In this document: positions 1-64,000 of the stretch, in pieces
Position numbering within the stretch: position 1 is the first letter of the stretch
Layout of the letters: each line of letters begins with the position of its first letter
NCBI GenBank assembly: GCA_000004985.1
Contig: GG738909.1
Origin: Naegleria gruberi
Lineage: Eukaryota
Reading direction: 5' to 3' (one strand)
Length of the DNA: 64,000 nt
Position numbers and translations under genes: made by a program
Notes under the pieces: generated by a model
Told to the model about the DNA's origin: nothing
Database searches by the model: none
The model's input: the letters and a program-made list of their open reading frames with translations, nothing else

Positions 1-669
1 ATGTTGAGAGTTTTGAAACAACAAGTAACTTATAGAAAACAGAAAAGGCTTAAGGAAATTATTTTCAATAGTGGTAAGGATAGATTGGAGATTTTGAAGA
101 TTTGTCAAAAGTATGCTGGACAGAGTAATATTTTGGCTGGATTTGTGGTTTTGAATTTTGTACGCTTGTCGAATGTGCAATCTTTGGAAAAATTGGATAT
201 TGATTCATTTGAATTCATGTATGATATTGATCCATTCTTTTATATGAAGTGCAGAGCAGAATATCCTATAGGCTTGTTATTCATTTGTTGTTTTAAATCA
301 AACCAAGTCAAGAATGTTAAAACCAAGAGTTTTACACAAACTAAATGGAAACAAGTTCAGGAAAAAATCTCCTCTGCCACTCTCCAAACCATTTCACGAT
401 TCCTGAGAGAGTTCTACAAGATATCGAAAAGTGCAGCCCTTTCTGTTTCTTTGATTCACTACTATCAAATGCCTTACAAAATATTAGATGGTCAATACCT
501 TACTGCTCATGAATACTTTCAACAAATCAATTCTGGAACTGTACCAACCGATGAAAATATCCAAAAATTCCTCCAATCTCAAATGTATCATTTCCTTACT
601 GAATACTATGAGAAATTCAAATTAATTGTATCTTCCAAAAAGACAATTTCATATTCCACAACAAACTAA
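1..669 (+). CDS. 3' part of a hypothetical protein. The CDS is 5'-truncated by the window edge, and no family was recognised.
   Basis: 222-aa ORF running from position 1 to a TAA stop at 667-669 with coding-like composition; no motif recognised by eye. Confidence 0.35.
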   Translation: MLRVLKQQVTYRKQKRLKEIIFNSGKDRLEILKICQKYAGQSNILAGFVVLNFVRLSNVQSLEKLDIDSFEFMYDIDPFFYMKCRAEYPIGLLFICCFKSNQVKNVKTKSFTQTKWKQVQEKISSATLQTISRFLREFYKISKSAALSVSLIHYYQMPYKILDGQYLTAHEYFQQINSGTVPTDENIQKFLQSQMYHFLTEYYEKFKLIVSSKKTISYSTTN

Positions 670-846
670 ACCAAATTTTTACCTTTCAACTCTTGCATTA
701 CTCAAATACTTGTAAAAATTGAACATTTGTCTTTACAGTTTGTCAAAGAACGTTTGAGTTAACACTCAATGGTTCAAAACTCCGTAAAATCATACAGGAG
801 TTCAGGTCACACTTCTCACACAACCAACTGAACACATTGTGAAAAA

Positions 847-3276
847 ATGGATCAACAACAATCTGGTGAGGATATTCACCTCCTAGCCAAGACAGTGCTG
901 AGTAGTCAGGACCGCAGTGAAAGTTTGGTCGGTATTAGTAATTCTCGAGATGTTTTGGAAAATTCACATCATCACTATAATAACGATGATGACGATACAC
1001 AACATGAAGTTGATGTTGATGATATGGTAACCTATCGACACGGAAAGCCAATTAAAAAACCACTTTTACCTAATTTTTCACAGATGAGTAAGAAGGAGGT
1101 GGCCAAATTATCGTTGAGAACTTCAAAGATTTTGATATTATCTGTTTTATTTGTGGTATTCGGAGTTGTTTATAGTGTTTTTCATAGAAATCCAGTGGAA
1201 GATACTCTTCATTTCGTTTCTATTGGAGAAGCAGAACCAAAATATATTGAATTCAGTACAAGTCAACCTCGTGATATTTTGAGTATTGAAGTTGAAGTGC
1301 CAATTGTTGGTAACGATGTAATTTATAATTTGAGAAAACAAGCCACACATAATGAGGAAAATCATGATTGGAATTTAGTTTTTCAAATTCAAAAATCAAT
1401 GTTTGACAGTGAATTTATTAACTTGTCTGATCAAAATTATACAATTGATTTCCTTCCAAATTTCCCAAGTGTGAATCATACAGAAGTGAATCAAACTGAT
1501 CATCACACAAGTAATCATACTGAACCACATGAGCCAGAACAAGAAAATGTTGATGAAGAGGAATCTGAAATTCAAGCTATCAAGGGATCTTACACATTCA
1601 GCACTGATTTATCCACTCTCAATCAAGAGGAAAAGAAAAATGTTACCTACAGATTGCTTATTACCACCTCATTCCCACAAAATTATACCAACTCATTTGC
1701 AATCAAGGTAAATTTCAAGCAACAACCTGACTATGCCAAGTATAAGGTTATTTATGCTGCATTGGTGTTGGTGTTTGTCTATATTTTGATTATTTTCGAA
1801 TTGGTTCACAGAACTGTTGCTTCCATGCTTGGTTCGTTTATAGTTTTGGCTGTTATGGCTTTTATCAATCAAAGACCAACTTTGAAGGAAATTTGTGAAT
1901 GGATGGAATATGATACTCTTACCTTGTTGTTTGGTATGATGATCATGGTTGGTATCTTTGCCAATACTGGGTTCTTTGAATGGATAGCCCTTGTGGCCTA
2001 CAAATTATCAAAGGGAAGCGTTTGGAGATTGACAGTCATTTTGTGTTTATTCACTGCTGTTGTTTCAGCTTTCCTCGACAATGTCACAACAATTTTGCTT
2101 GTAGTTCCAGTTACTTTGAGGTTGTGCAGTGTTGTAAATGTTTCTCCAATTCCAATCGTTATTAGCGAAGTAATTTTCAGTAATATTGGTGGTGTAGCAA
2201 CAGCTGTCGGTGACCCTCCAATTGTCATTATTGTAAACCATCCTGCCATTAAGGCTCTAAATATTGGATTTTTGGATATTTCTATTTATTTGGCTCCATG
2301 TGCTGTCATTATTGGTGCCTGTACTATTCTTCCAATTCGTTTATTGAACTGGAACCTTTTCAAGACAAAGCCAGATATTGATAATGAAAAGCTTCAAAGA
2401 GAAAAGGAAATTGAAATTTGGGAACAAACTTTGAGAAAGACTAGAGGAAACGGCATTGAAGAAATGAAAGTTAAAGAAAGCTTGCAACTTCACATTGTCA
2501 ACTTGAAAAGTCAGTTGGAAGAATATTTAACATCAAGAGGATCCAATGTCAATAATGGAAAGCTAGGTGCCAAGGAGATGAAGGAATTAAGTGAACAATA
2601 CTTTATTCACAATCCTCGTTTATTCATTATCTGCAGTGCCATTTTGATTATTTGCATTATTTTCTTCTTCTTGGAAAGTTTTATTCACCATTATGTTCAA
2701 ACTAGCTTGGCTGAGGTTGCCATTATTGGAGCTATTACAATGTTATTGCTTTCTGGAATAGACGATCTTGAAGAAGTAATTGAAAAGGTCGAATGGACAA
2801 CTTTACTATTCTTTGGATCACTCTTCATTCTCATGGAAGGATTAACTAAACTTGGATTGATTGATTTTATTGGCACTTGGACTTCATATGTTATCTCACT
2901 TGTACCTGCTGGAGATTTGAGATTATTTGTTGCCATTACTGTGCTTGTATGGGTTTCAGGAATAGTTTCTGCCTTTATCGATAACTTACCATACGCCTCA
3001 GCAATGATTCCAATTGTTTTGAAATTAGCTGAAGAACCAACCAATTTACCTGTTAGACCAATCTTGTGGGCTCTTGCCTTAGGTACATGCTTAGGCGGTA
3101 ATGGTACCATTATTGGAGCTAGTGCCAACGTTGTTGCAGCAGGTATTTGTGAAAATAGTGGACACAAAATGGGTTTCGTTCAGTTCATGAAATACGGCTT
3201 CCCATGCATGCTTCTTTCATTATTGATTAGTAATATTTATCTTGTCATTTTGCATGTTGCCATTGGTGTGAGATAA
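847..3276 (+). CDS. OCA2 / P-protein-like permease (ArsB/NhaD-CitMHS superfamily)
   Basis: Uninterrupted 809-aa ORF from an ATG at 847 in an A-rich context. The N-terminus (about 300 aa) is hydrophilic. About 12 hydrophobic helices follow in two clusters separated by a charged loop, which is the P-protein/ArsB-type transporter architecture. The conserved loops (FLDNVTTILL, GGNGTIIGASANVV) are recalled from that family, not searched. Confidence 0.75.
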   Translation: MDQQQSGEDIHLLAKTVLSSQDRSESLVGISNSRDVLENSHHHYNNDDDDTQHEVDVDDMVTYRHGKPIKKPLLPNFSQMSKKEVAKLSLRTSKILILSVLFVVFGVVYSVFHRNPVEDTLHFVSIGEAEPKYIEFSTSQPRDILSIEVEVPIVGNDVIYNLRKQATHNEENHDWNLVFQIQKSMFDSEFINLSDQNYTIDFLPNFPSVNHTEVNQTDHHTSNHTEPHEPEQENVDEEESEIQAIKGSYTFSTDLSTLNQEEKKNVTYRLLITTSFPQNYTNSFAIKVNFKQQPDYAKYKVIYAALVLVFVYILIIFELVHRTVASMLGSFIVLAVMAFINQRPTLKEICEWMEYDTLTLLFGMMIMVGIFANTGFFEWIALVAYKLSKGSVWRLTVILCLFTAVVSAFLDNVTTILLVVPVTLRLCSVVNVSPIPIVISEVIFSNIGGVATAVGDPPIVIIVNHPAIKALNIGFLDISIYLAPCAVIIGACTILPIRLLNWNLFKTKPDIDNEKLQREKEIEIWEQTLRKTRGNGIEEMKVKESLQLHIVNLKSQLEEYLTSRGSNVNNGKLGAKEMKELSEQYFIHNPRLFIICSAILIICIIFFFLESFIHHYVQTSLAEVAIIGAITMLLLSGIDDLEEVIEKVEWTTLLFFGSLFILMEGLTKLGLIDFIGTWTSYVISLVPAGDLRLFVAITVLVWVSGIVSAFIDNLPYASAMIPIVLKLAEEPTNLPVRPILWALALGTCLGGNGTIIGASANVVAAGICENSGHKMGFVQFMKYGFPCMLLSLLISNIYLVILHVAIGVR

Positions 3277-3683
3277 AACTTCATGGAGTGATGATAACAG
3301 TTGTTATCGAAATCTTAATAAAGCATTCCTCACCTTTGGTTAATACACCCCATTCTGCATTAGAAGAATCTGGCTATGGAATATTACATGCAGTATTATT
3401 CGCCCGTGAATTCATCCAAAGTTGTATCATTTCCTTATTAATATATACAACTGCTTTTCCAACGCAAATATTCTCTTAAGATTTCTTATTGCCAATATAA
3501 ACCACGAATCAACCTTTGAACTTGGCAAAAAAAAAGGTTCATTCGCTCGCTCTCACATAAATAATAATTATCGTGCTGTCTGTTGGGAGATATAGTTATC
3601 ACAACCATCAACACAACTCGGCTTGATATTTTTTTAGTCTATCAAAGGTATCATCAATCATTGTACATTATTATGAAAAAAAG

Positions 3684-4835
3684 ATGGGAAGCGCAATCTC
3701 TCATCAACCGACAAGTAAGGAAGATAAGAAGATTAAAAAGAAGGTTAAAAAGAAGAAACAAAAGGATGTAAGTATTTTACTTTTGGAAATTTGGAAAATC
3801 ATAATTAAATAGCTTCAAAAATCATTAGAAGCCTCACTTGGAAATCTTGTTTCACCCGAGGAAATTACTCAATTTTTTAATTTATATTCATCTCCGAAAC
3901 TATTGGAGGAATGTTTCTTTGATTTTGAAACATTATATGAAAAGCTATTGGATAATAATGGAGAGGTGAGAAAACTCAAAGTTAATCTAGCTGTTATCAA
4001 TATTCAAAAGTGGTGTGAGAGTCGATTAAAAACGAGACTTGTTGCCAATGTATTACGAGTTACAGAGAGAAAGAAATTGGGATTTGGTTTGGTTCATGTT
4101 GCAATTCTGTTGGGACAATACATTATTCATTGGTTTGATGACGGATTGGTTCATCTGACTCCTATTAAATCCTCACATCCAAATCTTGCTGTTGAAGTTG
4201 GAGAGCTGGATATTGAAGAAAAAAAGGATCAGGAGAAGATTAAACAATTATGCTTTGTGATTTCAGAATATAACACCAAGATGGTGTATAATAATAGGAA
4301 TTGTAATTGTCATCATTTTGTTAGAGATTGCATCAGTGCATTGGATTTGAATTTCTCTTCAATAATGAAAGGACAACTTGGAAATTATCTAAGGAGAATA
4401 AGAAATGGAAAATTACTTACAGAAAGAGAATTCTGTAATCCTATCACTCAAGAAAGAGTGCTGTTTAATACTCACAAACAATTAGATGAATATGTGATCG
4501 ATCTGTTAACAAAACACCCATCTTTCAAAGAAGAGCATCCCTATGATTTTGAGTTATTGAAAGCGTTTGATAGAGGATTCTGGATGGGACATCTCAAAGA
4601 CAAACATGAAAAACTCAAACAAGCAGAAGGACTTCATTATACGTGGAATGAAATATTTCTTCCTCTCATCAAACAAGAAGAGAAAGAGGAAATTGAAAAA
4701 CTTCCTGATGTTGAGGAAACTGCTGAAACTGAAACAATTGTATGCTCTTCTTTTGTGCATTCCATAATTTTTCATGAAAATTATGTCTGTCCATTTGGAG
4801 ATCCACATACTGTTGGATGCTTTTTAGATGTCTAA
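3684..4835 (+). CDS. N-myristoylated PPPDE/DeSI-like putative cysteine peptidase with a C-terminal CPFGDP module (paralogue P1). Exons: 3684..3767 and 3813..4835.
   Basis: The first exon starts at an ATG (MGSAISHQPTSKEDKKIKKK..., an MGxxxS myristoylation consensus) and ends at a GTAAGT donor at 3768. A 45-bp intron ends in TAG at 3812. The second exon is in frame with track ORF 3903..4835. It carries the motifs HVAILLGQYIIHWFDDG and NNRNCNCHHF, in the His...NCNHF arrangement typical of PPPDE/DeSI papain-like peptidases. Total length 1107 nt (368 aa). Confidence 0.65.
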
Positions 4836-4951
4836 GATATTGTAAATATTGGCATTTATTTATTCACTTTAGTAACTCGAGTTGTAAACCATTTTTCCAA
4901 ATTAGTCACTTTCAATAAATTAACATTATTGAACACAATTTATCAAAAAAA

Positions 4952-6784
4952 ATGCGCAAACTCATCAGACAAACACTTCAATCATCAACTACCACTGGTA
5001 ATTTGTTAGCCAAGACAAGTTGTTCATTACGTTCAACAAGATTAGTACTTCCATTCGGAATGACATCAAATAATAGTGCAAGTGGAAGTTTATTCAATCA
5101 TTTTGGTTCAACTTGTTGTGGAAATTTGATTAGGTCAAATTATCACACCAATAGAATTTCTCTAAAGAATCTACAACAAGAATGTACTGAAAAATTGGAA
5201 AGTCTTGAAGAAAAGGTTTCACAATTGGTAGTTGCTTCTTTGGCTAACAATTCTGATGATTTGTTGATAAAACAAAAGAAACAAATTGGAAATGAAGTTT
5301 ATTTACTTCTCGGGAAGATAAATCAAGTTGCACAATCAGGAGAAAATTCTGCTCAATTTTATTTGAATTATATTAGAGCTGTTAGATTGTGTGTCAAATG
5401 TTCATTGAAAGGTTTTATTAATCTTGAAACAACTGATGACTTTTTGGCATTCTTGATTAGGGAAAGAGAAAGATTGACTGAAATCAAAGATCCTTCACCA
5501 GCAGTTCCTCACTTTGTTGTTGAATTTATTAAGAGAGAAATTACAGAACAAGATGTAATTGTTGAGAATGAAGATTGGCTCTTTGATTACACGTTCAATG
5601 CATTCAAAACAAACCCAGTTCTTATTGCATATGCTTCAAATATCAATTTGTGTCAATTCCTTCAACAATACTTGTCTGAATATGTTTCATTAAATATGAA
5701 CATGATTGGAAATACTGAATTGGAATATGAAGATCAAGTTATTGTTGAAAAGGAATTTTTCGAATCTGTATTCTATTGGGCTTATTATGTTGCCAATGTG
5801 AACTCATTTGTTGTGGAAGAAAACTCATTAAATCACATGAAGAAGATTTGTGAACAATACGATGCATGGAAAGGAATCAATAAGGATGTAACAATAACTG
5901 ATTTGGAAACTGGACTCGAACTCAAGCTCGACTCTTGTATGGAAGTTGTCAGAGGATCTATTTATGTCTGTGAAGGAAACTTGAGAGAAGCTGAAAAGTC
6001 ACTTAATAGAGCAATTGAAATTGATCCAAACAATGTTCATGCAAGTGGACTCTTATTGAGGGAATGTACTTTGAATTTATATCCAGAAAAGTTGGAAAGT
6101 CTCCAAGAAATTAACAATACCATCACAAGATTTAATCGTGTCCTTGATACTATGAGAAATAAGGAAATAGGAGGAGAGTTGCCTACTTCTGAAATTCCTC
6201 TATTCTCAGCTGATACCAATGTAAAAGCCAGTATTTTATTACATGCTGCTTCACTTGTCAATAAGGAAAGCAAATCTTATGGAGAACTCATCAAGAAATC
6301 AAAGGAATTTTATGACTTATCAGACAAGTTCATCAAACTTCCTTACAATATTTTGAATCTTTTTAATAGAGCTAGATTATATTACAGTTTGGAAGATTAC
6401 ACCAATGCAGTTGCCACAGTTGAGCAATTGTTGTCAATCAAATTTAAATTAACCGAAGACCAAATTAGAGATAGCGTAATCATCATGAATTTATCTCTTA
6501 TTAATTCTTCCCAAGCCAAGGAAGCAATCACAAAGATTGAACCATATGTCAGAGGAATGGCCTATGATTTGGAATTGAGATACTCATGGTTATTTGCCCA
6601 TGAAGCTCTCATCGAACAATCAAAAGATCAAACAGTTGCATTACACAAGTGTATCGAAGAATATCAAAAATTATTGACACCTCTTCAAAAATCTCACAAG
6701 GAAAATGGAAATAAGAATTTGATACCTCACATTTCACATCTTGAGAAGAAGATTGAACAAATTCAAGCCAAGTATTCAAAATAA
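4952..6784 (+). CDS. Hypothetical 610-aa protein, possibly with TPR-like helical repeats
   Basis: Continuous ORF from an ATG at 4952 with an A-rich upstream context; no diagnostic motif recognised. Confidence 0.45.
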   Translation: MRKLIRQTLQSSTTTGNLLAKTSCSLRSTRLVLPFGMTSNNSASGSLFNHFGSTCCGNLIRSNYHTNRISLKNLQQECTEKLESLEEKVSQLVVASLANNSDDLLIKQKKQIGNEVYLLLGKINQVAQSGENSAQFYLNYIRAVRLCVKCSLKGFINLETTDDFLAFLIRERERLTEIKDPSPAVPHFVVEFIKREITEQDVIVENEDWLFDYTFNAFKTNPVLIAYASNINLCQFLQQYLSEYVSLNMNMIGNTELEYEDQVIVEKEFFESVFYWAYYVANVNSFVVEENSLNHMKKICEQYDAWKGINKDVTITDLETGLELKLDSCMEVVRGSIYVCEGNLREAEKSLNRAIEIDPNNVHASGLLLRECTLNLYPEKLESLQEINNTITRFNRVLDTMRNKEIGGELPTSEIPLFSADTNVKASILLHAASLVNKESKSYGELIKKSKEFYDLSDKFIKLPYNILNLFNRARLYYSLEDYTNAVATVEQLLSIKFKLTEDQIRDSVIIMNLSLINSSQAKEAITKIEPYVRGMAYDLELRYSWLFAHEALIEQSKDQTVALHKCIEEYQKLLTPLQKSHKENGNKNLIPHISHLEKKIEQIQAKYSK

Positions 6785-6829
6785 ACAGTACTGAGAATTC
6801 AACCAATCACAACAGTCCTTTACAATAAT

Positions 6830-8192
6830 TTATTCATCATCTTCGTCTTCTACATCAGAACTGGTGTCTTCATATCCACAAACGGTTTCATATTGTTCAT
6901 ATTCAAGAATTAAATCTTCGAAATTCCACTCAGCCTCATCCATTTCCATTTCGTCCATTCCTTCATTAAGGAAGTGTGAAAGATATGCCTTTCTTTTTAA
7001 TTGGTTTTTAAATGTGTCTCTAATTCTTTTGAAAGCCTGAGTTATGAAAGTAGCATTTGAAATCATTGAAGCAGAGCTGTTGAATTTACAGACAGGTGAA
7101 ATTGTTTCACATAAGGATGTATGAATACTGCTATGTATCCATTTGGAGAATTGAGATTCATTCTGTATTTTGATTTTTCCAGCACATTCTTCTATCATTG
7201 AAATATTCGAAATGGTACCTCTATAACAAATATTGCTAGTCAAGTATTTACCTTGTTGTGAATTGAGAGTAAGGAGATTATTTGATGAATCAAACAGATT
7301 TCTGGTTAAGGTTTCCAGAGTCGACTTGATTCCATTTTTCACATTCACTTCCATTTGTGATCTAGATATTGAGAAAAAGTGAAGCCTAGGATACGTAACC
7401 AGATTTGTTGCCAATTTTCTGTATGAAGAATTAAGACTCTGAGAAAATCTAAAAGGACTCGTGTACTCACACACCGATTGTGCTATTAAATCATTCAAAT
7501 TCTCATAGCCACAACTCTCCAGTTTAACTTCCTTCCTACAATACTGTTCCAAAGCCTGATTATCAAATAAAGTAACAAAAGTTGAAGCCAATAATGATTG
7601 AACTGAAAGTACAGAATTATAATAGGAAAGGGATCTACCTCCAAAACATTCTTCTGATGGCAAAACTGAAGTTGTGCCTATAAACTTTGATGGATAATCA
7701 TCAGAGAGGTGAGTAAGAATTTTTGAACCGAGTCCTGATCCAGATCCACCAATTATTGAATGAAAAACCTGAAATCCATCCAAGTAATCACATTGTTCAA
7801 TTCTCCTTCTTACTTGATCCATAATTTTCGGCTCAAGTAAGGATCCATCAGTGTAATATCCATTTCCAAATGAATTTCCATTCCCACAATTACCAAAGGT
7901 TGCAAACTTTGATTCCAATAACTTCTCATTAGACAGCAGTATCGAATTGATTGCCTCACTCTCCAAATCAGCTCATCACCACTCTCGGCACAAATTTACC
8001 ATCCTCTTTCTCATGAAGGAAAATATTACAATGTTCTTCAGCTATAGCTTTTAATTGATCGGATGAGGTTGCTGAATCAATCTTCTCTCCTGTAAATATA
8101 TTGAGGTGATGTTCCCTCATTAAATGTTTCCAAAATGATGACCCGATTCTATTACCACATCCTCCTATACAAATACTAACAATATCTTTCAT
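6830..8192 (-). CDS. Divergent tubulin-family protein whose reading frame is interrupted near 7967-7971 (possible pseudogene or sequence error)
   Basis: The N-terminal ORF (ATG at 8192..8190) reads MKDIVSICIGGCGNRIGSSFW...GKFVPRVVMS and stops at TGA 7970..7968. The next frame continues ADLESEAINS...GGSGSGLGSKILTHLSDDYP...EGMDEMEMDEAEWNFEDLILEYEQYE. This aligns collinearly with tubulin: the GGCGN P-loop region, the GGTGSG signature and the acidic C-terminal tail. Removing a single nucleotide at agc|tga restores VVM(S/A)DLESE, which matches PRA(I/V)LVDLEP. Confidence 0.7.
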
Positions 8193-8829
8193 CAATTTTT
8201 GTTGTTAAGGTAATTTTTAAATAATTTGTATCTTAACTCTTTAAGATCTCGGCGTCTGTGTAATTACTGTGTTACTACCTGTATTCCCTTGTGTTCCTCT
8301 ATCCAACCAATCACCTAATATTCGAATTTAAAGGTGTTGCATTAGGAAAGAACGTTCGTAATTATTGTGCTCGGCATGGAAGAATACAGGAAAGAACCTA
8401 GTTACAATTGCATTAGTTTTGTACATATTTTCTGAACTGTTTCTTCAGTACAATCACCATCGCGTAGAGTTATTTAGAAAAATCAAATCCTTATTAGAAT
8501 CTAGATTACAAGCAGCTTGTAATTCTTCATTAAAATGTAATTTCTCAGTTTCATCCATCAACACTAGTCCCAACTGAATAAACTTCACATTTTAATATTA
8601 GATGATATTGTAGCGTTATTGTTCCCTCACTTTACCATCACAAAGGCTTTCTCATCAAGACACCTCAATCCATCATCGCGCCTCAATTTATAAAAAAAAA
8701 GAAACAACACCTTATACATTACTACCTTGTAGATAAGAGGTTTAGTAGTAGTAGTTGATTATAAGACTATTTGAATAGTAAATTAAATAATTACCGGGTA
8801 TTTTAAAGTGATTATAAGAAGGTTGAGTG

Positions 8830-10921
8830 ATGGGAAATCTTAGTTCAAGTCGATTGACTGAGTTTGATTCTGCTCAAACTCAGCAGCCCCAACCTCCAAA
8901 TACCAATAATAGAAAGAGTGATGCGAGTAAGAAAAAAGACTTGACGCCTGATACTATTGTTCTAGGAAAGATTGAGGCTAGCAAATTAATTTCATCTAAA
9001 TTTAAGAAACAATCGGAAAAGGAAGCTTTTGCTAGACAACTGGCATTTGAAGATGAATTGAAACGAAATTTCCTCAATATGGAATTCGTACAACAATATC
9101 TAGAGCGAGAATACTATAGAAAACAACAGGATTTAAATTCATTGAATAGAGCTAGAATGTATCAGAGAGCTTCATCAATACCTGGGATAAGTGTGTCACC
9201 TCCTATTGTTCCTACCACTTCCCGAGGATCAGAAGCAGAAGCATCAGAATCAACTGGAGATGCAGATCAGGATGATGATGAGGAAGTTGAGCCAACTGTT
9301 GTAGCAAAAGCAACAAATTTGTATAGAGCTTTTAGAAAATCAATTGGAAGGTCTATTGGTTCTGAAGCTTCTTCTAGTCAAGATATATTCTCAAATCCGG
9401 CTGGACCTTATACTATAGATACTTTCTCTGCAGGCAATACCTTGACAGTTGGTGATGTCAATAATATTCTTTCCAGTGAAACTAAGCAAGAACAGGAATT
9501 AGATCCAATGCAAGATATTACATTCAAAATCAAATTGATTTTGGTGGATACTTTGAAGAGTGACACTCAAAAGAATATGAGACAATTCATTTCTCCAATT
9601 TTGGCAAAGATGGACAAGTTACCAAACCATGGTATTTTCCATTCTTCTATTAGTTTTGGACCATGGATTTTAGAATTTACAGACTGCGGTCTGTGTATTC
9701 CAAGAAAAATAACGAGTAAGATGGCTCTTCTCTCAATAGACATTAGTGAAATTAAGGGTTGGGATAACATTCAACAAGCTGTAAATAGAATTGCAAAAGT
9801 AGTCTGCAGATATAACACTCAAGTCACCTATTCTAGAAGTAGTACTAGAAGAGATTCGGTTATTTTTTCAAGTCCATCATCCCAATTAGCAATTGAAGGG
9901 CAAAGAAGATATTCTGATGCCCTATACGGATCCCCATATGGTACTCCAACAACTCCTGATTGTGTTTGTTTGAGTCCTCCAATTGGTGGTAGTGCTACTC
10001 TGACAGCTGTAGCTCAAACATTCGGTTCAGGATCTTCATCAGGTCTTGGTGCTGATTCAGGTAAATCAAATAATGGTGAAAGGTTTAGTCATTCTTTCCA
10101 TTCTCAGCACTCAGCACAAAATAAGGATCCTAAAACAAATGGAAACTGTCAAGATTTTGGTAAGTGAATTATCATTTTAGAATATTTTCTATATTTTCTA
10201 TATAGTTGATGAAATCTTGGATAATCTTGAAGCAACACCGGTATTTTCAGAATCTATGCATCAATTCCTTCGAAATTTGAGAAATAAGGGTGACAGTAAT
10301 CTTACTATTAAATTGGATGATCAATTTTTACAAAAGTTTGGTTTGGAGAATAATTCCTTTAATAATATCAAGGAAATGCTCACTCCAAAAAACCCTCTCA
10401 GCAGTGAGGTTAAATCTGTTCACTCAGTCCCAGATAATATGCTGACTACAGAAGCAGTGCAGCAGACATCAAGGAAAAGAAGTAAGAGTGAAGGTGTTCC
10501 ACGAGAAGTTGAAACTAATCCAATGGCATTCATTGAAATTCAAAATTATTGCATTACTTTCAACACCCATGAACAATTGGATTTGTTTGTAAATTTGTTG
10601 CTCACCAAAGATCCAATCTTTCCACGTACCAATCCACAAACCTATGAATTACTAAAGGCGTTTGATAGAGCTTTCTGGATTAAGTACAAATCAGCCCTCC
10701 TGTACAAACCAAATAACTTTAATCACAACCACCAACATGACCCACAACTTGAAATATTATCCTGGGCTCCTCTAAATATGCAATCCAAGACAATAGAAAT
10801 TGCAAGCAATTTAATGATTTGGAATGGAGAGAGAAAAAGAGTTCCGATAAATCAAAACCAACAATTGGGATGTCCTTTTGGTGATCCATTTTCCACAATG
10901 TCCTTCATTCACATTGAATAA
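8830..10921 (+). CDS. N-myristoylated paralogue of the PPPDE-like protein with a degenerate catalytic site (P2). Exons: 8830..10159 and 10206..10921.
   Basis: The ATG at 8830 gives MGNLSSS (MGxxxS). Exon 1 ends at G|GTAAGT (10160); the 46-bp intron ends at tatag (10205). The total of 2046 nt is in frame (681 aa). A central block, HSSISFGPWILEFTDCGLCIPRKI...YNTQVTYSRSS, aligns with the P1 block HVAILLGQYIIHWFDDGLVHLTP...YNTKMVYNNRNCNCHHF but lacks the Cys-His. The C-terminus shares THEQLD..LLTK.P...YELLKAFDRAFW and the terminal CPFGDP with P1. Confidence 0.65.
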
Positions 10922-11027
10922 TAAATCATTATCGTCATGCAAAATAATATTAAACACAAATCATTATTGCATTATTATAATTCATAAAAAAGTCTGTGCC
11001 ATTTTTTTCCTTTAAATAACTCATTTA

Positions 11028-13293
11028 TTAATATTTAACCTTCTTATTTGGAGGTGCTAATTGGTTATTTCTTTGAGGAGGATCATGGTGATGCCTATTG
11101 TCACGATGATAATTATTGGAATGACCTGAACCAGTTGAGCCATGATGTGAGCTACTAGAGTGGTGATGTGATGATTGGTGATGGTGGTGACTATTATGAT
11201 GTGAGCTACCATTATGGTGAGAGGAGCTAGTGTTCGAATGATGACTGCTATGGTGTGACGATTGATGATGGTGAGAGGGATTATAGGAATGTCTGTTACC
11301 ATTACTACTACCAAATGGTGGATGAGAGGATGATGTAGATGAAACACCATAGCTCTGATTAATATTGTGTGGCAACTGTTGGACACTGGTAGAACCTGGT
11401 AATTGATGTGAAGGTGCATTTGGTTTGTTATCACCCTTCTTTCTTGTAAGGAATTCATTAGTAGCTGTTGAAGGAAGATTTTTGAGTTTGATATTGGTTG
11501 TGGAACCCTTTTCCCAGAACCAGTCGTGATTTAAGCATTCATTGGTTGTTAATCGTTTGGCAGGATTAAGCACAAGAAGCTTATCAAGTAAATCTAAAAC
11601 CTTCTTTGAGCATGATTTCAAGTTTGCAAATCTTTCCAAGAGTCTTCTCTTCTTTGATTCTTTTGGTTTAAGAGCATTCCAATGAGCAAGATTTTCAACC
11701 TCAGCCCATTCTTCCGTTGAAGGAGTACCACACCATTCAAATATCTTTTCAAGCTGATTCACATCATCTGAACCAGGAAAGAGTGCTTTTGGTTCCTTTT
11801 CACCAGCAAAAGGTAAAAGCATTTCACCAAGAATACATCCCACTGACCACATATCAACAGCATAATCATAAGTTGTTGCTCCTAACAGTAATTCAGGTGG
11901 ACGATACCAACGAGTTACAACTCTATTAGTATATTCTTGTTTGTTTTTCTGTGCAATTCTTGATAAACCACTAACAAGTGTCATTGGTCATTGTTTAAAT
12001 GGTAAGGTGTTGAGCGGCAGGAAATAGGAGAGTATGATTTAAAAAAAATAATTGTTGGTTGAAATGGTTCAAACAATATGGATTTGATATTGTTATAATT
12101 AAAAATTGAAATTCAAACTTACAAATCGGCAAGCTTCAAAGTACCATCCTTCTTGATGAGAACATTTGATGCCTTTAAATCTCTGTGCATAATATCTCGA
12201 GAATGGCAGCAATGAAGAGCATTTAGGAGTTGATACATGATAGAACGAAGTTCGTCTTCATCGAATCTGTGTCCTTTAGCATTCAATCCTGCCAAATCAT
12301 GATCCACGTATTCAAAAACCAGGAAGAAGGTACCTTTTGAATTCCACGTAACATCAAGCAATTTTACAATGTTTTTATGTTCAATTTCCTTCAAAATTCT
12401 AATTTCACGAATGGATGTGATTGGAAAACCTTCCTTCTCTCTTTGTGGATCAATTCTAATCTTTTTAATAGCTACCAAACTGTTATCACGCTTATCAACA
12501 GCTTTGAATACTTCACCATAAGTGCCTTCTCCTACTTTACCTTCACTATTGTAGTAGGTATCAATACTAATGTTATTATAAAGTTAGATGATGATGATAA
12601 AACAGATTGAACAGAAAAACGTTAGCGAACATGTTGAGACAAAAAGAACACTTACTCTTTTTCAATATGTTGAAACCTTTCAGCGAGTGGATTTCTAGGA
12701 GGATTTGGTCTAGTAAAGTTATTGTTGTTAGGTTTAATAGTTGTAGTATTATTATTATTATTTTGTACACGTGTTGTTGTATTATCGGTTGGATGAGGCT
12801 TTTGAGTACCATTTAAAACTACTGGAGGAGGTGGAGGATGAGAAGATGAATCCTTTGTTGTTGTAGTTGTTGTTGTTGGTGGAGGAGGTCTTCTTTCTCC
12901 ATTCTGAGTAGATGATGATGTATTATTTGATGATGATGATGTACTATTGTGATGAGTGGTACTATTATTGCTTCTGTGGTGATGATACGAAGAGTTACTA
13001 CTGCTGCTAGCGTTAGAATTACTGCTAGAAGAATGATGTTTACTAGAGTGATAGTTATTTGTAGAATTACCACCTGATGATGTAGATCCATTTGCAGAGG
13101 AGTTATAGTTATTATAATTACTTCTTCCACCACTGTGTCGTCTCTCTCGGTTATCTACATCGTCTCGAGACCTTCTATCATTATAGTCACCATGATAATT
13201 TCTTCTGGAGTGATTGCTCTCCTTATTGTTGTGATCATCAAAAGTGCTTCTGCCTCTATCCTCTTCCATTTGCAATGATTTGTTATTGTTCAT
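11028..13293 (-). CDS. Cyclin-dependent kinase of the transcriptional CDK9/11/12 class, with an RS/low-complexity N-terminus and a His-rich C-terminal tail. Exons: 12656..13293, 12123..12566 and 11028..11970.
   Basis: Exon 1 (ATG at 13293, MNNNKSLQMEEDRG...) ends ...IEK GA|GTAAGT. Exon 2 begins after an AG at about 12567 (DIDTYYNSEGKVGEGTYGEVFKAVDK...PITSIREIRILKEIEHKNIV...HRDLKASNVLIKKDGTLKLAD(F)). Its donor is TT|GTAAGT at 12122, and a 152-bp intron ends in TTAG at 11971. Joining the exons reconstitutes the DFG motif (ADFGLSR), followed by VTRWYRPPELLLG...DMWSVGCILGEM. The total of 2025 nt is in frame. The 12656 boundary is +/-1 because of a T-run discrepancy. Confidence 0.85.
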
Positions 13294-14659
13294 TTTCTTC
13301 TTTTCCGTCAACAAAAACTGGGTGATAATTTTTGGAGGAAAAAACAGAGGGATGGTTGGGATATTTTTTAAGGCTCTTGTCGCCACGCGTTTTACAATAA
13401 ATGAACGTCTAATTTTAGAGCGGTTTTTATCAAAGGCTGGAAAAAAATACTCAACAACAATTGTGATTCTCGGAATGGTTTAAATAATACATCATCAGGA
13501 AGGTGAAACATCATATTCCCAACAATGATAATGGCACTTTCAATTCCCTTTCATTTAAATGGTTGTTGGTTCTCCTAAAGATGGTTTCCTGGAAAATGTT
13601 TGTAACGAGTGCAATGATATCCACGAAAGATAATAAGTGAGTTGTGACTTATTTCGAACGATGTAATTTATGAAATTTTATCATTTCATCATGATGATTT
13701 TAAATTTATTGTAATGAATTGTGCATTGGTTTCAAAACAGTGGTTCAATGCTATCAACATGTCATCTTTCCGTTAAATGTAAAGGCGAAGGAATAACTGG
13801 TCCATATTACAAAATATTATAATGTGTAACATTTACATGATTGCAAAATTGATTTGTAGTATGGAAATGTGAAAATTTTTATAGAGAAGAGAAATTTGGA
13901 GGATTATTTTGATGGAAAGTGCTTGTTCTTATTCTCAAAGATATGTTACATTACAATCCAGACAAAAGGCCATCTTGTAATCCAAGACATATTAAAAAGT
14001 GTATTTTATTAAGGATATATTCATGGATTGACTACATTATCTCACCAATACTATTTTGAATGATTCATTCAAGAGCTCTATAACAAAACGCTGGGCTATT
14101 TTATCTGAAAAGTTGTGCTTAACCGAAACCAGAAAAGCCCTAATATATTTCAAAGGTTCAAGACACTGAATTGTATCCCATCTGTTTTGGATGTGAAGCA
14201 TCTTCTCTGAAAAGGAAGAAACGTCTTGTCTAATATTATTATCCATTTAAATATTTTGATGAAAGTCTAATTTACTCTGAATTAAGTTCAGTTTATAGAT
14301 TCATTTCTGTATTCAGTCCATTTACTATGGCAGCAATTTTGATTTGAAATTTTAAGGGTTTTCCCAATTCTGTTGAAAACAACCTATCCGTTCTAGTAAT
14401 TTTGATGGGAGAATTACCATGCAATAAGATATTGTTCAATAAATTCATATATTAAAAATTCATCAATTATTAATTTCAAATCAAAACAAAATTCAACCGA
14501 AACAAACAATATTTTATTGAATCACCCAATCAAATAGATAACACAAGCAAAATAAATAATTTTGACCGATTTGCCCACATCAAAAGCGAATATTTTTTAT
14601 TCAATCAAAACGATAACCGCAGACTTTGTAATTTTGCTGAAAAAAAATTCTCAACAACA

Positions 14660-14947
14660 ATGTCTTCATTCAACAAACTCGCTAGAGTCTTCGTCTCCAA
14701 TCTCACTTACACTGCTAAATGGCAAGCTGTTAAGACTCACTTCTCTCAATCTGGTAACGTTACCTTCGTCAAACTCATTGTTGACCAAGCTACTCAAAAG
14801 CCAAAGGGTATGGGTGTTGTTACTTTCGAAAAGCCAGAAGAAGCCGAACACGCCATCAAGACTTTGAACGGAAGCGACTTCGAAGGTAGACAAATCAAAG
14901 TTAGAGAATATGTAGAAAGAGCTCCAAGAACTGAAGAATCACAATAA
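14660..14947 (+). CDS. Small RNA-recognition-motif (RRM) RNA-binding protein, 95 aa
   Basis: ATG at 14660 in an A-rich context. The RNP-like segments VFVSNL and KGMGVVTF are present. Strong C-ending codon bias suggests high expression. Confidence 0.65.
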   Translation: MSSFNKLARVFVSNLTYTAKWQAVKTHFSQSGNVTFVKLIVDQATQKPKGMGVVTFEKPEEAEHAIKTLNGSDFEGRQIKVREYVERAPRTEESQ

Positions 14948-15057
14948 TTAAATTTATAAAATATTAAACTAGGCTCTGTTCATCTTTTTGAATTTGAAAA
15001 TAAATTAATAGACTTTTTTTGATGAATAATATCATTAATAATAATGAAGTAATTTAT

Positions 15058-17499
15058 TTAGCTCCAAACTTCTTTCAAATATCTGCCTTCTGATTGCCAT
15101 TGTTGAACAACTTTCTTTGCTTCTTCTGATGAATAACCACATTCTTCTTCTATAATTTGATGAAGTACTCTGTTAACTTGTGTAGCCATACCTTGAGCAT
15201 CACCACAAACATATAAACAACCCTTCTTCATAATCATAATTTCAGCAATGTTAGATGAATATTCTTTGAGATAATCTTGAACATAGCTGCCTCCATACCA
15301 AACACCTCCTCCAGAGTTTGCTTCTCTACTACAAGCAACAAGTAAATTCAAGTTTACAAAACTTTCAGTTTCAAAATCTCTCAAATCATCACGATATAAA
15401 AAGTCTGATCTAATACTTCTACATCCAAAGAAGAGCCAGTTAGTACCATCAGATTGCTTCTTATCAAGTTGACATTCACGATGTTGCAAGAAAGATCTGA
15501 ATGGAACAACACCAGTACCTGGACCAATCATGATAATTGGAGTATTCAATGATTTTGGAAGTTTGAATGATGGAGATGGTTTGATAAATACTGGAATGTT
15601 GACTTGTTCTTCACTAGACCAGAACTTCTTTGCCTTATTTTGTAACCAGTGAGTACAACATCCAACACGAGTTGTACGGTGTGGAGGTGGAGTTTCGAAT
15701 TTTACAACACTGAAAGCAATATGTACTTCATCAGGGTGTTTGATTGGAGAGGATGAAATTGAGTAGAAACGTGGTTGAAGAGGTGACATTTCTTGTAACA
15801 AGTGATTCAATGGTGGTTTACATGATGGATACCAGCACAAAATGTCATATAGATTAGCTCTTTGCTTTACAATCTGGGTATTATACATATTGGTATCAAA
15901 AGTCAATTTTAACAATGCTGACTTTTCCAAAAAGTTGGTACAGTATTTGGCTAACATTTGGAGCATTGGAATAGTAACAGGTGACATGATATCTACGCGC
16001 TTAGTAAAGATTGTTCTCAATCTAATAGCTTCATCTTCACCAGCCAAGAAATGATTTGGGAATAAACACTTCTTTGATTCATCAATGCACTTGATAGAAA
16101 TCAAGTCATTTTCTCTGAGAGGTTCACTTTGAATTCCCTTCTTTCCATTTGGAACTTCATAGTGTTTCAATGAGCCAATTTCTTTCAACTTTTCCAAGAG
16201 AGCATCAACTTGGTCTTGGTCGTTTTCACAGAAAACACCCAATGAATCACCTGGCTCATATTTGAATGTGGCATCATCACTGATTGGAGCAGAGTTGATA
16301 TCAAATTCCAAGTGGAGAACTTGCTTAGAGGATTCAGTTGTGGTAAGGTAACGAGCACCATGAACGGCTGCAGAGAAAACACTAGGACATTCTGGAGCTT
16401 TCTTTTCGTTTGATTCTTCGTTTGACTCCTCGTCACAAACAGCTTCACAACAGTCTCCATACATACTCTTCAATCTATTGTTGTAATAGGTCATGTTATC
16501 AACTGGTTTGAACTTGTTATCGTTTTCTAAACGAATGATGGTCAAGTATTGATTAGCTGATGATTGAGAAGCAGAAACAAGTGAAGATAGAGCATCTAAT
16601 TGTTGTAATCCCCCAGCAGCAGAAAGCTTTCTAATTGGGGTGACATCCGTTGGCTCAGTATTTCCATTGTGTGAAGATGAAGTAATGGAGGAGCGGCCAG
16701 CACCACTCATATGATTATTATTTGGTAAATTGGATTCTTGCTTTTCTGATACAGGAGAAGGAAGGGTGGTTGGAATTGTAGGATTAACAGGGGTTGGATT
16801 GGATGGTTGAGGGATCCCTTGAGGGATACTTTGAGCACTAGATGGCTCAGAAACAGGTGGTTCAGCAATAGGATTTGCAACAGGAATATTTTCAACAACA
16901 GTAGATGTTGTTTGAGGAGTAGCGAGTGAAGCATAAATCTTTCTTAATGATTGGAATGTTTGTGCAATGAAAGGCTCTACAGCAACTTCTAAACCTACAA
17001 CTTCATCAGCTTCACCTCTATTTGAAAATCTATCAGCTCCCAATTCAGTTAATCTCTTATCAATATTTCTTGCAGCATTACAAAACATATCATAATTACT
17101 ATCACCTAAACCAAGAATAGTGTAGGAGAGATTAGAGAAAAAGTTTGCTGGTGTTGATTTTAACTTGATGAAACGATAAAAGTTATCACCATTTTGTGGG
17201 ACATCACCATTTCCTGTTGTTGAACAAATAATGATCATATTAGCTTTAGAATCCAAAATATGACCATTGGTTGTAGTTGTAGTGTTATCCATAGCTTGCA
17301 AATTATTTGAACTTGGTGATTGTTTTAAAGTTTTAGCACGATCACGAAGCTTAAAATTGACTGAAAATTCGTTTAAAGAGAGGAGTTGGGTATCTTTGGC
17401 AAATTGTTGGTCCACACATTCCTTGAAAATACGGGTTGCAATTGCTTTAGAATTACCAGTCTCCGATCCATAACAAATCAACAAGGGTTGAGATGCCAT
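15058..17499 (-). CDS. Diflavin NADPH oxidoreductase, most like methionine synthase reductase (MTRR); CPR family
   Basis: 813-aa uninterrupted ORF from ATG 17499..17497. The flavodoxin-like start is LICYGSETGNS. The segments TTGNGDVPQNGDNFY and YTILGLGDSNYDMFCNAARNIDKRLTELGADRF closely match MTRR. A long S/T/P-rich inter-domain linker is MTRR-like. The FAD/NADPH domain ends YVCGDAQGMA...GRYLKEVWS, the CPR/MTRR C-terminal signature. Confidence 0.85.
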   Translation of the reverse strand: MASQPLLICYGSETGNSKAIATRIFKECVDQQFAKDTQLLSLNEFSVNFKLRDRAKTLKQSPSSNNLQAMDNTTTTTNGHILDSKANMIIICSTTGNGDVPQNGDNFYRFIKLKSTPANFFSNLSYTILGLGDSNYDMFCNAARNIDKRLTELGADRFSNRGEADEVVGLEVAVEPFIAQTFQSLRKIYASLATPQTTSTVVENIPVANPIAEPPVSEPSSAQSIPQGIPQPSNPTPVNPTIPTTLPSPVSEKQESNLPNNNHMSGAGRSSITSSSHNGNTEPTDVTPIRKLSAAGGLQQLDALSSLVSASQSSANQYLTIIRLENDNKFKPVDNMTYYNNRLKSMYGDCCEAVCDEESNEESNEKKAPECPSVFSAAVHGARYLTTTESSKQVLHLEFDINSAPISDDATFKYEPGDSLGVFCENDQDQVDALLEKLKEIGSLKHYEVPNGKKGIQSEPLRENDLISIKCIDESKKCLFPNHFLAGEDEAIRLRTIFTKRVDIMSPVTIPMLQMLAKYCTNFLEKSALLKLTFDTNMYNTQIVKQRANLYDILCWYPSCKPPLNHLLQEMSPLQPRFYSISSSPIKHPDEVHIAFSVVKFETPPPHRTTRVGCCTHWLQNKAKKFWSSEEQVNIPVFIKPSPSFKLPKSLNTPIIMIGPGTGVVPFRSFLQHRECQLDKKQSDGTNWLFFGCRSIRSDFLYRDDLRDFETESFVNLNLLVACSREANSGGGVWYGGSYVQDYLKEYSSNIAEIMIMKKGCLYVCGDAQGMATQVNRVLHQIIEEECGYSSEEAKKVVQQWQSEGRYLKEVWS

Positions 17500-18358
17500 T
17501 ATTATTATAGTTGATATTTAGATTTTGAAAAAATCCTCTATGATGATGATGCTATTATGAGAGTCAAAATGATGACGTCTTCTTTAGATCGTTTGTTGTT
17601 GTCTTGATGAAAAGGCTAAAAGGCTTTCTTCTATTTTTGCTTTTTTTTCGTACAGTTCGGCATTTAAATTCGCTTTGATACGCATCAAAGATTTCTTGAA
17701 CAATGGACAGCGAAGTGGATTAAAGAATCCATTTACAATTCGCTTGTTACCTGAGAAATTTGAATTGTGTACGTGGCTGTCAACTGTTTACATAATATTT
17801 CAAAAAGAAGTTGTCTGGGTTATGAAGTTTCATTGAGAAGAATAACATGTTGGTCAAACTGCAATAAGTAAAAACAACAAAGATGCTCCATTCTCTCTCA
17901 CTACTAAAAAGGTTGAATATCCAGTTTAAGTTTCCCTCCTTTTGCTCTTAAATTTCATTTAACCTCAAGTTGTAAGGTATGATGGAATACAATAACAGAA
18001 TGCAAATGGATGGCAGTTCAGAATGAATCAGATTCATGCTGATTTTCGTTACAAGTCATTCGACTATTTACTGGAAACAATGATTCTGCAAAATCAATTA
18101 TGTTTGGGTTATTCATTGTATTGTCTCCATCTTCGTAATTTTACAAACTATTGCTTTAGTTCATTGATAGAACTAATATGTTATTAGTAATTGAGAAAGT
18201 CTCAAGACAAGAACTCATACATAAAGAATATTGATTCATAGCAATTATTAAGTATTTAATAAGGCAATTTTTACAAAAATGATATCTACAATTTTTTATT
18301 GGCTTAGTTTTTCTGTTGTAAGGGAAAAGTTAATGGTCAATTAATATTGATCAAAATC

Positions 18359-19050
18359 TCAATTACTTACTTGGATTGGCAAGAAAAGTCTGAACTCATC
18401 TGGAAGATCAGATTCTGAATACAGTCTGTCGGAGAAGTAAATTCTTCTAATTCTACAGTTGGCATGGATTTGAACTCTTAATGTCTCTATATAATTTGTT
18501 CCGTAAGCTCTTCTCGTAAAGTCGGCAAGATTGAACTGAATTTGATTCCAACCTTCATCCAAACGCATTGGCATTGTACAAATAAATGGTTTCACTCTTG
18601 TTGTACTCTGATAGTTCGATGCTCTAAATCTTCTTTTAATATTTTTATCATCCAAAACTTGAACTTCGAAAGTAAAATACTTTTTCAACTAATTATTGTT
18701 GATGTATCCTTATTCATCATCCGATTCTTACTTACATTTTTAATAACCATGACAAGGAAAGGTAATTTGATTCCTAGAGTTTTCTTTGCGCTGGCTGGGC
18801 AAGTAATATATGTTGTGCTAACATTTGTCCCGATAAGTTCAAGAACAGAGGATTGAATATCTTGATCGGTAATACGTTTAATGTGTCCATTCTTTACCTG
18901 TTTGTCCCAAATTTGTAAGGGTTTACTTCTACTCAGGTAAAACAAGAACAATTTGTTGTTGTATTAAAATCATCACCCATTTGCAATTAATACATACCCT
19001 ATTGAATACAATATAGAGAGAAATCCACTTTGAAATGTATTTTTGAACAT
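18359..19050 (-). CDS. CFAP20: CFAP20 / Bug22 (DUF667) orthologue, 191 aa. Exons: 18998..19050, 18736..18928 and 18359..18688.
   Basis: Exon 1 (ATG 19050..19048) encodes [19 protein letters not shown] with a GTATGT donor. A 69-bp intron ends in gagtAG. Exon 2 encodes [21 protein letters not shown]...[11 protein letters not shown] with a GTAAGT donor. A 47-bp intron ends in TAG. Exon 3 encodes [54 protein letters not shown]...[27 protein letters not shown]. The protein is near-identical over its length to metazoan/algal CFAP20 as recalled. The total of 576 nt is in frame. Confidence 0.9.
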
Positions 19051-20032
19051 TTTTTTCTATTTTGTTTTTCCCTCAGTAACGAAAATACAGTAGATTTTAG
19101 TTGTAATTTAAAATTTGGCGGGAAGTCAAAAAGAAACGTTAACCACCACAAAATTTACGAAAACCATTGAGTGAAGTCTTACGCTAGAAAATTTACAAAT
19201 AATTGTAAATATTCATTACTCTCTTAATACTTGAGAAGTTTAATTTTAAATATTTCACTTGATTGTGTGTAGGTATTCACACCACTACTTTTCATCTAAA
19301 TGGTGCTTAGTAAATCATCTTCTCTTTCAATGTTGTTTACCTGCTCTAACTGACAAATTCAAAGAAGAGACCAATTGAATTTGGTTTAACCACGACCTCC
19401 ACTAAAACTCCAGATTACACTGCGAATAATCTTTTGAATTCAATTGATTTCTATTACAAAATAAGTGAGAGATGATAATAAAACATTCAAATTTATAATT
19501 TAAATGATTTCAAATTGTTTGAATCGAAATTGTTTCCAACAAACATCCTTGTGTAAATTTCAATATTACCTTCCTTCAATTTGAGAGTGATATTTCTCCA
19601 AGAGTTTAAATTATTAGAGTTGCTTTTCCTTGATGTAGACTTCTGCAAATTTCTCGATAATTCTTTCTTTTGCTAACATGAATTCAGCAGCTTTGGCTGT
19701 TAAAGTTTCCGATTCCTTTCTCTTTCTATATTCATCTATTTAATTATCATCAATTATTTAATTATTTAATAAATATTATCATGCAAATGAACATTTACCA
19801 TCCAATCCAATAAATAAATTATTATTTAATAATCATCACAAGAATTAAAACACGTACAAAATCCAGTTTTTACCATGAAAACTTCCATTGAAAATCCGAC
19901 ACCAAAAAAGAATGGAACAATATACATGACATCATTCATTATTGATTTCTTTCCGATTTGTGCTTTTTGCAAGACAAAACTAACCAAATGAAGTGGCTTT
20001 GCAGAGTAATAAATAATCTTTTCAAGCATTTT

Positions 20033-21331
20033 TTATAATTTTTGTTTTTTGTTTGGTGATTCATAGGCAGAAGAGGATGCTTCACCTTGATTGGAATTCG
20101 AATTGAGCATGTGATGGAAGGGACATACTCTATTTGAGGAATTTGAATGATGAGTACTCGATGTGCTAATGTTGGAAGATGATGGCTCTGAATTTGCATG
20201 TTCACTACTAAGGGAAGGAGATTCGAAAGTGGCTATGATACAGTCCGTAAGGATAGTGGTTTTGGAAGTACAATGTTTGAGATTGGATTTGAGGAAAGAG
20301 TTTGATTTCCTTCTCGCAAGGTAAAATAAATAATCAAAATTTGAAAGATAATGAGAAATTTCAGTAAAACCTTTTTCAGTCAAAATATTAATTGGTGATT
20401 TTCCAAGCTTTTTGAAATTCCAATAAATATTAAAATATTAAAAACAAACCTTATTTACATAATCTTTTTGAATTCCAGCTTTCAATAATAATTTAACCAT
20501 TTCCAAATTCCCTTTTTTACACGCCTTATGAAGTGCTGTTTCTCCAGACTTTCCAAGTTAGTATCTATGAATTTAAATGGAATACATACCACATCAATTA
20601 AATTTACATTTGCATTCTTTGAGATTAAATACTTTACAATTTCAAGTTTTCCTCCATTTACAGCAAATTGCAAAGCAGAACAATTATACTATTACATGTA
20701 AGAAATAAGTGATCATCAAAATGCATACTTACTCCAAATCTGTCAATTGTGTCGACATTGAAAAACTTCACTTCCACTAATTCTTTCATCTTTTCAAGAT
20801 TTCCGTTTATGGCAGAATCAAAAAAATAGCAAATGTCACCTTGTGGTTGATCAGTATTTCTGTGATCCATTATAATATTTGCATTTGGAAGAGCATTTAC
20901 AGGTGGCCTTTCTTGAATTCCTTTAAGTAGAGATTCATAATTCTTTGGTATTCTTAATGTCCCTTTTGAAAACAATGATTTTGGCTTGTTGTTGGAAGGA
21001 TCAGTAGTGGATGCATGCATTGATGTTACAGATGAAGATGTGGTTGTTGTAGTTGTGTGATGAAAAGGACACTTATTAACTTGCTTCTCTTCCAACACAG
21101 TATTGAAGGATTATCAGAGGCAGCATGGTCATCACTGTTGGAGTTTTGGGATTCTCTGTTAATATTATTGGATACTGGCATCATGGAAGATGCATGCGGG
21201 CAGTATTGAGAGGATTCTCCCCCCACTGCACTCAACTCGCTTACATGAGAGTTTTCCTCCTGTTGTTGTTGCTGATGAAATGGACAAACAGAGAGAGCCT
21301 TCTTCTGTTCTTCCTCTGATGGTTTTTGCAT
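20033..21331 (-). CDS. Ankyrin-repeat protein carrying three CPFH(H/Q) motifs, 371 aa. Exons: 21136..21331, 20733..21088, 20590..20688, 20459..20548 and 20033..20407.
   Basis: Exons 2-5 are joined by 44-, 41- and 51-bp GT-AG introns. The donors are GTAAGT, GTATGT and GTAAAT; one intron contains TACTAAC. Joining restores canonical ANK repeats (...ALQFAVNGGKLEIVKYLISKNANVNLIDV | SGETALHKACKKGNLEMVKLLLKAGIQKDY | LGKSPINILTEKGF...). The exon 1/2 junction (a 47-bp intron, GTGATG...GGAAG) is the only frame-restoring option but is weak. The total of 1116 nt is in frame. Confidence 0.65.
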
Positions 21332-21484
21332 GTTTAAATTGAATAAAAATTAGTCGCACTATTCTCTACTAACAAAGCTATAACAAAACAAATATTCGAA
21401 TATTCAAAATTTTGGGAGAGAGATAATAATGACGTATGGTATTTTTTTTTGTTTTGAAATAAGCGAGGAGTTATTCAGTTAATC

Positions 21485-21524
21485 GAGGACAAAACAGAAT
21501 AACTGAATTCACTGTTTTGTCCTC
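21485..21524. other. Perfect 13-bp inverted repeat (GAGGACAAAACAG / CTGTTTTGTCCTC) with a 14-nt loop, in the intergenic region between two minus-strand genes
   Basis: Seen directly in the sequence; a T9 run lies about 40 bp upstream. Confidence 0.3.
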
Positions 21525-21580
21525 CATTTACTACGAAGGTTGTGATTTGTGAAGGAAAGAATGTGTTTGTTCTAGAGACC

Positions 21581-22468
21581 TTAAACAAAAAGTGGCGATT
21601 TATAGTCATGTATTTGAAGTAAATCTCTCTCGTGGGAGTTTTGAGAGGCGTTCAGTTTGCTTTTAAATGCTTTAACATTGCTTTGGAATGACGATGGAGA
21701 TTTACAAAAAATGTTTGGAGAACTGAGACTTGATTCAAAGACTGGTTTCAGTTTTGTTCTGTTTGGACTAAGTGTTTCAACCTTAACTGCAGATGGTCTC
21801 TTTTTACAATGTGCAGGAGGAGAATTAACTCTAAAGTCAAGGAAGGAAGCAGAGTAGGACTTGGCAAATTGTGGTCTTGGTGGTGTTGATGGGGAAGATG
21901 GAATTGAATTGCTATTGGTAACTGTTATGGAATAATGACTTGTTGTTTCAGCATGGTCAATGGAATTAAAATCCACAGAGTGAATTTGGAAAGGTGAAGA
22001 AGGCATTGAAATGGATTTTGGTGTTTTACATTCTGTAATGTTGTTTTTAGCCTCTGCAGCCAAGCTTGATGATCGTCTTCTTTTAAGATTATCATAATTA
22101 TCAAATGAAGCCAAAAGAGAAAGTGGAATTCTGGTTCCTTTTTTCAACATTTCTTTTCTATGCGAAAGATCAGGACCACAGTTATCTTTAGAGTTGATTT
22201 CAAAATGCTTTGGTGGAGAGGATTGTATGAAAGTGTCATTCTTATGGTGGTAGGAAGAAGTATTTGGTGAGGTGGGGCTCATTAAACCTCCATGAATGGC
22301 ATTAAGGCGCTTATGATGTGATCTAGGGGTTGTTACTGGTGAAGAACAAGTTGAAGAGGTATTGGAATCAACTTGTGGTAATTCATCATTCTTCCATAGA
22401 GAATGAAATCTTGGAGGACTAGTCGATCCGATGATCTCTGCTTGGAAATATAATGTCGATTGATCCAT
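21581..22468 (-). CDS. Hypothetical S/T/P-rich protein, 295 aa
   Basis: ORF from ATG 22468..22466 ending at 21581; low-complexity composition and no recognised domain. Confidence 0.4.
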   Translation of the reverse strand: MDQSTLYFQAEIIGSTSPPRFHSLWKNDELPQVDSNTSSTCSSPVTTPRSHHKRLNAIHGGLMSPTSPNTSSYHHKNDTFIQSSPPKHFEINSKDNCGPDLSHRKEMLKKGTRIPLSLLASFDNYDNLKRRRSSSLAAEAKNNITECKTPKSISMPSSPFQIHSVDFNSIDHAETTSHYSITVTNSNSIPSSPSTPPRPQFAKSYSASFLDFRVNSPPAHCKKRPSAVKVETLSPNRTKLKPVFESSLSSPNIFCKSPSSFQSNVKAFKSKLNASQNSHERDLLQIHDYKSPLFV

Positions 22469-23207
22469 ATTAATAATGAAACTGTTGTTTGTTGGTGAAG
22501 ATTCTGCAAAATTGTTTTATCTCTCAAAGATCTTTTAAAAGAAGATTAAAGAGTGGTGGATTAAGGAAGTGCTTTGTTTTACAACCGAATTCTGAAGTCT
22601 AGAAGGAAGAATACTCAAGTTGCAAATATAAAGAAAAGAGGTAGGGAGGAATGTAAATCGATTTTTTAAGATGAAGATGTTCAATAAGATACGCATGAGA
22701 TTGAGAGTTGAAAGCGTGGTTTCCCTCCTGTTCAAGAATACATCAACATCAAGGCGCCATCAATTAACCTCCTTGTTACTGTAATGAACATGCTTGTTGA
22801 TTGTGACTCAACCAATCGGAGACGCTTGAAGATGCTGATGCGTCCTTAATAGTAAACATGTACCAAAATGAATGCTTAACATGTGGCTCACTTCAACAAG
22901 TAGTCGTTGGAAGAACCTTAATACGTCTAACACTATCAAATTGGTATGTTTTTGCAAATAAGGATATTATCTTTGCATATACAATCATTGAAAGTATGGA
23001 AAATCAAACCAAACATTTCAAAAAATTTATATACAACAATTCAACAGCTTAATTAAGGTGTACCTGTTAATTTCTTCTCCTCCTGCACTTTTCCTCGCAC
23101 TCTCATATGAATTGTTATCTTCCACATATCATCCATGTATTGATAGTTCATTCACTGTTTGTCCCGATAGAATAATCAGTCAAAAATCCAACTTTATAAA
23201 CACAGCA

Positions 23208-26095
23208 CTAAACATGAATAACTATAGAATTGGGAGAATTAACATTATCTGAATTATCATTTTGTTCCTGTTGTGATGATTCCAATATTCTTGAGGAGAG
23301 AGAAGACGAAATGTTCAATGGAGCAACTCTACTTGTTGGTAACGTTGGGGAACTGTCATTGAAGGAATTGCTCGATCCTATTATTGAGTTACCTCTCGTT
23401 GATGAAATTAGAGAAGCTGAGGAAAGAATGGATGGAGAATCCAATGATGATTCAATACTACTTGATAACTCTGAATTGTCATGACAAGAGCTCAGTAAGG
23501 TCTGATCATTGGATAAATCATATTGAAGTGAAAATCGAAGGAATGTATCTTTTAAGAGCATGGATTTTACAACCTTTTCTATGCTTATGAAAAGATCTAT
23601 TTGTCCGTAACCTTCTGCAATGTTTTTAACTTCCTTTTCTCTGACTTTTTGAGAAATGTTGATTGCATAAGGTGAATTATCACACAAATACTTGTTGAGA
23701 ATCTCTGCTTGCTTCTTTGCTCTATCTGATGTTTTCTTAATCGACTTGTATAGTAATATATCTTCCAAAAAGAGAATATTCTCTTCAGAACATTCCTTTT
23801 CACAGAATTTCTTTCATCATGTTCAGATTTTACAAATTAATAAACAGGACTTACCTTAAACATTTCTCTTCCGTTCGAATTCATCATTACCCTTTCAAAT
23901 TCCATACCCAACTTGAAATCTTGCATTCGTTGCTCTTGAACTTTCACGGCTTGTCTCAGTTCCACTTGTTCACTCATATTTCTGGCCACAATAACATAAA
24001 CCTGATGAATATTTCCCTCGTCCAACATGATATCCACTTTACTGGTCGATACACTCACTGGAATTTCTGAGCCAAGATTGGAGAGTATGGTGGTGTCCCA
24101 TCTAGACTTGGTCTCTGCCATATTTTCCAAATATTTCAGAATTTCATCATTGAGATGATTTGGATTTTCAATGGAATTGTATAGAAACGCCATATCACTA
24201 CCATTATTTTGTGAATCCATCAGAGGTGCTTTCTGTAAATACTGGCTCACCAAATTGAATTGTTTCTTTAAAATTCTACTCTCAAATATTGTATTGAAAT
24301 TCACAATTTGGGCGGTCTTTGAATCGACAGAGAATATGAAATCATCGATAGAGTTCATGATAACTCTAGATTTTTGCTCAGATAGTGATGTCTTTTCCAA
24401 TAATCGTTGCATGAGTTCATTGTCCTCACTGAGAATGGTCTGGGTGGCATCGAGGGCATCCAACATGTTATTGACATCTTCACATAGCATTCCCAATTCA
24501 TCAGAACCAACATTTGGAACTCTTTCCTTGATATTTGTCGAATTGGTTATAATTCTTACAGCATTTGTCAATTTTAACAATCTTTTCAACACTACAATTT
24601 CCAAAAATATAATTAATCCAATAGAGAGGAGAATAATCATTACTGTCATTACAGACCAAGTAATTAGAAATGATGTAATACCAAGAGTATAGACCTCTCT
24701 ATCAAAATCTGTTCTTATAACCATCGATCCATCACTAATCAAATCATAATACTCTTGAAATATTGAAATCTTACTTCCGTATAGAATGGCCTTATTGGAA
24801 CAGAGTCTATTCTCGAATAATGGTAGATTGAGATCATTCTCATCAACAGAAAATTGTTGAATAAACTGTCCAGTATTATTCGACCACAAACTCTGTGAAG
24901 AAACTCCCTCAATTAAAGTTTGAGTCCAGGATGAGGTTTTTTCTGAAATTATTTTCGAAGTCTGCTGACTAGTCAACTCTGTTTTTGATTTATCACTTGA
25001 CAGAGACTTGGCAAATAAATATCTGTCTCTACTACTCCTCAAATTATATGGTGTTAAACAATATTGACTTCTGTCTGACATGTCAGTAAAAAATTCTCTA
25101 GTTTGATATCTTCCAAATATCATAATTCCATAAGTCTTTTGATAATCTGTATCTTGAATTGGCATTGCAGATAATAGCAATAAATTTAACAGTTTAGTCT
25201 GAGTGGTAATGTTGAAATTTTGATTCAATCCTGAAACTGTTATATTCGAAACAATTAAATCAAATAAACTCTCTGAAGGTGAATAAAATCCAACATTTCT
25301 AGTTGATGGATTTGACATACCATCCATCAAAACTCTTCCTATTGAGCTAGCTTGAAGATTTATCAAATCATTTGGAATCTTATCTAGTCTATATCCATCA
25401 AAACATCCCAATCCACTCAAATAAGTTCCATTCATATAATAAATCAATGCAAAATTAACTCTACTTGTCAATTGATATTGACAATGCAAATAATAATTTA
25501 AAAATTGATTTGCCAAAACAGTTGCATTAGAATTCGTATTCGTTACAACATCAATTGCATCTTTGAATGCACCATATTCGAATAGACGTGATGTTAGAAA
25601 GTAAAAATCATCAAATAAAGTTCTACTTGTTCGTTTGGCTGATTCCATGGCCATTGAATTTTCCACACTTAAAAAGGAAATATTAAAGGCTGTCAATAAA
25701 ATTGCTAAACAAGTTGCCATCAAGAGGAGAAATAATAAGATTAGAATAATTGTTATTTTAAATCGAAGACTTTTGTGAATTAAAACTGATTGACTGTCAG
25801 GTGTCTGAGCTGAGGAGGATGGATCCATGACATTTAAATTATTGTCATCATGATTATCTAAATGTATGGATTTTTCTATTAATTCTTCCGAGAATTGAGT
25901 TAATTTTTTAGAATTTCCAAATAATTCAAAACTATTCGAATCGTTTTCATTAGAATATTTTATATGATGAACATTTTTAATTCTTTTCAAAGAAAGTAAA
26001 TTATTCTTGAAGGTTTTTCGAAACTTCGTACTGTTAACTGTTGTTGGAAGAATTGTTTCTTGTTGGTTCTTTTTACTTCCTTGTTGGTTTGACAT
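23208..26095 (-). CDS. Membrane receptor with two TM helices, a Cache-like extracellular domain and a cytoplasmic RGS domain. Exons: 23855..26095 and 23208..23810.
   Basis: ATG at 26095 (MSNQQGSKK...). TM1 is IILILLFLLLMATCLAILLTAF, followed by an ectodomain of about 330 aa with Cache-like strands (YMNGTYLSG..., ...LISDGSMVIRTDFDREVYTLGITS). TM2 is WSVMTVMIILLSIGLIIFLEIVVL, followed by a HAMP-like helix. Exon 1 ends ...EMFK|GTAAGT and a 44-bp intron ends in AAAG. Exon 2 starts KFCEKECSEENILFLEDILLYKSIKKTSDRAKKQAEILNKYLCDNSPYAINISQKVRE, a canonical RGS core. Both exons are in frame (2241 + 603 nt). Confidence 0.75.
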
Positions 26096-26267
26096 TTTTT
26101 TTGACTCTTCGATTGCCAGGTCAGACAAGTGACATACACTAATGTAATTGTACGTTTATTACTATTCTTAAACTATTGATGATGAATTGAGAGACTAATG
26201 GATTCCAACTTATCATAACTCATTGATGAACTTGTATTTACAATTTATTTTCGAACTTTTAATTCAT

Positions 26268-28919
26268 TTACTTCTTATTCTTCTTCTTTGGATCAACATT
26301 TGATTTTTGATCTTTCTTTCCACTATTTGTATCAACTTTTAAATGTTTAGTTTGTGGAGCAGATGATTCACTTTTTTCAACATCTGATTGTGGAATTGGA
26401 GTATTTGGTTCGTCCATATTAATGTGATTTCTACTAGTTCTCAAACTACTTGCAATCTTTTCATAAATCTTCAAATCCTTAGAAGAAACTGAAGGTGGAA
26501 TCTTCTTTAAGGCAATCTTGAAATGTTCTCTCGTTACAATCATTTCACCAATTGCCTTATTTGGAGTATTAGTATTAGATCTTCCTTTCAATAAATGTTC
26601 TTTCAAACATGATGTTGCAGCTTCTCTAACCAAAGCAGCCAAATCAGCGCCTGAAAAGTTTTCACACAATTTGGCAATTTCTTCCAAGTTTACATCTGAA
26701 GCAAGAGGTGTCTTTCTAGCAATGGTTTTCAAGACACTGATACGTTCTTGTTCGTTTGGTAATTTAACGTAGAGAAGTTTGTCCAAACGACCTGGACGTA
26801 ACATGGCTGAATCGATCATGTCAGGTCTGTTGGTTGCTGCAATGACAAATACCATTCCTCTCGATTCTAAACCATCCATGGCAGTCAATAATTGATTTAC
26901 AACACGTTCAGAACTTTGTGAGCTAGATTCATTATCTCTCTTTGGACACAAGGCATCCATTTCATCAAAGAAAATTACACAAGGTGATGAAGCAGCAGCA
27001 CGACTGAAAACTTGTCTGACAGCTCTTTCAGATTCACCAACATATTTGTTCAAAAGTTCAGGTCCCTTAATTGAAATAAAGTTAGCACCACTGTCGTTTG
27101 AAATGGCCTTAGCCAACAATGTCTTACCACAACCAGGTGGACCATAAAGTAAAACACCAGCTGGAGCTGTAAGTCCAAGTTTCTTATAATGATCTGGATT
27201 CTTAATTGGTTCCATAATGGCCATTCTCAATTCTTCACGAACTTCTTCCAAAGCACCAATATCATCCCAAGTAACATTTGGAACTGTTGCAAAACCTTCA
27301 CGTTTAGCACTTGGTTGAACCTTCTTAATGGCCTTTTCAAAATCGTTAAATGTTACATAAAGATTGGCTAATTGTTGTTCTGTTAATGGTTCCTTCATGG
27401 AACGAAGAGTTTCAGAAATGATATTTCTACGCTTAATATCCTCTGGTGAATCATGTGAAACAGTTGAAGTGACAGGAGTAGTAGGTGAAGCAGCTGTATC
27501 AACTGCCATTGGATCATCCCCTTGTTGTTGCTCAGTTCCAAAGACAATATCACCAAATATTCTGTGAATTGCAGCAATAGCAGCTTCATTAACAAGAGCT
27601 TTCAAATCAGCACCAACATAACCAGGAGTATTGTGTGCAATGGTTTTAAAATCAAAAGTATCATGTCCACCATCCAATTTTAATTTTCTAGTGAGAATGT
27701 TGAGAATTTTCATTCTGGCCTTCTCATCTGGAATACCAAGTGAAATTTCTCTATCAAATCTTCCAGCTCTTCTCAAAGCATCATCTAATGAATCAGGTCT
27801 ATTTGTGGCACCAATTATAATTACTGTTTTACCTCCAGTTTTTTCCAATGTTAAATCATCCAAACAAGTAATCAATTGAGCAACGATACGTTTTTCCATT
27901 TCCTTTGAAGCATTATCTCTCTTACTTAAAATTGCATCAATTTCGTCAATGAAAATAATACTTGGTGCATTGGAAATTGCATCACGGAAAATTTGACGAA
28001 TCTTGGCCTCAGATTCACCACTCATACCACTAACAATTTCAGGAGCTGAAACTTTAAGGAATGGAATTTGTAATTCACCAGCAATTGCATTAGCCAACAT
28101 GGTTTTACCACAACCAGGTGGACCATGAAGTAAAATACCACGTGGTGGTTCAACACCCAATGTTGAGTAAATTTCTGGATGCAAAATTGGATATTCAATC
28201 AATTCACGAATATCTTGTAAAATATTATCAATACCTCCAATATCACTAAATCTAATATTTGGTGTTTCAACAATAATCTTTGGTTTTTTGGAGGAGCCAC
28301 TACTTGGATCCGATTTGGTCTTTTTCTGAGGTGGAGCTTCTTTCACTTCCTTTGATGATGAACTGGATGAAGCAGTATTCGAATTGGATGAAGCAGAAGT
28401 ATTATTAGAGGAAGAAGATTGAGAATTGGAAGGAGTAGTATTGGTAGTAGTTGAAGAAGAATTTGGTTGTTCTCTCTTTCTCTTCAAGTCATTTTCATTA
28501 TTTTCAAGAGAAATGTTAGTTGATTGTTCCTTATAGACATTTTGTAATTGGTAATTCATTGAAGTCTTTTCATTATTAATAACTTCCTTGAGTTTGGCAA
28601 CTTTTTGCATTCTCTTTTCTAATTCTTCTTTTGAAATTTGTTCTTCTTCCGATGATGATGATTCATCTTCTCCGAGAAGTCTATCAATTGCTACTAGACA
28701 AATTTCTTTAAAATCCAATAAAGGAATTTGTTTATAATCCTTTTCATGTGATTTTCTCAAGTATGTACAGAGTGGTAATATTTCCTTTTCCCCAATTGAT
28801 GTTTTATCATGTGATTCCATGTACTCTTCAATACGTTCAAGAAGAGCACTCTCATCAATTTTAGGTCCTTTAGAAGATGCTTTACGATTATTATTGTTAT
28901 GTTTTTGTTGTTTACCCAT
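26268..28919 (-). CDS. Nuclear VCP-like / Rix7-type AAA+ ATPase with two AAA domains (ribosome-biogenesis ATPase)
   Basis: ATG at 28919..28917 ([11 protein letters not shown]...). The N-terminus is basic and acidic and NLS-like. Two Walker A motifs GPPGCGKT are present, each followed by Walker B DE(I/M)D and second-region-of-homology segments (ATNRPD...[11 protein letters not shown] and ATNRPDMID...LRPGRLDK). Confidence 0.9.
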
Positions 28920-29064
28920 TTTTTTTGAGTTCAATTATTACATTGAAAGTTTAATCTTTAAATAGCTATTATTGCGATAAGGCGATTGTTGAATATTATG
29001 TACAGTTTGATGAGAACAAATAGTAAATATTAATTATTATTAAATAATATATTTTTTTACTTGT

Positions 29065-29922
29065 TTACAACTCGTGTGAAGTGGTGGTCAATTGTTCGTT
29101 AATCTTCAAGTTTTGTTGCAAGAGGTGTGATAAATAGACAATCATTTGCAAGTCCTTGTTGTGTTGACCAATAGTCTTATCAAAGTCATCAACTGGCTTC
29201 AAGAGTTGGAATGAAGACAACAAAAAGTGGTACAATTCAAAGTTCTTCTTGTTCGAAGATTGCAAATACTTGCCAATTTCTTCCAAATCCTTCTTCAATT
29301 GTTGGATAGTTTGTTGTAAAACAATATTGCTTTGCAAATACTTGTTGGTTTGGAGGTAGTTCATTGACAACTTTTCATTATCAGTCATAATGTATTCAAC
29401 TCTAACTTGTTCAAACAATGTACCAACAACTTTGTCCTTGAATTTCAATTCTCTATTCATGTATCCTTTGAAATCTATTAATCTTCCGGTGACTGTTTCG
29501 TTACCTTGTGGAACATTGATAGTACAATCAAGGACGAGTGGGCTCTTCATGATGTTATCACTGAAAGATTGATAGATTTGTTTATCAACTGTTGTTTTCG
29601 ATGTTGAAATGGTGTAGAAACCTATAAGTGTATCATTAGAGTAGACACGATGATGAAGGCTTTCCATCTTTTTGTAATAGGAAACATCAATATCGGTAGT
29701 ATTTTCAGTAAATTTCAAAGGAATAGTATTCTTAATTTCAAAGTATCCTCCTTCTCTGAACTCTCCAAATAAACATCCAATAATATCAGTCTTTGAATTA
29801 AAAGCAACTCTTTGATAATGATCCAAAATATTCAACATTACCAAAGGATGGAGTTTATAAGTAGAAGTGGTTGTACCATTGTTTTTCTCGTTGATGAGAA
29901 GACAGCTTGTGCTTCCTTGCAT
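29065..29922 (-). CDS. MPN (Mov34/JAMM-minus) domain protein of the CSN6 / eIF3f / Rpn8 class
   Basis: ATG 29922..29920. The segment LHPLVMLNILDHYQR resembles the N-terminal MPN strand. LIGFYTIS replaces the metal-binding JAMM motif, indicating an MPN-minus protein. Length 285 aa. Confidence 0.7.
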   Translation of the reverse strand: MQGSTSCLLINEKNNGTTTSTYKLHPLVMLNILDHYQRVAFNSKTDIIGCLFGEFREGGYFEIKNTIPLKFTENTTDIDVSYYKKMESLHHRVYSNDTLIGFYTISTSKTTVDKQIYQSFSDNIMKSPLVLDCTINVPQGNETVTGRLIDFKGYMNRELKFKDKVVGTLFEQVRVEYIMTDNEKLSMNYLQTNKYLQSNIVLQQTIQQLKKDLEEIGKYLQSSNKKNFELYHFLLSSFQLLKPVDDFDKTIGQHNKDLQMIVYLSHLLQQNLKINEQLTTTSHEL

Positions 29923-30633
29923 CTTTTGTATATGATGATGGTGTGATTAATATTCGGCAAATAGCAAGGCAACAAAAAGCACCGTGATGATGAGAATATT
30001 TTTTCAAGTCAAAAAAAATTTACAAAATATTTTTTATTTTATTTTTAAAAATGTTTGCTTCAAGATTCTTCGCATCATAAACAAGGTGGTTGAGAAGAGA
30101 ACAATGGAAGCAATCTGAGTTTTACATTTAATTTTGGCTCATGAAAGAAAGAATTAATAGAAGTAATTTTGGTGATTGAATTCAACAGAGAAGTTATTTT
30201 CTTCAATGAAGATTAGAAAGCCTAATGATGAATAATTAATATATATTCTTAATTTAGGCAATGAGGTTGTATCTTGGTAATCAAGATTAATGAACCAATT
30301 CATTCTTAAAGAAATATTAAGGGATTAATAACAAAAGGTTGATGATAATGGATTTTAGAAAGCTACCATATGATATTGTGAATTATTGAATGAAACACCA
30401 AGTCGAGATGAGCCTTTGTTCCACTTCATGAATTTCAGCATATTACCCATCAGAATAAATCGGAGCAATCTTACCAACCATTTTACCATCATGCTGATTA
30501 TAATAACAGCCCAAACTCGATTCTTGTTAATCTAATGATGAGAAGTATGATGGAAGATGATAATCAGAATCACATAAACGAACACCTCACCGAGAATCAA
30601 GTAGAAAAAGGCTTTGAAAATTGTTTGTAAAAA

Positions 30634-33062
30634 ATGCAACAAAATACGCTGTTGCCAAATTCTTCTCATAAGAACAATACGACAAACAACAATACCACAA
30701 CAATGGAAAATTGTTCAGCATTGGACTCATCGAGTAATGCAAGTAGTGTAGAAGGTAAATGTTCAGCTACGACAAATTCTGCTGTACTTTCATCAGGAAT
30801 TAATCATTCGGATAATTACAGTGCAAGTCTTCATCATCAACCAGAAGAAGAAGAAGAAATTTTACACTTTGATTCCTCTGCTTGCTCTTCCTCAAAACAA
30901 AATAGTAGTGAAAATAATGCATTACTCTCTGCTGGGGAGAATGAAAAAAGTAGTCAAGCTAATTTTACAGCTTCATTATTGTCTTCTTCATTAAATAATT
31001 ATTCTGAAATTAATTCTTCTGAATTGAATGAAGTTGTAAATAATAGTAGTAGTACTAGTTGTAGACTAAATAGTCATATAGGAACTTCCGAACCTATTGA
31101 TGAATCAACAAGTTGTTTTCGGAGATGTAATTCTCTTATTCAACAATTGTTATATAGAATTCAACCTTCTTCCGAGTCTGAAAAACACAGAAAAGAAGTG
31201 TTTGATATTATTGCTGCAGTGCTAGAGTTAGCCAACCTGAAAGTAAATATCAAATTTATTTACATTTTAATTAATGAATTTTAAATTAGACATATTTATA
31301 TGGATCAGTAGCTTTTAAAACTTATTTACCTGATGGAGATATAGATTTAAGTGTGTTTGTGAGTAATGAAGAATACTTGGAGCTTTCATCACAGAATGTA
31401 AATAATTTGTTAAGTCATCAACCTCAAGTTAATGATTCAACAATTTCTTATGTTCATAATGTTTTATTAAAGAATATGCATATTGGATTAAAACAACAAT
31501 TAGCAGACCCATCAATACCATGGTACAACAAGGCAAGAAGTTTATTTTCAGAAATTCAGAGAAATAATCTTGCTTATATTGAGGATATGACATTTATTAA
31601 TGCTGAAGTTAAATTAATCAAATGTACGGTTAACAACATTCCTATTGATATGTCATCAGGTCAAATTGGAGGTTTATCCACTTTATGTTTTTTGCATGAA
31701 GTTGATGATAAGATTGCTGATAATCATCTATTTAAGAGGAGTATCATTTTAATGAAATCATGGTCTTACTATGAAAGCAGAATTCTGGGATCTCATCATG
31801 GTTTAGTATCAACATATGGATTAACTGTCTTGTTAATGTATATGTTCCGTTTGTACAAAATTGAAACACCACTTCAGGTGAGTAATTTATTATTTCATTT
31901 TTAAATATGAAATGTTAATTATAGGCACTTTATAGATTTTTAAATTATTATAGTACCTTTGATTGGACTAATTTTGGTATTAGTATTTATGGTCCAATAC
32001 CTTTAGGAGCTATTAACGATCACAAAAGTATTGAAGGTATGCATAATTACTTATATGGAATTATTAAAACATTTTGAAGATTTTTATTACGAAAATTTAC
32101 CACCTGAAAGACACGACTCTCTCACGAGTTCATTCCTTCAATCATGCAAATCCAAATATGGAACAGTTGACTCCTCCAAGACATTTACGATCAAAAATTT
32201 AAATATTGTAGATCCTTTGAGAGATTTTAACAATTTAGGAAGGAGTGTGAATTACAATAATTTTCTTAGAATACGGAGAGCAATTAAAAAAGGCTCAAAG
32301 ACAATTACTGACATTTTGATTTCAAATGATTTAATGGAGTCAGAAAAAATTTTGAAATTATTCTTTAAGAATGTAGTTGAAAAATATATTACAGATCTTC
32401 CATCATTTATTCAACAACATGATAAGGAAACAATTATAAAGGTAGAGGATAGTGCTAGTGTATTTGACTCTAAATTGGAAGATTGCAGAAATTGTTTGGA
32501 AACTGCACACAGTTTACTAGGTATCAATGCATCACCAAATGCCAACAATAGATCTGTAGAATCATCTGTATCCTCAACGAGTTCACAACCTATAGAAACA
32601 ACACCAACAAAAAGCATTCCAGTCCCTACAACACCACCAAAGAGAAGTAATTCATTCAGTAATTTTATTGCTTCACCTTTAAGTCCATTGAACAGTTCTG
32701 CAATCTACACAAGAAACCTTTCATTGATGCACAGAAATAGTGGATCATCAATAGCTCAATTGGGAAGTAGTATGTTAGCAGCTGCTCATTCTGGAAATAT
32801 CAATCCAAATAATATCACACCAATAAGAAATTCTCAACACATGGAAATACCAGGTGATATTCCAGTTAAGAGTGATTCTGCAGATTTAACTGTTACATAC
32901 AGTCCATCAAAACAAAAATCAAAAAAGAATCCAAAAGAGAATGAAAACATTGATCCAAATAAGTTTGAAAAAGTTCACAAGCAAAGAACCCCTCGCTCAA
33001 ATTCCAAAGCCAACAGACAAACACCAGAACCAAAGAAAGAAACAAAAAAGCAAGTAAAGTGA
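30634..33062 (+). CDS. Non-canonical poly(A) polymerase / nucleotidyltransferase (Cid1-Trf4-like, PAP/OAS1 substrate-binding type). Exons: 30634..31242, 31290..31877, 31925..32036 and 32080..33062.
   Basis: Introns are 47 bp (GTAAAT..TAG), 47 bp (GTGAGT..TAG) and 43 bp (GTATGC..AAG). Exon 2 begins TYLYGSVAFKTYLPDGDIDLSVFVSNEEY, the GS...DxD nucleotidyltransferase motif. Exon 3 encodes ALYRFLNYYSTFDWTNFGISIYGPIPL. Without the 43-bp intron the frame hits TGA. The total of 2292 nt is in frame (763 aa). Confidence 0.8.
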
Positions 33063-33092
33063 TTGTAGTGTACTTTATTATAATACAGCTAT

Positions 33093-34231
33093 TTACATTT
33101 TGTTTGGTTCTTCACCGAACAAATCTTGTTCACTCAAAAATTGGTCATTGTTCAAAAAATCAGAATCGCCAAAAGGATTCATTGTACAAGCTTCGTTTTC
33201 ATTAGAGTACCAATCCACAATATGGTGAGGGTATGTATTATTTGTGGATTCAGTTGCAATATCAGCTCCAAAAGCGAATGTGTTATACAAGTGTGTTGAA
33301 GGGGTTGAGTAATTGACTGTTTGGTGAGGTTGTTGGAAGTACAAGTTGAAAAATTGTGCTAAGGCATTAGCATCAGAGTAAGTTAAAGGAGTGTTAAAAG
33401 TAGCAGGAGCTGAGGTTGTGTTAAAAGCAGAATTGGTTGAGTAGGAACTAATAATTGGACTACCAAAACCGCGGTATGTGCTATTATTTGCTTGTTTAGT
33501 CTTCTTTGATGGTTCACTAATGAGAGCATCTAAATCTTCACTGCAGATGCCAACTGGTGTATTTGTAATTATGTTACAAGTATTGATTGGAGTAGAGGTA
33601 GAATACAAGTTTTCTAAAGTTGGTTGAGTGGAAATATTCTCTGGTGGACTCAAAAGACGTCTCTTTGCAGGTTGTGGTAAATATTGGTTGGATAAAGTAT
33701 GTTGTGGTTGTGGTGGTACAGATGAGTTAATGGTTGGTTGTTGTTGTTGTTGTGAGAGGAAGGTTTATCAACTAATGCAGAAAGGGTTGCAGGTAAACTT
33801 GAAACAGATGCATTAGTTGTAGTTCTCTTTCTCTTCTTCTTTTCTTCAACTTTTGGTGAAGGAAGAGGTGAAGGAAGAGAGGTTGGAAGTTCACAAGTTG
33901 ATTGTTTTCTCTTTGGTTGTGTTGCAACAGTGGTGGTAGTAGTAGTTGTGGTTTGAGACTTCTTCTTTTTTGGAGAAGAAATAATTGATGGTGATGAATC
34001 ACCACTTGAAATGCCATCTAATTCAAGAGGTCTTTGCTTCTTATTTCTCTTAAAGAAGAGACCACACTTATTACACAAATATGTTGTTGAAGGGGTGGAT
34101 GGAGTACAAGCTTCTGGTGTTTCAACAGTTGGGGAAAACTTTCTCCATAATGGAGATTGAGTTGTTTTGCAATTCCAACAGACTTTATCGCCTGGTTGTG
34201 GTGAACAAGTAGAAGGTGAATGATGAGTCAT
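33093..34231 (-). CDS. GATA-type zinc-finger transcription factor with an expanded finger loop; the reading frame is interrupted at a T-run near 33652-33655
   Basis: ATG 34231..34229. The finger reads CWNCKTTQSPLWRK-(20 aa)-YLCNKCGLFF, which has the GATA hallmarks TxxPLWR and LCNxCGL(Y/F), followed by a basic tail. The ORF stops at TGA 33652..33650, but a 186-aa ATG-less open frame (33093..33653) continues directly. An extra T in the TTTT run joins them (...DVF-LSPPENIS...). Confidence 0.65.
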
Positions 34232-36436
34232 GGTTAAATATATGATACAGGTAAGATATTGTAATAGAGGAGAGAGGGATGGTTGAATATTTTCTAAATT
34301 AGGTCAACAATAGCAATAGTGATATGACAAATTTGTACAAAAAGTAGTTTGATTAAACGACGAACGCAAGGAGGGTGTGAAATGTTGTTGCACTAAAGTT
34401 CAATAGTAGTGTGCGAGTAGTGGTAGTGGTGGAATATGAAGTAATGTATCGAGTCAATTTGACAGTGAGGAATTGATGAATATTGATGTGAAGAATTGCA
34501 ACAATATTAACTGTTATGTGATTGAAAGGTAGAGTAGTACAGGGAAGGTAGAATTTACAAGTTAATCCAAAGTAGTGATAAAGGCTTGTTTCAAAAACAG
34601 TTGAATAAATAGTCAGACAGAACAATATTATAACGAATGCTGATAGGGAGGTCTCGAGTGTGGATACAACAACAGATATGAAGGTTGACAATGATTTAAC
34701 GTAGTCTCGTAATATCAATTACCACAAAAACTGTTGTGTCTTGCAAGGAAGGTTGCAGCAACAAGGCTGTATTATTGTTTTGTAAATTGTGTCGTGACAA
34801 TGTGTTATTTTCAATATATATTATTAGGCCACACACCACAGAGAGTATTGGCTGATGTTGTTGGTTGGTTTTTTTTTAGTGGAAAATGAGGTATGAACCC
34901 TCTGAGAACAATTCCACCCACTGCCAGCTGCAACACGACCTCTCCTCACACACAAGAGGCTTGTTAGCGGCGTGTTGCTGCGAGTTTCTTGTTGGCTTCT
35001 TATTGTACAGCTGTGAAAAAAAGGCACGTTGTGAGTTGTGATGAATGATTTTTCATGTCTCTTGCTTGGCACCAGTTGCGTTCAAATGAGCTCGATGCAA
35101 ATACGGAAAACAAAAATTGCGAAGCGTCACAATAGATTTTCATTTGATGCAAATTGACAGATTTGAAAAGATGAGATTTAAGAGCTTTGTTGAATATATC
35201 TCTCCCTAGTCAATAATTAATTGAATCAAATAATATTTTGCATTTTACTCTGTTTAATGTGAATATGAAGAACTTGTGATTTCCTTAATCTGATGGTTGG
35301 TGTGGTGGTGAGGCACTGATAAATCACAGTAATATTAATTGACTACTGTTCTTAAAAATGGTTAAGGTTGCCGGGCTTTGAATTTTGTATAATTAAGGAC
35401 TTTCACACAATGCAGTCCTTATTCAGTTTGAATGGATTGTATCTCCTCAAATCCTTGATTTTCACAAGTGAAGAACCCTCAAAAGAGCACTATTATGTTC
35501 TTCTCTCCAAACTGTTATTGTCAATATTGTAAACTAGGCAAGTGAATGGTTAAGAGTTTTGGTGAAGATTCCCATAATTTTGTAAATTACGTGTCATTGC
35601 AATTCGTTCTTTACATGTTGTGTGTTGAATAGGAACACGAATGAAATTCATGTGATCTTTTTTTAACTTCATTAAGACCTTTTCAACATGGAAGAAAGCT
35701 GACAGGAGTATACAACGATGGCTTTGATTTTCGTTAAAAAGCTCTTTCAACTCCGAATCAAATAAAAGCTGCCAATTCTGTACCATTGTTTTTCACTTGT
35801 TAAAGTGGCAGTTACTACTGTTGGCGAGTGTACAATTAATCAGACAACAATCGGGAAAGGGGTTTTTAACTGTAGTTGCCTCAATAGTTGTAACAACATC
35901 TGCTGCTGTTGTTCATGCAAAACATTCCGATGCTCTCAATTGGATTGTAGGAAGATTTGAATGAATTACTGTTGTTGTTGTTTTTAATTCGTTGCATTAT
36001 TGTTGTAATAGAAGGAATGGAGGTGGTACCTTGGCAAAACTCTAACGAACATTTTTCAAAGAACAATTATGAAGAAAATTAATTGAATGTAACATTCCGA
36101 GAAACTTGAGTCCGGTTAGTTGGAGTTCGATTCGAATCAATCTTGAAAATGTTGTTTTCAATATTTTGTTGAACATGGTGGTTGGGATGGTATTAATGGA
36201 ATTGGTAATAAGGTTGACTTCTTTTTGTTTGTCGTGCTTGCAGCTTCTCAATCTGTTTGGTCAGTTCCTCAAAGTATCAAAATGATTCGTTTGTTTTTAA
36301 GGAAAAAATAAGTTTAGCCTCAATAGTGTTATCGGATTCTGATTTTCTAACACTTTCTTGGAAGAAAATAAAGACACAATTATTGGAAACTCAATTTAGG
36401 AGTTGAACCTTTTCACCCAGTTAAATTTCCATCTTG

Positions 36437-38171
36437 ATGCTAAACAAAGTTCATTACAAAAAAATAAGCAAAAATCAAAGGCTTTGCTTTTCATCACAAC
36501 AACATACTCGAGTTTTCTACAACAATCAAAATAATTTATTAACAATGGTGACTAAAAGATCGCTCCGAAACAAGGAAAATGATGATGAAGAAAATACCAA
36601 AGTAAAGAATAATAATTCATCATCAATTACATCAAGTTCAAAGAAGGATAAAAAGAAACAATCAAAGAAGGAGGAAAAAAAGAACAAACAAATTGCTAAA
36701 CAGCCAGTTGTGGAAGAAGATTCTGAAGATTCAAATTCTGAAGAGGAAGTTCAAAAACCAACAAAATCAAAGAATTCTAGACTAGTTACGGAATTGTCAA
36801 AGAATGTAAAATTGGATTCAAAGGAAAATGATGTTTCATCTCAATTGGCTACTGTTAGATTTTTGAGATCAAATGGTGAGAAGGGATTGGAAAAATTAGT
36901 AACAAATTATCATTTGAAAGTTAAGAAACATTCACACTTCTCTAATTTATTTTCATTGAAATATGACATGCTGAAGAGTCCATTCTCTACTGATATTGTA
37001 CAGGAATGCAGAGGATTAGTTTTAGATAAGGATAATAATTATAAGGTTGTTTGCTATCCTTTCAAAAAGTTCTTTAATTATGGAGAAAAGTACAATGCCT
37101 CAAAAGATATCAATTGGAAGGAAGCTAGAGTTTATGAAAAAATTGATGGAAGTTTATGTACACTTTATTATTATGGGTGAGTAGCTTGCTATATTTGCAA
37201 TTTCTAAATTTGTAAGTGATATGTGGTGGATTTCAACAACAGGAACTGCCAGTGGTAATGGCTATCTCCACAATCAAAAAAGAACATTTGACAAACTCTT
37301 TTGGGATTTATGGAAAAAATTGGGTTATCAATTCCCAGATCCTAAGGAGAATAAGATTTACATGTTTGAACTCTTTTCGAATGAACATACAATCATTGTA
37401 AAGCCAGATAGAGATAGAATCGTGTTATTGGGAGTGAGGGATTTAACAACATTGAAAGAGGAAGATCCTGTACCAATTGCAGAGCAAATGAAATGGGAAT
37501 GTGTACAATCTTACCCACTCTATACTTCTGTAGGAATGGTTTTCGATGCAGCCAGAAATTTGGATCCATCCAAATATGAAGGATTTGTTGTTTGCGATTC
37601 CAATTTCAATAGAATCAAGATTAAGAGTCCACAATATGTTGCACTTGCCCATTTAGTGAATAAGGATGATGAAGATGATTCAGAAACTCAAGATTCTCCA
37701 TCCCAAATTCAATCAAAGAAGAGAAAAATGTTGCAAATTGTTCGAAGTAATGAATCATCAGAGTTTTTGGCTTACTATCCAAACCTGGAAGAGATACATA
37801 CAAGTGTTAAATCACAATATGACAAGTTGATTTCCATCACTAAGGAGATAGCATCTGACATCAAGGGAAAGTATTATAGTAATAACGAGGAAGAGACATC
37901 GAATAAGGACGCTATTGTGAACTTTATTCAAAGAAAGTGTCAAACTGATTATTCAAAATTATTAATTTCAATTTTGGATAAACAGAATCCAAACATCAAA
38001 GTTGATGAAGAGGAGATGAAGACAAGCAAAAAGTTTTCAAAAATCGTTAAGCAAACAATGACAATTGCTGTTTATCAAGAGATGTTTGGAAACAAGTCAT
38101 GTGAGCAAGTTTATACAACGGTAGAAATCTCTGCTCTTTTTGATTTGTTAAATTTTGCTTTCTACTTGTAA
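36437..38171 (+). CDS. Putative ATP-dependent RNA ligase (Rnl2/Rnl5-like nucleotidyltransferase) with a basic NLS-like N-terminus. Exons: 36437..37176 and 37217..38171.
   Basis: Exon 1 ends ...EKIDGSLCTLYYYG|GTGAGT; the KxDG(S/T) motif matches the ligase lysine-adenylation motif I. A 40-bp intron ends in TAAG. Exon 2 (DMWWISTTGTASGNGYLHNQ...IYMFELFSNEHTIIV...) is in frame, total 1695 nt. The start may instead be the ATG at 36545. Confidence 0.55.
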
Positions 38172-38245
38172 ATTAATTTGAAATATTAAAACAACAATTT
38201 CATATCAATAATTATTTATATGAAATTGGAAATAAAAAGTTAATG

Positions 38246-38348
38246 AGATGAGGTTGGTTTCGATCCAACGTCCATGGGGCATCCGTGTAACCTGTAAGAG
38301 ATTAACACGTTTGGAGGTCCATGCTCTCCCTCTGAGCTACTCACCCCA
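38246..38348 (-). tRNA. Aberrant tRNA-like locus: Trp-type anticodon loop (CUCCAAA), initiator-like T-loop (AUCGAAA) and an insertion of about 40 nt; possibly a pseudogene or intron-containing gene
   Basis: On the minus strand the locus reads GGGTGAG-TA-GCTC-AGAGGGA-GAGC-A-TGGAC-CTCCAAA... then 45 nt ...GTTGG-ATCGAAA-CCAAC-CTCATCT-C. The acceptor stems pair with G-U wobbles, and a T5 run follows. No GTCCA 3' anticodon-stem strand can be found. The heptamer CATGGAC occurs twice. Confidence 0.4.
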
Positions 38349-38409
38349 AAACCTGAAAGAAAAATTTCACCTCTATTACCTTTCCATCACTCAATTACAA
38401 TAATTACCT

Positions 38410-39867
38410 TTATTTAAATCTATTGTATTGTCTTTTAAAGTCAAATCTGAAATTTCTCAACATTTCATATCTTGTTTGAAGTGGAATATCATGATGTGAT
38501 TTAAAATTGTCATGTTTTCGAATAAGTTTTTCGGCAAGATACTTTTCCAATTCATCAAATATTGATGGTTGAATTACCTTTCCAATAGATTCTTCTGATA
38601 ATTTACAAAGTTGCGAATATTCCTTGTGAGAAGAAATCAATTTGGTAATTTCTATTACTATCTGATTCAGTTCTTGCTTTAAATTAATTTCTTCTTGTTC
38701 TATTGATTGTAAAGTATTATAAGTAATCATAGAACTTGTTGAAGTACTTGTATTCAAATCAACAATTGATGATGACATACTTGAAGTGTCACTGTCATCA
38801 GTCAAACTATTAAGTGAACCATTTAGAGATGTATTTACACTACTATTATTGTTATTAGCAATCAACTTGGAAACATATGCCAAAGTATTTGAAATTTCCT
38901 TAAATCTTTGAATCAATTCCAATAAATGATGGAATTTTGCACTTTTTGAATTGACCAAATAATTTTTAAATGATTTTCTAGAAAGTGTATCATTCATAGT
39001 ATTCAAAACTAGTACTATTTGTGTTTTTCTCAATTTTCTACTCATTGAAATATCCTTTTTAATCATTAAAGTAAATGTCAATACCACAATTGGAATTGCT
39101 ATTAACAAACAAACTCCAATAATTGTTAAACTTGTAGTGGAAGCTTGTTGAGAAATATTTAAATTATTTTGAATGTTTGCTTTGATTTTAGTTAACATGT
39201 AATTCCAACCATTTGCAAATTGACGTATGGCAGAATTCACATTTGCTGACAGGAGTAATGAAGAAGCAGCTGATAAATTTCCCTCCAAAAATATATCTAC
39301 TATTTCTTGATGTAAATTTAATAAGGAAATATTCTGAGCAGTTATATTATATTCATTTTGAATTGTATTGGAAATATCAGAATCTACCAAATTTAGTAAT
39401 TTTCCAATACTTTGTTTAAATATATCCTTTCTAGTTACCCAATCATGAATACTTGCATTATGTGAACCAATTACACCTAAATTAATATCATTAGTTGTTA
39501 ATTGATATTGATAACTCATATCATTATACGAAACTAGAGTTTCCATAATTGGTTTATTCACAACTGTATATGAATAAATAGTCATACTTCCAATTACAAT
39601 AAAAGAAATAATATTAATTATCATTCCTAATAATAATAATAATCTTACACAATCACATTCTAATACTGTACCAAAACATGTCCTTATTTGGATGGTACTA
39701 ACAAATGACTTGCTATTTATGGATTTGGATATTTTAGTAGTATTAGATTTTGGTGACTTGATACTTGTAATTGTACTTTTAATATGTTGAGGAGGTTTTA
39801 CTTCTTGTTGACAGGTGGCAGTTGACTTGTCAAGTGGTTGAGTAGATATCTTATCAAATGATGACAT
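38410..39867 (-). CDS. Two-TM receptor-like protein with a divergent cytoplasmic RGS-like domain and a C-terminal coiled coil
   Basis: TM1 is LLLLLGMIINIISFIVIGSMTIY, followed by an ectodomain of about 150 aa. TM2 is LTIIGVCLLIAIPIVVLTFTLMI, followed by LNTMNDTLSRKSFKNYLVNSKSAKFHHLLELIQRFKEI (an F..FL...S...F...L.....F RGS-like pattern) and a coiled coil. The ATG at 39867 sits in an aaaaaATGtca context; an alternative ATG lies at 39921. Confidence 0.55.
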   Translation of the reverse strand: MSSFDKISTQPLDKSTATCQQEVKPPQHIKSTITSIKSPKSNTTKISKSINSKSFVSTIQIRTCFGTVLECDCVRLLLLLGMIINIISFIVIGSMTIYSYTVVNKPIMETLVSYNDMSYQYQLTTNDINLGVIGSHNASIHDWVTRKDIFKQSIGKLLNLVDSDISNTIQNEYNITAQNISLLNLHQEIVDIFLEGNLSAASSLLLSANVNSAIRQFANGWNYMLTKIKANIQNNLNISQQASTTSLTIIGVCLLIAIPIVVLTFTLMIKKDISMSRKLRKTQIVLVLNTMNDTLSRKSFKNYLVNSKSAKFHHLLELIQRFKEISNTLAYVSKLIANNNNSSVNTSLNGSLNSLTDDSDTSSMSSSIVDLNTSTSTSSMITYNTLQSIEQEEINLKQELNQIVIEITKLISSHKEYSQLCKLSEESIGKVIQPSIFDELEKYLAEKLIRKHDNFKSHHDIPLQTRYEMLRNFRFDFKRQYNRFK

Positions 39868-40196
39868 TTTTTCTTTGTTTTTTAATTTGTTTAATAGAAT
39901 AATTTGCATCTGATATGACATTATTATTGAGAGATGACAGAATGATGTAAAGCATGGACGCAATCCAATTCTTAATCGGCAATTATAATAAGATTTTGGT
40001 AAAGAGCTACATGAAAGGTATTGATACAAGATATTAAACTTGTTTTTTAAACAGAAGGTCTATAAACTGTTAGGCAAGTCTAACTTTATTAATTATTTGA
40101 TTAGTGACGTTAAACTTTGTTAGATTTGATTGTTGCCGAATTTATTACAAATAGATAGTTGGTGGAGAGGAATCAATAACTGCGTTAAGCGAAGTA

Positions 40197-41894
40197 ATGG
40201 ATAATGCCGGACAAATAAGTCCTCGTAGACTTGGAGTTCAACTGTTGTCACTACTCAAAAAAATGTCAGAATCAAGTACAACTGCTAGTCCACAGCCAAT
40301 AAGTCTTAATGTCATATCTCCATCTACAACAAACATTGAATTGATAGAAAAGAATGTAGATATTAGTGGAGTTCTGTCAGATGCCACCTCAAATCCTCAT
40401 GAAGATGACAATGACAGTGTAATTGCAGATATTTTCGATGATATGGCATTCAATCAACCAATAGATAATCAAATAGAAGAACCAATAAGCCATCCACAAA
40501 TTTCCAAATCAAAAAACAAATTTCTAAAAAAGGTAATGTTTGGCTTGGATAGAAAAACAAGTACTTGTTGTTCAACTCAATTTAGTTGTATTTCTTGTTT
40601 ATCCATGTTAGCCCTACTTCTTAATATTGCATCTCTATTAGCAATCATTGGTTTATCAATAGCTTCAAATGTCAGTTATCAATCAGTCAAAGTTGTTGAC
40701 GTAATGTCACTTGTAACTGAGGCCACTAACATGCATACAACAATGGGTTCTAGAGTGAGAGAAGTATCCTATAATATCTATGGATATGTACCTTCCTCAG
40801 TTGTCAGATCATTTTACACCTCTTCAAAATCAACTTTGTTAAATGATTTGAAAAATTTTACAAAGATTTTGCCACCAAATGAATTGAAAATGTTAAATTC
40901 GATTGTTGATTCGAATTTTACAACAGTACCTAATTCAAAGTTATGGGAAACTGTATTGAATTTGATTAGTTCTTCAAGTACAGGAGGTGGTGGTGGTCAA
41001 CCTCCAACAGGTAATGGAACTAGTCCAGTAAATCCACAACCATCAAGAAATTCAACAAATTCTGGATCAATGACAAATTCAGTGAATACTACTGAATTGT
41101 TAGCAGCTCAAAAATTATTAGAATCTGAAGCATTTATTATTAGTGAAAAAGAAAATACGAATAATTTTGATCATTTTCTTGGTCAATTGATACAATTATG
41201 TTGGGATTCTCATAATTTAGCCAGAAGTACACTCATTGCATGTTTAGTTTTGATTTGTGCTTCGATAGCCCTTGTCATTCCATTTGCTGTTTTAATTTTC
41301 CTAATTGGGTTGATTAGTTCAAGCAAAGATGAAAAGAAACTTTTCAAAGCAAATACTATTTTACTATTCGAAACAATGGAGAGTCAAAACCTAAGACCTT
41401 TGTTTGAAAAATTCTGTATGAGTGCAGGTAGAGAACGTCAATTCAATTTCATATCCAAAACCAGAGATTATTCACAGCTCTGTAAAAGATCCTTGGAATT
41501 ACAAATGAGAACATTCGAAATTACTCAAGATATTCTAAAGGGAGGCGAATTAATAGAAAAGCCAAATGCTCTTACTTTGAAACAAGTCAATCAGAATGAA
41601 AAGTTTCTTAAGGAAGTTGAATATATGAAACAACAAGTTGCATTTGAATTATTAGAATGTATGGATATGAATTATGATATGGGAATTAACATGAATCAAA
41701 TTAATTATGATGATTTGATTCATCAAATAGATCAGTTTAATAATAAGGAAGATGATTATCAGATTCTTGATATTTTACCAGTTGATTTATTTGAAAAGTG
41801 TGAACATGAAGTTGTTCAATCATTGATAGAAGTGCATAATTATTTTAAGCAAACTGATGACTTTGTCAATGCTGTCTCAATCATTTATAAATAA
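40197..41894 (+). CDS. Two-TM receptor-like protein with a divergent cytoplasmic RGS-like domain; paralogue of 38410..39867 transcribed head to head
   Basis: ATG at 40197. TM1 is LSMLALLLNIASLLAIIGLSIA, followed by an ectodomain of about 200 aa. TM2 is LIACLVLICASIALVIPFAVLIFLIGLI, followed by LLFETMESQNLRPLFEKFCMSAGRERQFNFISKTRDY, which aligns to the RGS N-terminal helices (F..FL..EfSeENl.F...veefk). The C-terminus is helical. Confidence 0.55.
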   Translation: MDNAGQISPRRLGVQLLSLLKKMSESSTTASPQPISLNVISPSTTNIELIEKNVDISGVLSDATSNPHEDDNDSVIADIFDDMAFNQPIDNQIEEPISHPQISKSKNKFLKKVMFGLDRKTSTCCSTQFSCISCLSMLALLLNIASLLAIIGLSIASNVSYQSVKVVDVMSLVTEATNMHTTMGSRVREVSYNIYGYVPSSVVRSFYTSSKSTLLNDLKNFTKILPPNELKMLNSIVDSNFTTVPNSKLWETVLNLISSSSTGGGGGQPPTGNGTSPVNPQPSRNSTNSGSMTNSVNTTELLAAQKLLESEAFIISEKENTNNFDHFLGQLIQLCWDSHNLARSTLIACLVLICASIALVIPFAVLIFLIGLISSSKDEKKLFKANTILLFETMESQNLRPLFEKFCMSAGRERQFNFISKTRDYSQLCKRSLELQMRTFEITQDILKGGELIEKPNALTLKQVNQNEKFLKEVEYMKQQVAFELLECMDMNYDMGINMNQINYDDLIHQIDQFNNKEDDYQILDILPVDLFEKCEHEVVQSLIEVHNYFKQTDDFVNAVSIIYK

Positions 41895-41912
41895 AAGAAC
41901 CTTAATTGGAGG

Positions 41913-42038
41913 AGGTAGGTAAATGTGAAATACTTTTATAATGAATGTGCTCGTCTCGTGGTGTAATGGTAGCATAGTGGACTTTGAATCCATTGACGGA
42001 GGTTCGATTCCTCCCGAGACGGTAAACGTGGCGAGCGT
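41913..42038 (+). repeat. Direct repeat unit of about 125 bp containing tRNA-Gln (copy 1); near-identical to 46953..47077
   Basis: The flanks gaggtag(g)t(a)aaatgtgaaatacttttataatgaatgtgc (upstream) and ggtaa(a)cgtggcgagc (downstream) are shared with copy 2. Confidence 0.7.
41952..42022 (+). tRNA. tRNA-Gln(UUG): tRNA-Gln (anticodon UUG), copy 1
   Basis: CGTCTCG-TG-GTGT-AATGGTA-GCAT-A-GTGGA-CTTTGAA-TCCAT-TGAC-GGAGG-TTCGATT-CCTCC-CGAGACG-G forms a cloverleaf that matches the eukaryotic tRNA-Gln consensus. A T7 run lies 21 nt downstream. Confidence 0.85.
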
Positions 42039-42152
42039 AATAATTTTTTTATTGGCAATGGGAAAACAAATTCTTAGATATATAAGGGATGATTTTTAAG
42101 ACATCTCAAGAAGTTTCAGATAAATAATAATATAATTTTTATCTTAACTTGG

Positions 42153-45100
42153 CTATTTCTTATTTCTGGTTGATGATCGTGTCTTTCGTGGTTTCTCTTC
42201 TTCATCACTACTAGTATCATCAAAACTTTCTTGTTTCTTTCTTCTTCGAGTGGTAGTTTCCTTTTTTGATGTTTCCTTCTTTTCAAAGAATTTTGCATAC
42301 TGAATCTTGTTATCATCACTCATAAGATCTTGAACAGTTTCACCCTTATTATTTTTTAGAGATAGATCTATTACTTCGAAAATAAAATCACAGCTGCGTG
42401 ATTCTAAAGCATAAAAGGCTGCTGTTTTCAGTTCATTGTCTTGAGCATTTAGTGCATCTTGTCTGTTAACTGTTGAAAGATAATTAATCAAATCTTTCAC
42501 TATGACATCTTTGTCGGGATAGTAATTAGGTTTTTGACATGCAAAGTGAATAAGAGTTTTTCCTGTATCGTCACATTTGGTTGTAATCCAAGGAATCAAA
42601 ATATCTTTGCTCAAATCTGAATTAATGAGAATATTCTTTTTCTTTCTTCCTGTTGTATCTTCAAGTACAATATAAAACAATAGATACATTAATCCTTTCC
42701 AATAGCATATATCTAATAGACTGAAGTGGTGGTGCTTGTGGTTTTGTTTCCTTGGAGTGTTTTGTTTGGACCAAGCTAACTTGGCTTGAAACACAGTTTC
42801 CTCTAAAATGTTTAGCCAACCATTATTGTGGCAACAGTTTGGTGTGTCTTTAATTTTTTCTTCATTGTTTATAGCAATCTTGAAACGTGTACTAAACATC
42901 TTAAACCTCTCCTCAAGAGTTAAATCAGAAAAAAGAGATGCAATTGTTTCTGCCATTTCAATTTGTCCATCCTTATTCCCAAATCTATGTTTTCTTTCAA
43001 CAATTACACCAATTAGTATTTGCAAAATCTCTTCCTTTGTAAAGTCATGTGTATATGAATTATCAGAAATAATAAAATAACAAATGTTAAAATGGTTTGA
43101 TTCAAATGCTAACCGAAAATGTTTGATACTCCATTCTTGTTTTGTGGTAATATACATATTTCCTGCATCAAAAAGTCCTCTTTTTGCCAACTCATCCAAA
43201 ATGGATGTACCATCTTTGAATGGCTCACTATAGAGATTATCTAAAATACTAAGAGAAGATTCATCGGAGAAGATTTGATGAATTTGTTTAAGAATTTCAG
43301 TGGTTTCCATAATTACTGCTAGTTGGACAATATTAAGATTGCCATAAAATTCATCTTCATGTCTGAATGAAGCAATAATTGTGGCAATATCTGTAAAATT
43401 TGGTGGTTGGTACCGAAATGCTGTTAGGGAGTGATCAAGTTTAATACCAAGAATACCTTTTAAATATGAAAAATCTAATGCCTCGGAGGATTTGCTTGAA
43501 ATGACTGAGTAATAGAGTGCATCTGTTTTTTTGTTTGGAATATCAATAATATTTTCCAGTAGTTTTGCAGGGATGAGAGGATTATCTGAGTAGAAGATTT
43601 CATGAATATCAGAATGGGAATTATGTCTATGATGGGAGCACAATGATAATAAATATAAGAGTGGTGAAATGGGAGTACCCTTAACAATACAAATCTTGGT
43701 CAGTGTATCTTCAAAATTATCAAAATATTTGAAGATTGTTCTTAAGTTTTCCAAGTTTGGATTGATAATAGAATTAAATAGTTGCATTAACAATAAAGCT
43801 CTGTTGCGATCAAGATTACCCTTCTCATAATATGTATCAGACAATTCTGAAAGAGTCTCATTTAAATTACATCCTCTAACAAGTAGATTTTCTAGTAAAT
43901 CAAGTGTAGAAATCTTTTCATCACAGCCAAAATAGAAATGTGAATTTGGTTCATCTGAATCGAGTCTTTCTATTACGTTGGTAAGGAAGCTTTTGTTGTT
44001 ATAGCGTTTTGTCAATGTTTCTTCTGAAATTGAGTCAATAAGTGCTGTAACGTCAGTATCTGAGTTAAAGTGACCTAAAAAGTAAAACAAAGGAAGATTT
44101 TCATCTTCATCAATAGCATTAGCATCAACTCCTAACTGGATTAATTTGCTAACTATTCCTCTTGCTTTAGAGCACAAATTGATTAATTTGTGCAGCAAGT
44201 TTTGATTCTTTTCAAATTTCAATTCATTAATTGATAAACCATATTTTGAATACGCTTTTCCAAATGCATCAATTGTGGTTAATAATTCATTATTCTCAAT
44301 ATTTCTTTCAATTTCAATTCTTTTGATTAAACGTTCTAAAGGATTATAACCCTTATTATTTTTCATTTGAAAATATTCTACTGGTACTGCATCAATAAGA
44401 GCTATCAGGAGTGTTAAATATTTAAAAAAAGAATAAACTACTTACATGGAGAACAAGGATGTATATGAATGAGATTATTTCCTGTTGTTGGACAAACAAA
44501 CTTGACATCACAACCAGCCTTAATCAAGGATGAAATAATATTTTCATCAATAGTGTATTCATTATTGCTAGCACCTGTCAAATATGAATGTAAAATGTTT
44601 AAATTCATTTCATCTCCATTCACAATACCTTTTACATCACCTAATGTAATAATAGATGGATTAAGAGTACATAAAAATTCAATAATTTCTGGTTGATGAG
44701 TGGATTTACTTCTCTTAATGAACAATAATAATGGATTGATTTCTTCATCACATACAAGTGGAAAATTAGATTGTTCAAATAATATTTTAAACATTTTAGG
44801 ACTGGAAGTACGAGATAATACTTGAGAAATAATATTCCAATCAATATCCATTGGAGATAGTAGATTTTTGAAAAATTGTTTTTCATACATGTAATCAATG
44901 ATTTCATCATTTTCTATATAAAGAATTTGAGAGTAAGAAGCAAGTAGAGGTGTACCATAGCCTCTTTCCACATGTTTTACATTCTCTTCTAAAATAAAGT
45001 CAATCAATGCTTTGCTATAAAGAGGTCCTGGTAATAATAGAATGTTCAATCTCTTAAGAGAGAAGTGTTGTTCCTTAACAAGGTATTTGAATAAATTAAT

Positions 45101-46084
45101 TACATTTTCAGGAATAAGGCAATTTGTTACTGTTATAAGTGTTGAGTTATCTATATTCATTGCCTTGACAATAGAGCTAAATTGAGTCAAATATTTCTTA
45201 TTAGTAATGGATTGAATATTTGTAATATCTTGTCTGTAAGTGATATTCATTTCTAAAGGATAATTTCTACGAGTATCCACAGTGAGTGGGCCAACATAAA
45301 ATATCTCCATAGTTTGTAATTTGTGAAAAAGAGTCAACATGTTATTTGGTACATTAACTCTGGTACCAAAACCTGGTACAATTAACTTTTCAACATTTGG
45401 GAATAAAAGTGCCAATAATCTAATGCAATCATTATTTGTTCTAATATCACAATATGAATCATACCAAGGGAAATTATATTTCACTAATTCATAATCGATA
45501 TCATTTCTTTGAATCAAGTCAAGTTCCTTCACATTTTGACAAATGACTGTATCAAAATCATCTAACCACTGTTGTGAAATACATCTAATATTTAAAAAGT
45601 ATGGAAATGGAGGAACATATTCAAGTATCATGTGGAGAATATGTCTAGGTAAATAACAATCAAATTTAGGTAAATAGAAAAATCCTTGTTCCTATCCAAT
45701 AAAATCAATTAATATCAAGGCTTTAGAATAAAAACTTACCCAATCCATTCTTTTGACTTTTTTACTTCTAGCATCCAATAAACGTTTAGTATTAAAAATA
45801 CCAATAACAGATACTGATTGCTCACCATCCTCATCAACCATATTATCATCATTTCCCTCTTCTTCAACATTTTGTGAATCATCCCCAACTACTTCTTTAA
45901 TTCTTTCTTCTGTACTCTTTTTTAATTTCTTTTTAGGAGCACGTAGTGGTTGTGGTGATTCATTTACTTTCTCTTCCGATGATGTTACAGAGTCATCAAC
46001 ATCACTCAACACTGAATCGACGGATTCATCTGATGAATAGTCAACATATTTAGTGGCTCGCTTTTTTCCAGTTCTTGGAGGCAT
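42153..46084 (-). CDS. Large F-box protein with LRR-like and ankyrin-like regions and a charged C-terminal tail, 1279 aa. Exons: 45740..46084, 44446..45691 and 42153..44401.
   Basis: Exon 1 (ATG 46084..46082, MPPRTGKKRATKY... acidic S-rich) ends MDW|GTAAGT. A 48-bp intron ends in ATAG. Exon 2 starts EQGFFYLPKFDCYLPRHILHMILEYVPPFPYFLNIRCISQQW (F-box consensus LP..IL..I...L........VCK.W). Its donor is CCA T|GTAAGT, and the 44-bp intron ends in GATAG (an alternative 59-bp acceptor exists). Exon 3 runs to a basic tail. The total of 3840 nt is in frame. Confidence 0.7.
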
Positions 46085-46310
46085 TCTTTTTGTGTGTGAT
46101 GAAAATTTTAGTATACTACCGAAACTAATAAAAAATCTTCAGATTAGGAAGAAAAAGCATTCTTCTAAATTCTTGAAAATGTAACAATTGGAACTTATTC
46201 GTACTCTAACCAATCAATTCACATCATGATATTTTTTAATAACAAGGCCGCAACAATAACTTTTCTTCTCCACTTTGCACAATTTTTGGATGTTTAAGGC
46301 AACTCTCGTA

Positions 46311-46391
46311 GCAGACTTGGCCGAGTGGTTAAGGCGACAGACTTGAAATCTGTTGGGGAAACCTTCGTAGGTTCGAATCCTGCAGTCTGCG
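46311..46391 (+). tRNA. tRNA-Ser(UGA): tRNA-Ser (anticodon UGA), class II with a long variable arm
   Basis: GCAGACT-TG-GCCGAGTGGTTAAGGC...ACAGA-CTTGAAA-TCTGT-variable arm-GGTTCGAATCC...AGTCTGC-G. A T4 run follows. Confidence 0.85.
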
Positions 46392-46448
46392 TCTGAAATT
46401 TTGTTTGGATAGAAAGTATTCAATTTGGTTGGATATCCACTATAAAAA

Positions 46449-46793
46449 ATGTCTCGCGCCAAGTCTAGTGATGTATTTCTTTTTGGTTTAATTTGTGGGT
46501 TTGTTTTATCAGCACCAACATTCCTATTAGCATGTAAATATTTCAAACAATCTCCATTACTAATTTGTCCAGTGACGAGTGCATCTTTGGGTTTTTTCTT
46601 TAGTGCTGCCTATCAATGGGAATGGGGAATCGGATGGCCAACTGGATTGGGATGTACATGTGCAATTACATTGAATAGTTTGGGTATGATGATGTTTACT
46701 TCGGATGATGAATTTGGAGAATGGATTTCTCTGATTGCATATACTGTTGCTAGTGGATTGATTGGAAGTTGGTGTGGAGCTCAATCACAATAA
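46449..46793 (+). CDS. Small multi-pass membrane protein (114 aa) of unknown family
   Basis: ATG in an aaaaaATGtc context, with GC-enriched codon usage and 3-4 hydrophobic helices. Confidence 0.4.
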   Translation: MSRAKSSDVFLFGLICGFVLSAPTFLLACKYFKQSPLLICPVTSASLGFFFSAAYQWEWGIGWPTGLGCTCAITLNSLGMMMFTSDDEFGEWISLIAYTVASGLIGSWCGAQSQ

Positions 46794-46952
46794 TATATTG
46801 AAATATTGTACCTAAAATGAAACGCCATTAATTTTTATTATTTTCCTAGTTTGAAATTATTTGAATCATAACATTGTTTATCATGTATTCCAAGAATTCA
46901 TCATAATTTTAAGCAACAATAGATGACTTTTTGATACAAGCTTAAATGAAAG

Positions 46953-47077
46953 AGGTAGTGAAATGTGAAATACTTTTATAATGAATGTGCTCGTCTCGTG
47001 GTGTAATGGTAGCATAGTGGACTTTGAATCCATTGACGGAGGTTCGATTCCTCCCGAGACGGTAACGTGGCGAGCCA
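46953..47077 (+). repeat. Second copy of the tRNA-Gln-containing direct repeat
   Basis: Matches 41913..42038 with two indel/substitution differences in the flanks. Confidence 0.7.
46992..47062 (+). tRNA. tRNA-Gln(UUG): tRNA-Gln (anticodon UUG), copy 2, identical to copy 1
   Basis: The 71-nt sequence is identical to 41952..42022, offset by 5,040 bp on the same strand. A T7 run lies downstream. Confidence 0.85.
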
Positions 47078-47183
47078 TGAAATTTTTTTGCTGATTGAAC
47101 AATTCCTTTTTGGATTTAAATGATTGGTTTTAAAATAACATTTTTAAGAAGATTTACATATAAAAAAAAGAAAATATTTTTCA

Positions 47184-47714
47184 TTAAACTAAATCCTTAA
47201 TCATAATAATATCACATCTTGAACATAAATGTTTATCCTCACAATCAATAACTCTTGAAAATCCAAATTTTTCATACAATGCAAGTGCCTCCACTAAAAC
47301 AGAAGCAGTTTCCAATTCCATTTGTTTATAATTCATTTCCTTAGCTTTTTCTATGGCTCTTTCCAATAATTTTCTACCTAATCCCTTTCCTCTATATTCC
47401 TCTCTCAAATACATTTTTCTCAATTCACATTTACTTTCGGATAATTTATAAATTCCACAACTGGCAATAATTTTTGATTCAATGGATGAAGAATTGGAAT
47501 TTAATTCAACTATTTCTAAATAACCATTATTTGTAAAGTAATACTTTTCAATATTTAATAAATCATCATCAATATTATCGGAAGGATCTTGAATTTGTTT
47601 AAGACCATATTTAGTAAGAATTTGAGTGACCATTTCTAGAATTTGTGGTCCATCTTGTTCCGTTGCTGCTCTGAATGTGATGAAATTATTATTATCACTA
47701 CTTGGTTTACTCAT
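47184..47714 (-). CDS. GNAT-family N-acetyltransferase
   Basis: ATG 47714..47712 (MSKPSSDNNNF...). Motif A is present as RKMYLREEYRGKGLGRKLLERAIEKAKEM (R/Q-x-x-G-x-G/A), and the acetyl-CoA-binding region ends ...LYEKFGF. Confidence 0.8.
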   Translation of the reverse strand: MSKPSSDNNNFITFRAATEQDGPQILEMVTQILTKYGLKQIQDPSDNIDDDLLNIEKYYFTNNGYLEIVELNSNSSSIESKIIASCGIYKLSESKCELRKMYLREEYRGKGLGRKLLERAIEKAKEMNYKQMELETASVLVEALALYEKFGFSRVIDCEDKHLCSRCDIIMIKDLV

Positions 47715-47792
47715 TTTTTTTATTAAATTAATATAATTTTTATTCAATTAAATATATTATTAGGTGGTGTGAAATCAATTTCAAAATATGAA

Positions 47793-49439
47793 ATGGAAAT
47801 GTTTTGGAAGATTGTAAGAATCTCTTTAAAAAAAATGTCAAACAATGAGGAAGGTGAATCACAACATTTACTTTCTAATAATGATCGGAATGAGAATAAT
47901 CAAGACGAAATACAAACAAATCTTAATTCACCCAATAACGATCTAAATTTTTCACAAACTAATTCTCATAGTACTGATAATCATGAAACTCCTGATTCAG
48001 AAGAAACTCTTTTTATTAATTTAGGAAATAATTCATTCATTGAAAAATATCCATCAAGAGTAAAAGATGAATATAAAAAGATTATTTGCTGTCAATTAAT
48101 TACTTTAATTTCAAATGAGAGAAAATTAACTAATTTCGTATATTTATTAGCTTGTTTATGGATGTTTATTTGTGTATTAATTGGTGGTTCATTATTTTCT
48201 GCTGCTCTGTCAACTGTCGATGAAGCTGATTGTGGAGCTGCTTCAATTATTTATAATGAATGTGGAAAATCATTGAATTGTACTGTTTATGATGGAAAAT
48301 CATTGAATTTGAGAGGATCAATATTTCAATCTAATATGTTTCTAACAGTTTCGAATTTAAATAGAAGTATGAATGATAATATGAAACATGTCATTGAATT
48401 GGCATGTCCTGAATTATGTTACAAAACAGGAATGTGGGATTTTGAAAATTGTGAAAAATTTAACATGAAACTTTCGAATATTTGTTTAAATTACGATTCA
48501 GAATATTGTCTAGTGAGTGAATTGATGGTTGAAGGATTGACTTCACTAATAGAATTGAAGAGATTTGATTTGGGTGTTGTTTATTCATATTTTATTCAAC
48601 CATTTCTTCCACTCATTCTAATCAATATTTTACAAAATGTTGCAGATATTGCTTTAGATTTAATTAGAAATACGAAATCACTTGGAAGAATGTTAACTAT
48701 TTCAGTATTAACACTTTTATCACATTTACTTTATTTAATTCCAATTATTGTAAAGTATGAAAAGACATTTGGAAAGTGGAATATTTTCAATTTCTTTCAA
48801 CCATTGATTTCTTCATTACTTTTACTTTCTTTATTGGAATTTATAATGCCATTCTATAGAGCTCTGTATTCGAATGTTCCTAAAATTACTCTTGGTGAAA
48901 AATTACTTTTATGGATTAAGGAAAAAAAGAATGGAAAGAAGAAATCGAATCAAGAGATGATTACTTTCAAAGAGACAATCTCTGTAAAACTGAGAAAGCA
49001 CTTACACACCATCAAGCAAACTTTATTTAATTCTAAACTTGACATGAGTTATACTCCTCAAAACAATTCGAATCAAGAACAGGTGAATAATGAAGAGACA
49101 GGTGACAACAATTTAGTTAATCAAGAACATGTTTATAGATTGAATGCCATATTTCTACTCATTGGTTATTTAATATTACTTGCTATATTTGAAGGATTGT
49201 GTGGAATTGTCATGGCATTCAAAATAATTTCCATTTCAAGAGGTTATTTTATTTGCATTACAATTGCTTACTTGATCACTTCATTTGCATTCATTACAAT
49301 TTTATGTATGATTAAGAAGGAAAAGAAATGGTTGGGATTCATTATTCAAATCATTATCATGTTTGTCTCGTTTTGTGTTATTGTTGGATCATTCACCTAT
49401 GTTTGGATTGTATTCAATTTTCAACCTTATTCATACTAA
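47793..49439 (+). CDS. Hypothetical polytopic membrane protein with 8 or more predicted TM helices
   Basis: Long ORF (track 47769..49439). The first ATG is at 47793. Multiple hydrophobic helices are present, and Cys-rich loops lie between 48150 and 48480. Confidence 0.45.
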   Translation: MEMFWKIVRISLKKMSNNEEGESQHLLSNNDRNENNQDEIQTNLNSPNNDLNFSQTNSHSTDNHETPDSEETLFINLGNNSFIEKYPSRVKDEYKKIICCQLITLISNERKLTNFVYLLACLWMFICVLIGGSLFSAALSTVDEADCGAASIIYNECGKSLNCTVYDGKSLNLRGSIFQSNMFLTVSNLNRSMNDNMKHVIELACPELCYKTGMWDFENCEKFNMKLSNICLNYDSEYCLVSELMVEGLTSLIELKRFDLGVVYSYFIQPFLPLILINILQNVADIALDLIRNTKSLGRMLTISVLTLLSHLLYLIPIIVKYEKTFGKWNIFNFFQPLISSLLLLSLLEFIMPFYRALYSNVPKITLGEKLLLWIKEKKNGKKKSNQEMITFKETISVKLRKHLHTIKQTLFNSKLDMSYTPQNNSNQEQVNNEETGDNNLVNQEHVYRLNAIFLLIGYLILLAIFEGLCGIVMAFKIISISRGYFICITIAYLITSFAFITILCMIKKEKKWLGFIIQIIIMFVSFCVIVGSFTYVWIVFNFQPYSY

Positions 49440-49627
49440 ACTATTCATTTATTCAACAAAATACTTATGTTTTTTATTTACAAATTATTATTTTATATAA
49501 TTTATAATTAAAGTTGAGAAAAAAGAGAAAAATGTTTCTCTCAAACTCATAGCACAATAGAGGCGCTGGAAACTGAAATGTCCACTTTGTCTGTTCGCAC
49601 TTTAAGAATTTGAAATAATTATTCGAA

Positions 49628-49975
49628 ATGTCAGGTAATAACAAGAAAGGAACTCTTCCTTGGTTTTTTAAAGACATTAATTCAACTCATTTAAACTTTG
49701 AAGGAGACTTTGACAGAGAGCAACAAGAGGATGTAATAGTTGATAAAAGCTTGGGAGAAACGAACAAAAAAAGACAAGTTGAGGAATTTGGAATTACATT
49801 AGTTGCTGAGGAAGATAAGAAATGTTCAAATGAAATTAGTGATGCCATCTCATTACAAACAATTGAATTGAAACAACTCGAAGGACAAAACTTGCCTGAA
49901 GGTGAACGATTAACAGAAAAACAATTGCAAGCATATATATATCACTGCGTTCTAAATGGAAAACGGTTAAGATAG
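49628..49975 (+). CDS. Hypothetical small acidic protein, 115 aa
   Basis: ATG at 49628 in a cgaaATGtc context; no family recognised. Confidence 0.3.
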   Translation: MSGNNKKGTLPWFFKDINSTHLNFEGDFDREQQEDVIVDKSLGETNKKRQVEEFGITLVAEEDKKCSNEISDAISLQTIELKQLEGQNLPEGERLTEKQLQAYIYHCVLNGKRLR

Positions 49976-50122
49976 ATTGTGCATTCGAGTACATGTTCGA
50001 TAAGAATGAAGATGATGAAGACAATGAAGATGCAGCACGAGATAATCCTTGTACATAAATTTTGTATTTTTCATTCTTCTGGCATGGAAGGATATTTTGT
50101 TAAATATTTATTTGAAATTGTA

Positions 50123-50614
50123 TTAATCAATAATCAATTTCCTTAACTTTTCTTCAATTTCTTCCTTTTCCTTTTTCACATTTTCACATTCTTGTTTCAT
50201 TCTTTCCATTCCAATATTGAGCTGATCGCTGATGGTTCCTCCTAATAGCAAAACACTTTCATTTCGTGCTTGCATTTCTCTCTGATCCATTTCTAATTCT
50301 CTCAACATGTATTTTAATTTCAGAGATGTCATTTGGAATTCTTCAGTGTTTCTCTTTTTCATTTCTATCAATTCAATGAATTTTTTCTTGATTTCTGCAA
50401 TTTCTAATAATTCTTGTACTGATTTTTCAACTCTAGAATCACTTCCTAACAATTTCGAATAATTCTTGATCAAGGTTCTCCAAAAAGTTTCTGATTGAAC
50501 CAATTGCTCATGAGTTGATTTGTTAATAGAAAGAATGTTTTTTAAATGTTTAACAGAGAGATTGGAAAATATTTCAATTTGCAACTCGGATGGTAGATCA
50601 ACAAAGTTTGACAT
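50123..50614 (-). CDS. Small F-box plus coiled-coil protein
   Basis: ATG at 50614. The segment DLPSELQIEIFSNLSVKHLKNILSINKSTHEQL...W fits the F-box consensus and is followed by heptad-rich sequence. Confidence 0.5.
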   Translation of the reverse strand: MSNFVDLPSELQIEIFSNLSVKHLKNILSINKSTHEQLVQSETFWRTLIKNYSKLLGSDSRVEKSVQELLEIAEIKKKFIELIEMKKRNTEEFQMTSLKLKYMLRELEMDQREMQARNESVLLLGGTISDQLNIGMERMKQECENVKKEKEEIEEKLRKLIID

Positions 50615-50884
50615 TTTTTTTAATTTATGGAACTGAAGGGAAACAATTATCACGAGTTACAATGTGATGATGAGTGAGAATACACAATTTGAGATTCTCA
50701 ATTATTATTCTCGAGATTTTGAAATAGCAGAAACCGTTCTATTAATTCAATTAAAAATTGTTAATAAATATTATATTCATAGGGGAATAATTGATGAAAT
50801 TTTCATCTGAATACCAACTTTGCAGATTGTGATAAAAACGTATTAGGAAATATATTTCAATCGAAAAATATGGAAATAAAATCT

Positions 50885-50940
50885 GCAGAAGGTGGGATTT
50901 GAAATAGCGAAGCTTGCCCTTTGACCACTCGGGAACCCCT
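50885..50940 (-). pseudogene. tRNA-derived fragment (class II Leu/Ser-like D-arm, degenerate 3' half)
   Basis: The minus strand reads GGGGTTC-CC-GAGTGGTCAAAGGG.... A ...CCCACC remnant follows, but no acceptor pairing or intact T-arm is present. It lies about 220 bp from tRNA-Asp. Confidence 0.3.
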
Positions 50941-51161
50941 ATTCTTACCAGCCATGGGTTGTGAATGGAATATTTGTGAATATGTAGATTGGCTCATTTA
51001 ACAGAATTACATGGAAAAAAAAAAGTGTCTAAACTGAGATTATTCTTTCTATGGTTTTAAGAGATGAAATTTTGAAATTTGGTACCTGTGTATAGTACAT
51101 ATATTTCTTCATATGATTGAAAAATTAATACTCAAAACTAAAAGATAAAGCTAAAAATTAA

Positions 51162-51232
51162 TCTCGAGTGCCGGGAATTGAACCCGGGTCGCCAGAGTGA
51201 CAGTCTGGAATGCTACCACTATACCACACCCG
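51162..51232 (-). tRNA. tRNA-Asp(GUC): tRNA-Asp (anticodon GUC)
   Basis: The minus strand reads TCGGGTG-TG-GTATAGTGGTAGCAT-T-CCAGA-CTGTCAC-TCTGG-CGAC-CCGGG-TTCAATT-CCCGG-CACTCGA-G. It matches the eukaryotic tRNA-Asp consensus, and a T5 run follows immediately downstream. Confidence 0.85.
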
Positions 51233-51674
51233 ATTTCATGTTAGTAACTGAAAACTAGCTCTTTCTATATGTTGATACCTATTATTTTTCATACGTTTAT
51301 CCAACCTTGCTGAAACTCTCATAACTAACTTCAACACAAATGGCTAATTGTTGTTCAATAATTAGATTCCCAATGTTAATATTTAGTAGGTGTTATTTAA
51401 TCTTTACCTCCTTTGGACAACATGTCACGAGAAATGAACATTTTAATAAAGTGTCCTAGTAATAATTTATTCATCTTCAATAGATTATTATATAAGTTAA
51501 GTGATACAATACAAGGAAGTACAAGATGATGATGATGATTGTAGTAGGGTTTGTTGTTGAATAAAGAGCGTGGAACTTTTTGTAGAGGAAGGTTCATGAT
51601 GAAATCAAATTTGGGAATTATTGGGTATGAAGGGTATGAAAAGGAAAATTATCAATGATAAAAGTGGATTAATA

Positions 51675-52427
51675 CTACTCTTCTGTAGGGTATGGATTGC
51701 TACTGAATGCCATCTTTCCAATTAGACTATCTGTGATATCAACAAATCCGTGTGGTTTTGAACCTCCTCTATTATTCTTGCTCTTTTCAACTTTGACCTT
51801 CTTTGAGTAGGCTCGTGTAAAGGAACTATCTGTGAATTGGAAACAAATTTCAGCTTGGGATAATTCATTTTGAGATTTACCACCCTTTCTACTTGTTTGT
51901 TCATAGAAAGTTTCAACAGAATTTCTGAAACGTTTGCATGATTGTAGTTTCCCATCGGATGATTCAATATGAGTGGTAATTTGTTGTACGGTTTCATCTC
52001 TGAATTTAATATCAATAATCATGTATATGGTCTTTTCTTCTCTCCAATCGATTTCAATATTGAGAATATTGGTCAGAAGGGTATTTTCTTCAAATCCCTT
52101 TCTATTGGTAATCTGAACCAGATAATTACCAGAATCTCCAGAATTAAATGGTTTGGTTTTTCGTTTTTTAGTATTCTCATTCTTCACTCTCGATATATTA
52201 TTATTATTATTATTATTGGTGCTACTACTTGTACTACTCCTATAATTATCATCATATGAAACTTCTTCTTCTCCATCTGAGTGTTCTCCCTCTGATGATT
52301 CATTAGATGAGTATTCTTCCGATGACTCATAGCTTTCCTCTAATTTCCTCTTTTTGGTGAGTGAAATCAATAAGTTTGCTGCATCCTCTATTGACTTGAT
52401 ATCCATTTCTTGAACTGATAACATCAT
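51675..52427 (-). CDS. Hypothetical acidic/Ser-rich protein, 250 aa
   Basis: ATG 52427..52425. It has an acidic S-rich N-terminal half with a poly-N run; no family recognised. Confidence 0.4.
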   Translation of the reverse strand: MMLSVQEMDIKSIEDAANLLISLTKKRKLEESYESSEEYSSNESSEGEHSDGEEEVSYDDNYRSSTSSSTNNNNNNNISRVKNENTKKRKTKPFNSGDSGNYLVQITNRKGFEENTLLTNILNIEIDWREEKTIYMIIDIKFRDETVQQITTHIESSDGKLQSCKRFRNSVETFYEQTSRKGGKSQNELSQAEICFQFTDSSFTRAYSKKVKVEKSKNNRGGSKPHGFVDITDSLIGKMAFSSNPYPTEE

Positions 52428-53013
52428 TTCATTATACTACACGATTTAACGTGAAAAATCAAATACTTTCAAAAAGACTGAATAATCTCAAATATAAAAA
52501 TTTCTACTATAGTGTCGACTCAAAATGATGATGACTCTATATAAATTACTGCTGTGTGATGACGAAAACCGGAGCGATGGTAATCTTTATCGTTTTTTTA
52601 CTTTTGAAAAAATCAAAAAGCGCGGCAAACAACTTGTTCGCTAATATTTTTGTGATTCGTTTTTTTAACAACAAAGTTTTCTTCTTTCACTTGGAAAAAC
52701 CCGCTAAAAAACTTTGCAACAAGAGGAAGAAAACACAATTGTTCCCTACTGGCAATCTCATCACCATCAATCATTTTGTTGTGAACATGCCTGATTGCGC
52801 AAATATTGTTGCTGAAATATTGGAATCAATGATGATTTACGGATAAAGGGTTCATTGTGGTATCATGATGGTAATTAATCTGCTTGTTGTACACCAACAT
52901 CATCAACGTTGCTATGAGACAAACCAACAACAGTGATAATGAGAGTGATGGATGGCTTGTTTCAATTTTGATTACATCACCACAATATTCATATGGTTCT
53001 TTAGTAGTATAAT

Positions 53014-53579
53014 TTACAAGCCTTTTAATTGTTCTGCAAATCCTTGATTGAGACAAACAATGGAACGTTTCTTCTTTACATTACCATAGTATGCTTCTTC
53101 AAATGTCATTCCCTTCTTCAACATCAAGTAGGCTGTTACTATGGAGGCACTTCTACTCACTCCTCTTGAACACTTTTAATAATAATTTAATATAATTTAA
53201 TATAATTACAATGATGATTATTTAGATATTGTTTGTAGTTAATATATTTCTATTTGAATTTTAATCAGAACAAACCTACATGAACAAGTACTCTATTATT
53301 TTCATCTCCATTCAGTGCATTGTCAATAAACTCTGCACATGATTTAACATCTTTTGTAATGTTATAAACTGGTAAATCGACAGCCTTGATATGATAATAT
53401 TCAATTTGAGATGTTTTCTCATGTTTCTTAATGAGCCCGAAACCACATACACAAATATGAGTGAATTTATAGGGTTCTCCTTTTAATATATTGATATCTG
53501 CATAGGCAGCATCTTCACTTCCGAGAAATAATCGTGGAATAATTTCATTACAATCTAGTTCATCATTAACTTTTGACAT
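53014..53579 (-). CDS. Small dual-specificity protein phosphatase (DUSP), 152 aa. Exons: 53280..53579 and 53014..53172.
   Basis: Exon 1 (ATG 53579..53577) encodes IIPRLFLGSEDAAYADINILKGEPYKFTHIC...NRVLVH|GTAGGT. A 107-bp AT-rich intron ends in AAAG. Exon 2 encodes CSRGVSRSASIVTAYLMLKKGMTFEEAYYGNVKKKRSIVCLNQGFAEQLKGL. Joining the exons reconstitutes the catalytic VHCxxGxxRS motif. The total of 459 nt is in frame. Confidence 0.8.
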
Positions 53580-53635
53580 TTTTATTTGCCATACTTTTGA
53601 ATACTAGAAATAATTAAACGAAAAGTATTTTCAAT

Positions 53636-56498
53636 TTACAACTTAATGCTGCTTTCTGATATTGAAATAGGTTTAGCTAATTTTTGCAAAATTTCTTGGT
53701 GGTGTTTTTTTGTTGATACAACATACATCCCACCAGCTTTCAGCTCGTCTTTTTCACTTAATAAATCCATGGACAATTCATCATAAATACAATCTACATT
53801 ACTAAATTTTTGGCAAAAAGTCAGTATGTCCCCTTTGTTTCTTAGAGGAACTTTAAAGCTTTGTTTAAATTGTTCGCAATCGAATTGTATGGAAATGAAT
53901 GACAACTTGTTCTTGTTGCACGTTTCTTCTGAAAATCTGTCCAAAATGTAGGAATAAATAATTTCAAAATCTGAACCAAAGTGTTTCGCATCTATCTCCA
54001 TTGCCATTGATGGACTAGATTGGAATGCTTCTAGCTTGTGCTTCCAGTGAAAATCAAAGATTTTGGACTGGCTTTTGCTGACACATACCAAACAATCATC
54101 AACTCCCTCTATTAAGAGAGCCAAACTGGCAGCCATTATGTTCCATTCCTCCTCATACATTCTATCTTCTTCTACAATCAAAATAATGAGGTCATAAAAG
54201 GACAGTTTTACTTTCCTTGATGTGTCTGATATAACATCCACTGAACAAAGATCGCCAAGAGGTGATAATTGAATGAAATTTACGAGTACTTCAGCAATAT
54301 CATTTTCTGCATGAATTGCAATAGTGACTTTTTGTTTGGTAAGTTCCTTTCGGATTTCATTAAAGCGGCTTATCATGGTAACAGCATTAGTATTCTTTTC
54401 ATTTGCTTTCAAATGTAATGAATTTTTTTCAATCGTTTCTTCTATCAATCGGTAATTCACAATTTGTTGTTGAAATGGTGACAAATTTTCTTTTGTTAAA
54501 TAGAATAATCTCTTGCAAAGATCAAGATATGATTGGATGGTGTGTGAATGTTTTTGAGAGATGGCTAGATTGATATAACTTGAAGAACCAATTCCAACAC
54601 ACATGGTGGTAAGAATACTCTTTATGCTCAAGCCTTTTCCAATACTTTCGCTTGCACCTCTTAGTGAATTACCTGCCCTTGGTATTGAACTTATTGAGAG
54701 ATACTTATACAAATGGAAAGAACCGTAAGCTGCCACTCCCAATCCAACTAGGCCAATAATTCCATACAGTGCATAGGAAAGCAGTGAGCTGTCTTCCGAG
54801 GAGGATATCTTTTGAATGAAATTATCTATTTTCATCAAAAGTGTACCTTTGTCAATATCAAAATCTTCATCTTGAAGAGTTGTGAAATCAATATCAAGCA
54901 TCTTTTTTAGGTAATCCGAACTTAAGGAACTTTTTGACAATCTGCCAGTGTGAAGATGCTTCACAACCATAAACAATAGGTTAACTGGATCCATACTGGA
55001 AACTACCACTTCTTGTTTACTATTTGGGCTAGGTCTAGCAAAGTATACTGCGAACACAAATGATGTTTTTCCAAACCAATAATTCACCTCAAACTGAATG
55101 CTTATACTGTCCTCAAGTTTTTCGTCTGATTTGATTGTAAAACATATATTATCAGAGTTAATTACTGGCGTTGAAATGGAGATATTGGTTTTAGAGCTGG
55201 TCATATTTAAAATTGTTTTGAAAATACCATTTCTATCTGAAATGTGGATTTTAAATGAACGATCTTTCATATCTGAAACAAAATAAGTAGATTTACCTAA
55301 TTGTTTCTCAATCATCTTGCTGTTTTCATTGATAGAAGCAATTCTTGTAAGGCAAGGTTCGATCTCACAAATATCAAACATCATACTTTTAACTTTTCTA
55401 TGGTTGGGTGTTGATATTACAAAGAGGGAATGAAACGCATTGATGTAACTAATCATTTTACTCCTTTCTAAAAAGGTAGTATCAGTAATCTCACCTGTTG
55501 ATGCACTAATCGCATCTACATTGAAAGAGACAATTTCACTAGTACTGAATGTATAGAATACTCCAATCTTTGAGTATGTTAACCATTCAATTATTTTGGT
55601 TGCTATTGTCGGGAAGTTTGACTTTAGCTTGGGAGTAGCCATTGTAACTAATTTCCAAAATAATCCAGAGAAAGTGAACAAATCATCGTTTACGTAATCT
55701 GAAATCTGTTTAAACGAGTCAACTAGAGTATCAAAAGTGGAAACTCCATCCACCAACAACTTTACAAAATTAACTTGATCTACCTTGATAGGAGATGAGT
55801 GTTTGGTAGGTTTTTCAGAATAGTTTGCTATTTGTTGAAGTGCTAGTAAACAAGGTTGTACCAAATCTTTTTCGTAGAGAAACCATAGAAATTGTTTTGA
55901 GTATTTGGAAATTTCTTCCTTGACCACACTAGATGCAAAAAGTGGAGCTCCAAATCCCACACAATAGACATGTTCTTTCTTTTTAGGCTTTGAGTGGAGC
56001 ACTCTAATAGCAGCCAATCCAGCTAGAGAACCTCCTGAATTAGTTATGTCATAATTTACATTGGAGGAGACAACACTTACCAATTGAATGTCCGCAAAAT
56101 ACTACCTTGTAGCCTTTATCTAAATAATCAATGAAAAAATTCATTTGCATAGCACTTATTTTTGCACTAAAGCCTCTATGGTAAGATCCATTGCTTTCCT
56201 CCAAAGAGGTCGGAAAGCAATTTAAATTTGCCAAAATGTCTGAAACAGTTTCACTACCCTTGAATGCTACGTACAAAATTTTGGGATCTGATGATTCAGC
56301 CATTAGAAAGGGGTGAATATTCATGTCAGTTGATTTAACAAGTTGATCAACTATTACATTGCAACCAGAATAATTGCCAATATGTTCAACAGGGTCTTGT
56401 GAGTAACAACAATCAGAAAGTATGGCACATGTACTGATTATTTCTTTGCTAATATGAATGTCTTTAAGATGCTCATCAATGGTTTGTTGTTTGGACAT
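53636..56498 (-). CDS. Class-3 (fungal-type) lipase-domain protein with a long C-terminal extension, 938 aa. Exons: 56081..56498 and 53636..56034.
   Basis: Exon 1 (ATG 56498..56496) encodes ...ILYVAFKGSETVSDILANLN...YHRGF...KVVFCGHSIG|GTAAGT. A 46-bp intron contains ACTAAT and ends in TTCAG. Exon 2 encodes GSLAGLAAIRV.... Joining the exons yields the GHS(I/L)GGSLAGLA nucleophile elbow. The total of 2817 nt is in frame. Confidence 0.8.
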
Positions 56499-56683
56499 TT
56501 TTTACAATAGAATTAATAACGTTTCTGAGAAACGTGATGACAAATTGAAAAGAAAAAATCCCATCTTGTAAATAACTATTTAACCAGGAAATCCGATACT
56601 TTTAATAACGTTTGCAAAAAAGAAAACAATACCAATTCCTTATTCTTGTTGTCTTCATTCTCATTCATTCATATGTCAAAAAA

Positions 56684-59600
56684 ATGAAACCAATCACTTT
56701 GTGGTTGATTTGTGCATTTCTCATTTCTATTGTTCATGGTTCTCTCAAGATTTATAATGGGGAACCAGTAAATGAACACATTCCTTTCATTGTGAGTTTA
56801 AAGATACCAAATGATTTGTGTGGAGGAAGTATTTTGAATGAACGCTTTATTCTTACCGCTGCCCATTGTTTTTGGTTTGCCAAAGAATGTGAAGATATTA
56901 TAGTGGGTGCTGGTTCTAATATTCTGGACGCTCCATTACAACAAAGAAAAACACCTTTTCATAGGGATCAGTATGTGCCACCTACATTCGATGCGAAAGG
57001 AAAATGTTTATTCTCCGATCTAAGAATTGTTGATCTTGGAGCTGGTAATGAATTAATATTTGACGGTACAGTTTCACCAGCTTTATTAGACACTAATGGT
57101 CCCACTGTGGGTGCGAGCGTTACTTTTGCTGGATGGGGTATTAGAAATGAAAACTCTCCTCATTCACAAAAACTGTTCAAAACAACAGAGATTATTCAAG
57201 ATTATAAGACTTGCCCTATTACTGATGAAAATTTTTTGCATTGTACACCAAATGAAAGTAGTGGTCAATTTTGTGCATGGAACGAAAAAAGTATTTCTTG
57301 TCCAGGTGATTCTGGAAGTCCAGTATTTTATGTAGCTAATGACAAGTCCAAAATAGTTACTGGTGTGGTTAGTGCTACCACTGCTTATGAAAAGAAAACA
57401 TGTTTGCAACCTGGCCAGAAGGATTTACACACATCAGTAGCAAAACACACTAATTGGATAATAGAATATACAAATCAAAATACGTTATGTAAGTTTTCCA
57501 AATGTTACTTTGACTATATATATTTAAAAGATGGGTGGGGAAGAATGGATGACCACTTTTTATTCTGGAGAGAAAACCCTTCACAAGACGATTCCTTAAC
57601 CAATCCAAAGATTATTAAGATGAATCCCTCTGAAGGTGTGATGCCAATATTGAGAAAACTGAGACCAACAAAAGGAAAGTTTGCACTTGGTATCTCCGCT
57701 TCAAATAGACTATATTTATGGGGTAGAGGAAACCAATATCAATTAGGAAATGGGAAGAATTCTGACATTCTCCATCCAACTGTTCATAATTTTGTTCTAG
57801 AAAATATTTTAGATGCATGTGGGGGTTATTCACATTCACTAGCCCTTAGTACTGATGGTAAGGTTTATGAATGGGGAACACTCGCCGACGCTATTAAGAA
57901 GACACCAACTGTAGTTGTTTTTCCCAATAATGACAAAATCAAAAGTATATCCTGTGGCCACAGTCACAATCTTGCAGTTTCACAAGATATGAAAAGATTG
58001 TATTTTTGGGGTAAAAATCAATATGGAGAGGGAGGGAATATTAAGGGTGCCTGTGCATCAAATCCTAAAGCATTCATCGAGCGTCCAATCCTTATCTCAA
58101 TCGATAATAATGATTTTACCATTATTAGTATTTGTGCAGGAGATTCAACCAGTTATGAAGTAACATCAAAGGGACATGTTTATTCTTGGGGTTATAATGA
58201 ACAATCTCTTCTAGGAACAGGTATTTCTAGTATTTGTATTGGAATACCAACAAAAATATCTGTGGAAAATGCAGAAAGAATGTATTGTGGTGATCAAATG
58301 TGTTTTGTAAAAGCTGTTAACAATGTGTACGGATGGGGAATTAACAAGTTTAATGAGATAGATGAATCTGGACTTCCAATTATAAGCCCCATCATTACAA
58401 ACATTGAAAGCGCGTCTGATATTACGATTGGAAATGATTTTGTTTTATACAAAATATCTGATAGTTGGTATGGCAAAGGAAATAATTATATGGTATCGGG
58501 TCCTTCTAACTTTAACAAAGGAGTTGATATTGAATGCACAAACTATTATTGCTTTGTTTTTGGTCAATCAGTGAAACTGAGAATTGATGTAACAGTTTGT
58601 TATTTTGTTTCATTAGCATTGAATATCATATTTTTTTGTTTAGGCTTAATATGTATCAAGAAAAGGTCAACGAAAATGAGATTATATACACCTTGTGTTT
58701 TTCCATTTTTAATGTTATGTTTGAGAATTTATCAAATTTATTTCAAGTTCAAATATAATCAAAATTATGGACTGTTTGAGTCTGGTTTAGGTGACTATGA
58801 AATTTTATTGATTTTATTCTCATTATACACTCCTGTAGTATTAAGAAACAGTATTTTAGTCAATTTAACTGAATATCTTGAAAAAGTGGTAAACAGATTT
58901 ACCATTAGGCTTTGGAAAATATTTACCTCAGAGTTGTTATTTATTGGGTTTATATTATTGGCCTTCTTTGGAATGGCATGTCCGATTTTTCTCAACCTCA
59001 AAGATAGACGTATTGTTATTATTGCTATTATAATTTTTTTTTTTATTATGAATATTTTATTGCAATATGTAATACCTTTTATTCAATTTTGTTTGCATAT
59101 TAAGAGGAGAAAATCAATTATCAACTTTTTTGATTTTGATGATCCGCTCCACTTAAGAAAGGAGTATTTGAGTGCCTTTTTGACTGTTGTGGTTAACCTA
59201 TCTTTTGGATTTATTCTGACACCCTTCAGCGTTATCTGGCAGGTTAATGTTATTGTTCTACAACCAATTTTTTTTATTTTCTCAATGGGAGGATTAGCTT
59301 GTGCGATAGAGTTTATTAATAATTTCAGGAAAATATCAAATGCTTCATTGAATGAAGTGCTCATCATTCCACGTTTGTTTGAATTGTTGAAGCAATATGC
59401 AAAAAGAGAGCTGACTTTTGAAAATGTCGTTTTACATGAAAAGATACAGGAAATAAGAGAAATGGTGGACGAAAGAGAAGTTTTTGAAAAGCTAAAAGAG
59501 GTCAATCGAGATTTTTTCTCAACATTTTCAAAATATGAGGTTTCAATCTCGAAAAATTCTAAAACAAATTTGAAGAAATGGTTCGGGGAGATAGGCGTGA

Positions 59601-59791
59601 TAGAGGATTCAAAGATAGTCCAATGGAGCAAAGAGAGTCTTTTAGAAACAGCAGCAACAAGACGAAATTCAAGAGTATTATTTTATTTTACCTCCACATT
59701 CACCTCTATCATTGAAAAGGACATACAAAGCAACTTGGGTGCTACGTTAGAACGATTAAAACACACACGAGAGTTTAAGATGAAAGTTTAA
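56684..59791 (+). CDS. Chimeric receptor: signal peptide + trypsin-like (S1) serine protease + RCC1-like beta-propeller + 7-TM region + C-terminal RGS domain, 1035 aa
   Basis: The ATG at 56684 (aaaaaaATGaaa) gives the signal peptide MKPITLWLICAFLISIVHG. The S1 protease hallmarks are LCGGSILNERFILTAAHCF and CPGDSGSPVF. Four or more RCC1-type repeats follow (YLWGRGNQYQLGNG, VYEWGT, LYFWGKNQYGEGG, VYSWGYNEQSLLGTG, VYGWGINKF). Seven hydrophobic helices lie between about 58590 and 59330. The C-terminal segment LNEVLIIPRLFELLKQYAKRELTFENVVLHEKIQEIRE...FSTFSKYEVSI is RGS-like. The ORF has no stop across 3108 nt. Confidence 0.75.
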   Translation: MKPITLWLICAFLISIVHGSLKIYNGEPVNEHIPFIVSLKIPNDLCGGSILNERFILTAAHCFWFAKECEDIIVGAGSNILDAPLQQRKTPFHRDQYVPPTFDAKGKCLFSDLRIVDLGAGNELIFDGTVSPALLDTNGPTVGASVTFAGWGIRNENSPHSQKLFKTTEIIQDYKTCPITDENFLHCTPNESSGQFCAWNEKSISCPGDSGSPVFYVANDKSKIVTGVVSATTAYEKKTCLQPGQKDLHTSVAKHTNWIIEYTNQNTLCKFSKCYFDYIYLKDGWGRMDDHFLFWRENPSQDDSLTNPKIIKMNPSEGVMPILRKLRPTKGKFALGISASNRLYLWGRGNQYQLGNGKNSDILHPTVHNFVLENILDACGGYSHSLALSTDGKVYEWGTLADAIKKTPTVVVFPNNDKIKSISCGHSHNLAVSQDMKRLYFWGKNQYGEGGNIKGACASNPKAFIERPILISIDNNDFTIISICAGDSTSYEVTSKGHVYSWGYNEQSLLGTGISSICIGIPTKISVENAERMYCGDQMCFVKAVNNVYGWGINKFNEIDESGLPIISPIITNIESASDITIGNDFVLYKISDSWYGKGNNYMVSGPSNFNKGVDIECTNYYCFVFGQSVKLRIDVTVCYFVSLALNIIFFCLGLICIKKRSTKMRLYTPCVFPFLMLCLRIYQIYFKFKYNQNYGLFESGLGDYEILLILFSLYTPVVLRNSILVNLTEYLEKVVNRFTIRLWKIFTSELLFIGFILLAFFGMACPIFLNLKDRRIVIIAIIIFFFIMNILLQYVIPFIQFCLHIKRRKSIINFFDFDDPLHLRKEYLSAFLTVVVNLSFGFILTPFSVIWQVNVIVLQPIFFIFSMGGLACAIEFINNFRKISNASLNEVLIIPRLFELLKQYAKRELTFENVVLHEKIQEIREMVDEREVFEKLKEVNRDFFSTFSKYEVSISKNSKTNLKKWFGEIGVIEDSKIVQWSKESLLETAATRRNSRVLFYFTSTFTSIIEKDIQSNLGATLERLKHTREFKMKV

Positions 59792-59809
59792 GCCTATCAG
59801 AATAAATAC

Positions 59810-61247
59810 TTATTTATTTGCCTTTCCTATAATTTCTGTAAACTTTTTAAACATTGTTACAACCTCAATGTCATGATTATATTTCAAGAAGGCTGATGGA
59901 TTCATAGCAATTTCATTAATTGCATTTACAAGTCTTGGATTTTGAAATCCTCTCATTAAATATTCATCTCCAGAAACAAGTTTCATTACATGTGGATTGA
60001 CAAAGTTTGGGACATGTCCAGATGTGGAAGCACTACCATTATTAGAACTGTTACTATTGGTTGGTTTAGAAGAACTATTTGAACTAGTGGAAGATGATGT
60101 TGTAGAAGATTTTTGAGTTGTTTGTGAATAGGTTGTGCTTGATTGTTGTTGTTGGGGTGGAGTACTTTGTTTAGTAGTAGCTGTATTAGAAGTAGTAGTA
60201 GTTGGGTTTTCCTCCTTCTTTTCCACACTTCTGATATCATTAATTTGATCAATTAATTTATCAACCTTATCCATATTAGAAATATCACTATTTAACTGTT
60301 TAAACATTTCCAAATCCTTCTTTGCCAAATCAACCTTCCCAAGAGCTAATAAAGCTTTTCCTCTCAAATTGTAAGCTTTTCCAGCATCTGGATTGAGTTT
60401 AATTGCTTGATCACAATCTCTCCTCACACTCAATGGTTTGTTCATCATTGCTAAACATTCAGCTCTCTTAATAAATGTCATTGCAGATTCTCCATTTGAA
60501 CATTCAATTGCTTTTCCATAATAAATTGCAGCTAATTGATATTCATTCTTTTTGAAAAGGTCATTTCCTTTCTTTGTACATTCATTGGCCACTTTCATAT
60601 CCTTTTCCTTTACATTTGATGTTGAATCTGACATGTTCATTATACTCATATATTTTGAATCACTGTTTGTGAGTACAGTCTCCTTTTCAGGTTCAATTAT
60701 TTTCTCCTTAGTTGCTGTTGGTTCAGAAATGAGAGGAATCTTTGGTGAGTTAGAAGTTTCCTCTACATAACCATTATTAATTGCCGTAGACTCTCTAACA
60801 TTGGTCATTTCCTTCATTACATTCTTTTCCTCAACTGGAGGTTTGTTCTCCTTTTTATCATTAGTGACTTGTTGATCATCAATTTCCAAAATCAGTGATT
60901 TAGTTTTTACTTCCTTAATTAAAAATCCTTCAGGTTCCTCTTCTTCTTGTAGTTCCTCTTTGAATTGTTCTTGTTCCGATGATGAATTAATTATTGTTGA
61001 TGATGAAGGTGATGATACATTATTTACAAAAGGAGTTGAAACGAATTTGGTTGCTCCACAATCATTAATCAGAAAATCCTTAAAGAAAGCTAACTCTTCA
61101 CTATCATCCAAAACTCTAGGATTGTATTTAATATACTATTATTATATTAGTTACGCTTATAATGAAATGAAATATATAAATACAACAAACCTTTACAAAT
61201 TGCTTCAAGGAATCTAGTTGTGAGACTGAAAACTTGATACCCTCCAT
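59810..61247 (-). CDS. Hip/ST13-like TPR co-chaperone with a C-terminal STI1/DP domain, 455 aa. Exons: 61184..61247 and 59810..61113.
   Basis: The long exon lacks an ATG (its M is TTG). An upstream 64-nt exon (ATG 61247..61245) encodes MEGIKFSVSQLDSLKQFVKVC and ends T|GTATTT. A 70-bp intron ends in TAGAG. Joining gives ...FVKVCFLDDSEELAFFKDFL, which resembles the Hip N-terminal dimerisation helix. TPR repeats follow (AIYYGKAIE..., AYNLRGKALLALGKVDLAKKDL), then an S/T/Q-rich linker and a C-terminal NPHVMKLVSGDEYLMRGFQNPRLVNAINEIAMNPSAFLKY segment. The total of 1368 nt is in frame. Confidence 0.75.
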
Positions 61248-61483
61248 TATGTTACTTCTTTTTTTAGGCTTTGAAAATCATTCTCTTCATACAACAAACA
61301 ACTGATGTTCTTATAAATAATACAAAATGACTCTAAGATAACAACTAGATTAAAGTACATCAAACTACTCCCTACACTAGAATAATTCGGCTCCTAACTT
61401 GTAATCTCGATATCTCAGGAGAGTCTATTAGATTCAAAATATTCAAAAAAAAGCCGTTACACTAAAAGAACTATTTCATCATC

Positions 61484-62998
61484 ATGAGTGATAGTAATAA
61501 TAGTCATCATCATCGTAGTAGTAGTGAAAAGAGATCATACCATCATGATGGTGGTTATAATAATTATGGAAATTCAAGAAGTGGATCATCATCATATAGG
61601 AGACGAAATTACAAGAAACAAAAATATCAAAACTACTCCGATTCTTCTTCTTACACAAATAATAGTACAAATTCATCATCTAATGATGATAATAATGGAT
61701 CATCTAATAACAATACTAATACATCATCATCATCATATTCAACAGGAGGAGGAAACTATTATAATAATGAAAATTATATTTCAAAATATCCATTTGCCAT
61801 ACGGAATGTAACAGATTATATTAATCAACTATCATCTTCAAATACATCATCATCATCAGATAATTTAAATACCACCAATGATAATAATAATAATAATACT
61901 ACCACCTCCTCTTCCACCAATAATAATAATTTAGATAATAATTTAAATAATAATTTAAATAATAATAATTTAGATAATAATAATTTAGATAATAATTTAA
62001 ATAATTCAAGTCAAAATGTAATTAGAAATTATTTTTCCAATTCTAAGAAGTATCGTAAAATTCCCAAAGGTTGGCCACAAGTAACACCCTTATTTGGAGA
62101 ATTAATACCCAATACTAAATTTATTCCACTTAAATGTCCATTAAGTCCACAATATTTTAAATATCCAAATAATTCATCCATTTCATTAATACAAGAACAT
62201 TTTAATACCAAATATGAACAAGATATTGGATTAATAATTGATTTATGTTGTGTTGAATTTTATAAAAAGAATGATTTACCTTTAAATATGAAATATTTAT
62301 CATATTATATGAATATTCATGATTTAAATAAGAATTTAAATGTAAAATTATTTACAGAACAAATGGATACAATTGTAAATGATATTGATTTATATATTTC
62401 TAATAATCCTACTAAATATATTTTAATTCATTGTACACATGGTTTAAATAGAACTGGTTTTGTAATTTGTTATTATTTATTAAAAAAGAAAATTATTGAA
62501 AATGTTGAACAAGCAATTGAAATATTTAAAATTCATAGAATGACACGTACTGGTTTATATAATCCTTTTTTTATTGATTTACTTTTTGAAATGTTTGATC
62601 AAACTAATTCTGAAATGTATCAATTAATGAAATATCCAGATCCAATTCAACATTCACGTAAATCTATTAGAAAGGAATTTTATAAACCATGGTTAAAAAG
62701 AAATAATCATTTAGAATGTTTTAAACATTATCATATTTTAAAATCAATTAATTTATTAAATAAGAATGATAATAAGGATGATAAGGATGATAAGGATAGG
62801 AATGATAATAGAGATGATAATAGAGATGATAATAATGATAATAATGATAATGAAGAAGGAACGAAGAAGAATATTTCAAAAACAGATAATGATGATTCAA
62901 GTACAAGATTATCAGATGATTTAGATTCACTTAACAGTGATAAGGAAGAAGAAGAAGATTTGGAAGAAATTGATGATGAGGAAATGACAAGAAAATAG
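61484..62998 (+). CDS. Cysteine-phosphatase of the RNA 5'-phosphatase class (DUSP11/PIR1 or capping-enzyme triphosphatase-like), with RS-like and low-complexity extensions
   Basis: ATG at 61484. The catalytic P-loop is ILIHCTHGLNRTGFVICYYLL (HCxxGxxRT, as in DUSP11/RNGTT/BVP). The upstream segment KIPKGWPQVTPLFGELIPNTKFIPLKCPL matches that family. The N-terminus is R/S/Y-rich; the C-terminus is a D/K/N-repeat tail. Confidence 0.7.
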   Translation: MSDSNNSHHHRSSSEKRSYHHDGGYNNYGNSRSGSSSYRRRNYKKQKYQNYSDSSSYTNNSTNSSSNDDNNGSSNNNTNTSSSSYSTGGGNYYNNENYISKYPFAIRNVTDYINQLSSSNTSSSSDNLNTTNDNNNNNTTTSSSTNNNNLDNNLNNNLNNNNLDNNNLDNNLNNSSQNVIRNYFSNSKKYRKIPKGWPQVTPLFGELIPNTKFIPLKCPLSPQYFKYPNNSSISLIQEHFNTKYEQDIGLIIDLCCVEFYKKNDLPLNMKYLSYYMNIHDLNKNLNVKLFTEQMDTIVNDIDLYISNNPTKYILIHCTHGLNRTGFVICYYLLKKKIIENVEQAIEIFKIHRMTRTGLYNPFFIDLLFEMFDQTNSEMYQLMKYPDPIQHSRKSIRKEFYKPWLKRNNHLECFKHYHILKSINLLNKNDNKDDKDDKDRNDNRDDNRDDNNDNNDNEEGTKKNISKTDNDDSSTRLSDDLDSLNSDKEEEEDLEEIDDEEMTRK

Positions 62999-63139
62999 AA
63001 ATTTAAAGAGGAATAATCTCTATTGCAATTTCAAAAAAAAAGAAACTCGAAAATTTTATAGAATTTCAACAACAGTTTTATCACAAACATTTAAAATGTT
63101 TTCTAATCCTCTTATTGTCAATATATTTAAATTAAATGG

Positions 63140-64000
63140 TTAAATATTTAAATTTGTTGGAAGTATATAATCTCCACTGTATCCTTCTTCACCTGTTCCT
63201 GCTGTTATTGTAATTATTTCATTATTTAAATCTATCATTTTAATTTGATGATTATCAGTATCAGCAATATATAATATATTATTAATTGTTACAAAACAAC
63301 CAAGTGGTGAATTTAATTCTTTGACCACTGCTGTATTAATTAATCCTGTTTTTAAATCAATTTTTCTAATTGAATTATTATCTCTATCTGCAATATATAA
63401 ATTATTATTATTATCAAAACAAATATAAGCAGGGTAATTGAGTAAATTGTTAAAAGCATGATGATCATATTCATTATTACCATTCTTACCATCAATACCT
63501 GCAACTTTCCATAATTTACCATTTTTATCAATCTTTCTTATGGTATGATTAGAAAATTCTGAAAAGTATAATTCATCATCTTTTGATATTGCAATTCCAT
63601 ATGGACAGTTAATTTGTGAATTTAAGGCTAATGAACCATTTTCACTTTCTCCACTTGAACCATTTCCTACAATAGTTTCTATTAAACCATTATCATCATC
63701 ATCATTTAATGAAACTTTTCTAATTGCATGATTATCTCTATCAGCAATATATAAATAATTTCCATCATTTGATAAACATATTCCACGTGGTGAATTTAAA
63801 AAAGAATTAATTGCTAAATTACCATCACCTACAAGTCCATAATCTCCACATCCAACAATGGTTGATATTATTCCATTATTATCAATTTTTCTAATTCTAT
63901 TATTTCCCAAATCTGAGAAATATACATTTCCATTCCTATGATTAACAATAACACATACAGGTTTATTAATTGTAGCTTGTGTTGCCTTAATATTATCACC
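63140..64000 (-). CDS. NHL-repeat (six-bladed propeller) protein; 5' part lies beyond the window
   Basis: The minus-strand ORF is open to the window end. It carries repeated (L/Y)Y(I/F)AD(R/T)DN(H/N)xIRK(I/V) motifs every 45-50 aa, typical of NHL repeats. Confidence 0.6.
   Translation of the reverse strand, partial: GDNIKATQATINKPVCVIVNHRNGNVYFSDLGNNRIRKIDNNGIISTIVGCGDYGLVGDGNLAINSFLNSPRGICLSNDGNYLYIADRDNHAIRKVSLNDDDDNGLIETIVGNGSSGESENGSLALNSQINCPYGIAISKDDELYFSEFSNHTIRKIDKNGKLWKVAGIDGKNGNNEYDHHAFNNLLNYPAYICFDNNNNLYIADRDNNSIRKIDLKTGLINTAVVKELNSPLGCFVTINNILYIADTDNHQIKMIDLNNEIITITAGTGEEGYSGDYILPTNLNI

What the first reader, a model, noticed from the sequence alone, without database searches (positions are those of the whole stretch)
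6830..8192. Divergent tubulin gene with a one-nucleotide frame disruption
All tubulin landmarks are present and collinear, but the frame changes by +1 exactly at ...VPRVVM|S*/ADLESE... (the TGA at 7970..7968). Possible explanations: a recent pseudogene, an assembly indel, or recoding. The protein is also far more divergent than a canonical alpha/beta/gamma tubulin: GGCGNR instead of GQCGNQ, and GGSGSGLGS.
Basis: seen in the sequence. Interest (0 to 1): 0.5.

Follow-up and report, generated by a model that had tools for sequence, protein, structure and literature searches.

The report
Frame-broken divergent Naegleria beta-tubulin paralogue
This is a fast-evolving extra beta-tubulin gene of the amoeba Naegleria gruberi whose reading frame is broken by one extra base, which the public annotation hides behind an invented intron; it is most likely a freshly disabled copy or a draft-sequence error, not a new decoding mechanism.

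Summary
The window is Naegleria gruberi NEG-M DNA. On the minus strand, 8192..7971 (74 codons) and 7972..6833 (380 codons) together encode a complete, collinear beta-tubulin-like protein. Four bases (AGCT, 7973..7970) stand where one codon belongs.

The public model XP_002671050.1 bridges the break with a 55-nt "intron" (7979..7925). That intron is almost certainly an artefact:
- its donor (GTGATG) does not match the window's donor consensus;
- its composition is coding-like;
- it encodes, in frame with exon 2, strand S2 and helix H2, including invariant Asp and Leu residues.

An intact paralogue, XP_002670724.1 (52% identical), reads KFVPRVVMADLE across the site, so A7973 is the likely extra base. 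GGCGNR and GGSGSGLGS are shared by the pair.

No closer relative appeared in the searches run. The broken copy changed conserved beta-tubulin positions 45 times against 16 in the paralogue. It carries no other lesion, so any neutral phase must be very short.

I found no support for recoding beyond the stop codon at the site. No independent reads of the locus were reachable, so a real young null allele (favoured, about 0.5) and a base-call error (about 0.35) cannot be separated. Ordinary; low interest.

The parts
7971..8192 (-). 5' reading frame (frame 0): codons 1-74, MKDIVSICIGGCGNRIG...GKFVPRVVMS. Holds the start codon and the T1 loop.
   Evidence: Pfam Tubulin matches profile positions 2-49 (E = 2.6e-09).
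8148..8165 (-). T1-loop motif GGCGNR, in place of the canonical GQCGNQ.
   Evidence: Read directly. The same motif is in the intact paralogue P0002.
7973..7973 (-). Most likely supernumerary base (A). Removing it gives ATG GCT GAT = M-A-D.
   Evidence: With A7973 removed, KFVPRVVMADLE is identical over 12 residues to XP_002670724.1. T7970 is an equally frame-restoring alternative and would give M-S-D.
7968..7970 (-). TGA that ends frame 0 immediately after the junction.
7973..7978 (-). TGA TGA in frame +1, closing that frame immediately upstream of the junction.
   Evidence: Only 2.5% of simulated single-base insertions in this gene leave a stretch open in both frames of 3 nt or less.
6830..7972 (-). 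3' reading frame (frame +1): ADLESEAINS...DEDDE plus TAA. Holds the rest of the GTPase domain and the Tubulin_C domain.
   Evidence: Pfam Tubulin matches profile positions 53-189 and Tubulin_C positions 1-125.
7724..7750 (-). T4-loop motif GGSGSGLGS (canonical GGGTGSGMGT).
   Evidence: Identical in paralogue P0002.
7925..7979 (-). The 55-nt "intron" of the public model XP_002671050.1 / EFC38306.1. Judged an annotation artefact that bridges the frameshift.
   Evidence: Splicing it out reproduces P0001 exactly. Its donor is GTGATG, against GTRAGT at real introns. Its GC is 0.44 against 0.17-0.30 for the shortest GTRAGT-donor introns (that script's acceptor choice is approximate, and longer candidates reached 0.41). 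It encodes ADLESEAINSILLSNE in the exon-2 frame, including invariant D75 and L76 and most of strand 71-75 and helix 78-86.
8193..8528 (.). Upstream intergenic stretch ending at a synteny breakpoint against an independent contig from a near-identical N. gruberi-like genome.
   Evidence: L073 (ENA ERZ929261) matches window 8528..11607 at 98.6%. Its other 1920 nt carry two unrelated ORFs instead of the tubulin gene.

Best explanation
The locus is a lineage-specific, rapidly evolving beta-tubulin paralogue of Naegleria gruberi, one of the highly divergent "bonus" beta-tubulins of the NEG-M genome.

Its coding sequence carries a single supernumerary base, most likely A7973. Standard decoding therefore ends after 74 codons at TGA 7970..7968 and cannot make a tubulin.

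The gene was kept open by selection for nearly all of its history, under weaker constraint than its sister copy. The break is a very recent real mutation in the sequenced strain: a nascent pseudogene, or a null allele on one haplotype of this heterozygous organism.

The 55-nt intron in the public model is a gene-prediction device that restores the frame by deleting 18 conserved residues. It is not a real splicing event.

Shown:
- the identity of the gene and the position and size of the break;
- the artefactual look of the intron;
- the accelerated evolution of this copy;
- the absence of any second lesion.

Inferred: that the extra base is in the DNA of the organism rather than only in the assembly.
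For: - Organism and gene: the top hit is XP_002671050.1 "beta-tubulin [Naegleria gruberi]", and the spliced window sequence reproduces it exactly.
- Beta-tubulin nature.
- Extra base: the paralogue XP_002670724.1 reads straight through with KFVPRVVMADLE.
- Intron artefact: non-consensus donor and coding-like composition. The only intron checked against an annotation is 10160..10205 (GTAAGT..TAG), whose spliced product equals XP_002671013.1 exactly. The "intron" covers invariant D75 and L76 and confidently modelled strand 71-75 and helix 78-86.
- Relaxed constraint: at columns conserved in at least 9 of 10 canonical beta-tubulins, this copy alone changed 45 and the paralogue alone changed 16 (binomial p = 2.6e-4).
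- Lineage restriction: none of the searches run found a relative closer than generic beta-tubulin. The profile search of 1.84e9 representatives at 50% identity drops from 884 to 488 bits. Metagenome scans give 37% identity or less over full-length matches.
- Recency: under neutral drift only 14% of simulated runs stay free of in-frame stops at 5% amino-acid divergence, and 0 of 400 at 20%.
- Real frame-breaking variation exists in this genome. The GATA gene at 34231..33093 is split by an extra AA at 33751..33750. That AA is absent from an independent contig that is 98.97% identical, where the 378-aa ORF is intact.
- The strain is heterozygous, with haplotype scaffolds in the assembly (PMC9928731).
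- The tubulin sits next to a synteny break and is absent from the matching independent contig, which fits a dispensable, variable locus.
Against: - No independent read, assembly or transcript of this exact site could be obtained, so the base itself is unverified.
- A single lesion in an otherwise perfect 453-codon gene is also what a base-call error looks like.
- The extra base is not in a homopolymer or repeat, where natural one-base insertions usually arise.
- Faster evolution of this copy could reflect a new function rather than decay.
- The one other frame break in the window lies in a CAA repeat and is a 2-nt length change, so it is not a close precedent.
Confidence: 0.5

Rival explanations
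1. Base-call or consensus error in the 2010 draft assembly. The organism's gene is intact (ATG GCT GAT) and encodes a full-length divergent beta-tubulin. The extra A exists only in the database record, and the annotators' intron compensates for it.
For: - There is exactly one lesion. All 452 other codons are open, and the junction becomes identical to the paralogue over 12 residues once A7973 is dropped.
- The open reading frame has clearly been maintained by selection.
- The record is a draft genome of a heterozygous strain in which haplotypes were partly collapsed and partly assembled apart (PMC9081340 calls it a draft).
Against: - The context ATGAGCTGAT is not a homopolymer.
- The site is in the interior of a 250-kb scaffold.
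- My pairing of adjacent open frames of at least 70 codons plus inspection of 34303..33093 turned up only one other frame break in the 64 kb. That one is a 2-nt repeat-length difference, which looks like real variation.
- The copy shows long-term relaxed constraint, which raises the prior for real loss.
Confidence: 0.35
2. Programmed +1 ribosomal frameshifting. The ribosome decodes AGC (Ser), stalls on the 0-frame UGA, skips U7970 and continues with GAU (Asp), as in antizyme (UCC-UGA-U) or RF2. This yields full-length tubulin with Ser74.
For: - A 0-frame stop lies exactly at the shift site, and frame +1 is closed immediately upstream. A stretch open in both frames this short arises in only 2.5% of simulated random insertions.
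- UGA-U followed by reading GAU gives the same Ser-Asp product as the antizyme site (my own knowledge of that system).
Against: - The 94 nt from the shift site fold no better than shuffles (z = +0.59).
- No Rfam frameshift element matches.
- AGC is not a known shift-prone P-site codon (my knowledge).
- The nearest paralogue is in frame with Ala at this position.
- No orthologue was available to show conservation.
- The other frame break in the window is a polymorphic mutation, not a recoding site.
- The 2.5% figure is post hoc.
Confidence: 0.03
3. The annotated 55-nt intron (7979..7925) is real. The mature mRNA encodes the 435-aa protein XP_002671050.1, which lacks 18 residues.
For: It has GT..AG boundaries and restores the frame. 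Its length is within the range of short introns seen in the window. A TCTAAT lies near the 3' end.
Against: - The donor GTGATG differs from the GTRAGT found at ORF-ending introns. GTGATG occurs 59 times in the window as an ordinary hexamer.
- The acceptor is GAG.
- GC is 0.44, against 0.34 for the CDS and 0.17-0.30 for the shortest candidate introns (approximate).
- In the exon-2 frame the segment reads ADLESEAINSILLSNE. It aligns residue for residue with the paralogue and with all beta-tubulins, including invariant D75 and L76.
- Removing it deletes most of strand 71-75 and helix 78-86 of the nucleotide-binding fold.
Confidence: 0.04

Closest known systems
XP_002670724.1 / EFC37980.1, "beta-tubulin" of N. 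gruberi NEG-M (P0002), the sister paralogue
   Same: - 52-53% identical over the full length.
- Same unusual T1 (GGCGNR) and T4 (IIGGSGSGLGS) loops, and the same LNSSYRKL and NISMIEE blocks.
- Identical KFVPRVVMADLE across the break.
- The two are each other's closest relative, above generic beta-tubulins, in the searches run.
   Different: - The paralogue is a single uninterrupted protein in the database and is less diverged (43-46% against 34-37% identity to canonical beta-tubulin).
- The window copy has a 7-residue longer H1-S2 loop, a different acidic tail and the one-base frame break.
Canonical eukaryotic beta-tubulin (for example PDB 4ffb_B, 5w3f_B)
   Same: End-to-end collinear. It has the Tubulin and Tubulin_C domains, its predicted fold matches at TM 0.88-0.95, and it has a beta-type T7 region (RK, no alpha-type Glu).
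   Different: - Only 34-37% identical.
- GQCGNQ is replaced by GGCGNR, and GGGTGSG by IGGSGSG.
- 45 uniquely changed positions that are otherwise conserved, many of them in H11-H12.
- The frame is broken.
Naegleria mitotic beta-tubulins (JGI 55748 and 55900; Velle et al. 2022, PMC9036621)
   Same: Divergent beta-tubulin paralogues of the same organism, additional to the flagellar set.
   Different: [quoted passage not shown]
- This gene is far more diverged, no orthologue was found, and its expression is unknown.
- It belongs instead to the five "bonus" highly divergent beta-tubulins mentioned by Fulton 2022 (PMC9081340). That assignment is by exclusion; no gene identifier was matched.
Antizyme / RF2-type +1 programmed frameshift sites
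   Same: The required shift is +1, with a 0-frame UGA exactly at the shift position. Skipping U gives a GAU (Asp) codon, as in antizyme.
   Different: There is no shift-prone P-site codon, no stimulatory structure or Rfam element, no conservation, and no regulatory logic. The in-frame paralogue shows that the ancestral state was unshifted.

Membership tests
Tubulin/FtsZ superfamily, eukaryotic beta-tubulin | Tubulin GTPase domain plus Tubulin C-terminal domain above the curated thresholds | tested here: met
   PF00091 scores 146.1 bits (cut-off 33) and PF03953 scores 66.5 bits (cut-off 26.6) on the joined product.
Tubulin/FtsZ superfamily, eukaryotic beta-tubulin | Closest to beta rather than other tubulin classes, with a full-length tubulin fold | tested here: met
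   The best 60 PDB sequence hits are all beta chains (E as low as 6.5e-87). The top Foldseek PDB hits are the B/D (beta) chains of tubulin complexes, TM 0.88-0.95. No formal tree with alpha, gamma, delta or epsilon tubulins was built.
Tubulin/FtsZ superfamily, eukaryotic beta-tubulin | Canonical nucleotide-binding signatures GQCGNQ (T1) and GGGTGSG (T4) | tested here: not met
   GGCGNR and IGGSGSG are found instead. Both variants are shared with the intact paralogue, so they are lineage features rather than decay.
Tubulin/FtsZ superfamily, eukaryotic beta-tubulin | Uninterrupted reading frame giving a full-length protein | tested here: not met
   One supernumerary base; frame 0 stops at 7970..7968.
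Tubulin/FtsZ superfamily, eukaryotic beta-tubulin | GTP binding, heterodimer formation, polymerisation | not testable with these tools
   Needs biochemistry.
Naegleria mitotic beta-tubulins (Velle 2022) | About 57-58% identity to human beta-tubulin, with orthologues in N. fowleri and A. kona | tested here: not met
   34-37% identity to canonical beta-tubulins. No relative closer than generic beta-tubulin other than the N. gruberi paralogue.
Naegleria mitotic beta-tubulins (Velle 2022) | Transcription in dividing amoebae | not tested
   No expression data could be linked to this accession.
Spliceosomal intron (as annotated, 7979..7925) | GT..AG boundaries that restore the frame | tested here: met
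Spliceosomal intron (as annotated, 7979..7925) | Local donor consensus and intron-like composition | tested here: not met
   The donor is GTGATG, against GTRAGT at six ORF-ending donors, one of them confirmed by exact protein match. GC is 0.44 against 0.17-0.30 for the shortest candidate introns (approximate).
Spliceosomal intron (as annotated, 7979..7925) | Does not carry homologous coding sequence | tested here: not met
   It encodes ADLESEAINSILLSNE, collinear with all beta-tubulins and including invariant D75 and L76.
Programmed +1 ribosomal frameshift site | 0-frame stop or slow codon at the shift site | tested here: met
   AGC-TGA-T. Both frames are closed within 2 nt of each other.
Programmed +1 ribosomal frameshift site | Stimulatory RNA structure or a known element | tested here: not met
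   Fold z = +0.59. No relevant Rfam hit at E of 1 or below.
Programmed +1 ribosomal frameshift site | Conservation of the shift in related genes | tested here: not met
   The only close relative is in frame. Orthologues were unavailable.
Pseudogene | Disabling lesion plus signs of relaxed constraint | tested here: inconclusive
   There is one frameshift and a 45:16 excess of changes at conserved sites. There is no second lesion, and the lesion itself is unverified by independent reads.

The most novel reading that the evidence does not exclude
The extra base is real and is bypassed by an antizyme-like +1 ribosomal frameshift at AGC-UGA-U. That would make this the first recoded tubulin and the first programmed frameshift reported in a heterolobosean.
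Probability: 0.03. Interest if true: 0.7.

Novelty: already known. Interest (0 to 1): 0.18.

Why it matters
The main value is as an annotation correction. The database protein XP_002671050.1 lacks 18 conserved residues because a frameshift was papered over with an intron.

The "gaps and additions" in the highly divergent "bonus" Naegleria tubulins have been read as evidence that they cannot assemble (PMC9081340). At least this one gap is a modelling artefact.

If the extra base is real, the locus is a snapshot of a tubulin paralogue at the moment of loss, in an organism used to test the multi-tubulin hypothesis. If it is an error, N. gruberi has one more intact, very divergent beta-tubulin with altered nucleotide-binding loops that would deserve expression analysis.

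Neither outcome changes any general principle.

Tried and rejected
1. Tiny-intron explanations. I first thought of heterotrich-style 15-16-nt introns. This was rejected because conserved residues abut the junction on both sides with no spare sequence.

2. Alternative genetic codes or selenocysteine at TGA. Rejected: reading through in frame 0 gives SxFGExGNQFDTAV**, which is not tubulin.

3. Transcriptional slippage. Rejected: there is no homopolymer at the site.

4. Independent copies of the locus.
- Exact-protein look-ups for P0001, P0002 and the 74-aa ORF found nothing.
- Two metagenome scans gave only generic beta-tubulins.
- An ENA sample (ERZ929261) holds DNA that is 98.6-99% identical, but its contig next to the locus diverges 335 nt before the tubulin start.

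5. Literature. No paper or held supplement mentions the accessions, the peptide or a frameshift. The 2010 genome paper is not held.

6. dN/dS against the paralogue could not be computed, because the paralogue's DNA was not retrievable.

Caveat on negative searches: the word-indexed homology search missed an exact 193-aa match in another query. "No orthologue found" therefore rests mainly on the profile search, which covers one representative per 50%-identity cluster and lists only the best 150 by E-value. Short fragments would not have been seen.

Full report
**What is there**

The window is compact, 33% GC, standard-code eukaryotic DNA. Protein hits identify it as Naegleria gruberi NEG-M.

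On the minus strand an ATG at 8192 opens a frame reading MKDIVSICIGGCGNRIG...GKFVPRVVMS. It stops at TGA 7970..7968. The +1 frame is closed by TGA TGA at 7978..7973, then runs from GCT 7972 as ADLESEAINS...DEDDE to TAA 6832..6830.

The two open frames overlap by only two bases. The junction is ATG-AGCT-GAT: four bases where one codon is expected.

The joined 453-residue product has the following properties:
- It carries Pfam Tubulin and Tubulin_C well above threshold.
- It aligns end to end, and without a gap across the junction, to beta-tubulins of known structure (4ffb_B, E = 6.5e-87).
- It gives an AlphaFold model of pLDDT 85.8 and pTM 0.88.
- The model's best structural matches are beta-tubulin chains at TM 0.88-0.95.

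**How the public record treats it**

The top database hit is XP_002671050.1 / EFC38306.1, "beta-tubulin [Naegleria gruberi]", 435 aa, on a 250,472-bp scaffold. It reads ...GKFVPRV|KLLESKF....

Removing 7979..7925 (55 nt, GTGATG...AATGAG) from the window sequence reproduces that protein exactly. So the annotation bridges the frameshift with an intron.

Four things argue that this intron is not real:
- **Donor.** Introns in this window that end long open frames start with GTAAGT or GTGAGT. GTAAGT occurs only 21 times on both strands, and five of those sit at the end of an open frame of at least 100 codons. One such intron, 10160..10205, is confirmed: its spliced product equals XP_002671013.1 exactly. 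GTGATG is an ordinary hexamer seen 59 times.
- **Composition.** Its GC content is 0.44. That is higher than the gene itself (0.34) and well above the 0.17-0.30 of the shortest GTRAGT-donor introns. That script picks acceptors crudely, and longer candidates reached 0.41.
- **Content.** In the frame of the downstream exon it encodes ADLESEAINSILLSNE. This aligns position for position with the sister paralogue and with 64 other beta-tubulins. Asp75 and Leu76 are invariant and Glu77 nearly so.
- **Structure.** In the model it removes most of strand 71-75 and helix 78-86, both confidently predicted.

**Relatives**

The closest relative is another N. gruberi protein, XP_002670724.1 (441 aa, 52-53% identical). 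It is uninterrupted and reads KFVPRVVMADLE across the site.

Dropping A7973 makes the two genes identical over those twelve residues, so A7973 is the most likely extra base. Skipping T7970 would give Ser instead of Ala.

They are lineage features.

No closer relative turned up in the searches run:
- Searches with either protein return only generic beta-tubulins below the pair.
- A profile search of 1.84 billion cluster representatives (one per 50%-identity cluster) falls from 884 bits for the pair's cluster to 488 bits.
- Two metagenome scans give nothing above 37% identity over full-length matches, and no locus is closer to the pair than to a canonical beta-tubulin.

The gene is not one of the two mitotic beta-tubulins of Velle et al. 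[quoted passage not shown] By exclusion it is one of the five "bonus" highly divergent beta-tubulins mentioned by Fulton (PMC9081340). No paper or held supplement mentions the accession or a frameshift.

**History of the copy**

I compared both paralogues against ten canonical beta-tubulins, at columns conserved in at least nine of the ten. The window copy alone has changed 45 positions and the paralogue alone 16 (p = 2.6e-4). This copy has therefore evolved under weaker or different constraint.

Yet it has no second lesion. When the repaired coding sequence is drifted neutrally, results are as follows:

| Amino-acid divergence | Runs with no in-frame stop |
|---|---|
| 5% | 14% (56 of 400) |
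| 10% | 2.75% (11 of 400) |
| 20% | 0 of 400 |

Indels are not counted in that simulation. The reading frame was therefore maintained by selection for almost all of the roughly 48% divergence from its sister. Whatever the break is, it is very recent or not real.

**Recoding**

The one suggestive feature is that frame 0 stops exactly at the shift and frame +1 is closed just upstream. Only 2.5% of simulated single-base insertions in this gene leave so short a doubly open stretch. AGC-UGA-U read as Ser then GAU resembles the antizyme site (my own knowledge).

Against it:
- There is no downstream structure (z = +0.59).
- No Rfam element matches.
- The P-site codon is not known to be shift-prone.
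- The paralogue is in frame.
- The statistic is post hoc.

I give recoding about 3%.

**Real mutation or sequencing error**

No independent read of the site was reachable. Indirect evidence came from chasing a second oddity.

The GATA zinc-finger gene at 34231..33093 is also split between two frames. Its N. lovaniensis homologue spans both halves. An ENA contig (ERZ929261, 5661 bp) that is 98.97% identical to window 35550..29970 carries the intact 378-aa ORF. The window has an extra AA at 33751..33750 inside a CAA repeat. The public N. gruberi model is the truncated 193-aa form. That looks like real frame-breaking variation.

The NEG-M assembly also contains a 44,786-bp scaffold with allelic copies of two genes of this window, one 100% and one roughly 97% identical. 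This fits a heterozygous diploid (PMC9928731).

A second contig of the same ENA sample matches window 8528..11607 at 98.6%. To the left of a sharp breakpoint, 335 nt upstream of the tubulin start, it carries two unrelated ORFs instead of the tubulin gene. The tubulin paralogue thus lies at the edge of a segment that is not collinear between near-identical genomes, unless one of the two assemblies is chimeric at that point.

Taken together, these points tilt me towards a real, very young null allele or nascent pseudogene (about 0.5) over a base-call error (about 0.35):
- relaxed constraint on this copy;
- lineage restriction;
- a variable neighbourhood;
- demonstrated real frame-breaking variation in the same window.

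The tilt is modest. A single lesion in a non-repetitive context within an otherwise perfect gene is also what an error looks like.

**Verdict**

This is a known, annotated gene of a known family, with an ordinary explanation. The useful output is the correction of the gene model and a precise, cheap test: counting reads at 7973. Interest is low.

Noticed in passing
window 33093..34231 (minus strand), break at 33751..33750: A second frame-broken gene. A GATA zinc-finger protein is split between two frames by an extra AA inside a CAA repeat. The public model XP_002671057.1 is the truncated 193-aa form. An independent ENA contig (L072, 98.97% identical) has the intact 378-aa ORF, and the N. lovaniensis homologue spans both halves.
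   Followed up: yes
window ~8528; locus L073 1..1920: There is a sharp synteny breakpoint 335 nt upstream of the tubulin start. An ENA contig from a near-identical N. gruberi-like genome matches window 8528..11607 at 98.6%. To the left of the breakpoint it carries two unrelated ORFs (300 aa on the plus strand, 241 aa on the minus strand, no Pfam match) instead of the tubulin gene. This is a structural variant, or a chimeric contig in one of the two assemblies.
   Followed up: partly
window ~10500..63000 (genes 8830..10921 and 61484..62998): The NEG-M assembly holds a separate 44,786-bp scaffold with near-identical copies of two genes in this window. EFC35987 equals the C-terminus of XP_002671013 at 100%. 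EFC35984 is roughly 97% identical (by eye) to XP_002671021, with small indels in low-complexity runs. This is probably an alternative-haplotype scaffold.
   Followed up: partly
window 10160..10205, 31878, 56080, 44445, 23854, 18370, 18735, 12655, 12122, 37177: Short AT-rich introns with GTAAGT or GTGAGT donors sit exactly at the ends of long open frames. The one at 10160..10205 (46 nt, ending TAG) is confirmed by an exact match of the spliced product to XP_002671013.1.
   Followed up: partly
window 3903..4835 and 8830..10921 (plus strand): The genes on either side of the TPR and tubulin pair are distant paralogues (31% identity over 137 aa, E = 5e-14, shared NTHxQLD...LLKAFDRxFW...CPFGDP block). 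No Pfam domain was found in either.
   Followed up: partly
window 41951..42023, 46311..46391, 46991..47063, 51163..51233: Four tRNA genes lie within about 9 kb: Gln-TTG twice, Ser-TGA and Asp-GTC.
   Followed up: no
protein P0077 (another N. gruberi "beta-tubulin", 439 aa), not in the window: This third divergent N. gruberi beta-tubulin model lacks the whole N-terminal T1-loop region and starts with unrelated sequence. It may be another mis-modelled or decaying "bonus" tubulin.
   Followed up: no
tool behaviour: The word-indexed protein search did not return an exact 193-aa database match (P0385) to the first half of the query. Negative results from that tool should not be read as proof of absence.
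   Followed up: partly

What the first reader, a model, noticed from the sequence alone, without database searches (positions are those of the whole stretch)
23208..26095. Cache-like two-TM sensor fused to a canonical RGS domain, split by a 44-bp intron
The ectodomain between the two TM helices has Cache-like motifs, a HAMP-like helix follows TM2, and the RGS core (ECSEENILFLEDI...SPYAINISQKVRE) is only recovered after splicing a 44-bp GTAAGT..AG intron. A Cache/HAMP-type sensor wired directly to G-alpha GAP activity is an unusual coupling of prokaryote-style and eukaryote-style signalling parts.
Basis: partly seen in the sequence, partly recalled or inferred. Interest (0 to 1): 0.7.

Follow-up and report, generated by a model that had tools for sequence, protein, structure and literature searches.

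The report
Bacterial-style membrane sensor fused to RGS
This Naegleria gruberi gene encodes a two-pass membrane protein in which a bacterial-type outside sensor (CHASE4) and relay (HAMP, PAS) end in a eukaryotic G-protein off-switch (RGS), a design shared by a whole family in these amoebae that nobody seems to have studied.

Summary
The window is Naegleria gruberi DNA. The gene lies on the minus strand at 26095..23208 and is already in NCBI as an uncharacterised "RGS domain-containing protein".

Its order is a cytoplasmic N-terminus, TM1, a 333-aa ectodomain, TM2, HAMP, PAS, RGS and a Ser-rich tail.

- **Intron:** it sits at the same phase-0 position in two other Naegleria-like genomes (36 and 79 nt) and is absent from a third, where the reading frame is continuous. 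The 44-nt splice fits the family better than NCBI's 59-nt model by 23.6 bits.
- **Family:** about 30 related sequence clusters share this architecture. The named ones come from Naegleria, Willaertia and Acrasis, including at least 7 N. gruberi paralogs. A few relatives carry a cyclase instead of RGS.
- **Function:** the Gα-contact residues of RGS4 are conserved. The most likely role is a ligand-regulated receptor GAP.

It is a new variant of a known kind, of moderately high interest.

The parts
23855..26095 (-). Coding exon 1 (aa 1-747): N-terminal tail, TM1, ectodomain, TM2, HAMP, PAS, and the first 15 residues of the RGS match
   Evidence: ORF and translation. It is 99% identical to the NCBI N. 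gruberi protein P0001.
23811..23854 (-). 44-nt phase-0 spliceosomal intron (GTAAGT...AAAG) containing an in-frame TAA
   Evidence: Sequence. N. lovaniensis has an intron at the same position (79 nt) and so does metagenome contig L001 (36 nt). The intron is absent from L002, where the ORF is continuous. A family HMM built without this gene scores the 44-nt splice at 397.9 bits and the annotated 59-nt splice at 374.3 bits.
23208..23810 (-). Coding exon 2 (aa 748-947 plus TAG stop at 23208-23210): rest of the RGS domain and a Ser-rich tail
25757..26095 (-). Cytoplasmic N-terminal region (aa 1-113), poorly conserved
   Evidence: Orthologue alignment. K/R residues lie just before TM1.
25676..25756 (-). 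TM1 (about aa 114-140)
   Evidence: Kyte-Doolittle 19-residue windows reach 3.28.
24677..25675 (-). Ectodomain (aa 141-473): divergent CHASE4 domain with a double PAS-like (dCache-type) fold
24593..24676 (-). TM2 (about aa 474-501), running straight into HAMP
   Evidence: Hydropathy reaches 3.08. The segment is conserved in orthologues.
24449..24592 (-). HAMP domain (aa 502-549) with the DELGxL...NxML motif
   Evidence: Pfam PF00672, 28 bits against a cutoff of 25. E533, N542 and L545 are invariant. The profile hits the Af1503 HAMP structure. The AF2 model shows helix-connector-helix.
23978..24373 (-). Cytoplasmic PAS domain (about aa 575-706) with a disordered, length-variable insert (about aa 624-644)
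   Evidence: This protein has no Pfam PAS hit. PAS or PAS_9 hits above cutoff occur in paralogs P0018, P0033 and P0035. The family profile hits PAS structures 3mjq and 7r5n. AF2 plus Foldseek match WalK, VicK, LOV and FixL PAS structures at E 6e-8 to 1e-4.
23882..23974 (-). Long helix (about aa 708-738) linking the last PAS strand to RGS helix 1
   Evidence: AF2 model helix 209-239 of the fragment, pLDDT about 90.
23532..23899 (-). RGS domain (aa 733-840), interrupted by the intron
   Evidence: Pfam PF00615, E 9.3e-18. Best solved relatives are RGS5, RGS6 and RGS4. Equivalents of RGS4 S85, E87, N88, N128, D163 and R167 are present here and in 18-24 of 25 family members.
23211..23531 (-). Ser-rich low-complexity C-terminal tail (aa 841-947), not conserved
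   Evidence: Orthologues end 10-40 residues after the RGS domain.

Best explanation
The gene encodes a homodimeric, N-in, two-pass plasma-membrane receptor. Its output is a GTPase-activating (RGS) domain for heterotrimeric G-protein alpha subunits.

Proposed mechanism:
1. An unknown extracellular ligand binds the CHASE4 (double PAS-like) ectodomain.
2. The resulting movement of TM2 passes through a canonical HAMP domain, a long signalling helix, a cytoplasmic PAS domain and a second long helix.
3. That second helix is continuous with RGS helix 1, so the signal changes how available or active the RGS domain is toward Gα-GTP at the membrane.

Some Naegleria Gα subunits load GTP spontaneously. 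A ligand-controlled GAP would therefore act as the receptor step itself, as in plant and Naegleria 7TM-RGS proteins, but here built from a bacterial-type sensor and transmitter.

**Shown here:** the exon structure, the single reading frame, the domain order, the folds of the ectodomain and of HAMP-PAS, conservation of the Gα-contact residues, and the existence of a conserved paralogous family.

**Inferred:** membrane topology and localisation, dimerisation, ligand binding, the direction of regulation, and GAP activity.
For: **Architecture**
- RGS and HAMP score above Pfam cutoffs.
- There are two strong TM segments.
- The HAMP-PAS model matches bacterial sensor-kinase transmitters: WalK, VicK, LOV-HK, YF1 and FixL.

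**Single gene**
- The intron position is conserved in three genomes at 44, 36 and 79 nt.
- The intron-less orthologue P0004 has one ORF through HAMP-PAS-RGS on genomic DNA with flanking genes.
- The RGS Pfam match starts 15 residues upstream of the junction.

**Selection on the whole arrangement**
- Only 34 proteins among 1.84 billion representatives match the ectodomain profile.
- Nearly all of them carry CHASE4, HAMP, PAS and RGS.
- Named members come from N. gruberi (at least 7 paralogs), N. fowleri, N. lovaniensis, Willaertia magna and Acrasis kona.

**GAP competence**
- Equivalents of RGS4 S85, E87, N88, N128, D163 and R167 are present.
- They are kept in 18, 23, 22, 24, 21 and 23 of 25 family members respectively.

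**Extracellular exposure**
- A Cys pair is invariant or nearly invariant.
- The ectodomain has 5 glycosylation sequons.

**Physiological logic**
- N. fowleri Gα5 and Gα7 are self-activating, and Naegleria 7TM-RGS domains accelerate their GTP hydrolysis (PMC9283941).

**Modularity**
- The same sensor-HAMP module is fused to class III cyclase domains in related eukaryotic contigs. This fits a generic input module driving exchangeable outputs.
Against: - There is no functional, expression or localisation data for any family member.
- No ligand is known, and the closest solved CHASE4 shares only 9% identity.
- RGS domains act as monomers. It is not obvious how a dimeric helical transmitter would gate one.
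- This protein's own CHASE4 and PAS sequence matches fall below Pfam thresholds. Those assignments rest on paralogs and predicted structure.
- N. gruberi is reported to have 229 RGS proteins (PMC3971589). Individual members may therefore be redundant or degenerate.
- Some RGS-fold domains bind Gα as effectors or scaffolds rather than acting as GAPs.
Confidence: 0.62

Rival explanations
1. The RGS domain is not a regulated GAP. It is a Gα-GTP binding or scaffolding module, as in GRK2, RGS-RhoGEF or sorting nexins. On this reading the protein is recruited by, or reports on, active Gα, and the sensor part has another role such as clustering or adhesion.
For: - The family profile also hits GRK and SNX25 RGS-homology domains, though weakly.
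- Naegleria has an RGS-RhoGEF that binds Gα as an effector (PMC9283941).
- No GAP assay exists for this family.
Against: - The best matches are R4/R7-type GAP-active RGS proteins, E 7e-15 to 1e-12 for the profile.
- The catalytic-interface residues, including the key Asn128 equivalent (24 of 25 members), are conserved. They are typically lost in scaffold-type RGS-homology domains (established knowledge).
- No other output domain follows the RGS domain, only a non-conserved Ser-rich tail.
Confidence: 0.15
2. The cytoplasmic PAS domain, not the ectodomain, is the true sensor, for example of redox state, a metabolite or light. The CHASE4 ectodomain would be a structural or dimerisation remnant.
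For: - The PAS fold is well supported, and its closest structures are cofactor-binding LOV, FixL and NifL PAS domains.
- The PAS domain is retained in essentially all family members.
Against: - The ectodomain is highly conserved among orthologues, with long invariant stretches such as AMPIQDTDY and YYLHCQYQL.
- It keeps a conserved Cys pair across the family, so it is under strong selection.
- The PAS domain lacks the LOV NCRFL cysteine motif (read directly from the sequence).
- The PAS domain carries a disordered, length-variable insert.
- Many bacterial HAMP-PAS transmitters use the PAS domain as a relay (established knowledge).
- The two ideas do not exclude each other.
Confidence: 0.13
3. 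These are two adjacent genes, or a decaying gene. On this reading a CHASE4-HAMP-PAS protein ends at the in-intron TAA, and the RGS ORF downstream is separate or a pseudogene. The '44-nt intron' would be a coincidence.
For: - Prokaryote-style gene callers do split the orthologue on contig L001 into a 717-aa protein and a separate 125-aa RGS ORF.
- No transcript evidence could be consulted.
Against: - The GT...AG interruption falls at exactly the same codon boundary in three genomes, at 44, 36 and 79 nt. Two of these lengths are not multiples of three, so only splicing restores the frame.
- The orthologue on L002 has no interruption at all.
- Exon 2 alone lacks the start of the RGS domain and has no ATG upstream of the TTG at 23768.
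- A family HMM scores the spliced product at 397.9 bits, against 244 and 140 bits for the separate exons.
Confidence: 0.03

Closest known systems
Seven-transmembrane RGS proteins (Arabidopsis AtRGS1; Naegleria fowleri 7TM-RGS family, PMC9283941)
   Same: Both are membrane receptor-like proteins whose cytoplasmic output is an RGS/GAP domain. Both fit organisms whose Gα subunits self-activate, so that regulated GAP activity is the input step. The N-terminal sensor and C-terminal RGS are in one polypeptide.
   Different: This protein has 2 TM helices, not 7. Its sensor is an extracytoplasmic CHASE4 domain, and a HAMP-PAS transmitter of bacterial type is present. It has no GPCR-like bundle. It is not a member of that family.
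Bacterial CHASE4-TM-HAMP(-PAS) sensors with GGDEF/EAL, histidine-kinase or cyclase outputs (for example the CHASE4 domain of the iron-sensitive diguanylate cyclase/phosphodiesterase, PDB 8wct)
   Different: The output is a eukaryotic RGS domain rather than a nucleotide cyclase, phosphodiesterase or kinase. Sequence identity to bacterial CHASE4 is about 9%. The ectodomain is about 120 residues longer. The gene is eukaryotic and has a spliceosomal intron. No prokaryotic protein matched the ectodomain profile at E<=1e-3.
Eukaryotic receptors with bacterial-type extracytoplasmic sensors (plant cytokinin receptor AHK4 CHASE-histidine kinase; the Naegleria Cache-adenylate cyclase noted in PMC4822843)
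   Different: In those receptors both the sensor and the output (HK, cyclase) are of bacterial type. Here a bacterial-type input drives a eukaryote-specific G-protein regulator.
R4/R7-type RGS proteins (RGS4, RGS5, RGS6/7)
   Same: These are the closest solved sequences to the RGS domain, and the Gα-contact residues are conserved.
   Different: Animal RGS proteins are soluble or lipid-anchored, and are regulated through DEP/GGL or N-terminal helices, not by a transmembrane sensor.

Membership tests
RGS domain (Pfam PF00615) | Profile match above the curated threshold | tested here: met
   65.2 bits against a cutoff of 23.9, E 9.3e-18, aa 733-840 of the spliced protein.
RGS domain (Pfam PF00615) | Gα switch-region contact residues (RGS4 S85, E87, N88, N128, D163, R167) | tested here: met
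   Alignment to RGS4 (1ezt, 1agr) shows S755, E757, N758, N798, D835 and R839. They are conserved in 18-24 of 25 family members.
RGS domain (Pfam PF00615) | GAP activity toward a Gα subunit | not testable with these tools
   This needs single-turnover GTPase assays with N. gruberi Gα proteins.
HAMP domain (Pfam PF00672) | Profile match above threshold, placed directly after a TM helix, with helix-connector-helix structure and the DExG motif | tested here: met
   28 bits against a cutoff of 25 at aa 502-549, immediately after TM2. The DELGML...NNML motif has invariant E, N and L. AF2 gives H2-19, a connector and H34 onward.
CHASE4 domain (Pfam PF05228) | Profile match above the curated threshold in this protein | tested here: not met
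   18.3 bits against a cutoff of 26.2, and only 45 residues matched.
CHASE4 domain (Pfam PF05228) | Homologues of the same ectodomain match CHASE4 above threshold (transitive homology) | tested here: met
   20 of the 30 relatives scanned score 27-53 bits over nearly the full profile. All were retrieved with the ectodomain profile.
CHASE4 domain (Pfam PF05228) | Extracytoplasmic location between two TM helices, and a fold like a solved CHASE4 domain | tested here: met
PAS domain (Pfam clan PAS_Fold) | Profile match above threshold | tested here: inconclusive
   This protein has no PAS hit. Paralogs P0018 (PAS_9, 34 bits against 27), P0033 and P0035 pass. The family profile hits PAS structures at E about 3e-3.
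PAS domain (Pfam clan PAS_Fold) | Five-stranded antiparallel sheet with flanking helices | tested here: met
   AF2 fragment model, pLDDT 81.5. Foldseek probability is 1.00 to LOV, FixL, WalK and VicK PAS domains, E 6e-8 to 2e-4.
7TM-RGS receptors (AtRGS1 type) | Seven-transmembrane bundle N-terminal to the RGS domain | tested here: not met
   Only two hydrophobic segments are present. The protein may work like a receptor-GAP but is not a member of this family.

The most novel reading that the evidence does not exclude
Heterolobosean amoebae have a second class of receptor-GAPs that is independent of GPCRs. In it, a CHASE4-HAMP-PAS module inherited from bacteria senses extracellular chemicals and directly gates an RGS domain acting on self-activating Gα subunits. 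This would be a natural chimera showing that the helical HAMP/PAS signalling used by bacterial kinases and cyclases can also control a eukaryotic G-protein regulator. It would also give Naegleria, including the pathogen N. fowleri, a family of chemosensors of unknown ligand specificity.
Probability: 0.45. Interest if true: 0.75.

Novelty: new variant of a known kind. Interest (0 to 1): 0.58.

Why it matters
Receptor-linked RGS proteins are the accepted input step where Gα subunits self-activate, as in plants and, by experiment, in Naegleria fowleri. So far they are known only as 7TM-RGS fusions. This family would add a mechanistically different receptor-GAP, built from a bacterial two-pass sensor and transmitter.

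- **Testable questions:** can HAMP/PAS helical signalling regulate a domain that works as a monomer, and what do these amoebae sense?
- **Literature:** a published survey states that Naegleria has a single Cache-clan protein, an adenylate cyclase (PMC4822843). N. gruberi alone has at least seven CHASE4-HAMP-PAS-RGS paralogs.
- **Gene model:** the public model loses five conserved RGS residues at the splice site and is probably fused to the neighbouring ORF.

The significance is limited in three ways. Everything functional is inferred. The gene already sits in databases with its RGS and HAMP domains flagged. N. gruberi is reported to have 229 RGS proteins with many lineage-specific architectures (PMC3971589).

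Tried and rejected
- **dCache_1 / Cache assignment:** rejected. There was no HMM hit. CHASE4 fits by paralog HMM scores and by structure.
- **Recent bacterial transfer or contamination:** rejected.
  - The locus has a spliceosomal intron and ordinary eukaryotic neighbours: an AAA ATPase, a JAB/MPN protein and a CPR-like reductase.
  - The ectodomain profile found no clearly prokaryotic protein among 1.84 billion representatives.
  - The two cyclase-output relatives also sit on eukaryote-like contigs, one with ORC5 and zf-CCHC neighbours and one with its cyclase split across ORFs.
- **NCBI model's 59-nt intron:** rejected in favour of 44 nt (23.6 bits better). The orthologues keep FC[EK][KN]E, and the 44-nt acceptor is the first AG after the donor.
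- **NCBI model's about 960-nt second intron,** joining the tail to ORF 21581..22468: considered doubtful.
  - That ORF has no Pfam hit and no counterpart next to the orthologues.
  - Three orthologues end just after the RGS domain, two of them abutting convergent genes.
  - It was not disproved.
- **Tandem paralogs in the window:** none found.
- **Dead ends**
The RGS domain was therefore not modelled and no transcript-derived contig could be sought.
  - The afdb50 fold library was unavailable.
  - The word-indexed homology search returned few hits.
  - Anantharaman et al. 2011 (Gene 475:63, PMC3396428), the survey most likely to have listed this architecture, is not held.
  - Supplements of PMC9283941 and PMC3971589 held nothing relevant.
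  - Literature searches for HAMP or CHASE4 together with RGS found no relevant paper.
Full report
**1. Source and gene structure**

The window is AT-rich eukaryotic DNA, about 32% GC. The spliced product is 99% identical to NCBI's "RGS domain-containing protein [Naegleria gruberi]" (P0001), so the window comes from N. gruberi.

The gene is on the minus strand.
- The first ATG is at 26095.
- Exon 1 runs to 23855.
- The next 44 nt (23854..23811) read GTAAGT...GAAAG and contain an in-frame TAA.
- Exon 2 (23810..23208) continues in phase 0 to a TAG stop.

The spliced protein is 947 aa and reads ...GREMFK|KFCEKECSEENILFLEDI... across the junction.

**2. Is the intron real?**

No transcript data were reachable, so I tested it by comparison.
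- In N. lovaniensis the orthologue is interrupted at the same codon boundary...EKFK|GTAAGT...TTAAG|AFCEKECSEEN, by 79 nt.
- On an ENA metagenome contig (L001) a further orthologue is interrupted at the same place...ERFR|GTAAGT...GAAAG|QFCKNEYSEEN, by 36 nt with an in-frame TGA. The metagenome gene caller therefore split it into a 717-aa sensor and a 125-aa "RGS" ORF.
- On another contig (L002) the orthologue has no interruption. HAMP, PAS and RGS form one ORF on genomic DNA, flanked by a convergent gene, and that species has an intron elsewhere in the gene.
- The Pfam RGS match begins 15 residues before the junction.
- An HMM built from 24 relatives, excluding this gene, scores the 44-nt splice product at 397.9 bits. 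The product of the acceptor used in the NCBI model, 15 nt further on and losing KFCEK, scores 374.3 bits. Exons 1 and 2 alone score 244 and 140 bits.

The public model also adds a long second intron, about 960 nt, that fuses the tail to ORF 21581..22468. I regard this as doubtful.
- That ORF has no Pfam family and no counterpart near the orthologues.
- Three orthologues end soon after the RGS domain.

**3. Domain anatomy**

*Membrane segments.* Hydropathy gives two strong membrane segments, at about aa 114-140 and 474-501, with basic residues on the N-terminal side of TM1 and the C-terminal side of TM2.

*Pfam hits.*
- RGS at aa 733-840 (65.2 bits, cutoff 23.9).
- HAMP at aa 502-549 (28 bits, cutoff 25).
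- Only a partial, sub-threshold CHASE4 hit in the ectodomain (18.3 bits, cutoff 26.2).
- No Cache or dCache hit at E<=1.

*Relatives of the ectodomain.* A profile of the ectodomain from four orthologues, searched against 1.84 billion representative proteins, found only 34 proteins at E<=1e-3. Pfam scans of 30 of them showed the following.
- 20 pass the CHASE4 cutoff, at 27-53 bits and usually over the full profile.
- Most carry HAMP.
- Several carry PAS or PAS_9 above threshold.
- About 25 end in RGS.
- Two (P0022, P0025) end instead in a class III nucleotide cyclase domain.

- Then DctB, LuxQ and dCache chemoreceptor ligand-binding domains.
- Then the Arabidopsis AHK4 CHASE domain.

CHASE4 was assigned to the Cache clan by HHpred in PMC4822843. 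"Cache-like" is therefore correct at the clan and fold level, and the family is CHASE4.

Cys346 is invariant and Cys432 nearly invariant across the 33 sequences. The ectodomain also has five N-X-S/T sequons. Both fit an extracellular location.

*Transmitter structure.* A model of aa 500-747 (pLDDT 81.5) has these elements.
- HAMP helix 1, a connector, and a 50-residue helix.
- A five-stranded PAS core with a disordered insert.
- A 31-residue helix leading into RGS helix 1.

Foldseek matches WalK, VicK, LOV-histidine kinases, YF1 and FixL, all bacterial sensor-kinase transmitters. The family profile also hits the Af1503 HAMP structure and PAS structures by sequence.

**4. The RGS domain**

Its closest solved relatives are R4/R7-type GAPs: RGS5, RGS6, RGS4, RGS16 and RGS7. 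The profile reaches RGS2 at E 7e-15.

In the HMMER alignment to RGS4, the residues that contact the Gα switch regions in the RGS4-Giα1 complex are all present. The contact list is established knowledge for PDB 1agr. Family counts are out of 25 members.

| RGS4 residue | This protein | Family members that keep it |
|---|---|---|
| S85 | S755 | 18 |
| E87 | E757 | 23 |
| N88 | N758 | 22 |
| N128 | N798 | 24 |
| D163 | D835 | 21 |
| R167 | R839 | 23 |

This pattern is expected of an active GAP, not of a scaffold-type RGS-homology domain. It is still an inference.

**5. Distribution**

Named members of the family are:
- N. gruberi: this gene plus D2VMK1, D2W421, D2W2R3, D2W3W3, D2W0L7 and D2W0H3.
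- N. fowleri: FDP41_001999.
- N. lovaniensis: two genes.
- Willaertia magna: two genes.
- Acrasis kona: "RGS21".

All of these are Heterolobosea. The unnamed members lie on metagenome contigs. Those inspected look eukaryotic, with 34-39% GC, ORC5, CENP-T and Arf neighbours, and genes split by introns.

No clearly prokaryotic protein matched the ectodomain profile. The sensor is therefore of bacterial type but long resident and diverged in this lineage. The window holds no second copy, and the neighbouring genes are unrelated housekeeping genes.

**6. How it probably works**

The input half has the anatomy of a bacterial transmembrane sensor: TM1, a periplasmic tandem PAS-like domain, TM2, HAMP, a signalling helix, PAS and a helix. 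In bacteria such proteins work as parallel homodimers. Ligand binding displaces TM2, and HAMP and the coiled-coil linkers relay that movement to the output. This is established knowledge for chemoreceptors and sensor kinases.

Here the output is an RGS domain joined to the PAS domain by one continuous predicted helix.

N. fowleri Gα5 and Gα7 exchange nucleotide faster than they hydrolyse GTP, and Naegleria 7TM-RGS proteins accelerate that hydrolysis (PMC9283941). In such a system the regulated step is the GAP.

I therefore propose that this protein is a ligand-regulated receptor-GAP. It would resemble AtRGS1 and the Naegleria 7TM-RGS proteins in function but differ in construction. The following remain unknown:
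- the ligand;
- the sign of regulation;
- the Gα partner;
- how a dimeric helical relay controls a domain that acts as a monomer.

Steric occlusion of the Gα-binding face in one signalling state is the simplest idea. The existence of sister proteins with the same CHASE4-HAMP module and a cyclase output supports the view of a generic input module with exchangeable outputs.

**7. Rivals**

The rival explanations, given in detail in their own section, are:
- a scaffold or effector-type RGS domain;
- the PAS domain as the true sensor;
- two separate genes.

The comparative data make the last very unlikely.

**8. Novelty**

The gene is in public databases with RGS and HAMP flagged automatically, so the sequence is not new.

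In the searchable literature I found no paper that mentions HAMP or CHASE4 together with RGS in a relevant sense.
- The Cache survey states that Naegleria has a Cache domain in a single protein, an adenylate cyclase (PMC4822843).
- The N. fowleri G-protein paper mentions 79 further RGS proteins without describing this class.
- The GPCR-system survey reports 229 RGS proteins in N. gruberi, with lineage-specific architectures and frequent TM-RGS fusions. Its architecture figure is not available to me.
- The survey most likely to have drawn this architecture, Anantharaman et al. 2011, is not held. This is the main caveat on novelty.

I class the finding as a new variant of a known kind, the receptor-linked RGS, and not as categorically new. 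The interest is moderately high because the chimera is clean, conserved and directly testable. It is tempered by the complete lack of functional data and by the very large, combinatorially diverse RGS repertoire of this organism.

Noticed in passing
window 23796..23810 and 21581..23400 (minus strand): The public N. gruberi model (P0001, 1166 aa) differs from the best-supported structure in two ways. It uses an acceptor 15 nt downstream and so deletes the conserved KFCEK from RGS helix 1. It also splices from about 23397 over roughly 960 nt into ORF 21581..22468, a Ser/Pro-rich ORF with its own ATG, no Pfam hit and no counterpart beside the orthologues. This looks like a fusion of two genes.
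   Followed up: partly
L003 3718..3819 and 3973..4067 (N. lovaniensis); L002 about 243..285: Intron positions in this gene change quickly between Naegleria-like species. N. lovaniensis has two extra introns in the ectodomain that N. gruberi lacks. The L002 species lacks the RGS intron but has one after the first ectodomain helix.
   Followed up: partly
L004 1731..5970; L005 258..1974: Sister genes carry the same CHASE4-TM-HAMP input fused to a class III adenylate/guanylate cyclase instead of PAS-RGS. One contig has a divergent tandem pair of them beside an ORC5-like gene, so it is eukaryotic. This suggests output swapping on a shared sensor module.
   Followed up: partly
literature (PMC4822843): The Cache-superfamily survey states that Naegleria has a Cache-clan domain in only one protein, an adenylate cyclase. 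N. gruberi has at least seven CHASE4-HAMP-PAS-RGS paralogs. Several score at or below the Pfam CHASE4 cutoff, which probably explains why they were missed.
   Followed up: yes
L006 587..9752: One eukaryote-like metagenome contig carries, within 9 kb, a family member (PAS-RGS, P0018), a second divergently oriented RGS gene, an Arf-like GTPase, and a PAS-histidine kinase with an adjacent response-regulator ORF. This is a dense cluster of mixed bacterial-type and eukaryotic signalling genes.
   Followed up: no
window 24164..24226 (aa 624-644): The PAS domain carries a low-confidence insert (pLDDT below 50) whose length differs widely among orthologues, from 0 to about 25 extra residues, and reaches about 60 residues in one paralog.
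   Followed up: no
window 26268..28934, 29065..29922, 15058..17499, 11028..11984: The neighbouring ORFs are ordinary eukaryotic genes: a two-AAA-domain ATPase of NVL/Cdc48 type, a JAB/MPN protein, a flavodoxin-FAD-NAD reductase resembling cytochrome P450 reductase, and a protein-kinase fragment. No G-protein gene lies nearby.
   Followed up: partly
window 24800..25060 and 25480..25482 (ectodomain Cys codons: aa 205, 231, 346, 432): The ectodomain has exactly four cysteines. C346 is invariant and C432 nearly invariant across the whole family. C205 and C231 are invariant in the four close orthologues and common in the wider family. Two disulfides are likely, but I could not measure distances in the model.
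   Followed up: no

What the first reader, a model, noticed from the sequence alone, without database searches (positions are those of the whole stretch)
38410..41894. Head-to-head pair of paralogous two-TM receptors with divergent RGS-like domains sharing a bidirectional promoter of about 330 bp
Genes 38410..39867 (minus) and 40197..41894 (plus) share the same layout: TM, ectodomain, TM, RGS-like helices, coiled coil. They are transcribed divergently from a common intergenic region. Together with 23208..26095 and 56684..59791 this gives four receptor-RGS genes in 64 kb, pointing to a lineage-specific expansion.
Basis: inference. Interest (0 to 1): 0.6.

Follow-up and report, generated by a model that had tools for sequence, protein, structure and literature searches.

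The report
Paired two-pass receptors with degenerate RGS domains
Two neighbouring, oppositely oriented Naegleria gruberi genes encode membrane receptors that join a bacterial-chemoreceptor-like outer sensor to a G-protein-regulator (RGS) fold that has lost its usual G-protein contact residues, and the same 'a + b' gene pair recurs in at least five loci, suggesting the two proteins work together.

Summary

New points: p1 and p2 keep the RGS core but only 0 and 1 of the six canonical G-alpha contact residues, while 30 of 57 relatives keep all six. They are not each other's closest paralogs. They belong to two clades, a and b. All five b-type genes with readable upstream DNA have an a-type partner head-to-head, 250-380 bp away. 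The RGS expansion itself is already published. The promoter and the suggested heterodimer are untested.

The parts
38410..39867 (-). Gene p1 ('a-type' 2TM receptor with degenerate RGS fold), 485 aa plus stop
   Evidence: ORF. 100% identical to the N. gruberi predicted protein P0002. Family C-terminal HMM 1.3e-15 and ectodomain HMM 1.5e-8. Ortholog in L001 at 32% identity, tblastn 6e-57.
39652..39867 (-). p1 N-terminal cytoplasmic tail (residues 1-72), S/T/K-rich, ending in the juxtamembrane T-C-F-G...C-D-C motif
   Evidence: Sequence. A TC[CF] motif occurs before TM1 in 27 of 49 family members. Palmitoylation is inferred only.
39589..39651 (-). p1 TM1 (residues 73-93)
   Evidence: Hydropathy peak of 2.6.
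39124..39588 (-). p1 ectodomain (residues 94-248), helical sensor homologous to the family ectodomain; 5 N-glycosylation sequons
   Evidence: Leave-out ectodomain HMM 1.5e-8 over residues 100-230. Sequon count.
39061..39123 (-). p1 TM2 (residues 249-269), followed by 6 K/R in the next 15 residues
38458..39060 (-). p1 RGS-fold domain (residues 270-470), with 0 of 6 canonical G-alpha contact residues (KFSRKN instead of ENNDSR) and a 43-aa N/S/T low-complexity insertion (residues 338-380 = 38728..38856)
   Evidence: Canonical-member HMM 1.7e-9 over hmm positions 3-195 of 205; a-clade hhalign 98.2%, E 3.4e-14. Residue table. No Pfam RGS hit.
39868..40196 (.). Shared 329-bp spacer between the two start codons (28% GC); presumed bidirectional promoter region
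   Evidence: Sequence. Spacers of about 250-380 bp in four other a/b pairs. No significant shared motif. Promoter function is untested.
40197..41894 (+). Gene p2 ('b-type' 2TM receptor with degenerate RGS fold), 565 aa plus stop (annotated start M23 at 40263)
   Evidence: ORF. 100% identical to N. gruberi P0001. 60 relatives in the exhaustive phmmer search. AF2 model with mean pLDDT 79.
40197..40586 (+). p2 N-terminal cytoplasmic tail (residues 1-130), disordered, ending in the T-C-C motif
   Evidence: pLDDT below 50 for residues 1-103. Motif.
40587..40649 (+). p2 TM1 (residues 131-151)
   Evidence: Hydropathy. AF2 helix 131-163.
40650..41243 (+). p2 ectodomain (residues 152-349): four long helices forming a four-helix-bundle-like sensor, with a disordered G/S/N/P-rich loop (residues 259-297 = 40971..41087); 6 N-glycosylation sequons
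41244..41306 (+). p2 TM2 (residues 350-370), part of one continuous predicted helix (311-395) running from the last ectodomain helix into the first RGS helix
41319..41876 (+). p2 RGS-fold domain (residues 375-560), with 1 of 6 canonical G-alpha contact residues (RQNEVY; only the Asn128 equivalent is kept) and an extended helical hairpin (residues 413-489 = 41433..41663)

Best explanation
p1 and p2 are two members of a family of two-pass receptor proteins whose named members all come from Naegleria and Willaertia (Heterolobosea).

Each protein has a disordered cytoplasmic N-tail and TM1. Then comes an extracellular helical bundle that looks like the four-helix-bundle sensor of bacterial chemoreceptors and histidine kinases. 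TM2 follows and runs on as one helix into a cytoplasmic RGS-fold domain.

In the canonical majority of the family the RGS domain keeps all six G-alpha contact residues. Those members are most likely ligand-regulated 'receptor GAPs' for Naegleria's self-activating G-alpha subunits, like the 7TM-RGS proteins of plants and Naegleria but with a different sensor.

p1 (a-clade) and p2 (b-clade) keep the RGS core but have replaced 6 and 5 of these six residues. They are therefore probably not conventional GAPs. Their RGS fold more likely acts as a binding or scaffolding (RGS-homology) module, or has retuned its specificity.

Every b-type gene with readable upstream DNA has an a-type gene head-to-head 250-380 bp away, in five loci including two in N. 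gruberi or a near-identical strain. The two genes are therefore most likely co-expressed from the shared spacer and act together, plausibly as an a/b heteromer, since four-helix-bundle sensors work as dimers.

Shown here: homology, fold, residue loss and pair conservation. Inferred: topology, sensor function, loss of GAP activity, co-expression and heteromerisation.
For: - Family and architecture: 60 relatives, nearly all TM1, then a 135-190 aa ectodomain, TM2, then a C-terminal domain of about 200 aa. 40 of 60 match Pfam RGS, best E 7.8e-12. In P0009, P0011 and P0012 the RGS match covers the region aligned to p2.
- p1 and p2 membership: leave-out HMMs. Canonical-only HMM gives p2 3.7e-26 and p1 1.7e-9; the same HMM finds RGS4 at 3e-5 and the window's true RGS gene at 2.8e-11; none of 1000 shuffles scored; hhalign 99.9% and 98.2%.
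- Contact residues: 30 of 57 relatives keep ENND[ST]R; p2 has RQNEVY and p1 has KFSRKN, and their orthologs are also degenerate, while core residues F76, F149 and F168 are kept.
- Pairing: a/b pairs in the window, L001, L003, L005 and L006. The a and b partners fall in separate clades.
- Biological frame: Naegleria G-alpha subunits self-activate and are switched off by TM-RGS proteins (PMC9283941).
- Topology: K/R cluster after TM2 and sequons in the ectodomain.
Against: - No experiment or expression data support this. GAP loss is inferred from six alignment positions taken from mammalian RGS4-Gi contacts. Naegleria G-alpha subunits are divergent and could use other contacts. p2 keeps the Asn128 equivalent.
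- No shared motif was found in the five spacers.
- The heterodimer idea has no direct support.
- The NJ tree is crude and has long branches.
- Three of the four extra pairs come from unnamed metagenome or SRA contigs, so the number of independent species is uncertain.
Confidence: 0.6

Rival explanations
1. p1 and p2 are fully active receptor-GAPs. Their RGS domains have co-evolved with particular divergent Naegleria G-alpha subunits, so the replaced 'contact' residues reflect changed specificity rather than lost activity. The head-to-head arrangement only provides co-regulation of two independent homodimeric receptors.
For: The RGS fold and hydrophobic core are intact. p2 keeps the Asn128 equivalent. 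N. gruberi has a lineage-specific diversification of G-alpha subunits (PMC3971589), and Naegleria RGS domains are selective among G-alpha subunits (PMC9283941). A G-alpha gene lies next to the p2 ortholog in L002.
Against: 5-6 of the six residues are changed, often non-conservatively: E87 to R or K, D163 to R, R167 to Y or N. The substitutions also differ between orthologs (p2 RQNEVY, P0003 NNTNVT, P0004 NSTPLD), which looks like relaxed constraint at these sites rather than a new conserved interface. In the same family 30 of 57 clusters keep all six, so the Naegleria G-alpha/RGS interface is generally canonical.
Confidence: 0.25
2. The adjacency is a historical accident of an old inverted duplication. 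It has persisted only because the spacer is short, and it has no functional meaning. The two proteins act independently, or one of them is decaying.
For: No shared motif in the spacers. p1 carries a long low-complexity insertion and has the weakest family scores. Gene order can persist by chance between close relatives.
Against: The arrangement survives at 32-37% protein identity between orthologs. It is found in 5 of 5 readable cases, including two separate pairs in N. gruberi or a near-identical strain, so the pair was duplicated as a unit. Both ORFs are intact, and the full-length architecture is conserved in orthologs.
Confidence: 0.1
3. The C-terminal domain is only a generic helical bundle that resembles RGS by chance, and the proteins have nothing to do with G-protein signalling.
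For: Pfam RGS does not hit p1 or p2 even at E<=10. Family profiles do not retrieve RGS chains from PDB sequences at significant E (RGS7 at E=0.59). hhalign of the family against a single RGS4 sequence is weak.
Confidence: 0.03

Closest known systems
Seven-transmembrane RGS proteins (Arabidopsis AtRGS1; Naegleria fowleri 7TM-RGS1-4, Bosch et al. 2022, PMC9283941)
   Same: A membrane receptor module fused directly to a C-terminal cytoplasmic RGS domain, in an organism whose G-alpha subunits self-activate and are controlled mainly by GAPs. Same genus. The window itself holds one such gene (56612..59791).
   Different: Two TM helices flanking a helical ectodomain instead of a 7TM bundle. The RGS domain carries an extended helical hairpin or low-complexity insertion. 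p1 and p2 have lost the G-alpha contact residues. The genes occur as conserved a/b head-to-head pairs.
Bacterial four-helix-bundle (4HB/Tar-type) sensor modules of methyl-accepting chemotaxis proteins and sensor histidine kinases (Tar, Tsr, PcaY, NarQ, HK9)
   Different: No significant sequence similarity. The host is eukaryotic, with N-glycosylation sequons. There is no HAMP or kinase/MCP signalling domain, and the output is an RGS fold. Homology versus convergence is unresolved.
GAP-inactive RGS-homology (RH) domains (axin, GRK2, SNX13/14/25, p115RhoGEF rgRGS)
   Different: No sequence relationship closer than to RGS domains in general. The domain context differs (no PX, kinase or DH-PH domains). 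The loss arose independently within a heterolobosean family whose other members are canonical.
The neighbouring 2TM / CHASE4-like / HAMP / RGS gene in the same window (23208..26128)
   Same: A two-pass receptor with a large ectodomain and a C-terminal RGS domain. The family profile hits its RGS domain at 8.5e-8.
   Different: Different ectodomain (about 325 aa, weak CHASE4 hit). HAMP plus a linker of about 180 aa lie between TM2 and RGS. The RGS is canonical (6 of 6 contact residues, Pfam 9e-18). It is not a member of the p1/p2 family ectodomain profile.

Membership tests
RGS domain superfamily (Pfam PF00615 / RGS fold) | Significant match to the Pfam RGS profile | tested here: not met
   p1 and p2, full length and as isolated C-terminal domains, give no RGS hit even at E<=10. 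40 of 60 family relatives do. The a-type relatives L001a and P0054 are sub-threshold, at 0.0019 and 0.00032.
RGS domain superfamily (Pfam PF00615 / RGS fold) | Homology to bona fide RGS domains shown by profile methods | tested here: met
   An HMM of 30 Pfam-type canonical relatives gives p2 3.7e-26, p1 1.7e-9, RGS4 3e-5 and the window's true RGS gene 2.8e-11; none of 1000 shuffles scored. hhalign probabilities are 99.9% (b-clade) and 98.2% (a-clade).
RGS domain superfamily (Pfam PF00615 / RGS fold) | Nine-helix RGS fold | tested here: met
Catalytically competent RGS GAPs (R4/RZ-like) | Conservation of the G-alpha switch-contact residues (RGS4 E87, N88, N128, D163, S164, R167) | tested here: not met
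   p1 keeps 0 of 6 (KFSRKN) and p2 keeps 1 of 6 (RQNEVY). Their orthologs keep 0-1 of 6. 30 of 57 relatives keep 6 of 6.
Catalytically competent RGS GAPs (R4/RZ-like) | Acceleration of GTP hydrolysis on a G-alpha subunit | not testable with these tools
   This needs recombinant RGS domains and Naegleria G-alpha subunits, as in PMC9283941.
Heterolobosean 2TM-ectodomain-RGS family (defined here) | TM1, 135-200 aa helical ectodomain, TM2, then an RGS-fold domain, with both soluble domains matching the family profiles | tested here: met
   ectodomain HMM p2 1e-9 and p1 1.5e-8; C-terminal HMM p2 8e-41 and p1 1.3e-15.
Bacterial 4HB_MCP / Tar-type sensor domains | Significant sequence match to 4HB sensor families | tested here: not met
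   Only two sub-threshold 4HB_MCP_1 hits in relatives (0.018 and 0.025) and none in p1 or p2. The ectodomain profile finds no sensor in PDB sequences.
Bacterial 4HB_MCP / Tar-type sensor domains | Antiparallel four-helix bundle inserted between two TM helices | tested here: inconclusive
7TM-RGS receptors (AtRGS1 type) | Seven transmembrane helices N-terminal to the RGS domain | tested here: not met
   p1 and p2 have only two hydrophobic segments each. The window gene 56612..59791 does fit this class.

The most novel reading that the evidence does not exclude
The a/b gene pairs encode obligate heteromeric two-pass receptors. A chemoreceptor-like four-helix-bundle sensor dimer is built from one a and one b subunit. 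Its RGS-fold domains have given up GAP chemistry and act as a ligand-controlled docking or sequestering platform for G-alpha or another partner. This would be a eukaryotic signalling device that joins bacterial-style transmembrane sensing to heterotrimeric G-protein circuitry, and whose subunit stoichiometry is enforced by a conserved bidirectional gene pair.
Probability: 0.25. Interest if true: 0.7.

Novelty: new variant of a known kind. Interest (0 to 1): 0.5.

Why it matters
Naegleria controls self-activating G-alpha subunits mainly through membrane-bound RGS proteins, and only the 7TM-RGS class has been studied experimentally (PMC9283941).

This analysis shows a second large receptor-RGS class that uses a two-pass, chemoreceptor-like sensor. 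Part of that class is invisible to Pfam, so published RGS counts (229 in N. gruberi) are underestimates.

A subset of the class has lost the GAP contact residues and is kept as conserved a/b head-to-head gene pairs. That gives a concrete, testable case of pseudo-enzyme evolution and possible heteromeric receptor assembly in a protist.

It also expands the list of candidate surface receptors in a genus that includes the lethal pathogen N. fowleri. Family members occur in N. fowleri, but no a/b ortholog was identified among the few N. fowleri proteins examined here.

Tried and rejected
- Word-indexed homolog searches with p1 and p2 found only the proteins themselves. The same tool with the C-terminal alignment A2 returned nothing at all.
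- phmmer of the p2 C-terminal domain, and profiles A1 and A2, against PDB sequences gave no significant RGS hit. The only results were a spurious opioid-receptor/lysozyme match and RGS7 at E=0.59.
- hhalign of A2 against a single RGS4 sequence was weak, although in the right register.
- The single-sequence AF2 model of p2 was unusable, with pLDDT 39.
- BLASTP of the window's true RGS genes against p1 and p2 was not significant, E 0.08-0.5.
- The ectodomain profile against PDB sequences found nothing relevant.
- The spacer motif search found GAGAGATG in 3 of 4 spacers, which is not above shuffled controls.
- The N. gruberi reference genome is not in the contig index. The second N. gruberi pair was therefore shown only through a 97%-identical metagenome contig (L003) and consecutive UniProt accessions.
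- Anantharaman et al. 2011 (Gene 475:63), which may already describe TM-RGS architectures in Naegleria, could not be read. No supplement is held for PMC3971589.
- Rejected: pseudogenes, because the ORFs are intact and orthologs are conserved. A prokaryotic or viral origin for the window, because of introns, eukaryotic domains and the N. gruberi identity. The weak PoNi_N Pfam hit in p2, which is below threshold and lies inside the RGS fold.
Full report
**Source and gene models.** The window is AT-rich (28-36% GC). Its ORFs match Naegleria gruberi proteins at 100% identity. p1 (38410..39867, minus strand, 485 aa) is P0002. p2 (40197..41894, plus strand, 565 aa) is P0001, which is annotated from M23 as 543 aa. 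Both are labelled 'predicted protein', with no precomputed Pfam domain. The start codons are 329 bp apart, or 395 bp with the annotated p2 start.

**Checking the observation.** Each protein has two strong hydrophobic segments: p1 residues 73-93 and 249-269, p2 residues 131-151 and 350-370. Direct BLASTP between them is weak. It gives E=5e-5 and 23% identity over 157 aa, spanning the end of the ectodomain, TM2 and about 70 residues beyond. Pfam finds no RGS domain in either protein, full length or as an isolated C-terminal domain, even at E<=10.

**The family.**
- An exhaustive phmmer search with p2 against 1.84 billion cluster representatives found 60 proteins at E<=0.001, 39 of them at E<=1e-10.
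- The members that carry names come from N. gruberi, N. fowleri, N. lovaniensis and Willaertia magna. The rest are unnamed SRA or metagenome assemblies.
- Almost all share one layout: TM1, an ectodomain of 135-190 aa, TM2, then a C-terminal domain of about 200 aa.
- When every member was scanned against Pfam, 40 of 60 matched RGS (PF00615), with best E 7.8e-12.
- In P0009, P0011 and P0012 the RGS match covers nearly the whole model (positions 5-116 of 117). It lies in the stretch that aligns with p2 residues ~390-558.
- UniRef already labels some members 'RGS domain-containing protein'.

**Do p1 and p2 belong?** I ran three tests.
1. HMMs built without p1, p2 and p2's close orthologs. The C-terminal profile scores p2 at 7.9e-41 (residues 375-560) and p1 at 1.3e-15 (residues 268-470). 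The ectodomain profile scores p2 at 1e-9 and p1 at 1.5e-8. The C-terminal profile also hits the RGS domain of the window's own bona fide RGS gene at 8.5e-8. None of 400 shuffled sequences scored.
2. A stricter bridge test. I built a profile from only the 30 members that keep all canonical contact residues, with the TM region removed. It scores p2 at 3.7e-26 and p1 at 1.7e-9, both end to end. It scores mammalian RGS4 at 3e-5, the window's HAMP-RGS gene at 2.8e-11 and the 7TM-RGS gene at 1.9e-4. None of 1000 shuffles scored.
3. hhalign of the b-clade and a-clade alignments against that canonical profile gives 99.9% (E 6e-35) and 98.2% (E 3.4e-14).

**Structure.**
- A single-sequence AF2 model was useless, with pLDDT 39.
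- With the 60-sequence alignment the p2 model reached mean pLDDT 79, and above 90 over most of residues 140-260 and 300-565.
- One predicted helix (311-395) runs from the last ectodomain helix through TM2 into the first RGS helix.
- Foldseek against the PDB puts the SNX13 RGS domain first (prob 1.0, TM 0.72 normalised to the target). RGS2 from its G-alpha-i3 complex also scores TM 0.72. Everything else is geometrically meaningless.

| Group | Hits |
|---|---|

At the sequence level there are only two sub-threshold 4HB_MCP_1 hits, in the ectodomains of canonical relatives (0.018 and 0.025). An ectodomain profile finds nothing in PDB sequences. So the protein looks like a Tar-type sensor, but membership of that family is not established.

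**The 'coiled coil'.** This is not a separate module. The family carries an insertion between the E-N-F...Y-K motif and the A-F-E-I-Y...V-N-I motif. In the p2 model it forms a long helical hairpin at residues 413-489. In p1 the insertion includes a 43-residue N/S/T-rich low-complexity stretch at residues 338-380.

**Divergence of the RGS domain.** I aligned RGS4 and the window's true RGS domains to the family. I then read the positions equivalent to the RGS4 residues that contact G-alpha-i1 in 1AGR (E87, N88, N128, D163, S164, R167; this residue list is from my own knowledge of that structure).
- 30 of 57 relatives keep all six (ENND[ST]R), and 3 more keep five.
- p2 has RQNEVY (1 of 6) and p1 has KFSRKN (0 of 6).
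- Their orthologs are just as degenerate, and they differ from one another: P0003 NNTNVT, P0004 NSTPLD, the L001 p1-ortholog ANEEIQ.
- The core positions F76, F149 and F168 are conserved throughout.

This pattern, with the fold kept and the interface relaxed, is what GAP-inactive RGS-homology domains show. De Mendoza et al. note that some RGS domains have lost GAP activity and become scaffolds (PMC3971589).

**The gene pair.** p1 and p2 are not each other's closest relatives.
- p1 groups with the L001 ortholog and with P0054. P0054 is in the same 90% cluster as N. gruberi NAEGRDRAFT_58095 (D2VFX8).
- p2 groups with P0003, P0004, P0005 and P0006.

Fetching contigs for relatives showed the same head-to-head arrangement four more times:

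| Locus | Source | a-type gene | b-type gene |
|---|---|---|---|
| L001 | SRA assembly | p1 ortholog, tblastn 6e-57 | P0003, 1e-78 |
| L003 | Metagenome contig | P0054 | ORF 97% identical to N. gruberi P0006 (D2VFX9; same 747-kb scaffold and consecutive accession) |
| L005 | Metagenome contig | ORF 1346-2626 | P0014 |
| L006 | Metagenome contig | ORF 3-1319, best hit P0054 | P0034 |

L003 indicates a second pair in N. gruberi or a near-identical strain.

In a neighbour-joining tree and in best-hit lists, the partners checked fall into two clades. p1, L001a, P0054 and L005a form the a-clade; the L006 partner was placed by best hit only. The b-clade contains p2, P0003, P0006, P0014 and P0034. 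The spacers are 329, at most 380, 337, 290 and about 250 bp.

All five b-type genes with readable upstream DNA have an a-type partner. P0004 sits 281 bp from a contig end, so it cannot be judged. Two non-a/b members, P0007 and P0045, have no family neighbour, although P0045's contig is too short to judge.

The spacers share no significant motif. Promoter sharing therefore remains an inference from geometry and conservation.

**The other 'receptor-RGS' genes.**
- 23208..26128 (minus strand) has a 44-bp intron at 23811..23854, inside the RGS domain. Once spliced it encodes 947 aa with two TM segments, a weak CHASE4 hit (0.0027), HAMP (2.8e-6) and a canonical RGS domain (9.3e-18).
- 56612..59791 (plus strand) has a signal peptide, Trypsin (4e-22), RCC1 repeats (8e-44), six to seven TM segments and an RGS domain. 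The RGS domain just passes the Pfam threshold when scanned alone, at 24.9 bits. This is the 7TM-RGS class described in N. fowleri (PMC9283941).

So the window does hold four TM-RGS genes, in three different architectures. The rest of the window is an ordinary mix of genes, with no G-alpha gene.

**What is already known.** N. gruberi was reported to have 229 Pfam RGS proteins, with RGS-TM fusions common across eukaryotes (PMC3971589). N. fowleri has 28 7TM-RGS proteins plus 79 other RGS proteins, and its G-alpha subunits self-activate and are deactivated by 7TM-RGS domains (PMC9283941).

I found no description of a two-pass, four-helix-bundle RGS receptor class or of paired degenerate members. 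The most relevant older paper, Anantharaman et al. 2011, could not be read.

**Verdict.** The expansion itself is already published. Four things are new:
1. Two Pfam-invisible proteins are assigned to the RGS fold.
2. A large heterolobosean 2TM, 4HB-like RGS family is recognised.
3. The G-alpha contact residues are lost in the a and b clades.
4. The a/b head-to-head pairing is conserved and has been duplicated as a unit.

The mechanism I propose is a co-expressed, possibly heteromeric receptor pair whose RGS folds act as non-catalytic modules. It is an inference, with moderate confidence.

Noticed in passing
window 23208-26128 (-), intron 23811-23854: A 947-aa gene combining two TM segments, an ectodomain of about 325 aa with a weak CHASE4 hit, a HAMP domain and a canonical RGS domain (E=9e-18 after splicing). 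The 44-bp intron splits the RGS domain. This is a bacterial-type sensor plus HAMP transmitter wired to a eukaryotic RGS output.
   Followed up: partly
window 56612-59791 (+): A 7TM-RGS protein with an unusual extracellular N-terminus: signal peptide, trypsin-like protease domain (4e-22) and RCC1 repeats (8e-44). These are followed by 6-7 TM segments (residues 664-899) and an RGS domain scoring 24.9 bits.
   Followed up: partly
L002 2373-3488 (-) and L004 1062-2534 (-): A G-alpha gene (PF00503) lies convergent to, and immediately downstream of, the p2 ortholog P0004. An arrestin gene (PF02752) lies upstream of family member P0007. This may be linkage of G-protein pathway genes or coincidence.
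   Followed up: no
window 39652-39700 (p1) and 40560-40600 (p2); family-wide: A conserved juxtamembrane Cys motif (T-C-C/F-G-x-x-E) lies just before TM1 in 27 of 49 family members. It is a candidate S-palmitoylation site on the cytoplasmic face.
   Followed up: partly
window 36434-37180 (+) and 37221-38171 (+): The first ORF ends with the N-terminal part of a T4-type RNA ligase domain (RNA_lig_T4_1, 1.2e-8). The second ORF follows after a 40-bp gap on the same strand. This is probably a single RNA ligase gene split by a short intron.
   Followed up: no
window 26268-28934 (-): An 888-aa protein with two AAA ATPase domains plus a Vps4_C-like end (AAA 1.4e-94). It is a Cdc48/NSF/Pex-type ATPase and an ordinary housekeeping gene.
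   Followed up: no
window 6830-7966 (-): A tubulin-family ORF whose match starts at position 53 of the Pfam Tubulin model. The N-terminal exon is probably separated by an intron.
   Followed up: no
window 42153-44366 (-): A 737-aa protein directly downstream of p2 (convergent). It has only faint ankyrin-repeat hits and a K/E/S-rich tail, and no family assignment.
   Followed up: no
tool behaviour: the search for homologous proteins with alignment A2 returned no hit at all, although family members are present in that database. The cause is unknown.
   Followed up: no

What the first reader, a model, noticed from the sequence alone, without database searches (positions are those of the whole stretch)
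56684..59791. Single-ORF chimera of a secreted trypsin-like protease, RCC1 propeller, 7-TM bundle and RGS domain
One uninterrupted 1035-codon frame encodes four modules in order. The first is a signal peptide followed by an S1 protease domain with an intact His (TAAHC) and Ser (GDSGSP). The second is an RCC1-like repeat propeller. The third is seven hydrophobic helices. The fourth is an RGS-like C-terminus. 7TM-RGS receptors are known, but I know of no description of an extracellular protease/propeller fused to one. The architecture suggests a self-contained sensor in which ligand binding or proteolysis controls a G-alpha GAP. It is the best candidate in this window for a novel signalling module.
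Basis: partly seen in the sequence, partly recalled or inferred. Interest (0 to 1): 0.85.

Follow-up and report, generated by a model that had tools for sequence, protein, structure and literature searches.

The report
Protease-propeller receptor with internal RGS domain
This Naegleria gruberi gene encodes a membrane receptor of the amoeba's known seven-helix RGS family, but with an unusual outer part (a trypsin-like protease plus a beta-propeller) that the public annotation hides by truncating the protein.

Summary
Window 56684-59791 (+) is a stop-free 1035-codon frame in Naegleria gruberi (gene NAEGRDRAFT_74003). It encodes a signal peptide, an S1 protease with an intact His61/Asp112/Ser210 triad, an RCC1-like propeller, seven hydrophobic helices and a C-terminal RGS domain.

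The public 669-aa model is wrong. Two of its three introns delete helices that are homologous to paralogues, and the third frameshifts into the RGS box. Its first intron (42 nt, GTAAGT…AG, in frame) is probably real, giving a 1021-aa product.

The 7TM-RGS half aligns from TM1 to the C-terminus with N. gruberi NAEGRDRAFT_58957 and an N. lovaniensis protein. Naegleria 7TM-RGS receptors with complex ectodomains that act as GAPs on self-activating Gα are already published, so this is a new ectodomain variant of a known kind. I found no second example.

Caveats: two of the three key Gα-contact residues are changed (Asn128→Ser, Asp163→Ala) only in this protein, and there is no transcript or ortholog evidence.

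Interest is moderate.

The parts
56684..59791 (+). Complete coding frame: 1035 codons plus stop. Corresponds to N. gruberi NAEGRDRAFT_74003 / XP_002671020.1 / D2VXY5, which is mis-modelled as 669 aa.
   Evidence: The ORF is 100% identical to P0001 in the aligned blocks. Frame 0 has no stops against 72 and 94 in the other frames.
56684..56740 (+). Signal peptide, aa 1-19 (MKPITLWLICAFLISIVHG). It is followed by S20-L21-K22, then I23-Y-N-G, a trypsinogen-like activation site (IVGG equivalent).
   Evidence: Hydropathy peak at aa 1-24. Helix at aa 5-17 in the AF2 model. The cleavage and activation sites are inferred from the sequence.
56750..57481 (+). S1 (chymotrypsin-fold) serine protease domain, aa 23-266. 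Catalytic His61 is at 56864-56866, Asp112 at 57017-57019 and Ser210 at 57311-57313. The S1-pocket position 189 equivalent is Ile204.
   Evidence: Pfam Trypsin, E 3.8e-22, 79.6 bits against a 20.6 cut-off. Best PDB hit is VesB at E 1.5e-16, with the triad aligned. AF2 pLDDT is about 90.
57489..57530 (+). Probable 42-nt in-frame, stop-free intron (GTAAGT…AAAAG). It lies in the linker between protease and propeller. Splicing gives …NQNTL-Y-GWGR… and a 1021-aa product.
   Evidence: Sense-strand GTAAGT is depleted in long ORFs (5 seen, about 14 expected). The other 4 occurrences all mark evident donors of roughly 44-49-nt introns. The neighbouring lipase gene has a 46-nt example. Pfam scores do not settle the question.
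57533..58573 (+). RCC1-like beta-propeller, aa 284-630. It carries seven [LV]Y.WG-type blade motifs at aa 285, 346, 397, 442, 502, 551 and 596.
   Evidence: Pfam WD40_RLD E 7e-44, RCC1 E 3e-25, RCC1_2 E 3.6e-18. PDB hits UVR8 and HERC2 at E ~1e-24. AF2 models aa 323-598 at pLDDT ~90, as five 4-stranded blades plus three strands.
58532..58564 (+). Juxtamembrane Cys motif ECTNYYCFVFG (aa 617-627). It resembles SCKSPICLYEP and SCHTSICLFEP, which precede TM1 in the paralogues.
   Evidence: Read from the sequences returned. MAFFT did not align it. Its function is unknown.
58589..59338 (+). Seven-helix transmembrane bundle, aa 636-885. TM1 58589-58660, TM2 58670-58759, TM3 58790-58879, TM4 58898-58993, TM5 59006-59107, TM6 59144-59218, TM7 59237-59338.
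   Evidence: Hydropathy. AF2 helices (low pLDDT of 30-69). Positive-inside counts. Aligns from TM1 to the RGS box with P0035 (N. gruberi NAEGRDRAFT_58957) at E 8.5e-10 and 28% identity.
59339..59788 (+). Cytoplasmic RGS domain, aa 886-1035, with an insert between helices (about aa 967-1000). Glu913/Asn914 (59420-59425) correspond to RGS4 E87/N88. Ser954 (59543-59545) replaces N128. Ala1020 (59741-59743) replaces D163. Arg1024 corresponds to R167.

Best explanation
This is one gene of Naegleria gruberi. It encodes a plasma-membrane (or phagosome-membrane) receptor of the Naegleria 7TM-RGS family.

Shown here:
- A signal peptide and seven transmembrane helices place an N-terminal ectodomain outside the cell or in a lumen. 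The ectodomain is an S1 serine protease with an intact catalytic triad, followed by an RCC1-like propeller.
- The same topology places a C-terminal RGS-fold domain in the cytoplasm.
- The 7TM-RGS half is homologous to other Naegleria 7TM-RGS proteins.
- The public 669-aa gene model is an annotation error that hides the 7TM and RGS parts.

Inferred by analogy with N. fowleri 7TM-RGS proteins and plant AtRGS1:
- The RGS box binds GTP-loaded, self-activating Gα subunits and speeds GTP hydrolysis, holding the pathway off.
- Engagement of the ectodomain changes the receptor's conformation or location, which relieves or alters that GAP action. The trigger could be a ligand or substrate captured by the propeller, or one cleaved or trapped by the protease.

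The ectodomain is a lineage-specific acquisition by domain shuffling. Its RGS box is atypical (Ser954 and Ala1020 at two Gα-contact positions), so GAP strength or Gα selectivity probably differs from the paralogues.
For: ORF integrity and coding signal:
- 0 stops in 1035 codons. Codon-usage score is positive in frame 0 and strongly negative in the other frames, including +19.9 against -98 and -88 across reference 'intron 3'.
- The antisense ORFs score negative.

Domains:
- Trypsin and RCC1 pass Pfam cut-offs.
- The triad is aligned to VesB.

Topology:
- Seven helices.
- Positive-inside rule, and 20 Cys outside against 0 inside.

Family:
- Aligns from TM1 to the C-terminus with NAEGRDRAFT_58957 and N. 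lovaniensis C9374_009793.
- Shared FDDP loop and RGS motifs.

The reference model's introns 2 and 3 use non-consensus donors (GTTTGT, GTATTT). They delete TM1-2 and TM3-7, then frameshift into the RGS box.

Functional analogy:
- N. fowleri 7TM-RGS domains are selective GAPs for self-activating Gα (PMC9283941).
- The AtRGS1 de-repression model is described in PMC8584482.
Against: - No transcript, proteomic or ortholog evidence exists. The protein is a singleton.
- The RGS score is below Pfam's gathering threshold.
- RGS4 Asn128 and Asp163 are two of the three critical Gα contacts (PMC8252600). They are Ser and Ala here, while all 8 relatives keep Asn and Asp.
- The 7TM bundle is modelled at low confidence (pLDDT 30-69). 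It has no detectable similarity to solved GPCRs.
- Nothing tested here links the ectodomain state to RGS activity.
Confidence: 0.6

Rival explanations
1. Membrane-tethered ecto-protease with a degenerate RGS box. On this reading the 7TM-RGS half is only an anchor or scaffold inherited from a receptor paralogue. The protein's job is extracellular or phagosomal proteolysis, and it has no GAP output.
For: The RGS domain is the most divergent in its family. It scores 20.7 bits against 28-44 bits for several relatives. It uniquely loses the Asn128 and Asp163 equivalents, which are listed as critical contacts in PMC8252600. The protease has an intact triad and typical disulfide cysteines.
Against: The RGS fold is modelled with high confidence and matches RGS4 at 1.6 Å. 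The E87, N88, E126 and R167 equivalents are kept. A Ser at the Asn128 position occurs naturally in active RGS proteins, as the title of Posner et al. 1999 (cited in PMC7572916) indicates; the details are my own knowledge. A 150-residue tail kept stop-free argues for constraint.
Confidence: 0.22
2. The ectodomain acts as a binding module only. On this reading the protease domain is catalytically silent or a substrate trap, and it senses ligands together with the propeller, much as lectin or EGF ectodomains do in other Naegleria 7TM-RGS proteins.
For: Other family members carry non-enzymatic ectodomains (PMC9283941). The S1 pocket is unusual, with Ile at position 189 (alignment, my reading). No activity data exist.
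Against: His61, Asp112, Ser210, the GDSG oxyanion motif, the Asp194 equivalent and a K|IYNG activation site are all present. Pseudoproteases usually lose at least one of these features (general knowledge).
Confidence: 0.12
3. The public gene model is right. On this reading the gene makes a 669-aa secreted protease-propeller protein, and the downstream open frame is intronic or non-coding.
For: It is the deposited annotation, XP_002671020.1. Its first intron looks genuine.
Against: Its introns 2 and 3 are in-frame, stop-free sequence with coding codon usage. They use non-consensus donors. They remove segments that align to TM helices of paralogues. The model ends in 12 frameshifted codons inside a domain that folds as RGS. 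P(313 stop-free codons by chance) is 7e-12.
Confidence: 0.03
4. A young, lineage-specific fusion of little or no function. On this reading it is a recent domain-shuffling product in a genome with hundreds of RGS genes. It is possibly unexpressed and on its way to decay.
For: No ortholog or paralogue with this ectodomain was found in other Naegleria proteomes or in metagenomes. The RGS contact residues are relaxed.
Against: There are no stops or frameshifts in 3.1 kb of AT-rich DNA. Catalytic residues, disulfide cysteines and topology signals are all intact.
Confidence: 0.08

Closest known systems
Naegleria 7TM-RGS proteins (N. fowleri Nf 7TM RGS1-4, 28 genes; N. gruberi NAEGRDRAFT_58957 / D2VQQ5; N. 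lovaniensis C9374_009793)
   Same: Seven helices followed by a C-terminal RGS box. The target aligns from TM1 to the C-terminus at 28% identity, E 8.5e-10. It shares the FDDP loop before TM6, the ExxEN, YEV and TxxR RGS motifs, and a juxtamembrane Cys motif. A variable, often complex ectodomain is typical of the family (PMC9283941).
   Different: The ectodomain here is an S1 protease plus an RCC1 propeller. This combination is not reported for the family, whose described ectodomains are EGF, lectin, GPS, or an unannotated domain in P0035/P0038. The RGS box carries Ser954 and Ala1020 where all relatives have Asn and Asp.
Arabidopsis AtRGS1 (plant 7TM-RGS receptor GAP)
   Same: Same overall logic: a 7TM domain with a cytoplasmic RGS that restrains a self-activating Gα, with de-repression on a stimulus (PMC8584482; PMC9283941).
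   Different: AtRGS1 has no large ectodomain (my knowledge). Sequence relatedness of the 7TM parts was not tested here.
Adhesion GPCRs and protease-activated receptors
   Same: A large modular ectodomain on a seven-helix receptor, with proteolysis as part of the signalling logic.
   Different: No GPS/GAIN, 7tm_1 or 7tm_2 match. Here the protease is carried by the receptor itself. The cytoplasmic output is an RGS (GAP) domain rather than GEF activity.
Type II transmembrane serine proteases (matriptase / TMPRSS / enteropeptidase)
   Same: An S1 protease displayed on the cell surface by a membrane anchor, with a zymogen-type activation site.
   Different: Those proteins have an N-terminal single-pass anchor and a C-terminal protease. 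This one has an N-terminal protease, then a propeller, seven helices and an RGS domain (general knowledge).
Secreted trypsin-RCC1 proteins of bacterial type (metagenome protein P0018)
   Same: Colinear signal peptide, then trypsin, then RCC1 repeats. One BLASTP alignment spans both domains (E 2e-15, 23% identity). The best solved trypsin relative is bacterial VesB.
   Different: No membrane helices and no RGS domain. Identity is too low to show common descent or gene transfer.

Membership tests
7TM-RGS receptor GAPs (Naegleria family / AtRGS1 type) | Seven transmembrane helices N-terminal to the RGS box, with the C-terminus in the cytoplasm | tested here: met
   Seven hydropathy peaks and seven AF2 helices. 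K+R counts of 5/4/6 inside against 1/3/0 outside. No dedicated TM predictor was available, and the bundle has low pLDDT.
7TM-RGS receptor GAPs (Naegleria family / AtRGS1 type) | C-terminal RGS-box domain | tested here: met
7TM-RGS receptor GAPs (Naegleria family / AtRGS1 type) | Sequence homology of the 7TM-RGS unit to recognised family members | tested here: met
   phmmer against 1.84 billion representatives finds NAEGRDRAFT_58957 at E 8.5e-10 over query residues 24-350, spanning TM1 to RGS. The N. lovaniensis homologue is also found.
7TM-RGS receptor GAPs (Naegleria family / AtRGS1 type) | Conserved Gα-contact residues of the RGS box (RGS4 Asn88, Asn128, Asp163) | tested here: inconclusive
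   Asn88 is kept as Asn914. Asn128 is Ser954. Asp163 is Ala1020. All 8 relatives keep Asn and Asp. The contacts are defined in PMC8252600.
7TM-RGS receptor GAPs (Naegleria family / AtRGS1 type) | GAP activity on a (self-activating) Gα subunit | not testable with these tools
   This needs a biochemical assay of the kind used in PMC9283941.
Peptidase family S1 (chymotrypsin fold) | Domain match above the curated threshold | tested here: met
   Pfam Trypsin at 79.6 bits against 20.6. 438 PDB chains matched the full-length protein at E ≤ 0.01, a total that includes RCC1-family as well as S1 chains. AF2 pLDDT is about 90.
Peptidase family S1 (chymotrypsin fold) | Catalytic triad His/Asp/Ser plus the GDSG oxyanion motif | tested here: met
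   His61 (TAAHC), Asp112 (aligned to VesB D-I-A-I-V) and Ser210 (GDSGSP).
Peptidase family S1 (chymotrypsin fold) | Proteolytic activity | not testable with these tools
   Needs an enzyme assay.
RCC1-like domain (seven-bladed propeller) | RCC1 repeat matches above threshold | tested here: met
   WD40_RLD at 151 bits against 150. RCC1 at 89 against 21.7. RCC1_2 at 65 against 22.
RCC1-like domain (seven-bladed propeller) | Seven blades closing a propeller | tested here: inconclusive
   Seven WG-type motifs are present. AF2 models only five full blades plus three strands with confidence, and aa 265-320 and 598-640 have low pLDDT.
Adhesion GPCRs | GAIN/GPS autoproteolytic domain and a class-B 7TM domain | tested here: not met
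   No GPS, GAIN or 7tm_2 hit at E ≤ 1 in the Pfam scan of the whole protein.

The most novel reading that the evidence does not exclude
The protein is a receptor that carries its own protease. On this reading the tethered S1 domain cleaves an extracellular or phagosomal substrate captured by the propeller, or cleaves the receptor's own stalk. That event switches the cytoplasmic RGS domain's action on self-activating Gα. It would be a cis-acting, GAP-output counterpart of protease-activated and adhesion GPCRs. The protease-propeller cassette may have come from a bacterial secreted protein.
Probability: 0.12. Interest if true: 0.8.

Novelty: new variant of a known kind. Interest (0 to 1): 0.45.

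Why it matters
How the outside signal controls the RGS domain is still unknown for 7TM-RGS proteins (PMC9283941 says so for Naegleria). A family member whose ectodomain is an enzyme with a predictable chemistry offers a handle that lectin or EGF ectodomains do not. Protease inhibitors, an S210A mutant or defined substrates could be used to ask whether the ectodomain state changes GAP output.

It also shows that the RCC1 propeller, which is almost always intracellular in eukaryotes (my knowledge), can be deployed extracellularly.

There is a practical point too. The public model XP_002671020.1 / D2VXY5 is truncated, so the Trypsin-RCC1-7TM-RGS architecture cannot be seen in a domain-architecture survey built on that model. 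Counts of 7TM-RGS genes in N. gruberi may be underestimates for the same reason.

On the other side, N. gruberi has 229 RGS proteins and extensive domain shuffling, so one more odd combination is not very surprising.

Tried and rejected
- Word-indexed protein search with the family alignment A2 returned only two fragments. It was swamped by hydrophobic words.
- Two metagenome scans found no relative. One used the full protein and one used alignment A4.
- The encoding-contig look-up for the reference protein found nothing. The contig for P0044 is cut at the gene. L002 only showed another member of the P0035 subfamily, with an unannotated ectodomain and an intron after FDDPFFIR.
- The RCC1-only search gave generic or bacterial RCC1 proteins at 27-29% identity. 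None had trypsin or RGS, and none was a Naegleria paralogue.
- Pfam scoring of spliced against unspliced linker did not settle intron 1. WD40_RLD scored 157.5 bits unspliced and 142.3 spliced, while RCC1_2 went slightly the other way.
- The AFDB Foldseek library was unavailable. The low-confidence 7TM model matched no GPCR in the PDB, so the class of the 7TM bundle is unresolved.
- Anantharaman et al. 2011 (PMC3396428) is not held, so I could not check whether it lists this architecture.
- The antisense ORFs at 57164-57409 and 59083-59631 were rejected as coding, with codon scores of -21.9 and -20.0 bits.
- Horizontal transfer of the ectodomain from bacteria was considered. It was left as a weak hypothesis because identities are only 23-29%.
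Full report
**What is there**

The window is Naegleria gruberi DNA. The ORF at 56684-59791 (+) is 100% identical, in every aligned block, to the NCBI 'predicted protein' XP_002671020.1 (NAEGRDRAFT_74003, UniProt D2VXY5). The frame runs 1035 codons from the first ATG to a TAA/TGA-class stop. Frame 0 has no stop, while the other two forward frames have 72 and 94. At this composition, the chance of 1035 stop-free codons is 1.4e-37.

A codon-usage log-odds score was trained on 15 other long ORFs of the window. It is positive in frame 0 for the main segments and strongly negative in most shifted-frame comparisons. It is near zero in frame 0 for the two short reference-intron segments, where it cannot discriminate. 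The two antisense ORFs inside the gene score -20 and -22 bits.

The gene is tightly packed. A divergent class-3 lipase gene lies 185 nt upstream. The stop codon of a convergent TPR gene lies 18 nt downstream. There is therefore no room for further exons.

**Gene structure and the public model**

The deposited 669-aa model differs from the open frame in three places.

Its 'intron 2' (153 nt, donor GTTTGT) and 'intron 3' (about 600 nt, donor GTATTT) are both stop-free in frame. Intron 2 deletes TM1-2. Intron 3 deletes TM3-7 and rejoins inside the RGS box in the wrong frame, ending after 12 codons (RNKRNGGRKRSF*). The deleted segments align to the transmembrane helices of paralogues. The 'intron 3' segment has coding codon usage (+19.9 bits against -98 and -88). 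These two introns are annotation errors.

Its 'intron 1' is different. It is 42 nt long (57489-57530), runs from GTAAGT to AAAAG, and is in frame and stop-free. In the 38 kb of long ORFs in this window, sense-strand GTAAGT occurs only 5 times against about 14 expected. The other four occurrences all sit at ORF ends, where they are evident donors of roughly 44-49-nt introns. One of these is the 46-nt intron in the neighbouring lipase gene, whose removal restores the GHSIGGSLAG nucleophile elbow.

Splicing of intron 1 gives …NQNTL-Y-GWGR…, which matches the [LV]Y.WG signature of the other blades. Pfam scores do not discriminate between the two forms. I therefore think the mature protein is 1021 aa. 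This changes only a linker that AlphaFold leaves disordered (aa 265-320).

**The modules**

1. Signal peptide, aa 1-19. It is followed by SLK|IYNG, a trypsinogen-type activation site (sequence reading).

2. S1 protease, aa 23-266.
   - Pfam Trypsin scores E 3.8e-22.
   - His61 (TAAHC), Asp112 and Ser210 (GDSGSP) align to the triad of Vibrio VesB, the best solved relative at E 1.5e-16.
   - Model pLDDT is about 90.
   - The position-189 equivalent is Ile, so specificity is not classically tryptic (my reading of the alignment).

3. RCC1-like propeller, aa 284 to about 630.
   - WD40_RLD scores E 7e-44 and RCC1 scores E 3e-25.
   - UVR8 and HERC2 hit at E ~1e-24.
   - There are seven WG-type blade motifs.
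   - Five full blades plus three strands are modelled at pLDDT ~90.

4. Seven hydrophobic helices, aa 636-885.
   - K+R counts are 5/4/6 in loops 1/3/5 against 1/3/0 in loops 2/4/6.
   - There are 20 cysteines in the ectodomain against none in the 150-residue tail.
   - This fits an N-out, C-in topology. The bundle itself is modelled poorly (pLDDT 30-69).

5. RGS domain, aa 886-1035.
- Pfam RGS reaches only 20.7 bits against a cut-off of 23.9.
   - However, phmmer finds RGS10 at E 3.5e-4.
   - A profile of the protein with its seven relatives hits 35 PDB sequences, all RGS, with a best E of 8.5e-11.
   - The top 50 Foldseek hits of the model are all RGS domains, although none reaches E ≤ 1e-3.
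   - In the full-length model this domain has pLDDT of about 90.

**Family**

An exhaustive HMMER search with aa 620-1035 against 1.84 billion representatives found only eight proteins. The informative ones are N. gruberi NAEGRDRAFT_58957 ('RGS domain-containing protein'; E 8.5e-10, 28% identity, aligned from TM1 into the RGS box) and N. lovaniensis C9374_009793. The rest are environmental fragments. Several relatives pass the Pfam RGS cut-off, at 28.7-43.7 bits.

Naegleria 7TM-RGS proteins are a described family.
- N. fowleri has 28, many with EGF, lectin or GPS-bearing ectodomains. Their isolated RGS domains are selective GAPs for Gα subunits, including 'self-activating' ones (PMC9283941).
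- N. gruberi has 229 RGS proteins (PMC3971589) and about 44 Gα subunits (PMC8584482).

The cytoplasmic and membrane halves are therefore ordinary for this genus.

**What is unusual**

The ectodomain is unusual. No protein in the searches combines trypsin or RCC1 with RGS. Two metagenome scans found nothing. No paper in the held library mentions the gene or the combination.

The RCC1 domain's nearest relatives are only 27-29% identical. Many are metagenomic RCC1 proteins, and some of these carry bacterial-type sorting domains. One bacterial-looking protein has the same colinear trypsin-then-RCC1 order. A bacterial origin of the cassette is possible but unproven.

The RGS box is also atypical. 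In an alignment with RGS4, the equivalents of E87, N88, E126 and R167 are kept. Asn128, Asn88 and Asp163 are the three critical Gα contacts (PMC8252600). Ser at the 128 position occurs in natural RGS proteins (the Posner et al. 1999 title, cited). The loss of Asp163 has no such precedent that I can cite.

**Mechanism**

Shown: the topology, the folds, the catalytic residues and the family relationship.

Inferred: by analogy with AtRGS1 and the N. fowleri proteins, the tail acts as a GAP that restrains self-activating Gα, and ectodomain engagement modulates this. I put about 0.9 on the architecture and about 0.45 on the receptor-GAP function, which gives 0.6 overall.

Main rival: a 7TM-anchored ecto- or phagosomal protease whose RGS box no longer acts on Gα (0.22).

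**Verdict**

This is a new ectodomain variant of a known receptor kind, hidden by a faulty gene model. It is a singleton with no expression evidence. Interest is 0.45.

Noticed in passing
window 53636-56498 (-), intron about 56035-56080: The upstream neighbour is a class-3 lipase gene split into two ORFs by a 46-nt GTAAGT…TTCAG intron. Splicing restores the nucleophile elbow GHSIGGSLAG.
   Followed up: yes
window-wide; sites 3768(+), 10160(+), 20732(-), 23854(-), 44445(-), 45739(-), 56080(-): GTAAGT on the sense strand is strongly depleted inside long ORFs (5 seen, about 14 expected). Where it does occur, it almost always marks a very short (about 44-49 nt) intron. This is a useful local rule for correcting gene models in this genome.
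   Followed up: partly
window 23837-26128 (-): A 763-aa ORF with a HAMP domain (Pfam E 2.2e-6). HAMP is a typically prokaryotic signalling module. This is probably part of one of Naegleria's many cyclase or histidine-kinase-type receptors.
   Followed up: no
window 38410-49439 and 51675-52427: Six long ORFs of 250-737 aa (38410-40029, 40197-41894, 42153-44366, 44438-45631, 47769-49439, 51675-52427) have no Pfam match at E ≤ 1e-4.
   Followed up: no
window 58532-58564; P0035, P0038, L002:2-1216: A short juxtamembrane motif, C-x4-C-[LF]-[YVF], sits just before TM1. It reads ECTNYYCFVFG here and SCKSPICLYEP, SCHTSICLFEP and CISSICLYEP in relatives. It might be a conserved stalk element of this 7TM-RGS subfamily.
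   Followed up: partly
L002 (ENA ERZ27315067 k141_2133011), 2-1895: An environmental relative of the NAEGRDRAFT_58957 subfamily is called as two genes. The break falls right after the FDDPFFIR loop, which suggests a conserved intron there and the same kind of truncated gene calls in metagenome data.
   Followed up: partly
window 61484-62998 (+) and 59810-61111 (-): The downstream neighbours are a dual-specificity phosphatase with long Asn/Ser-rich low-complexity tracts and a TPR protein with a Ser/Thr/Gln-rich tail. The TPR gene's stop lies only 18 nt from the target gene's stop.
   Followed up: no
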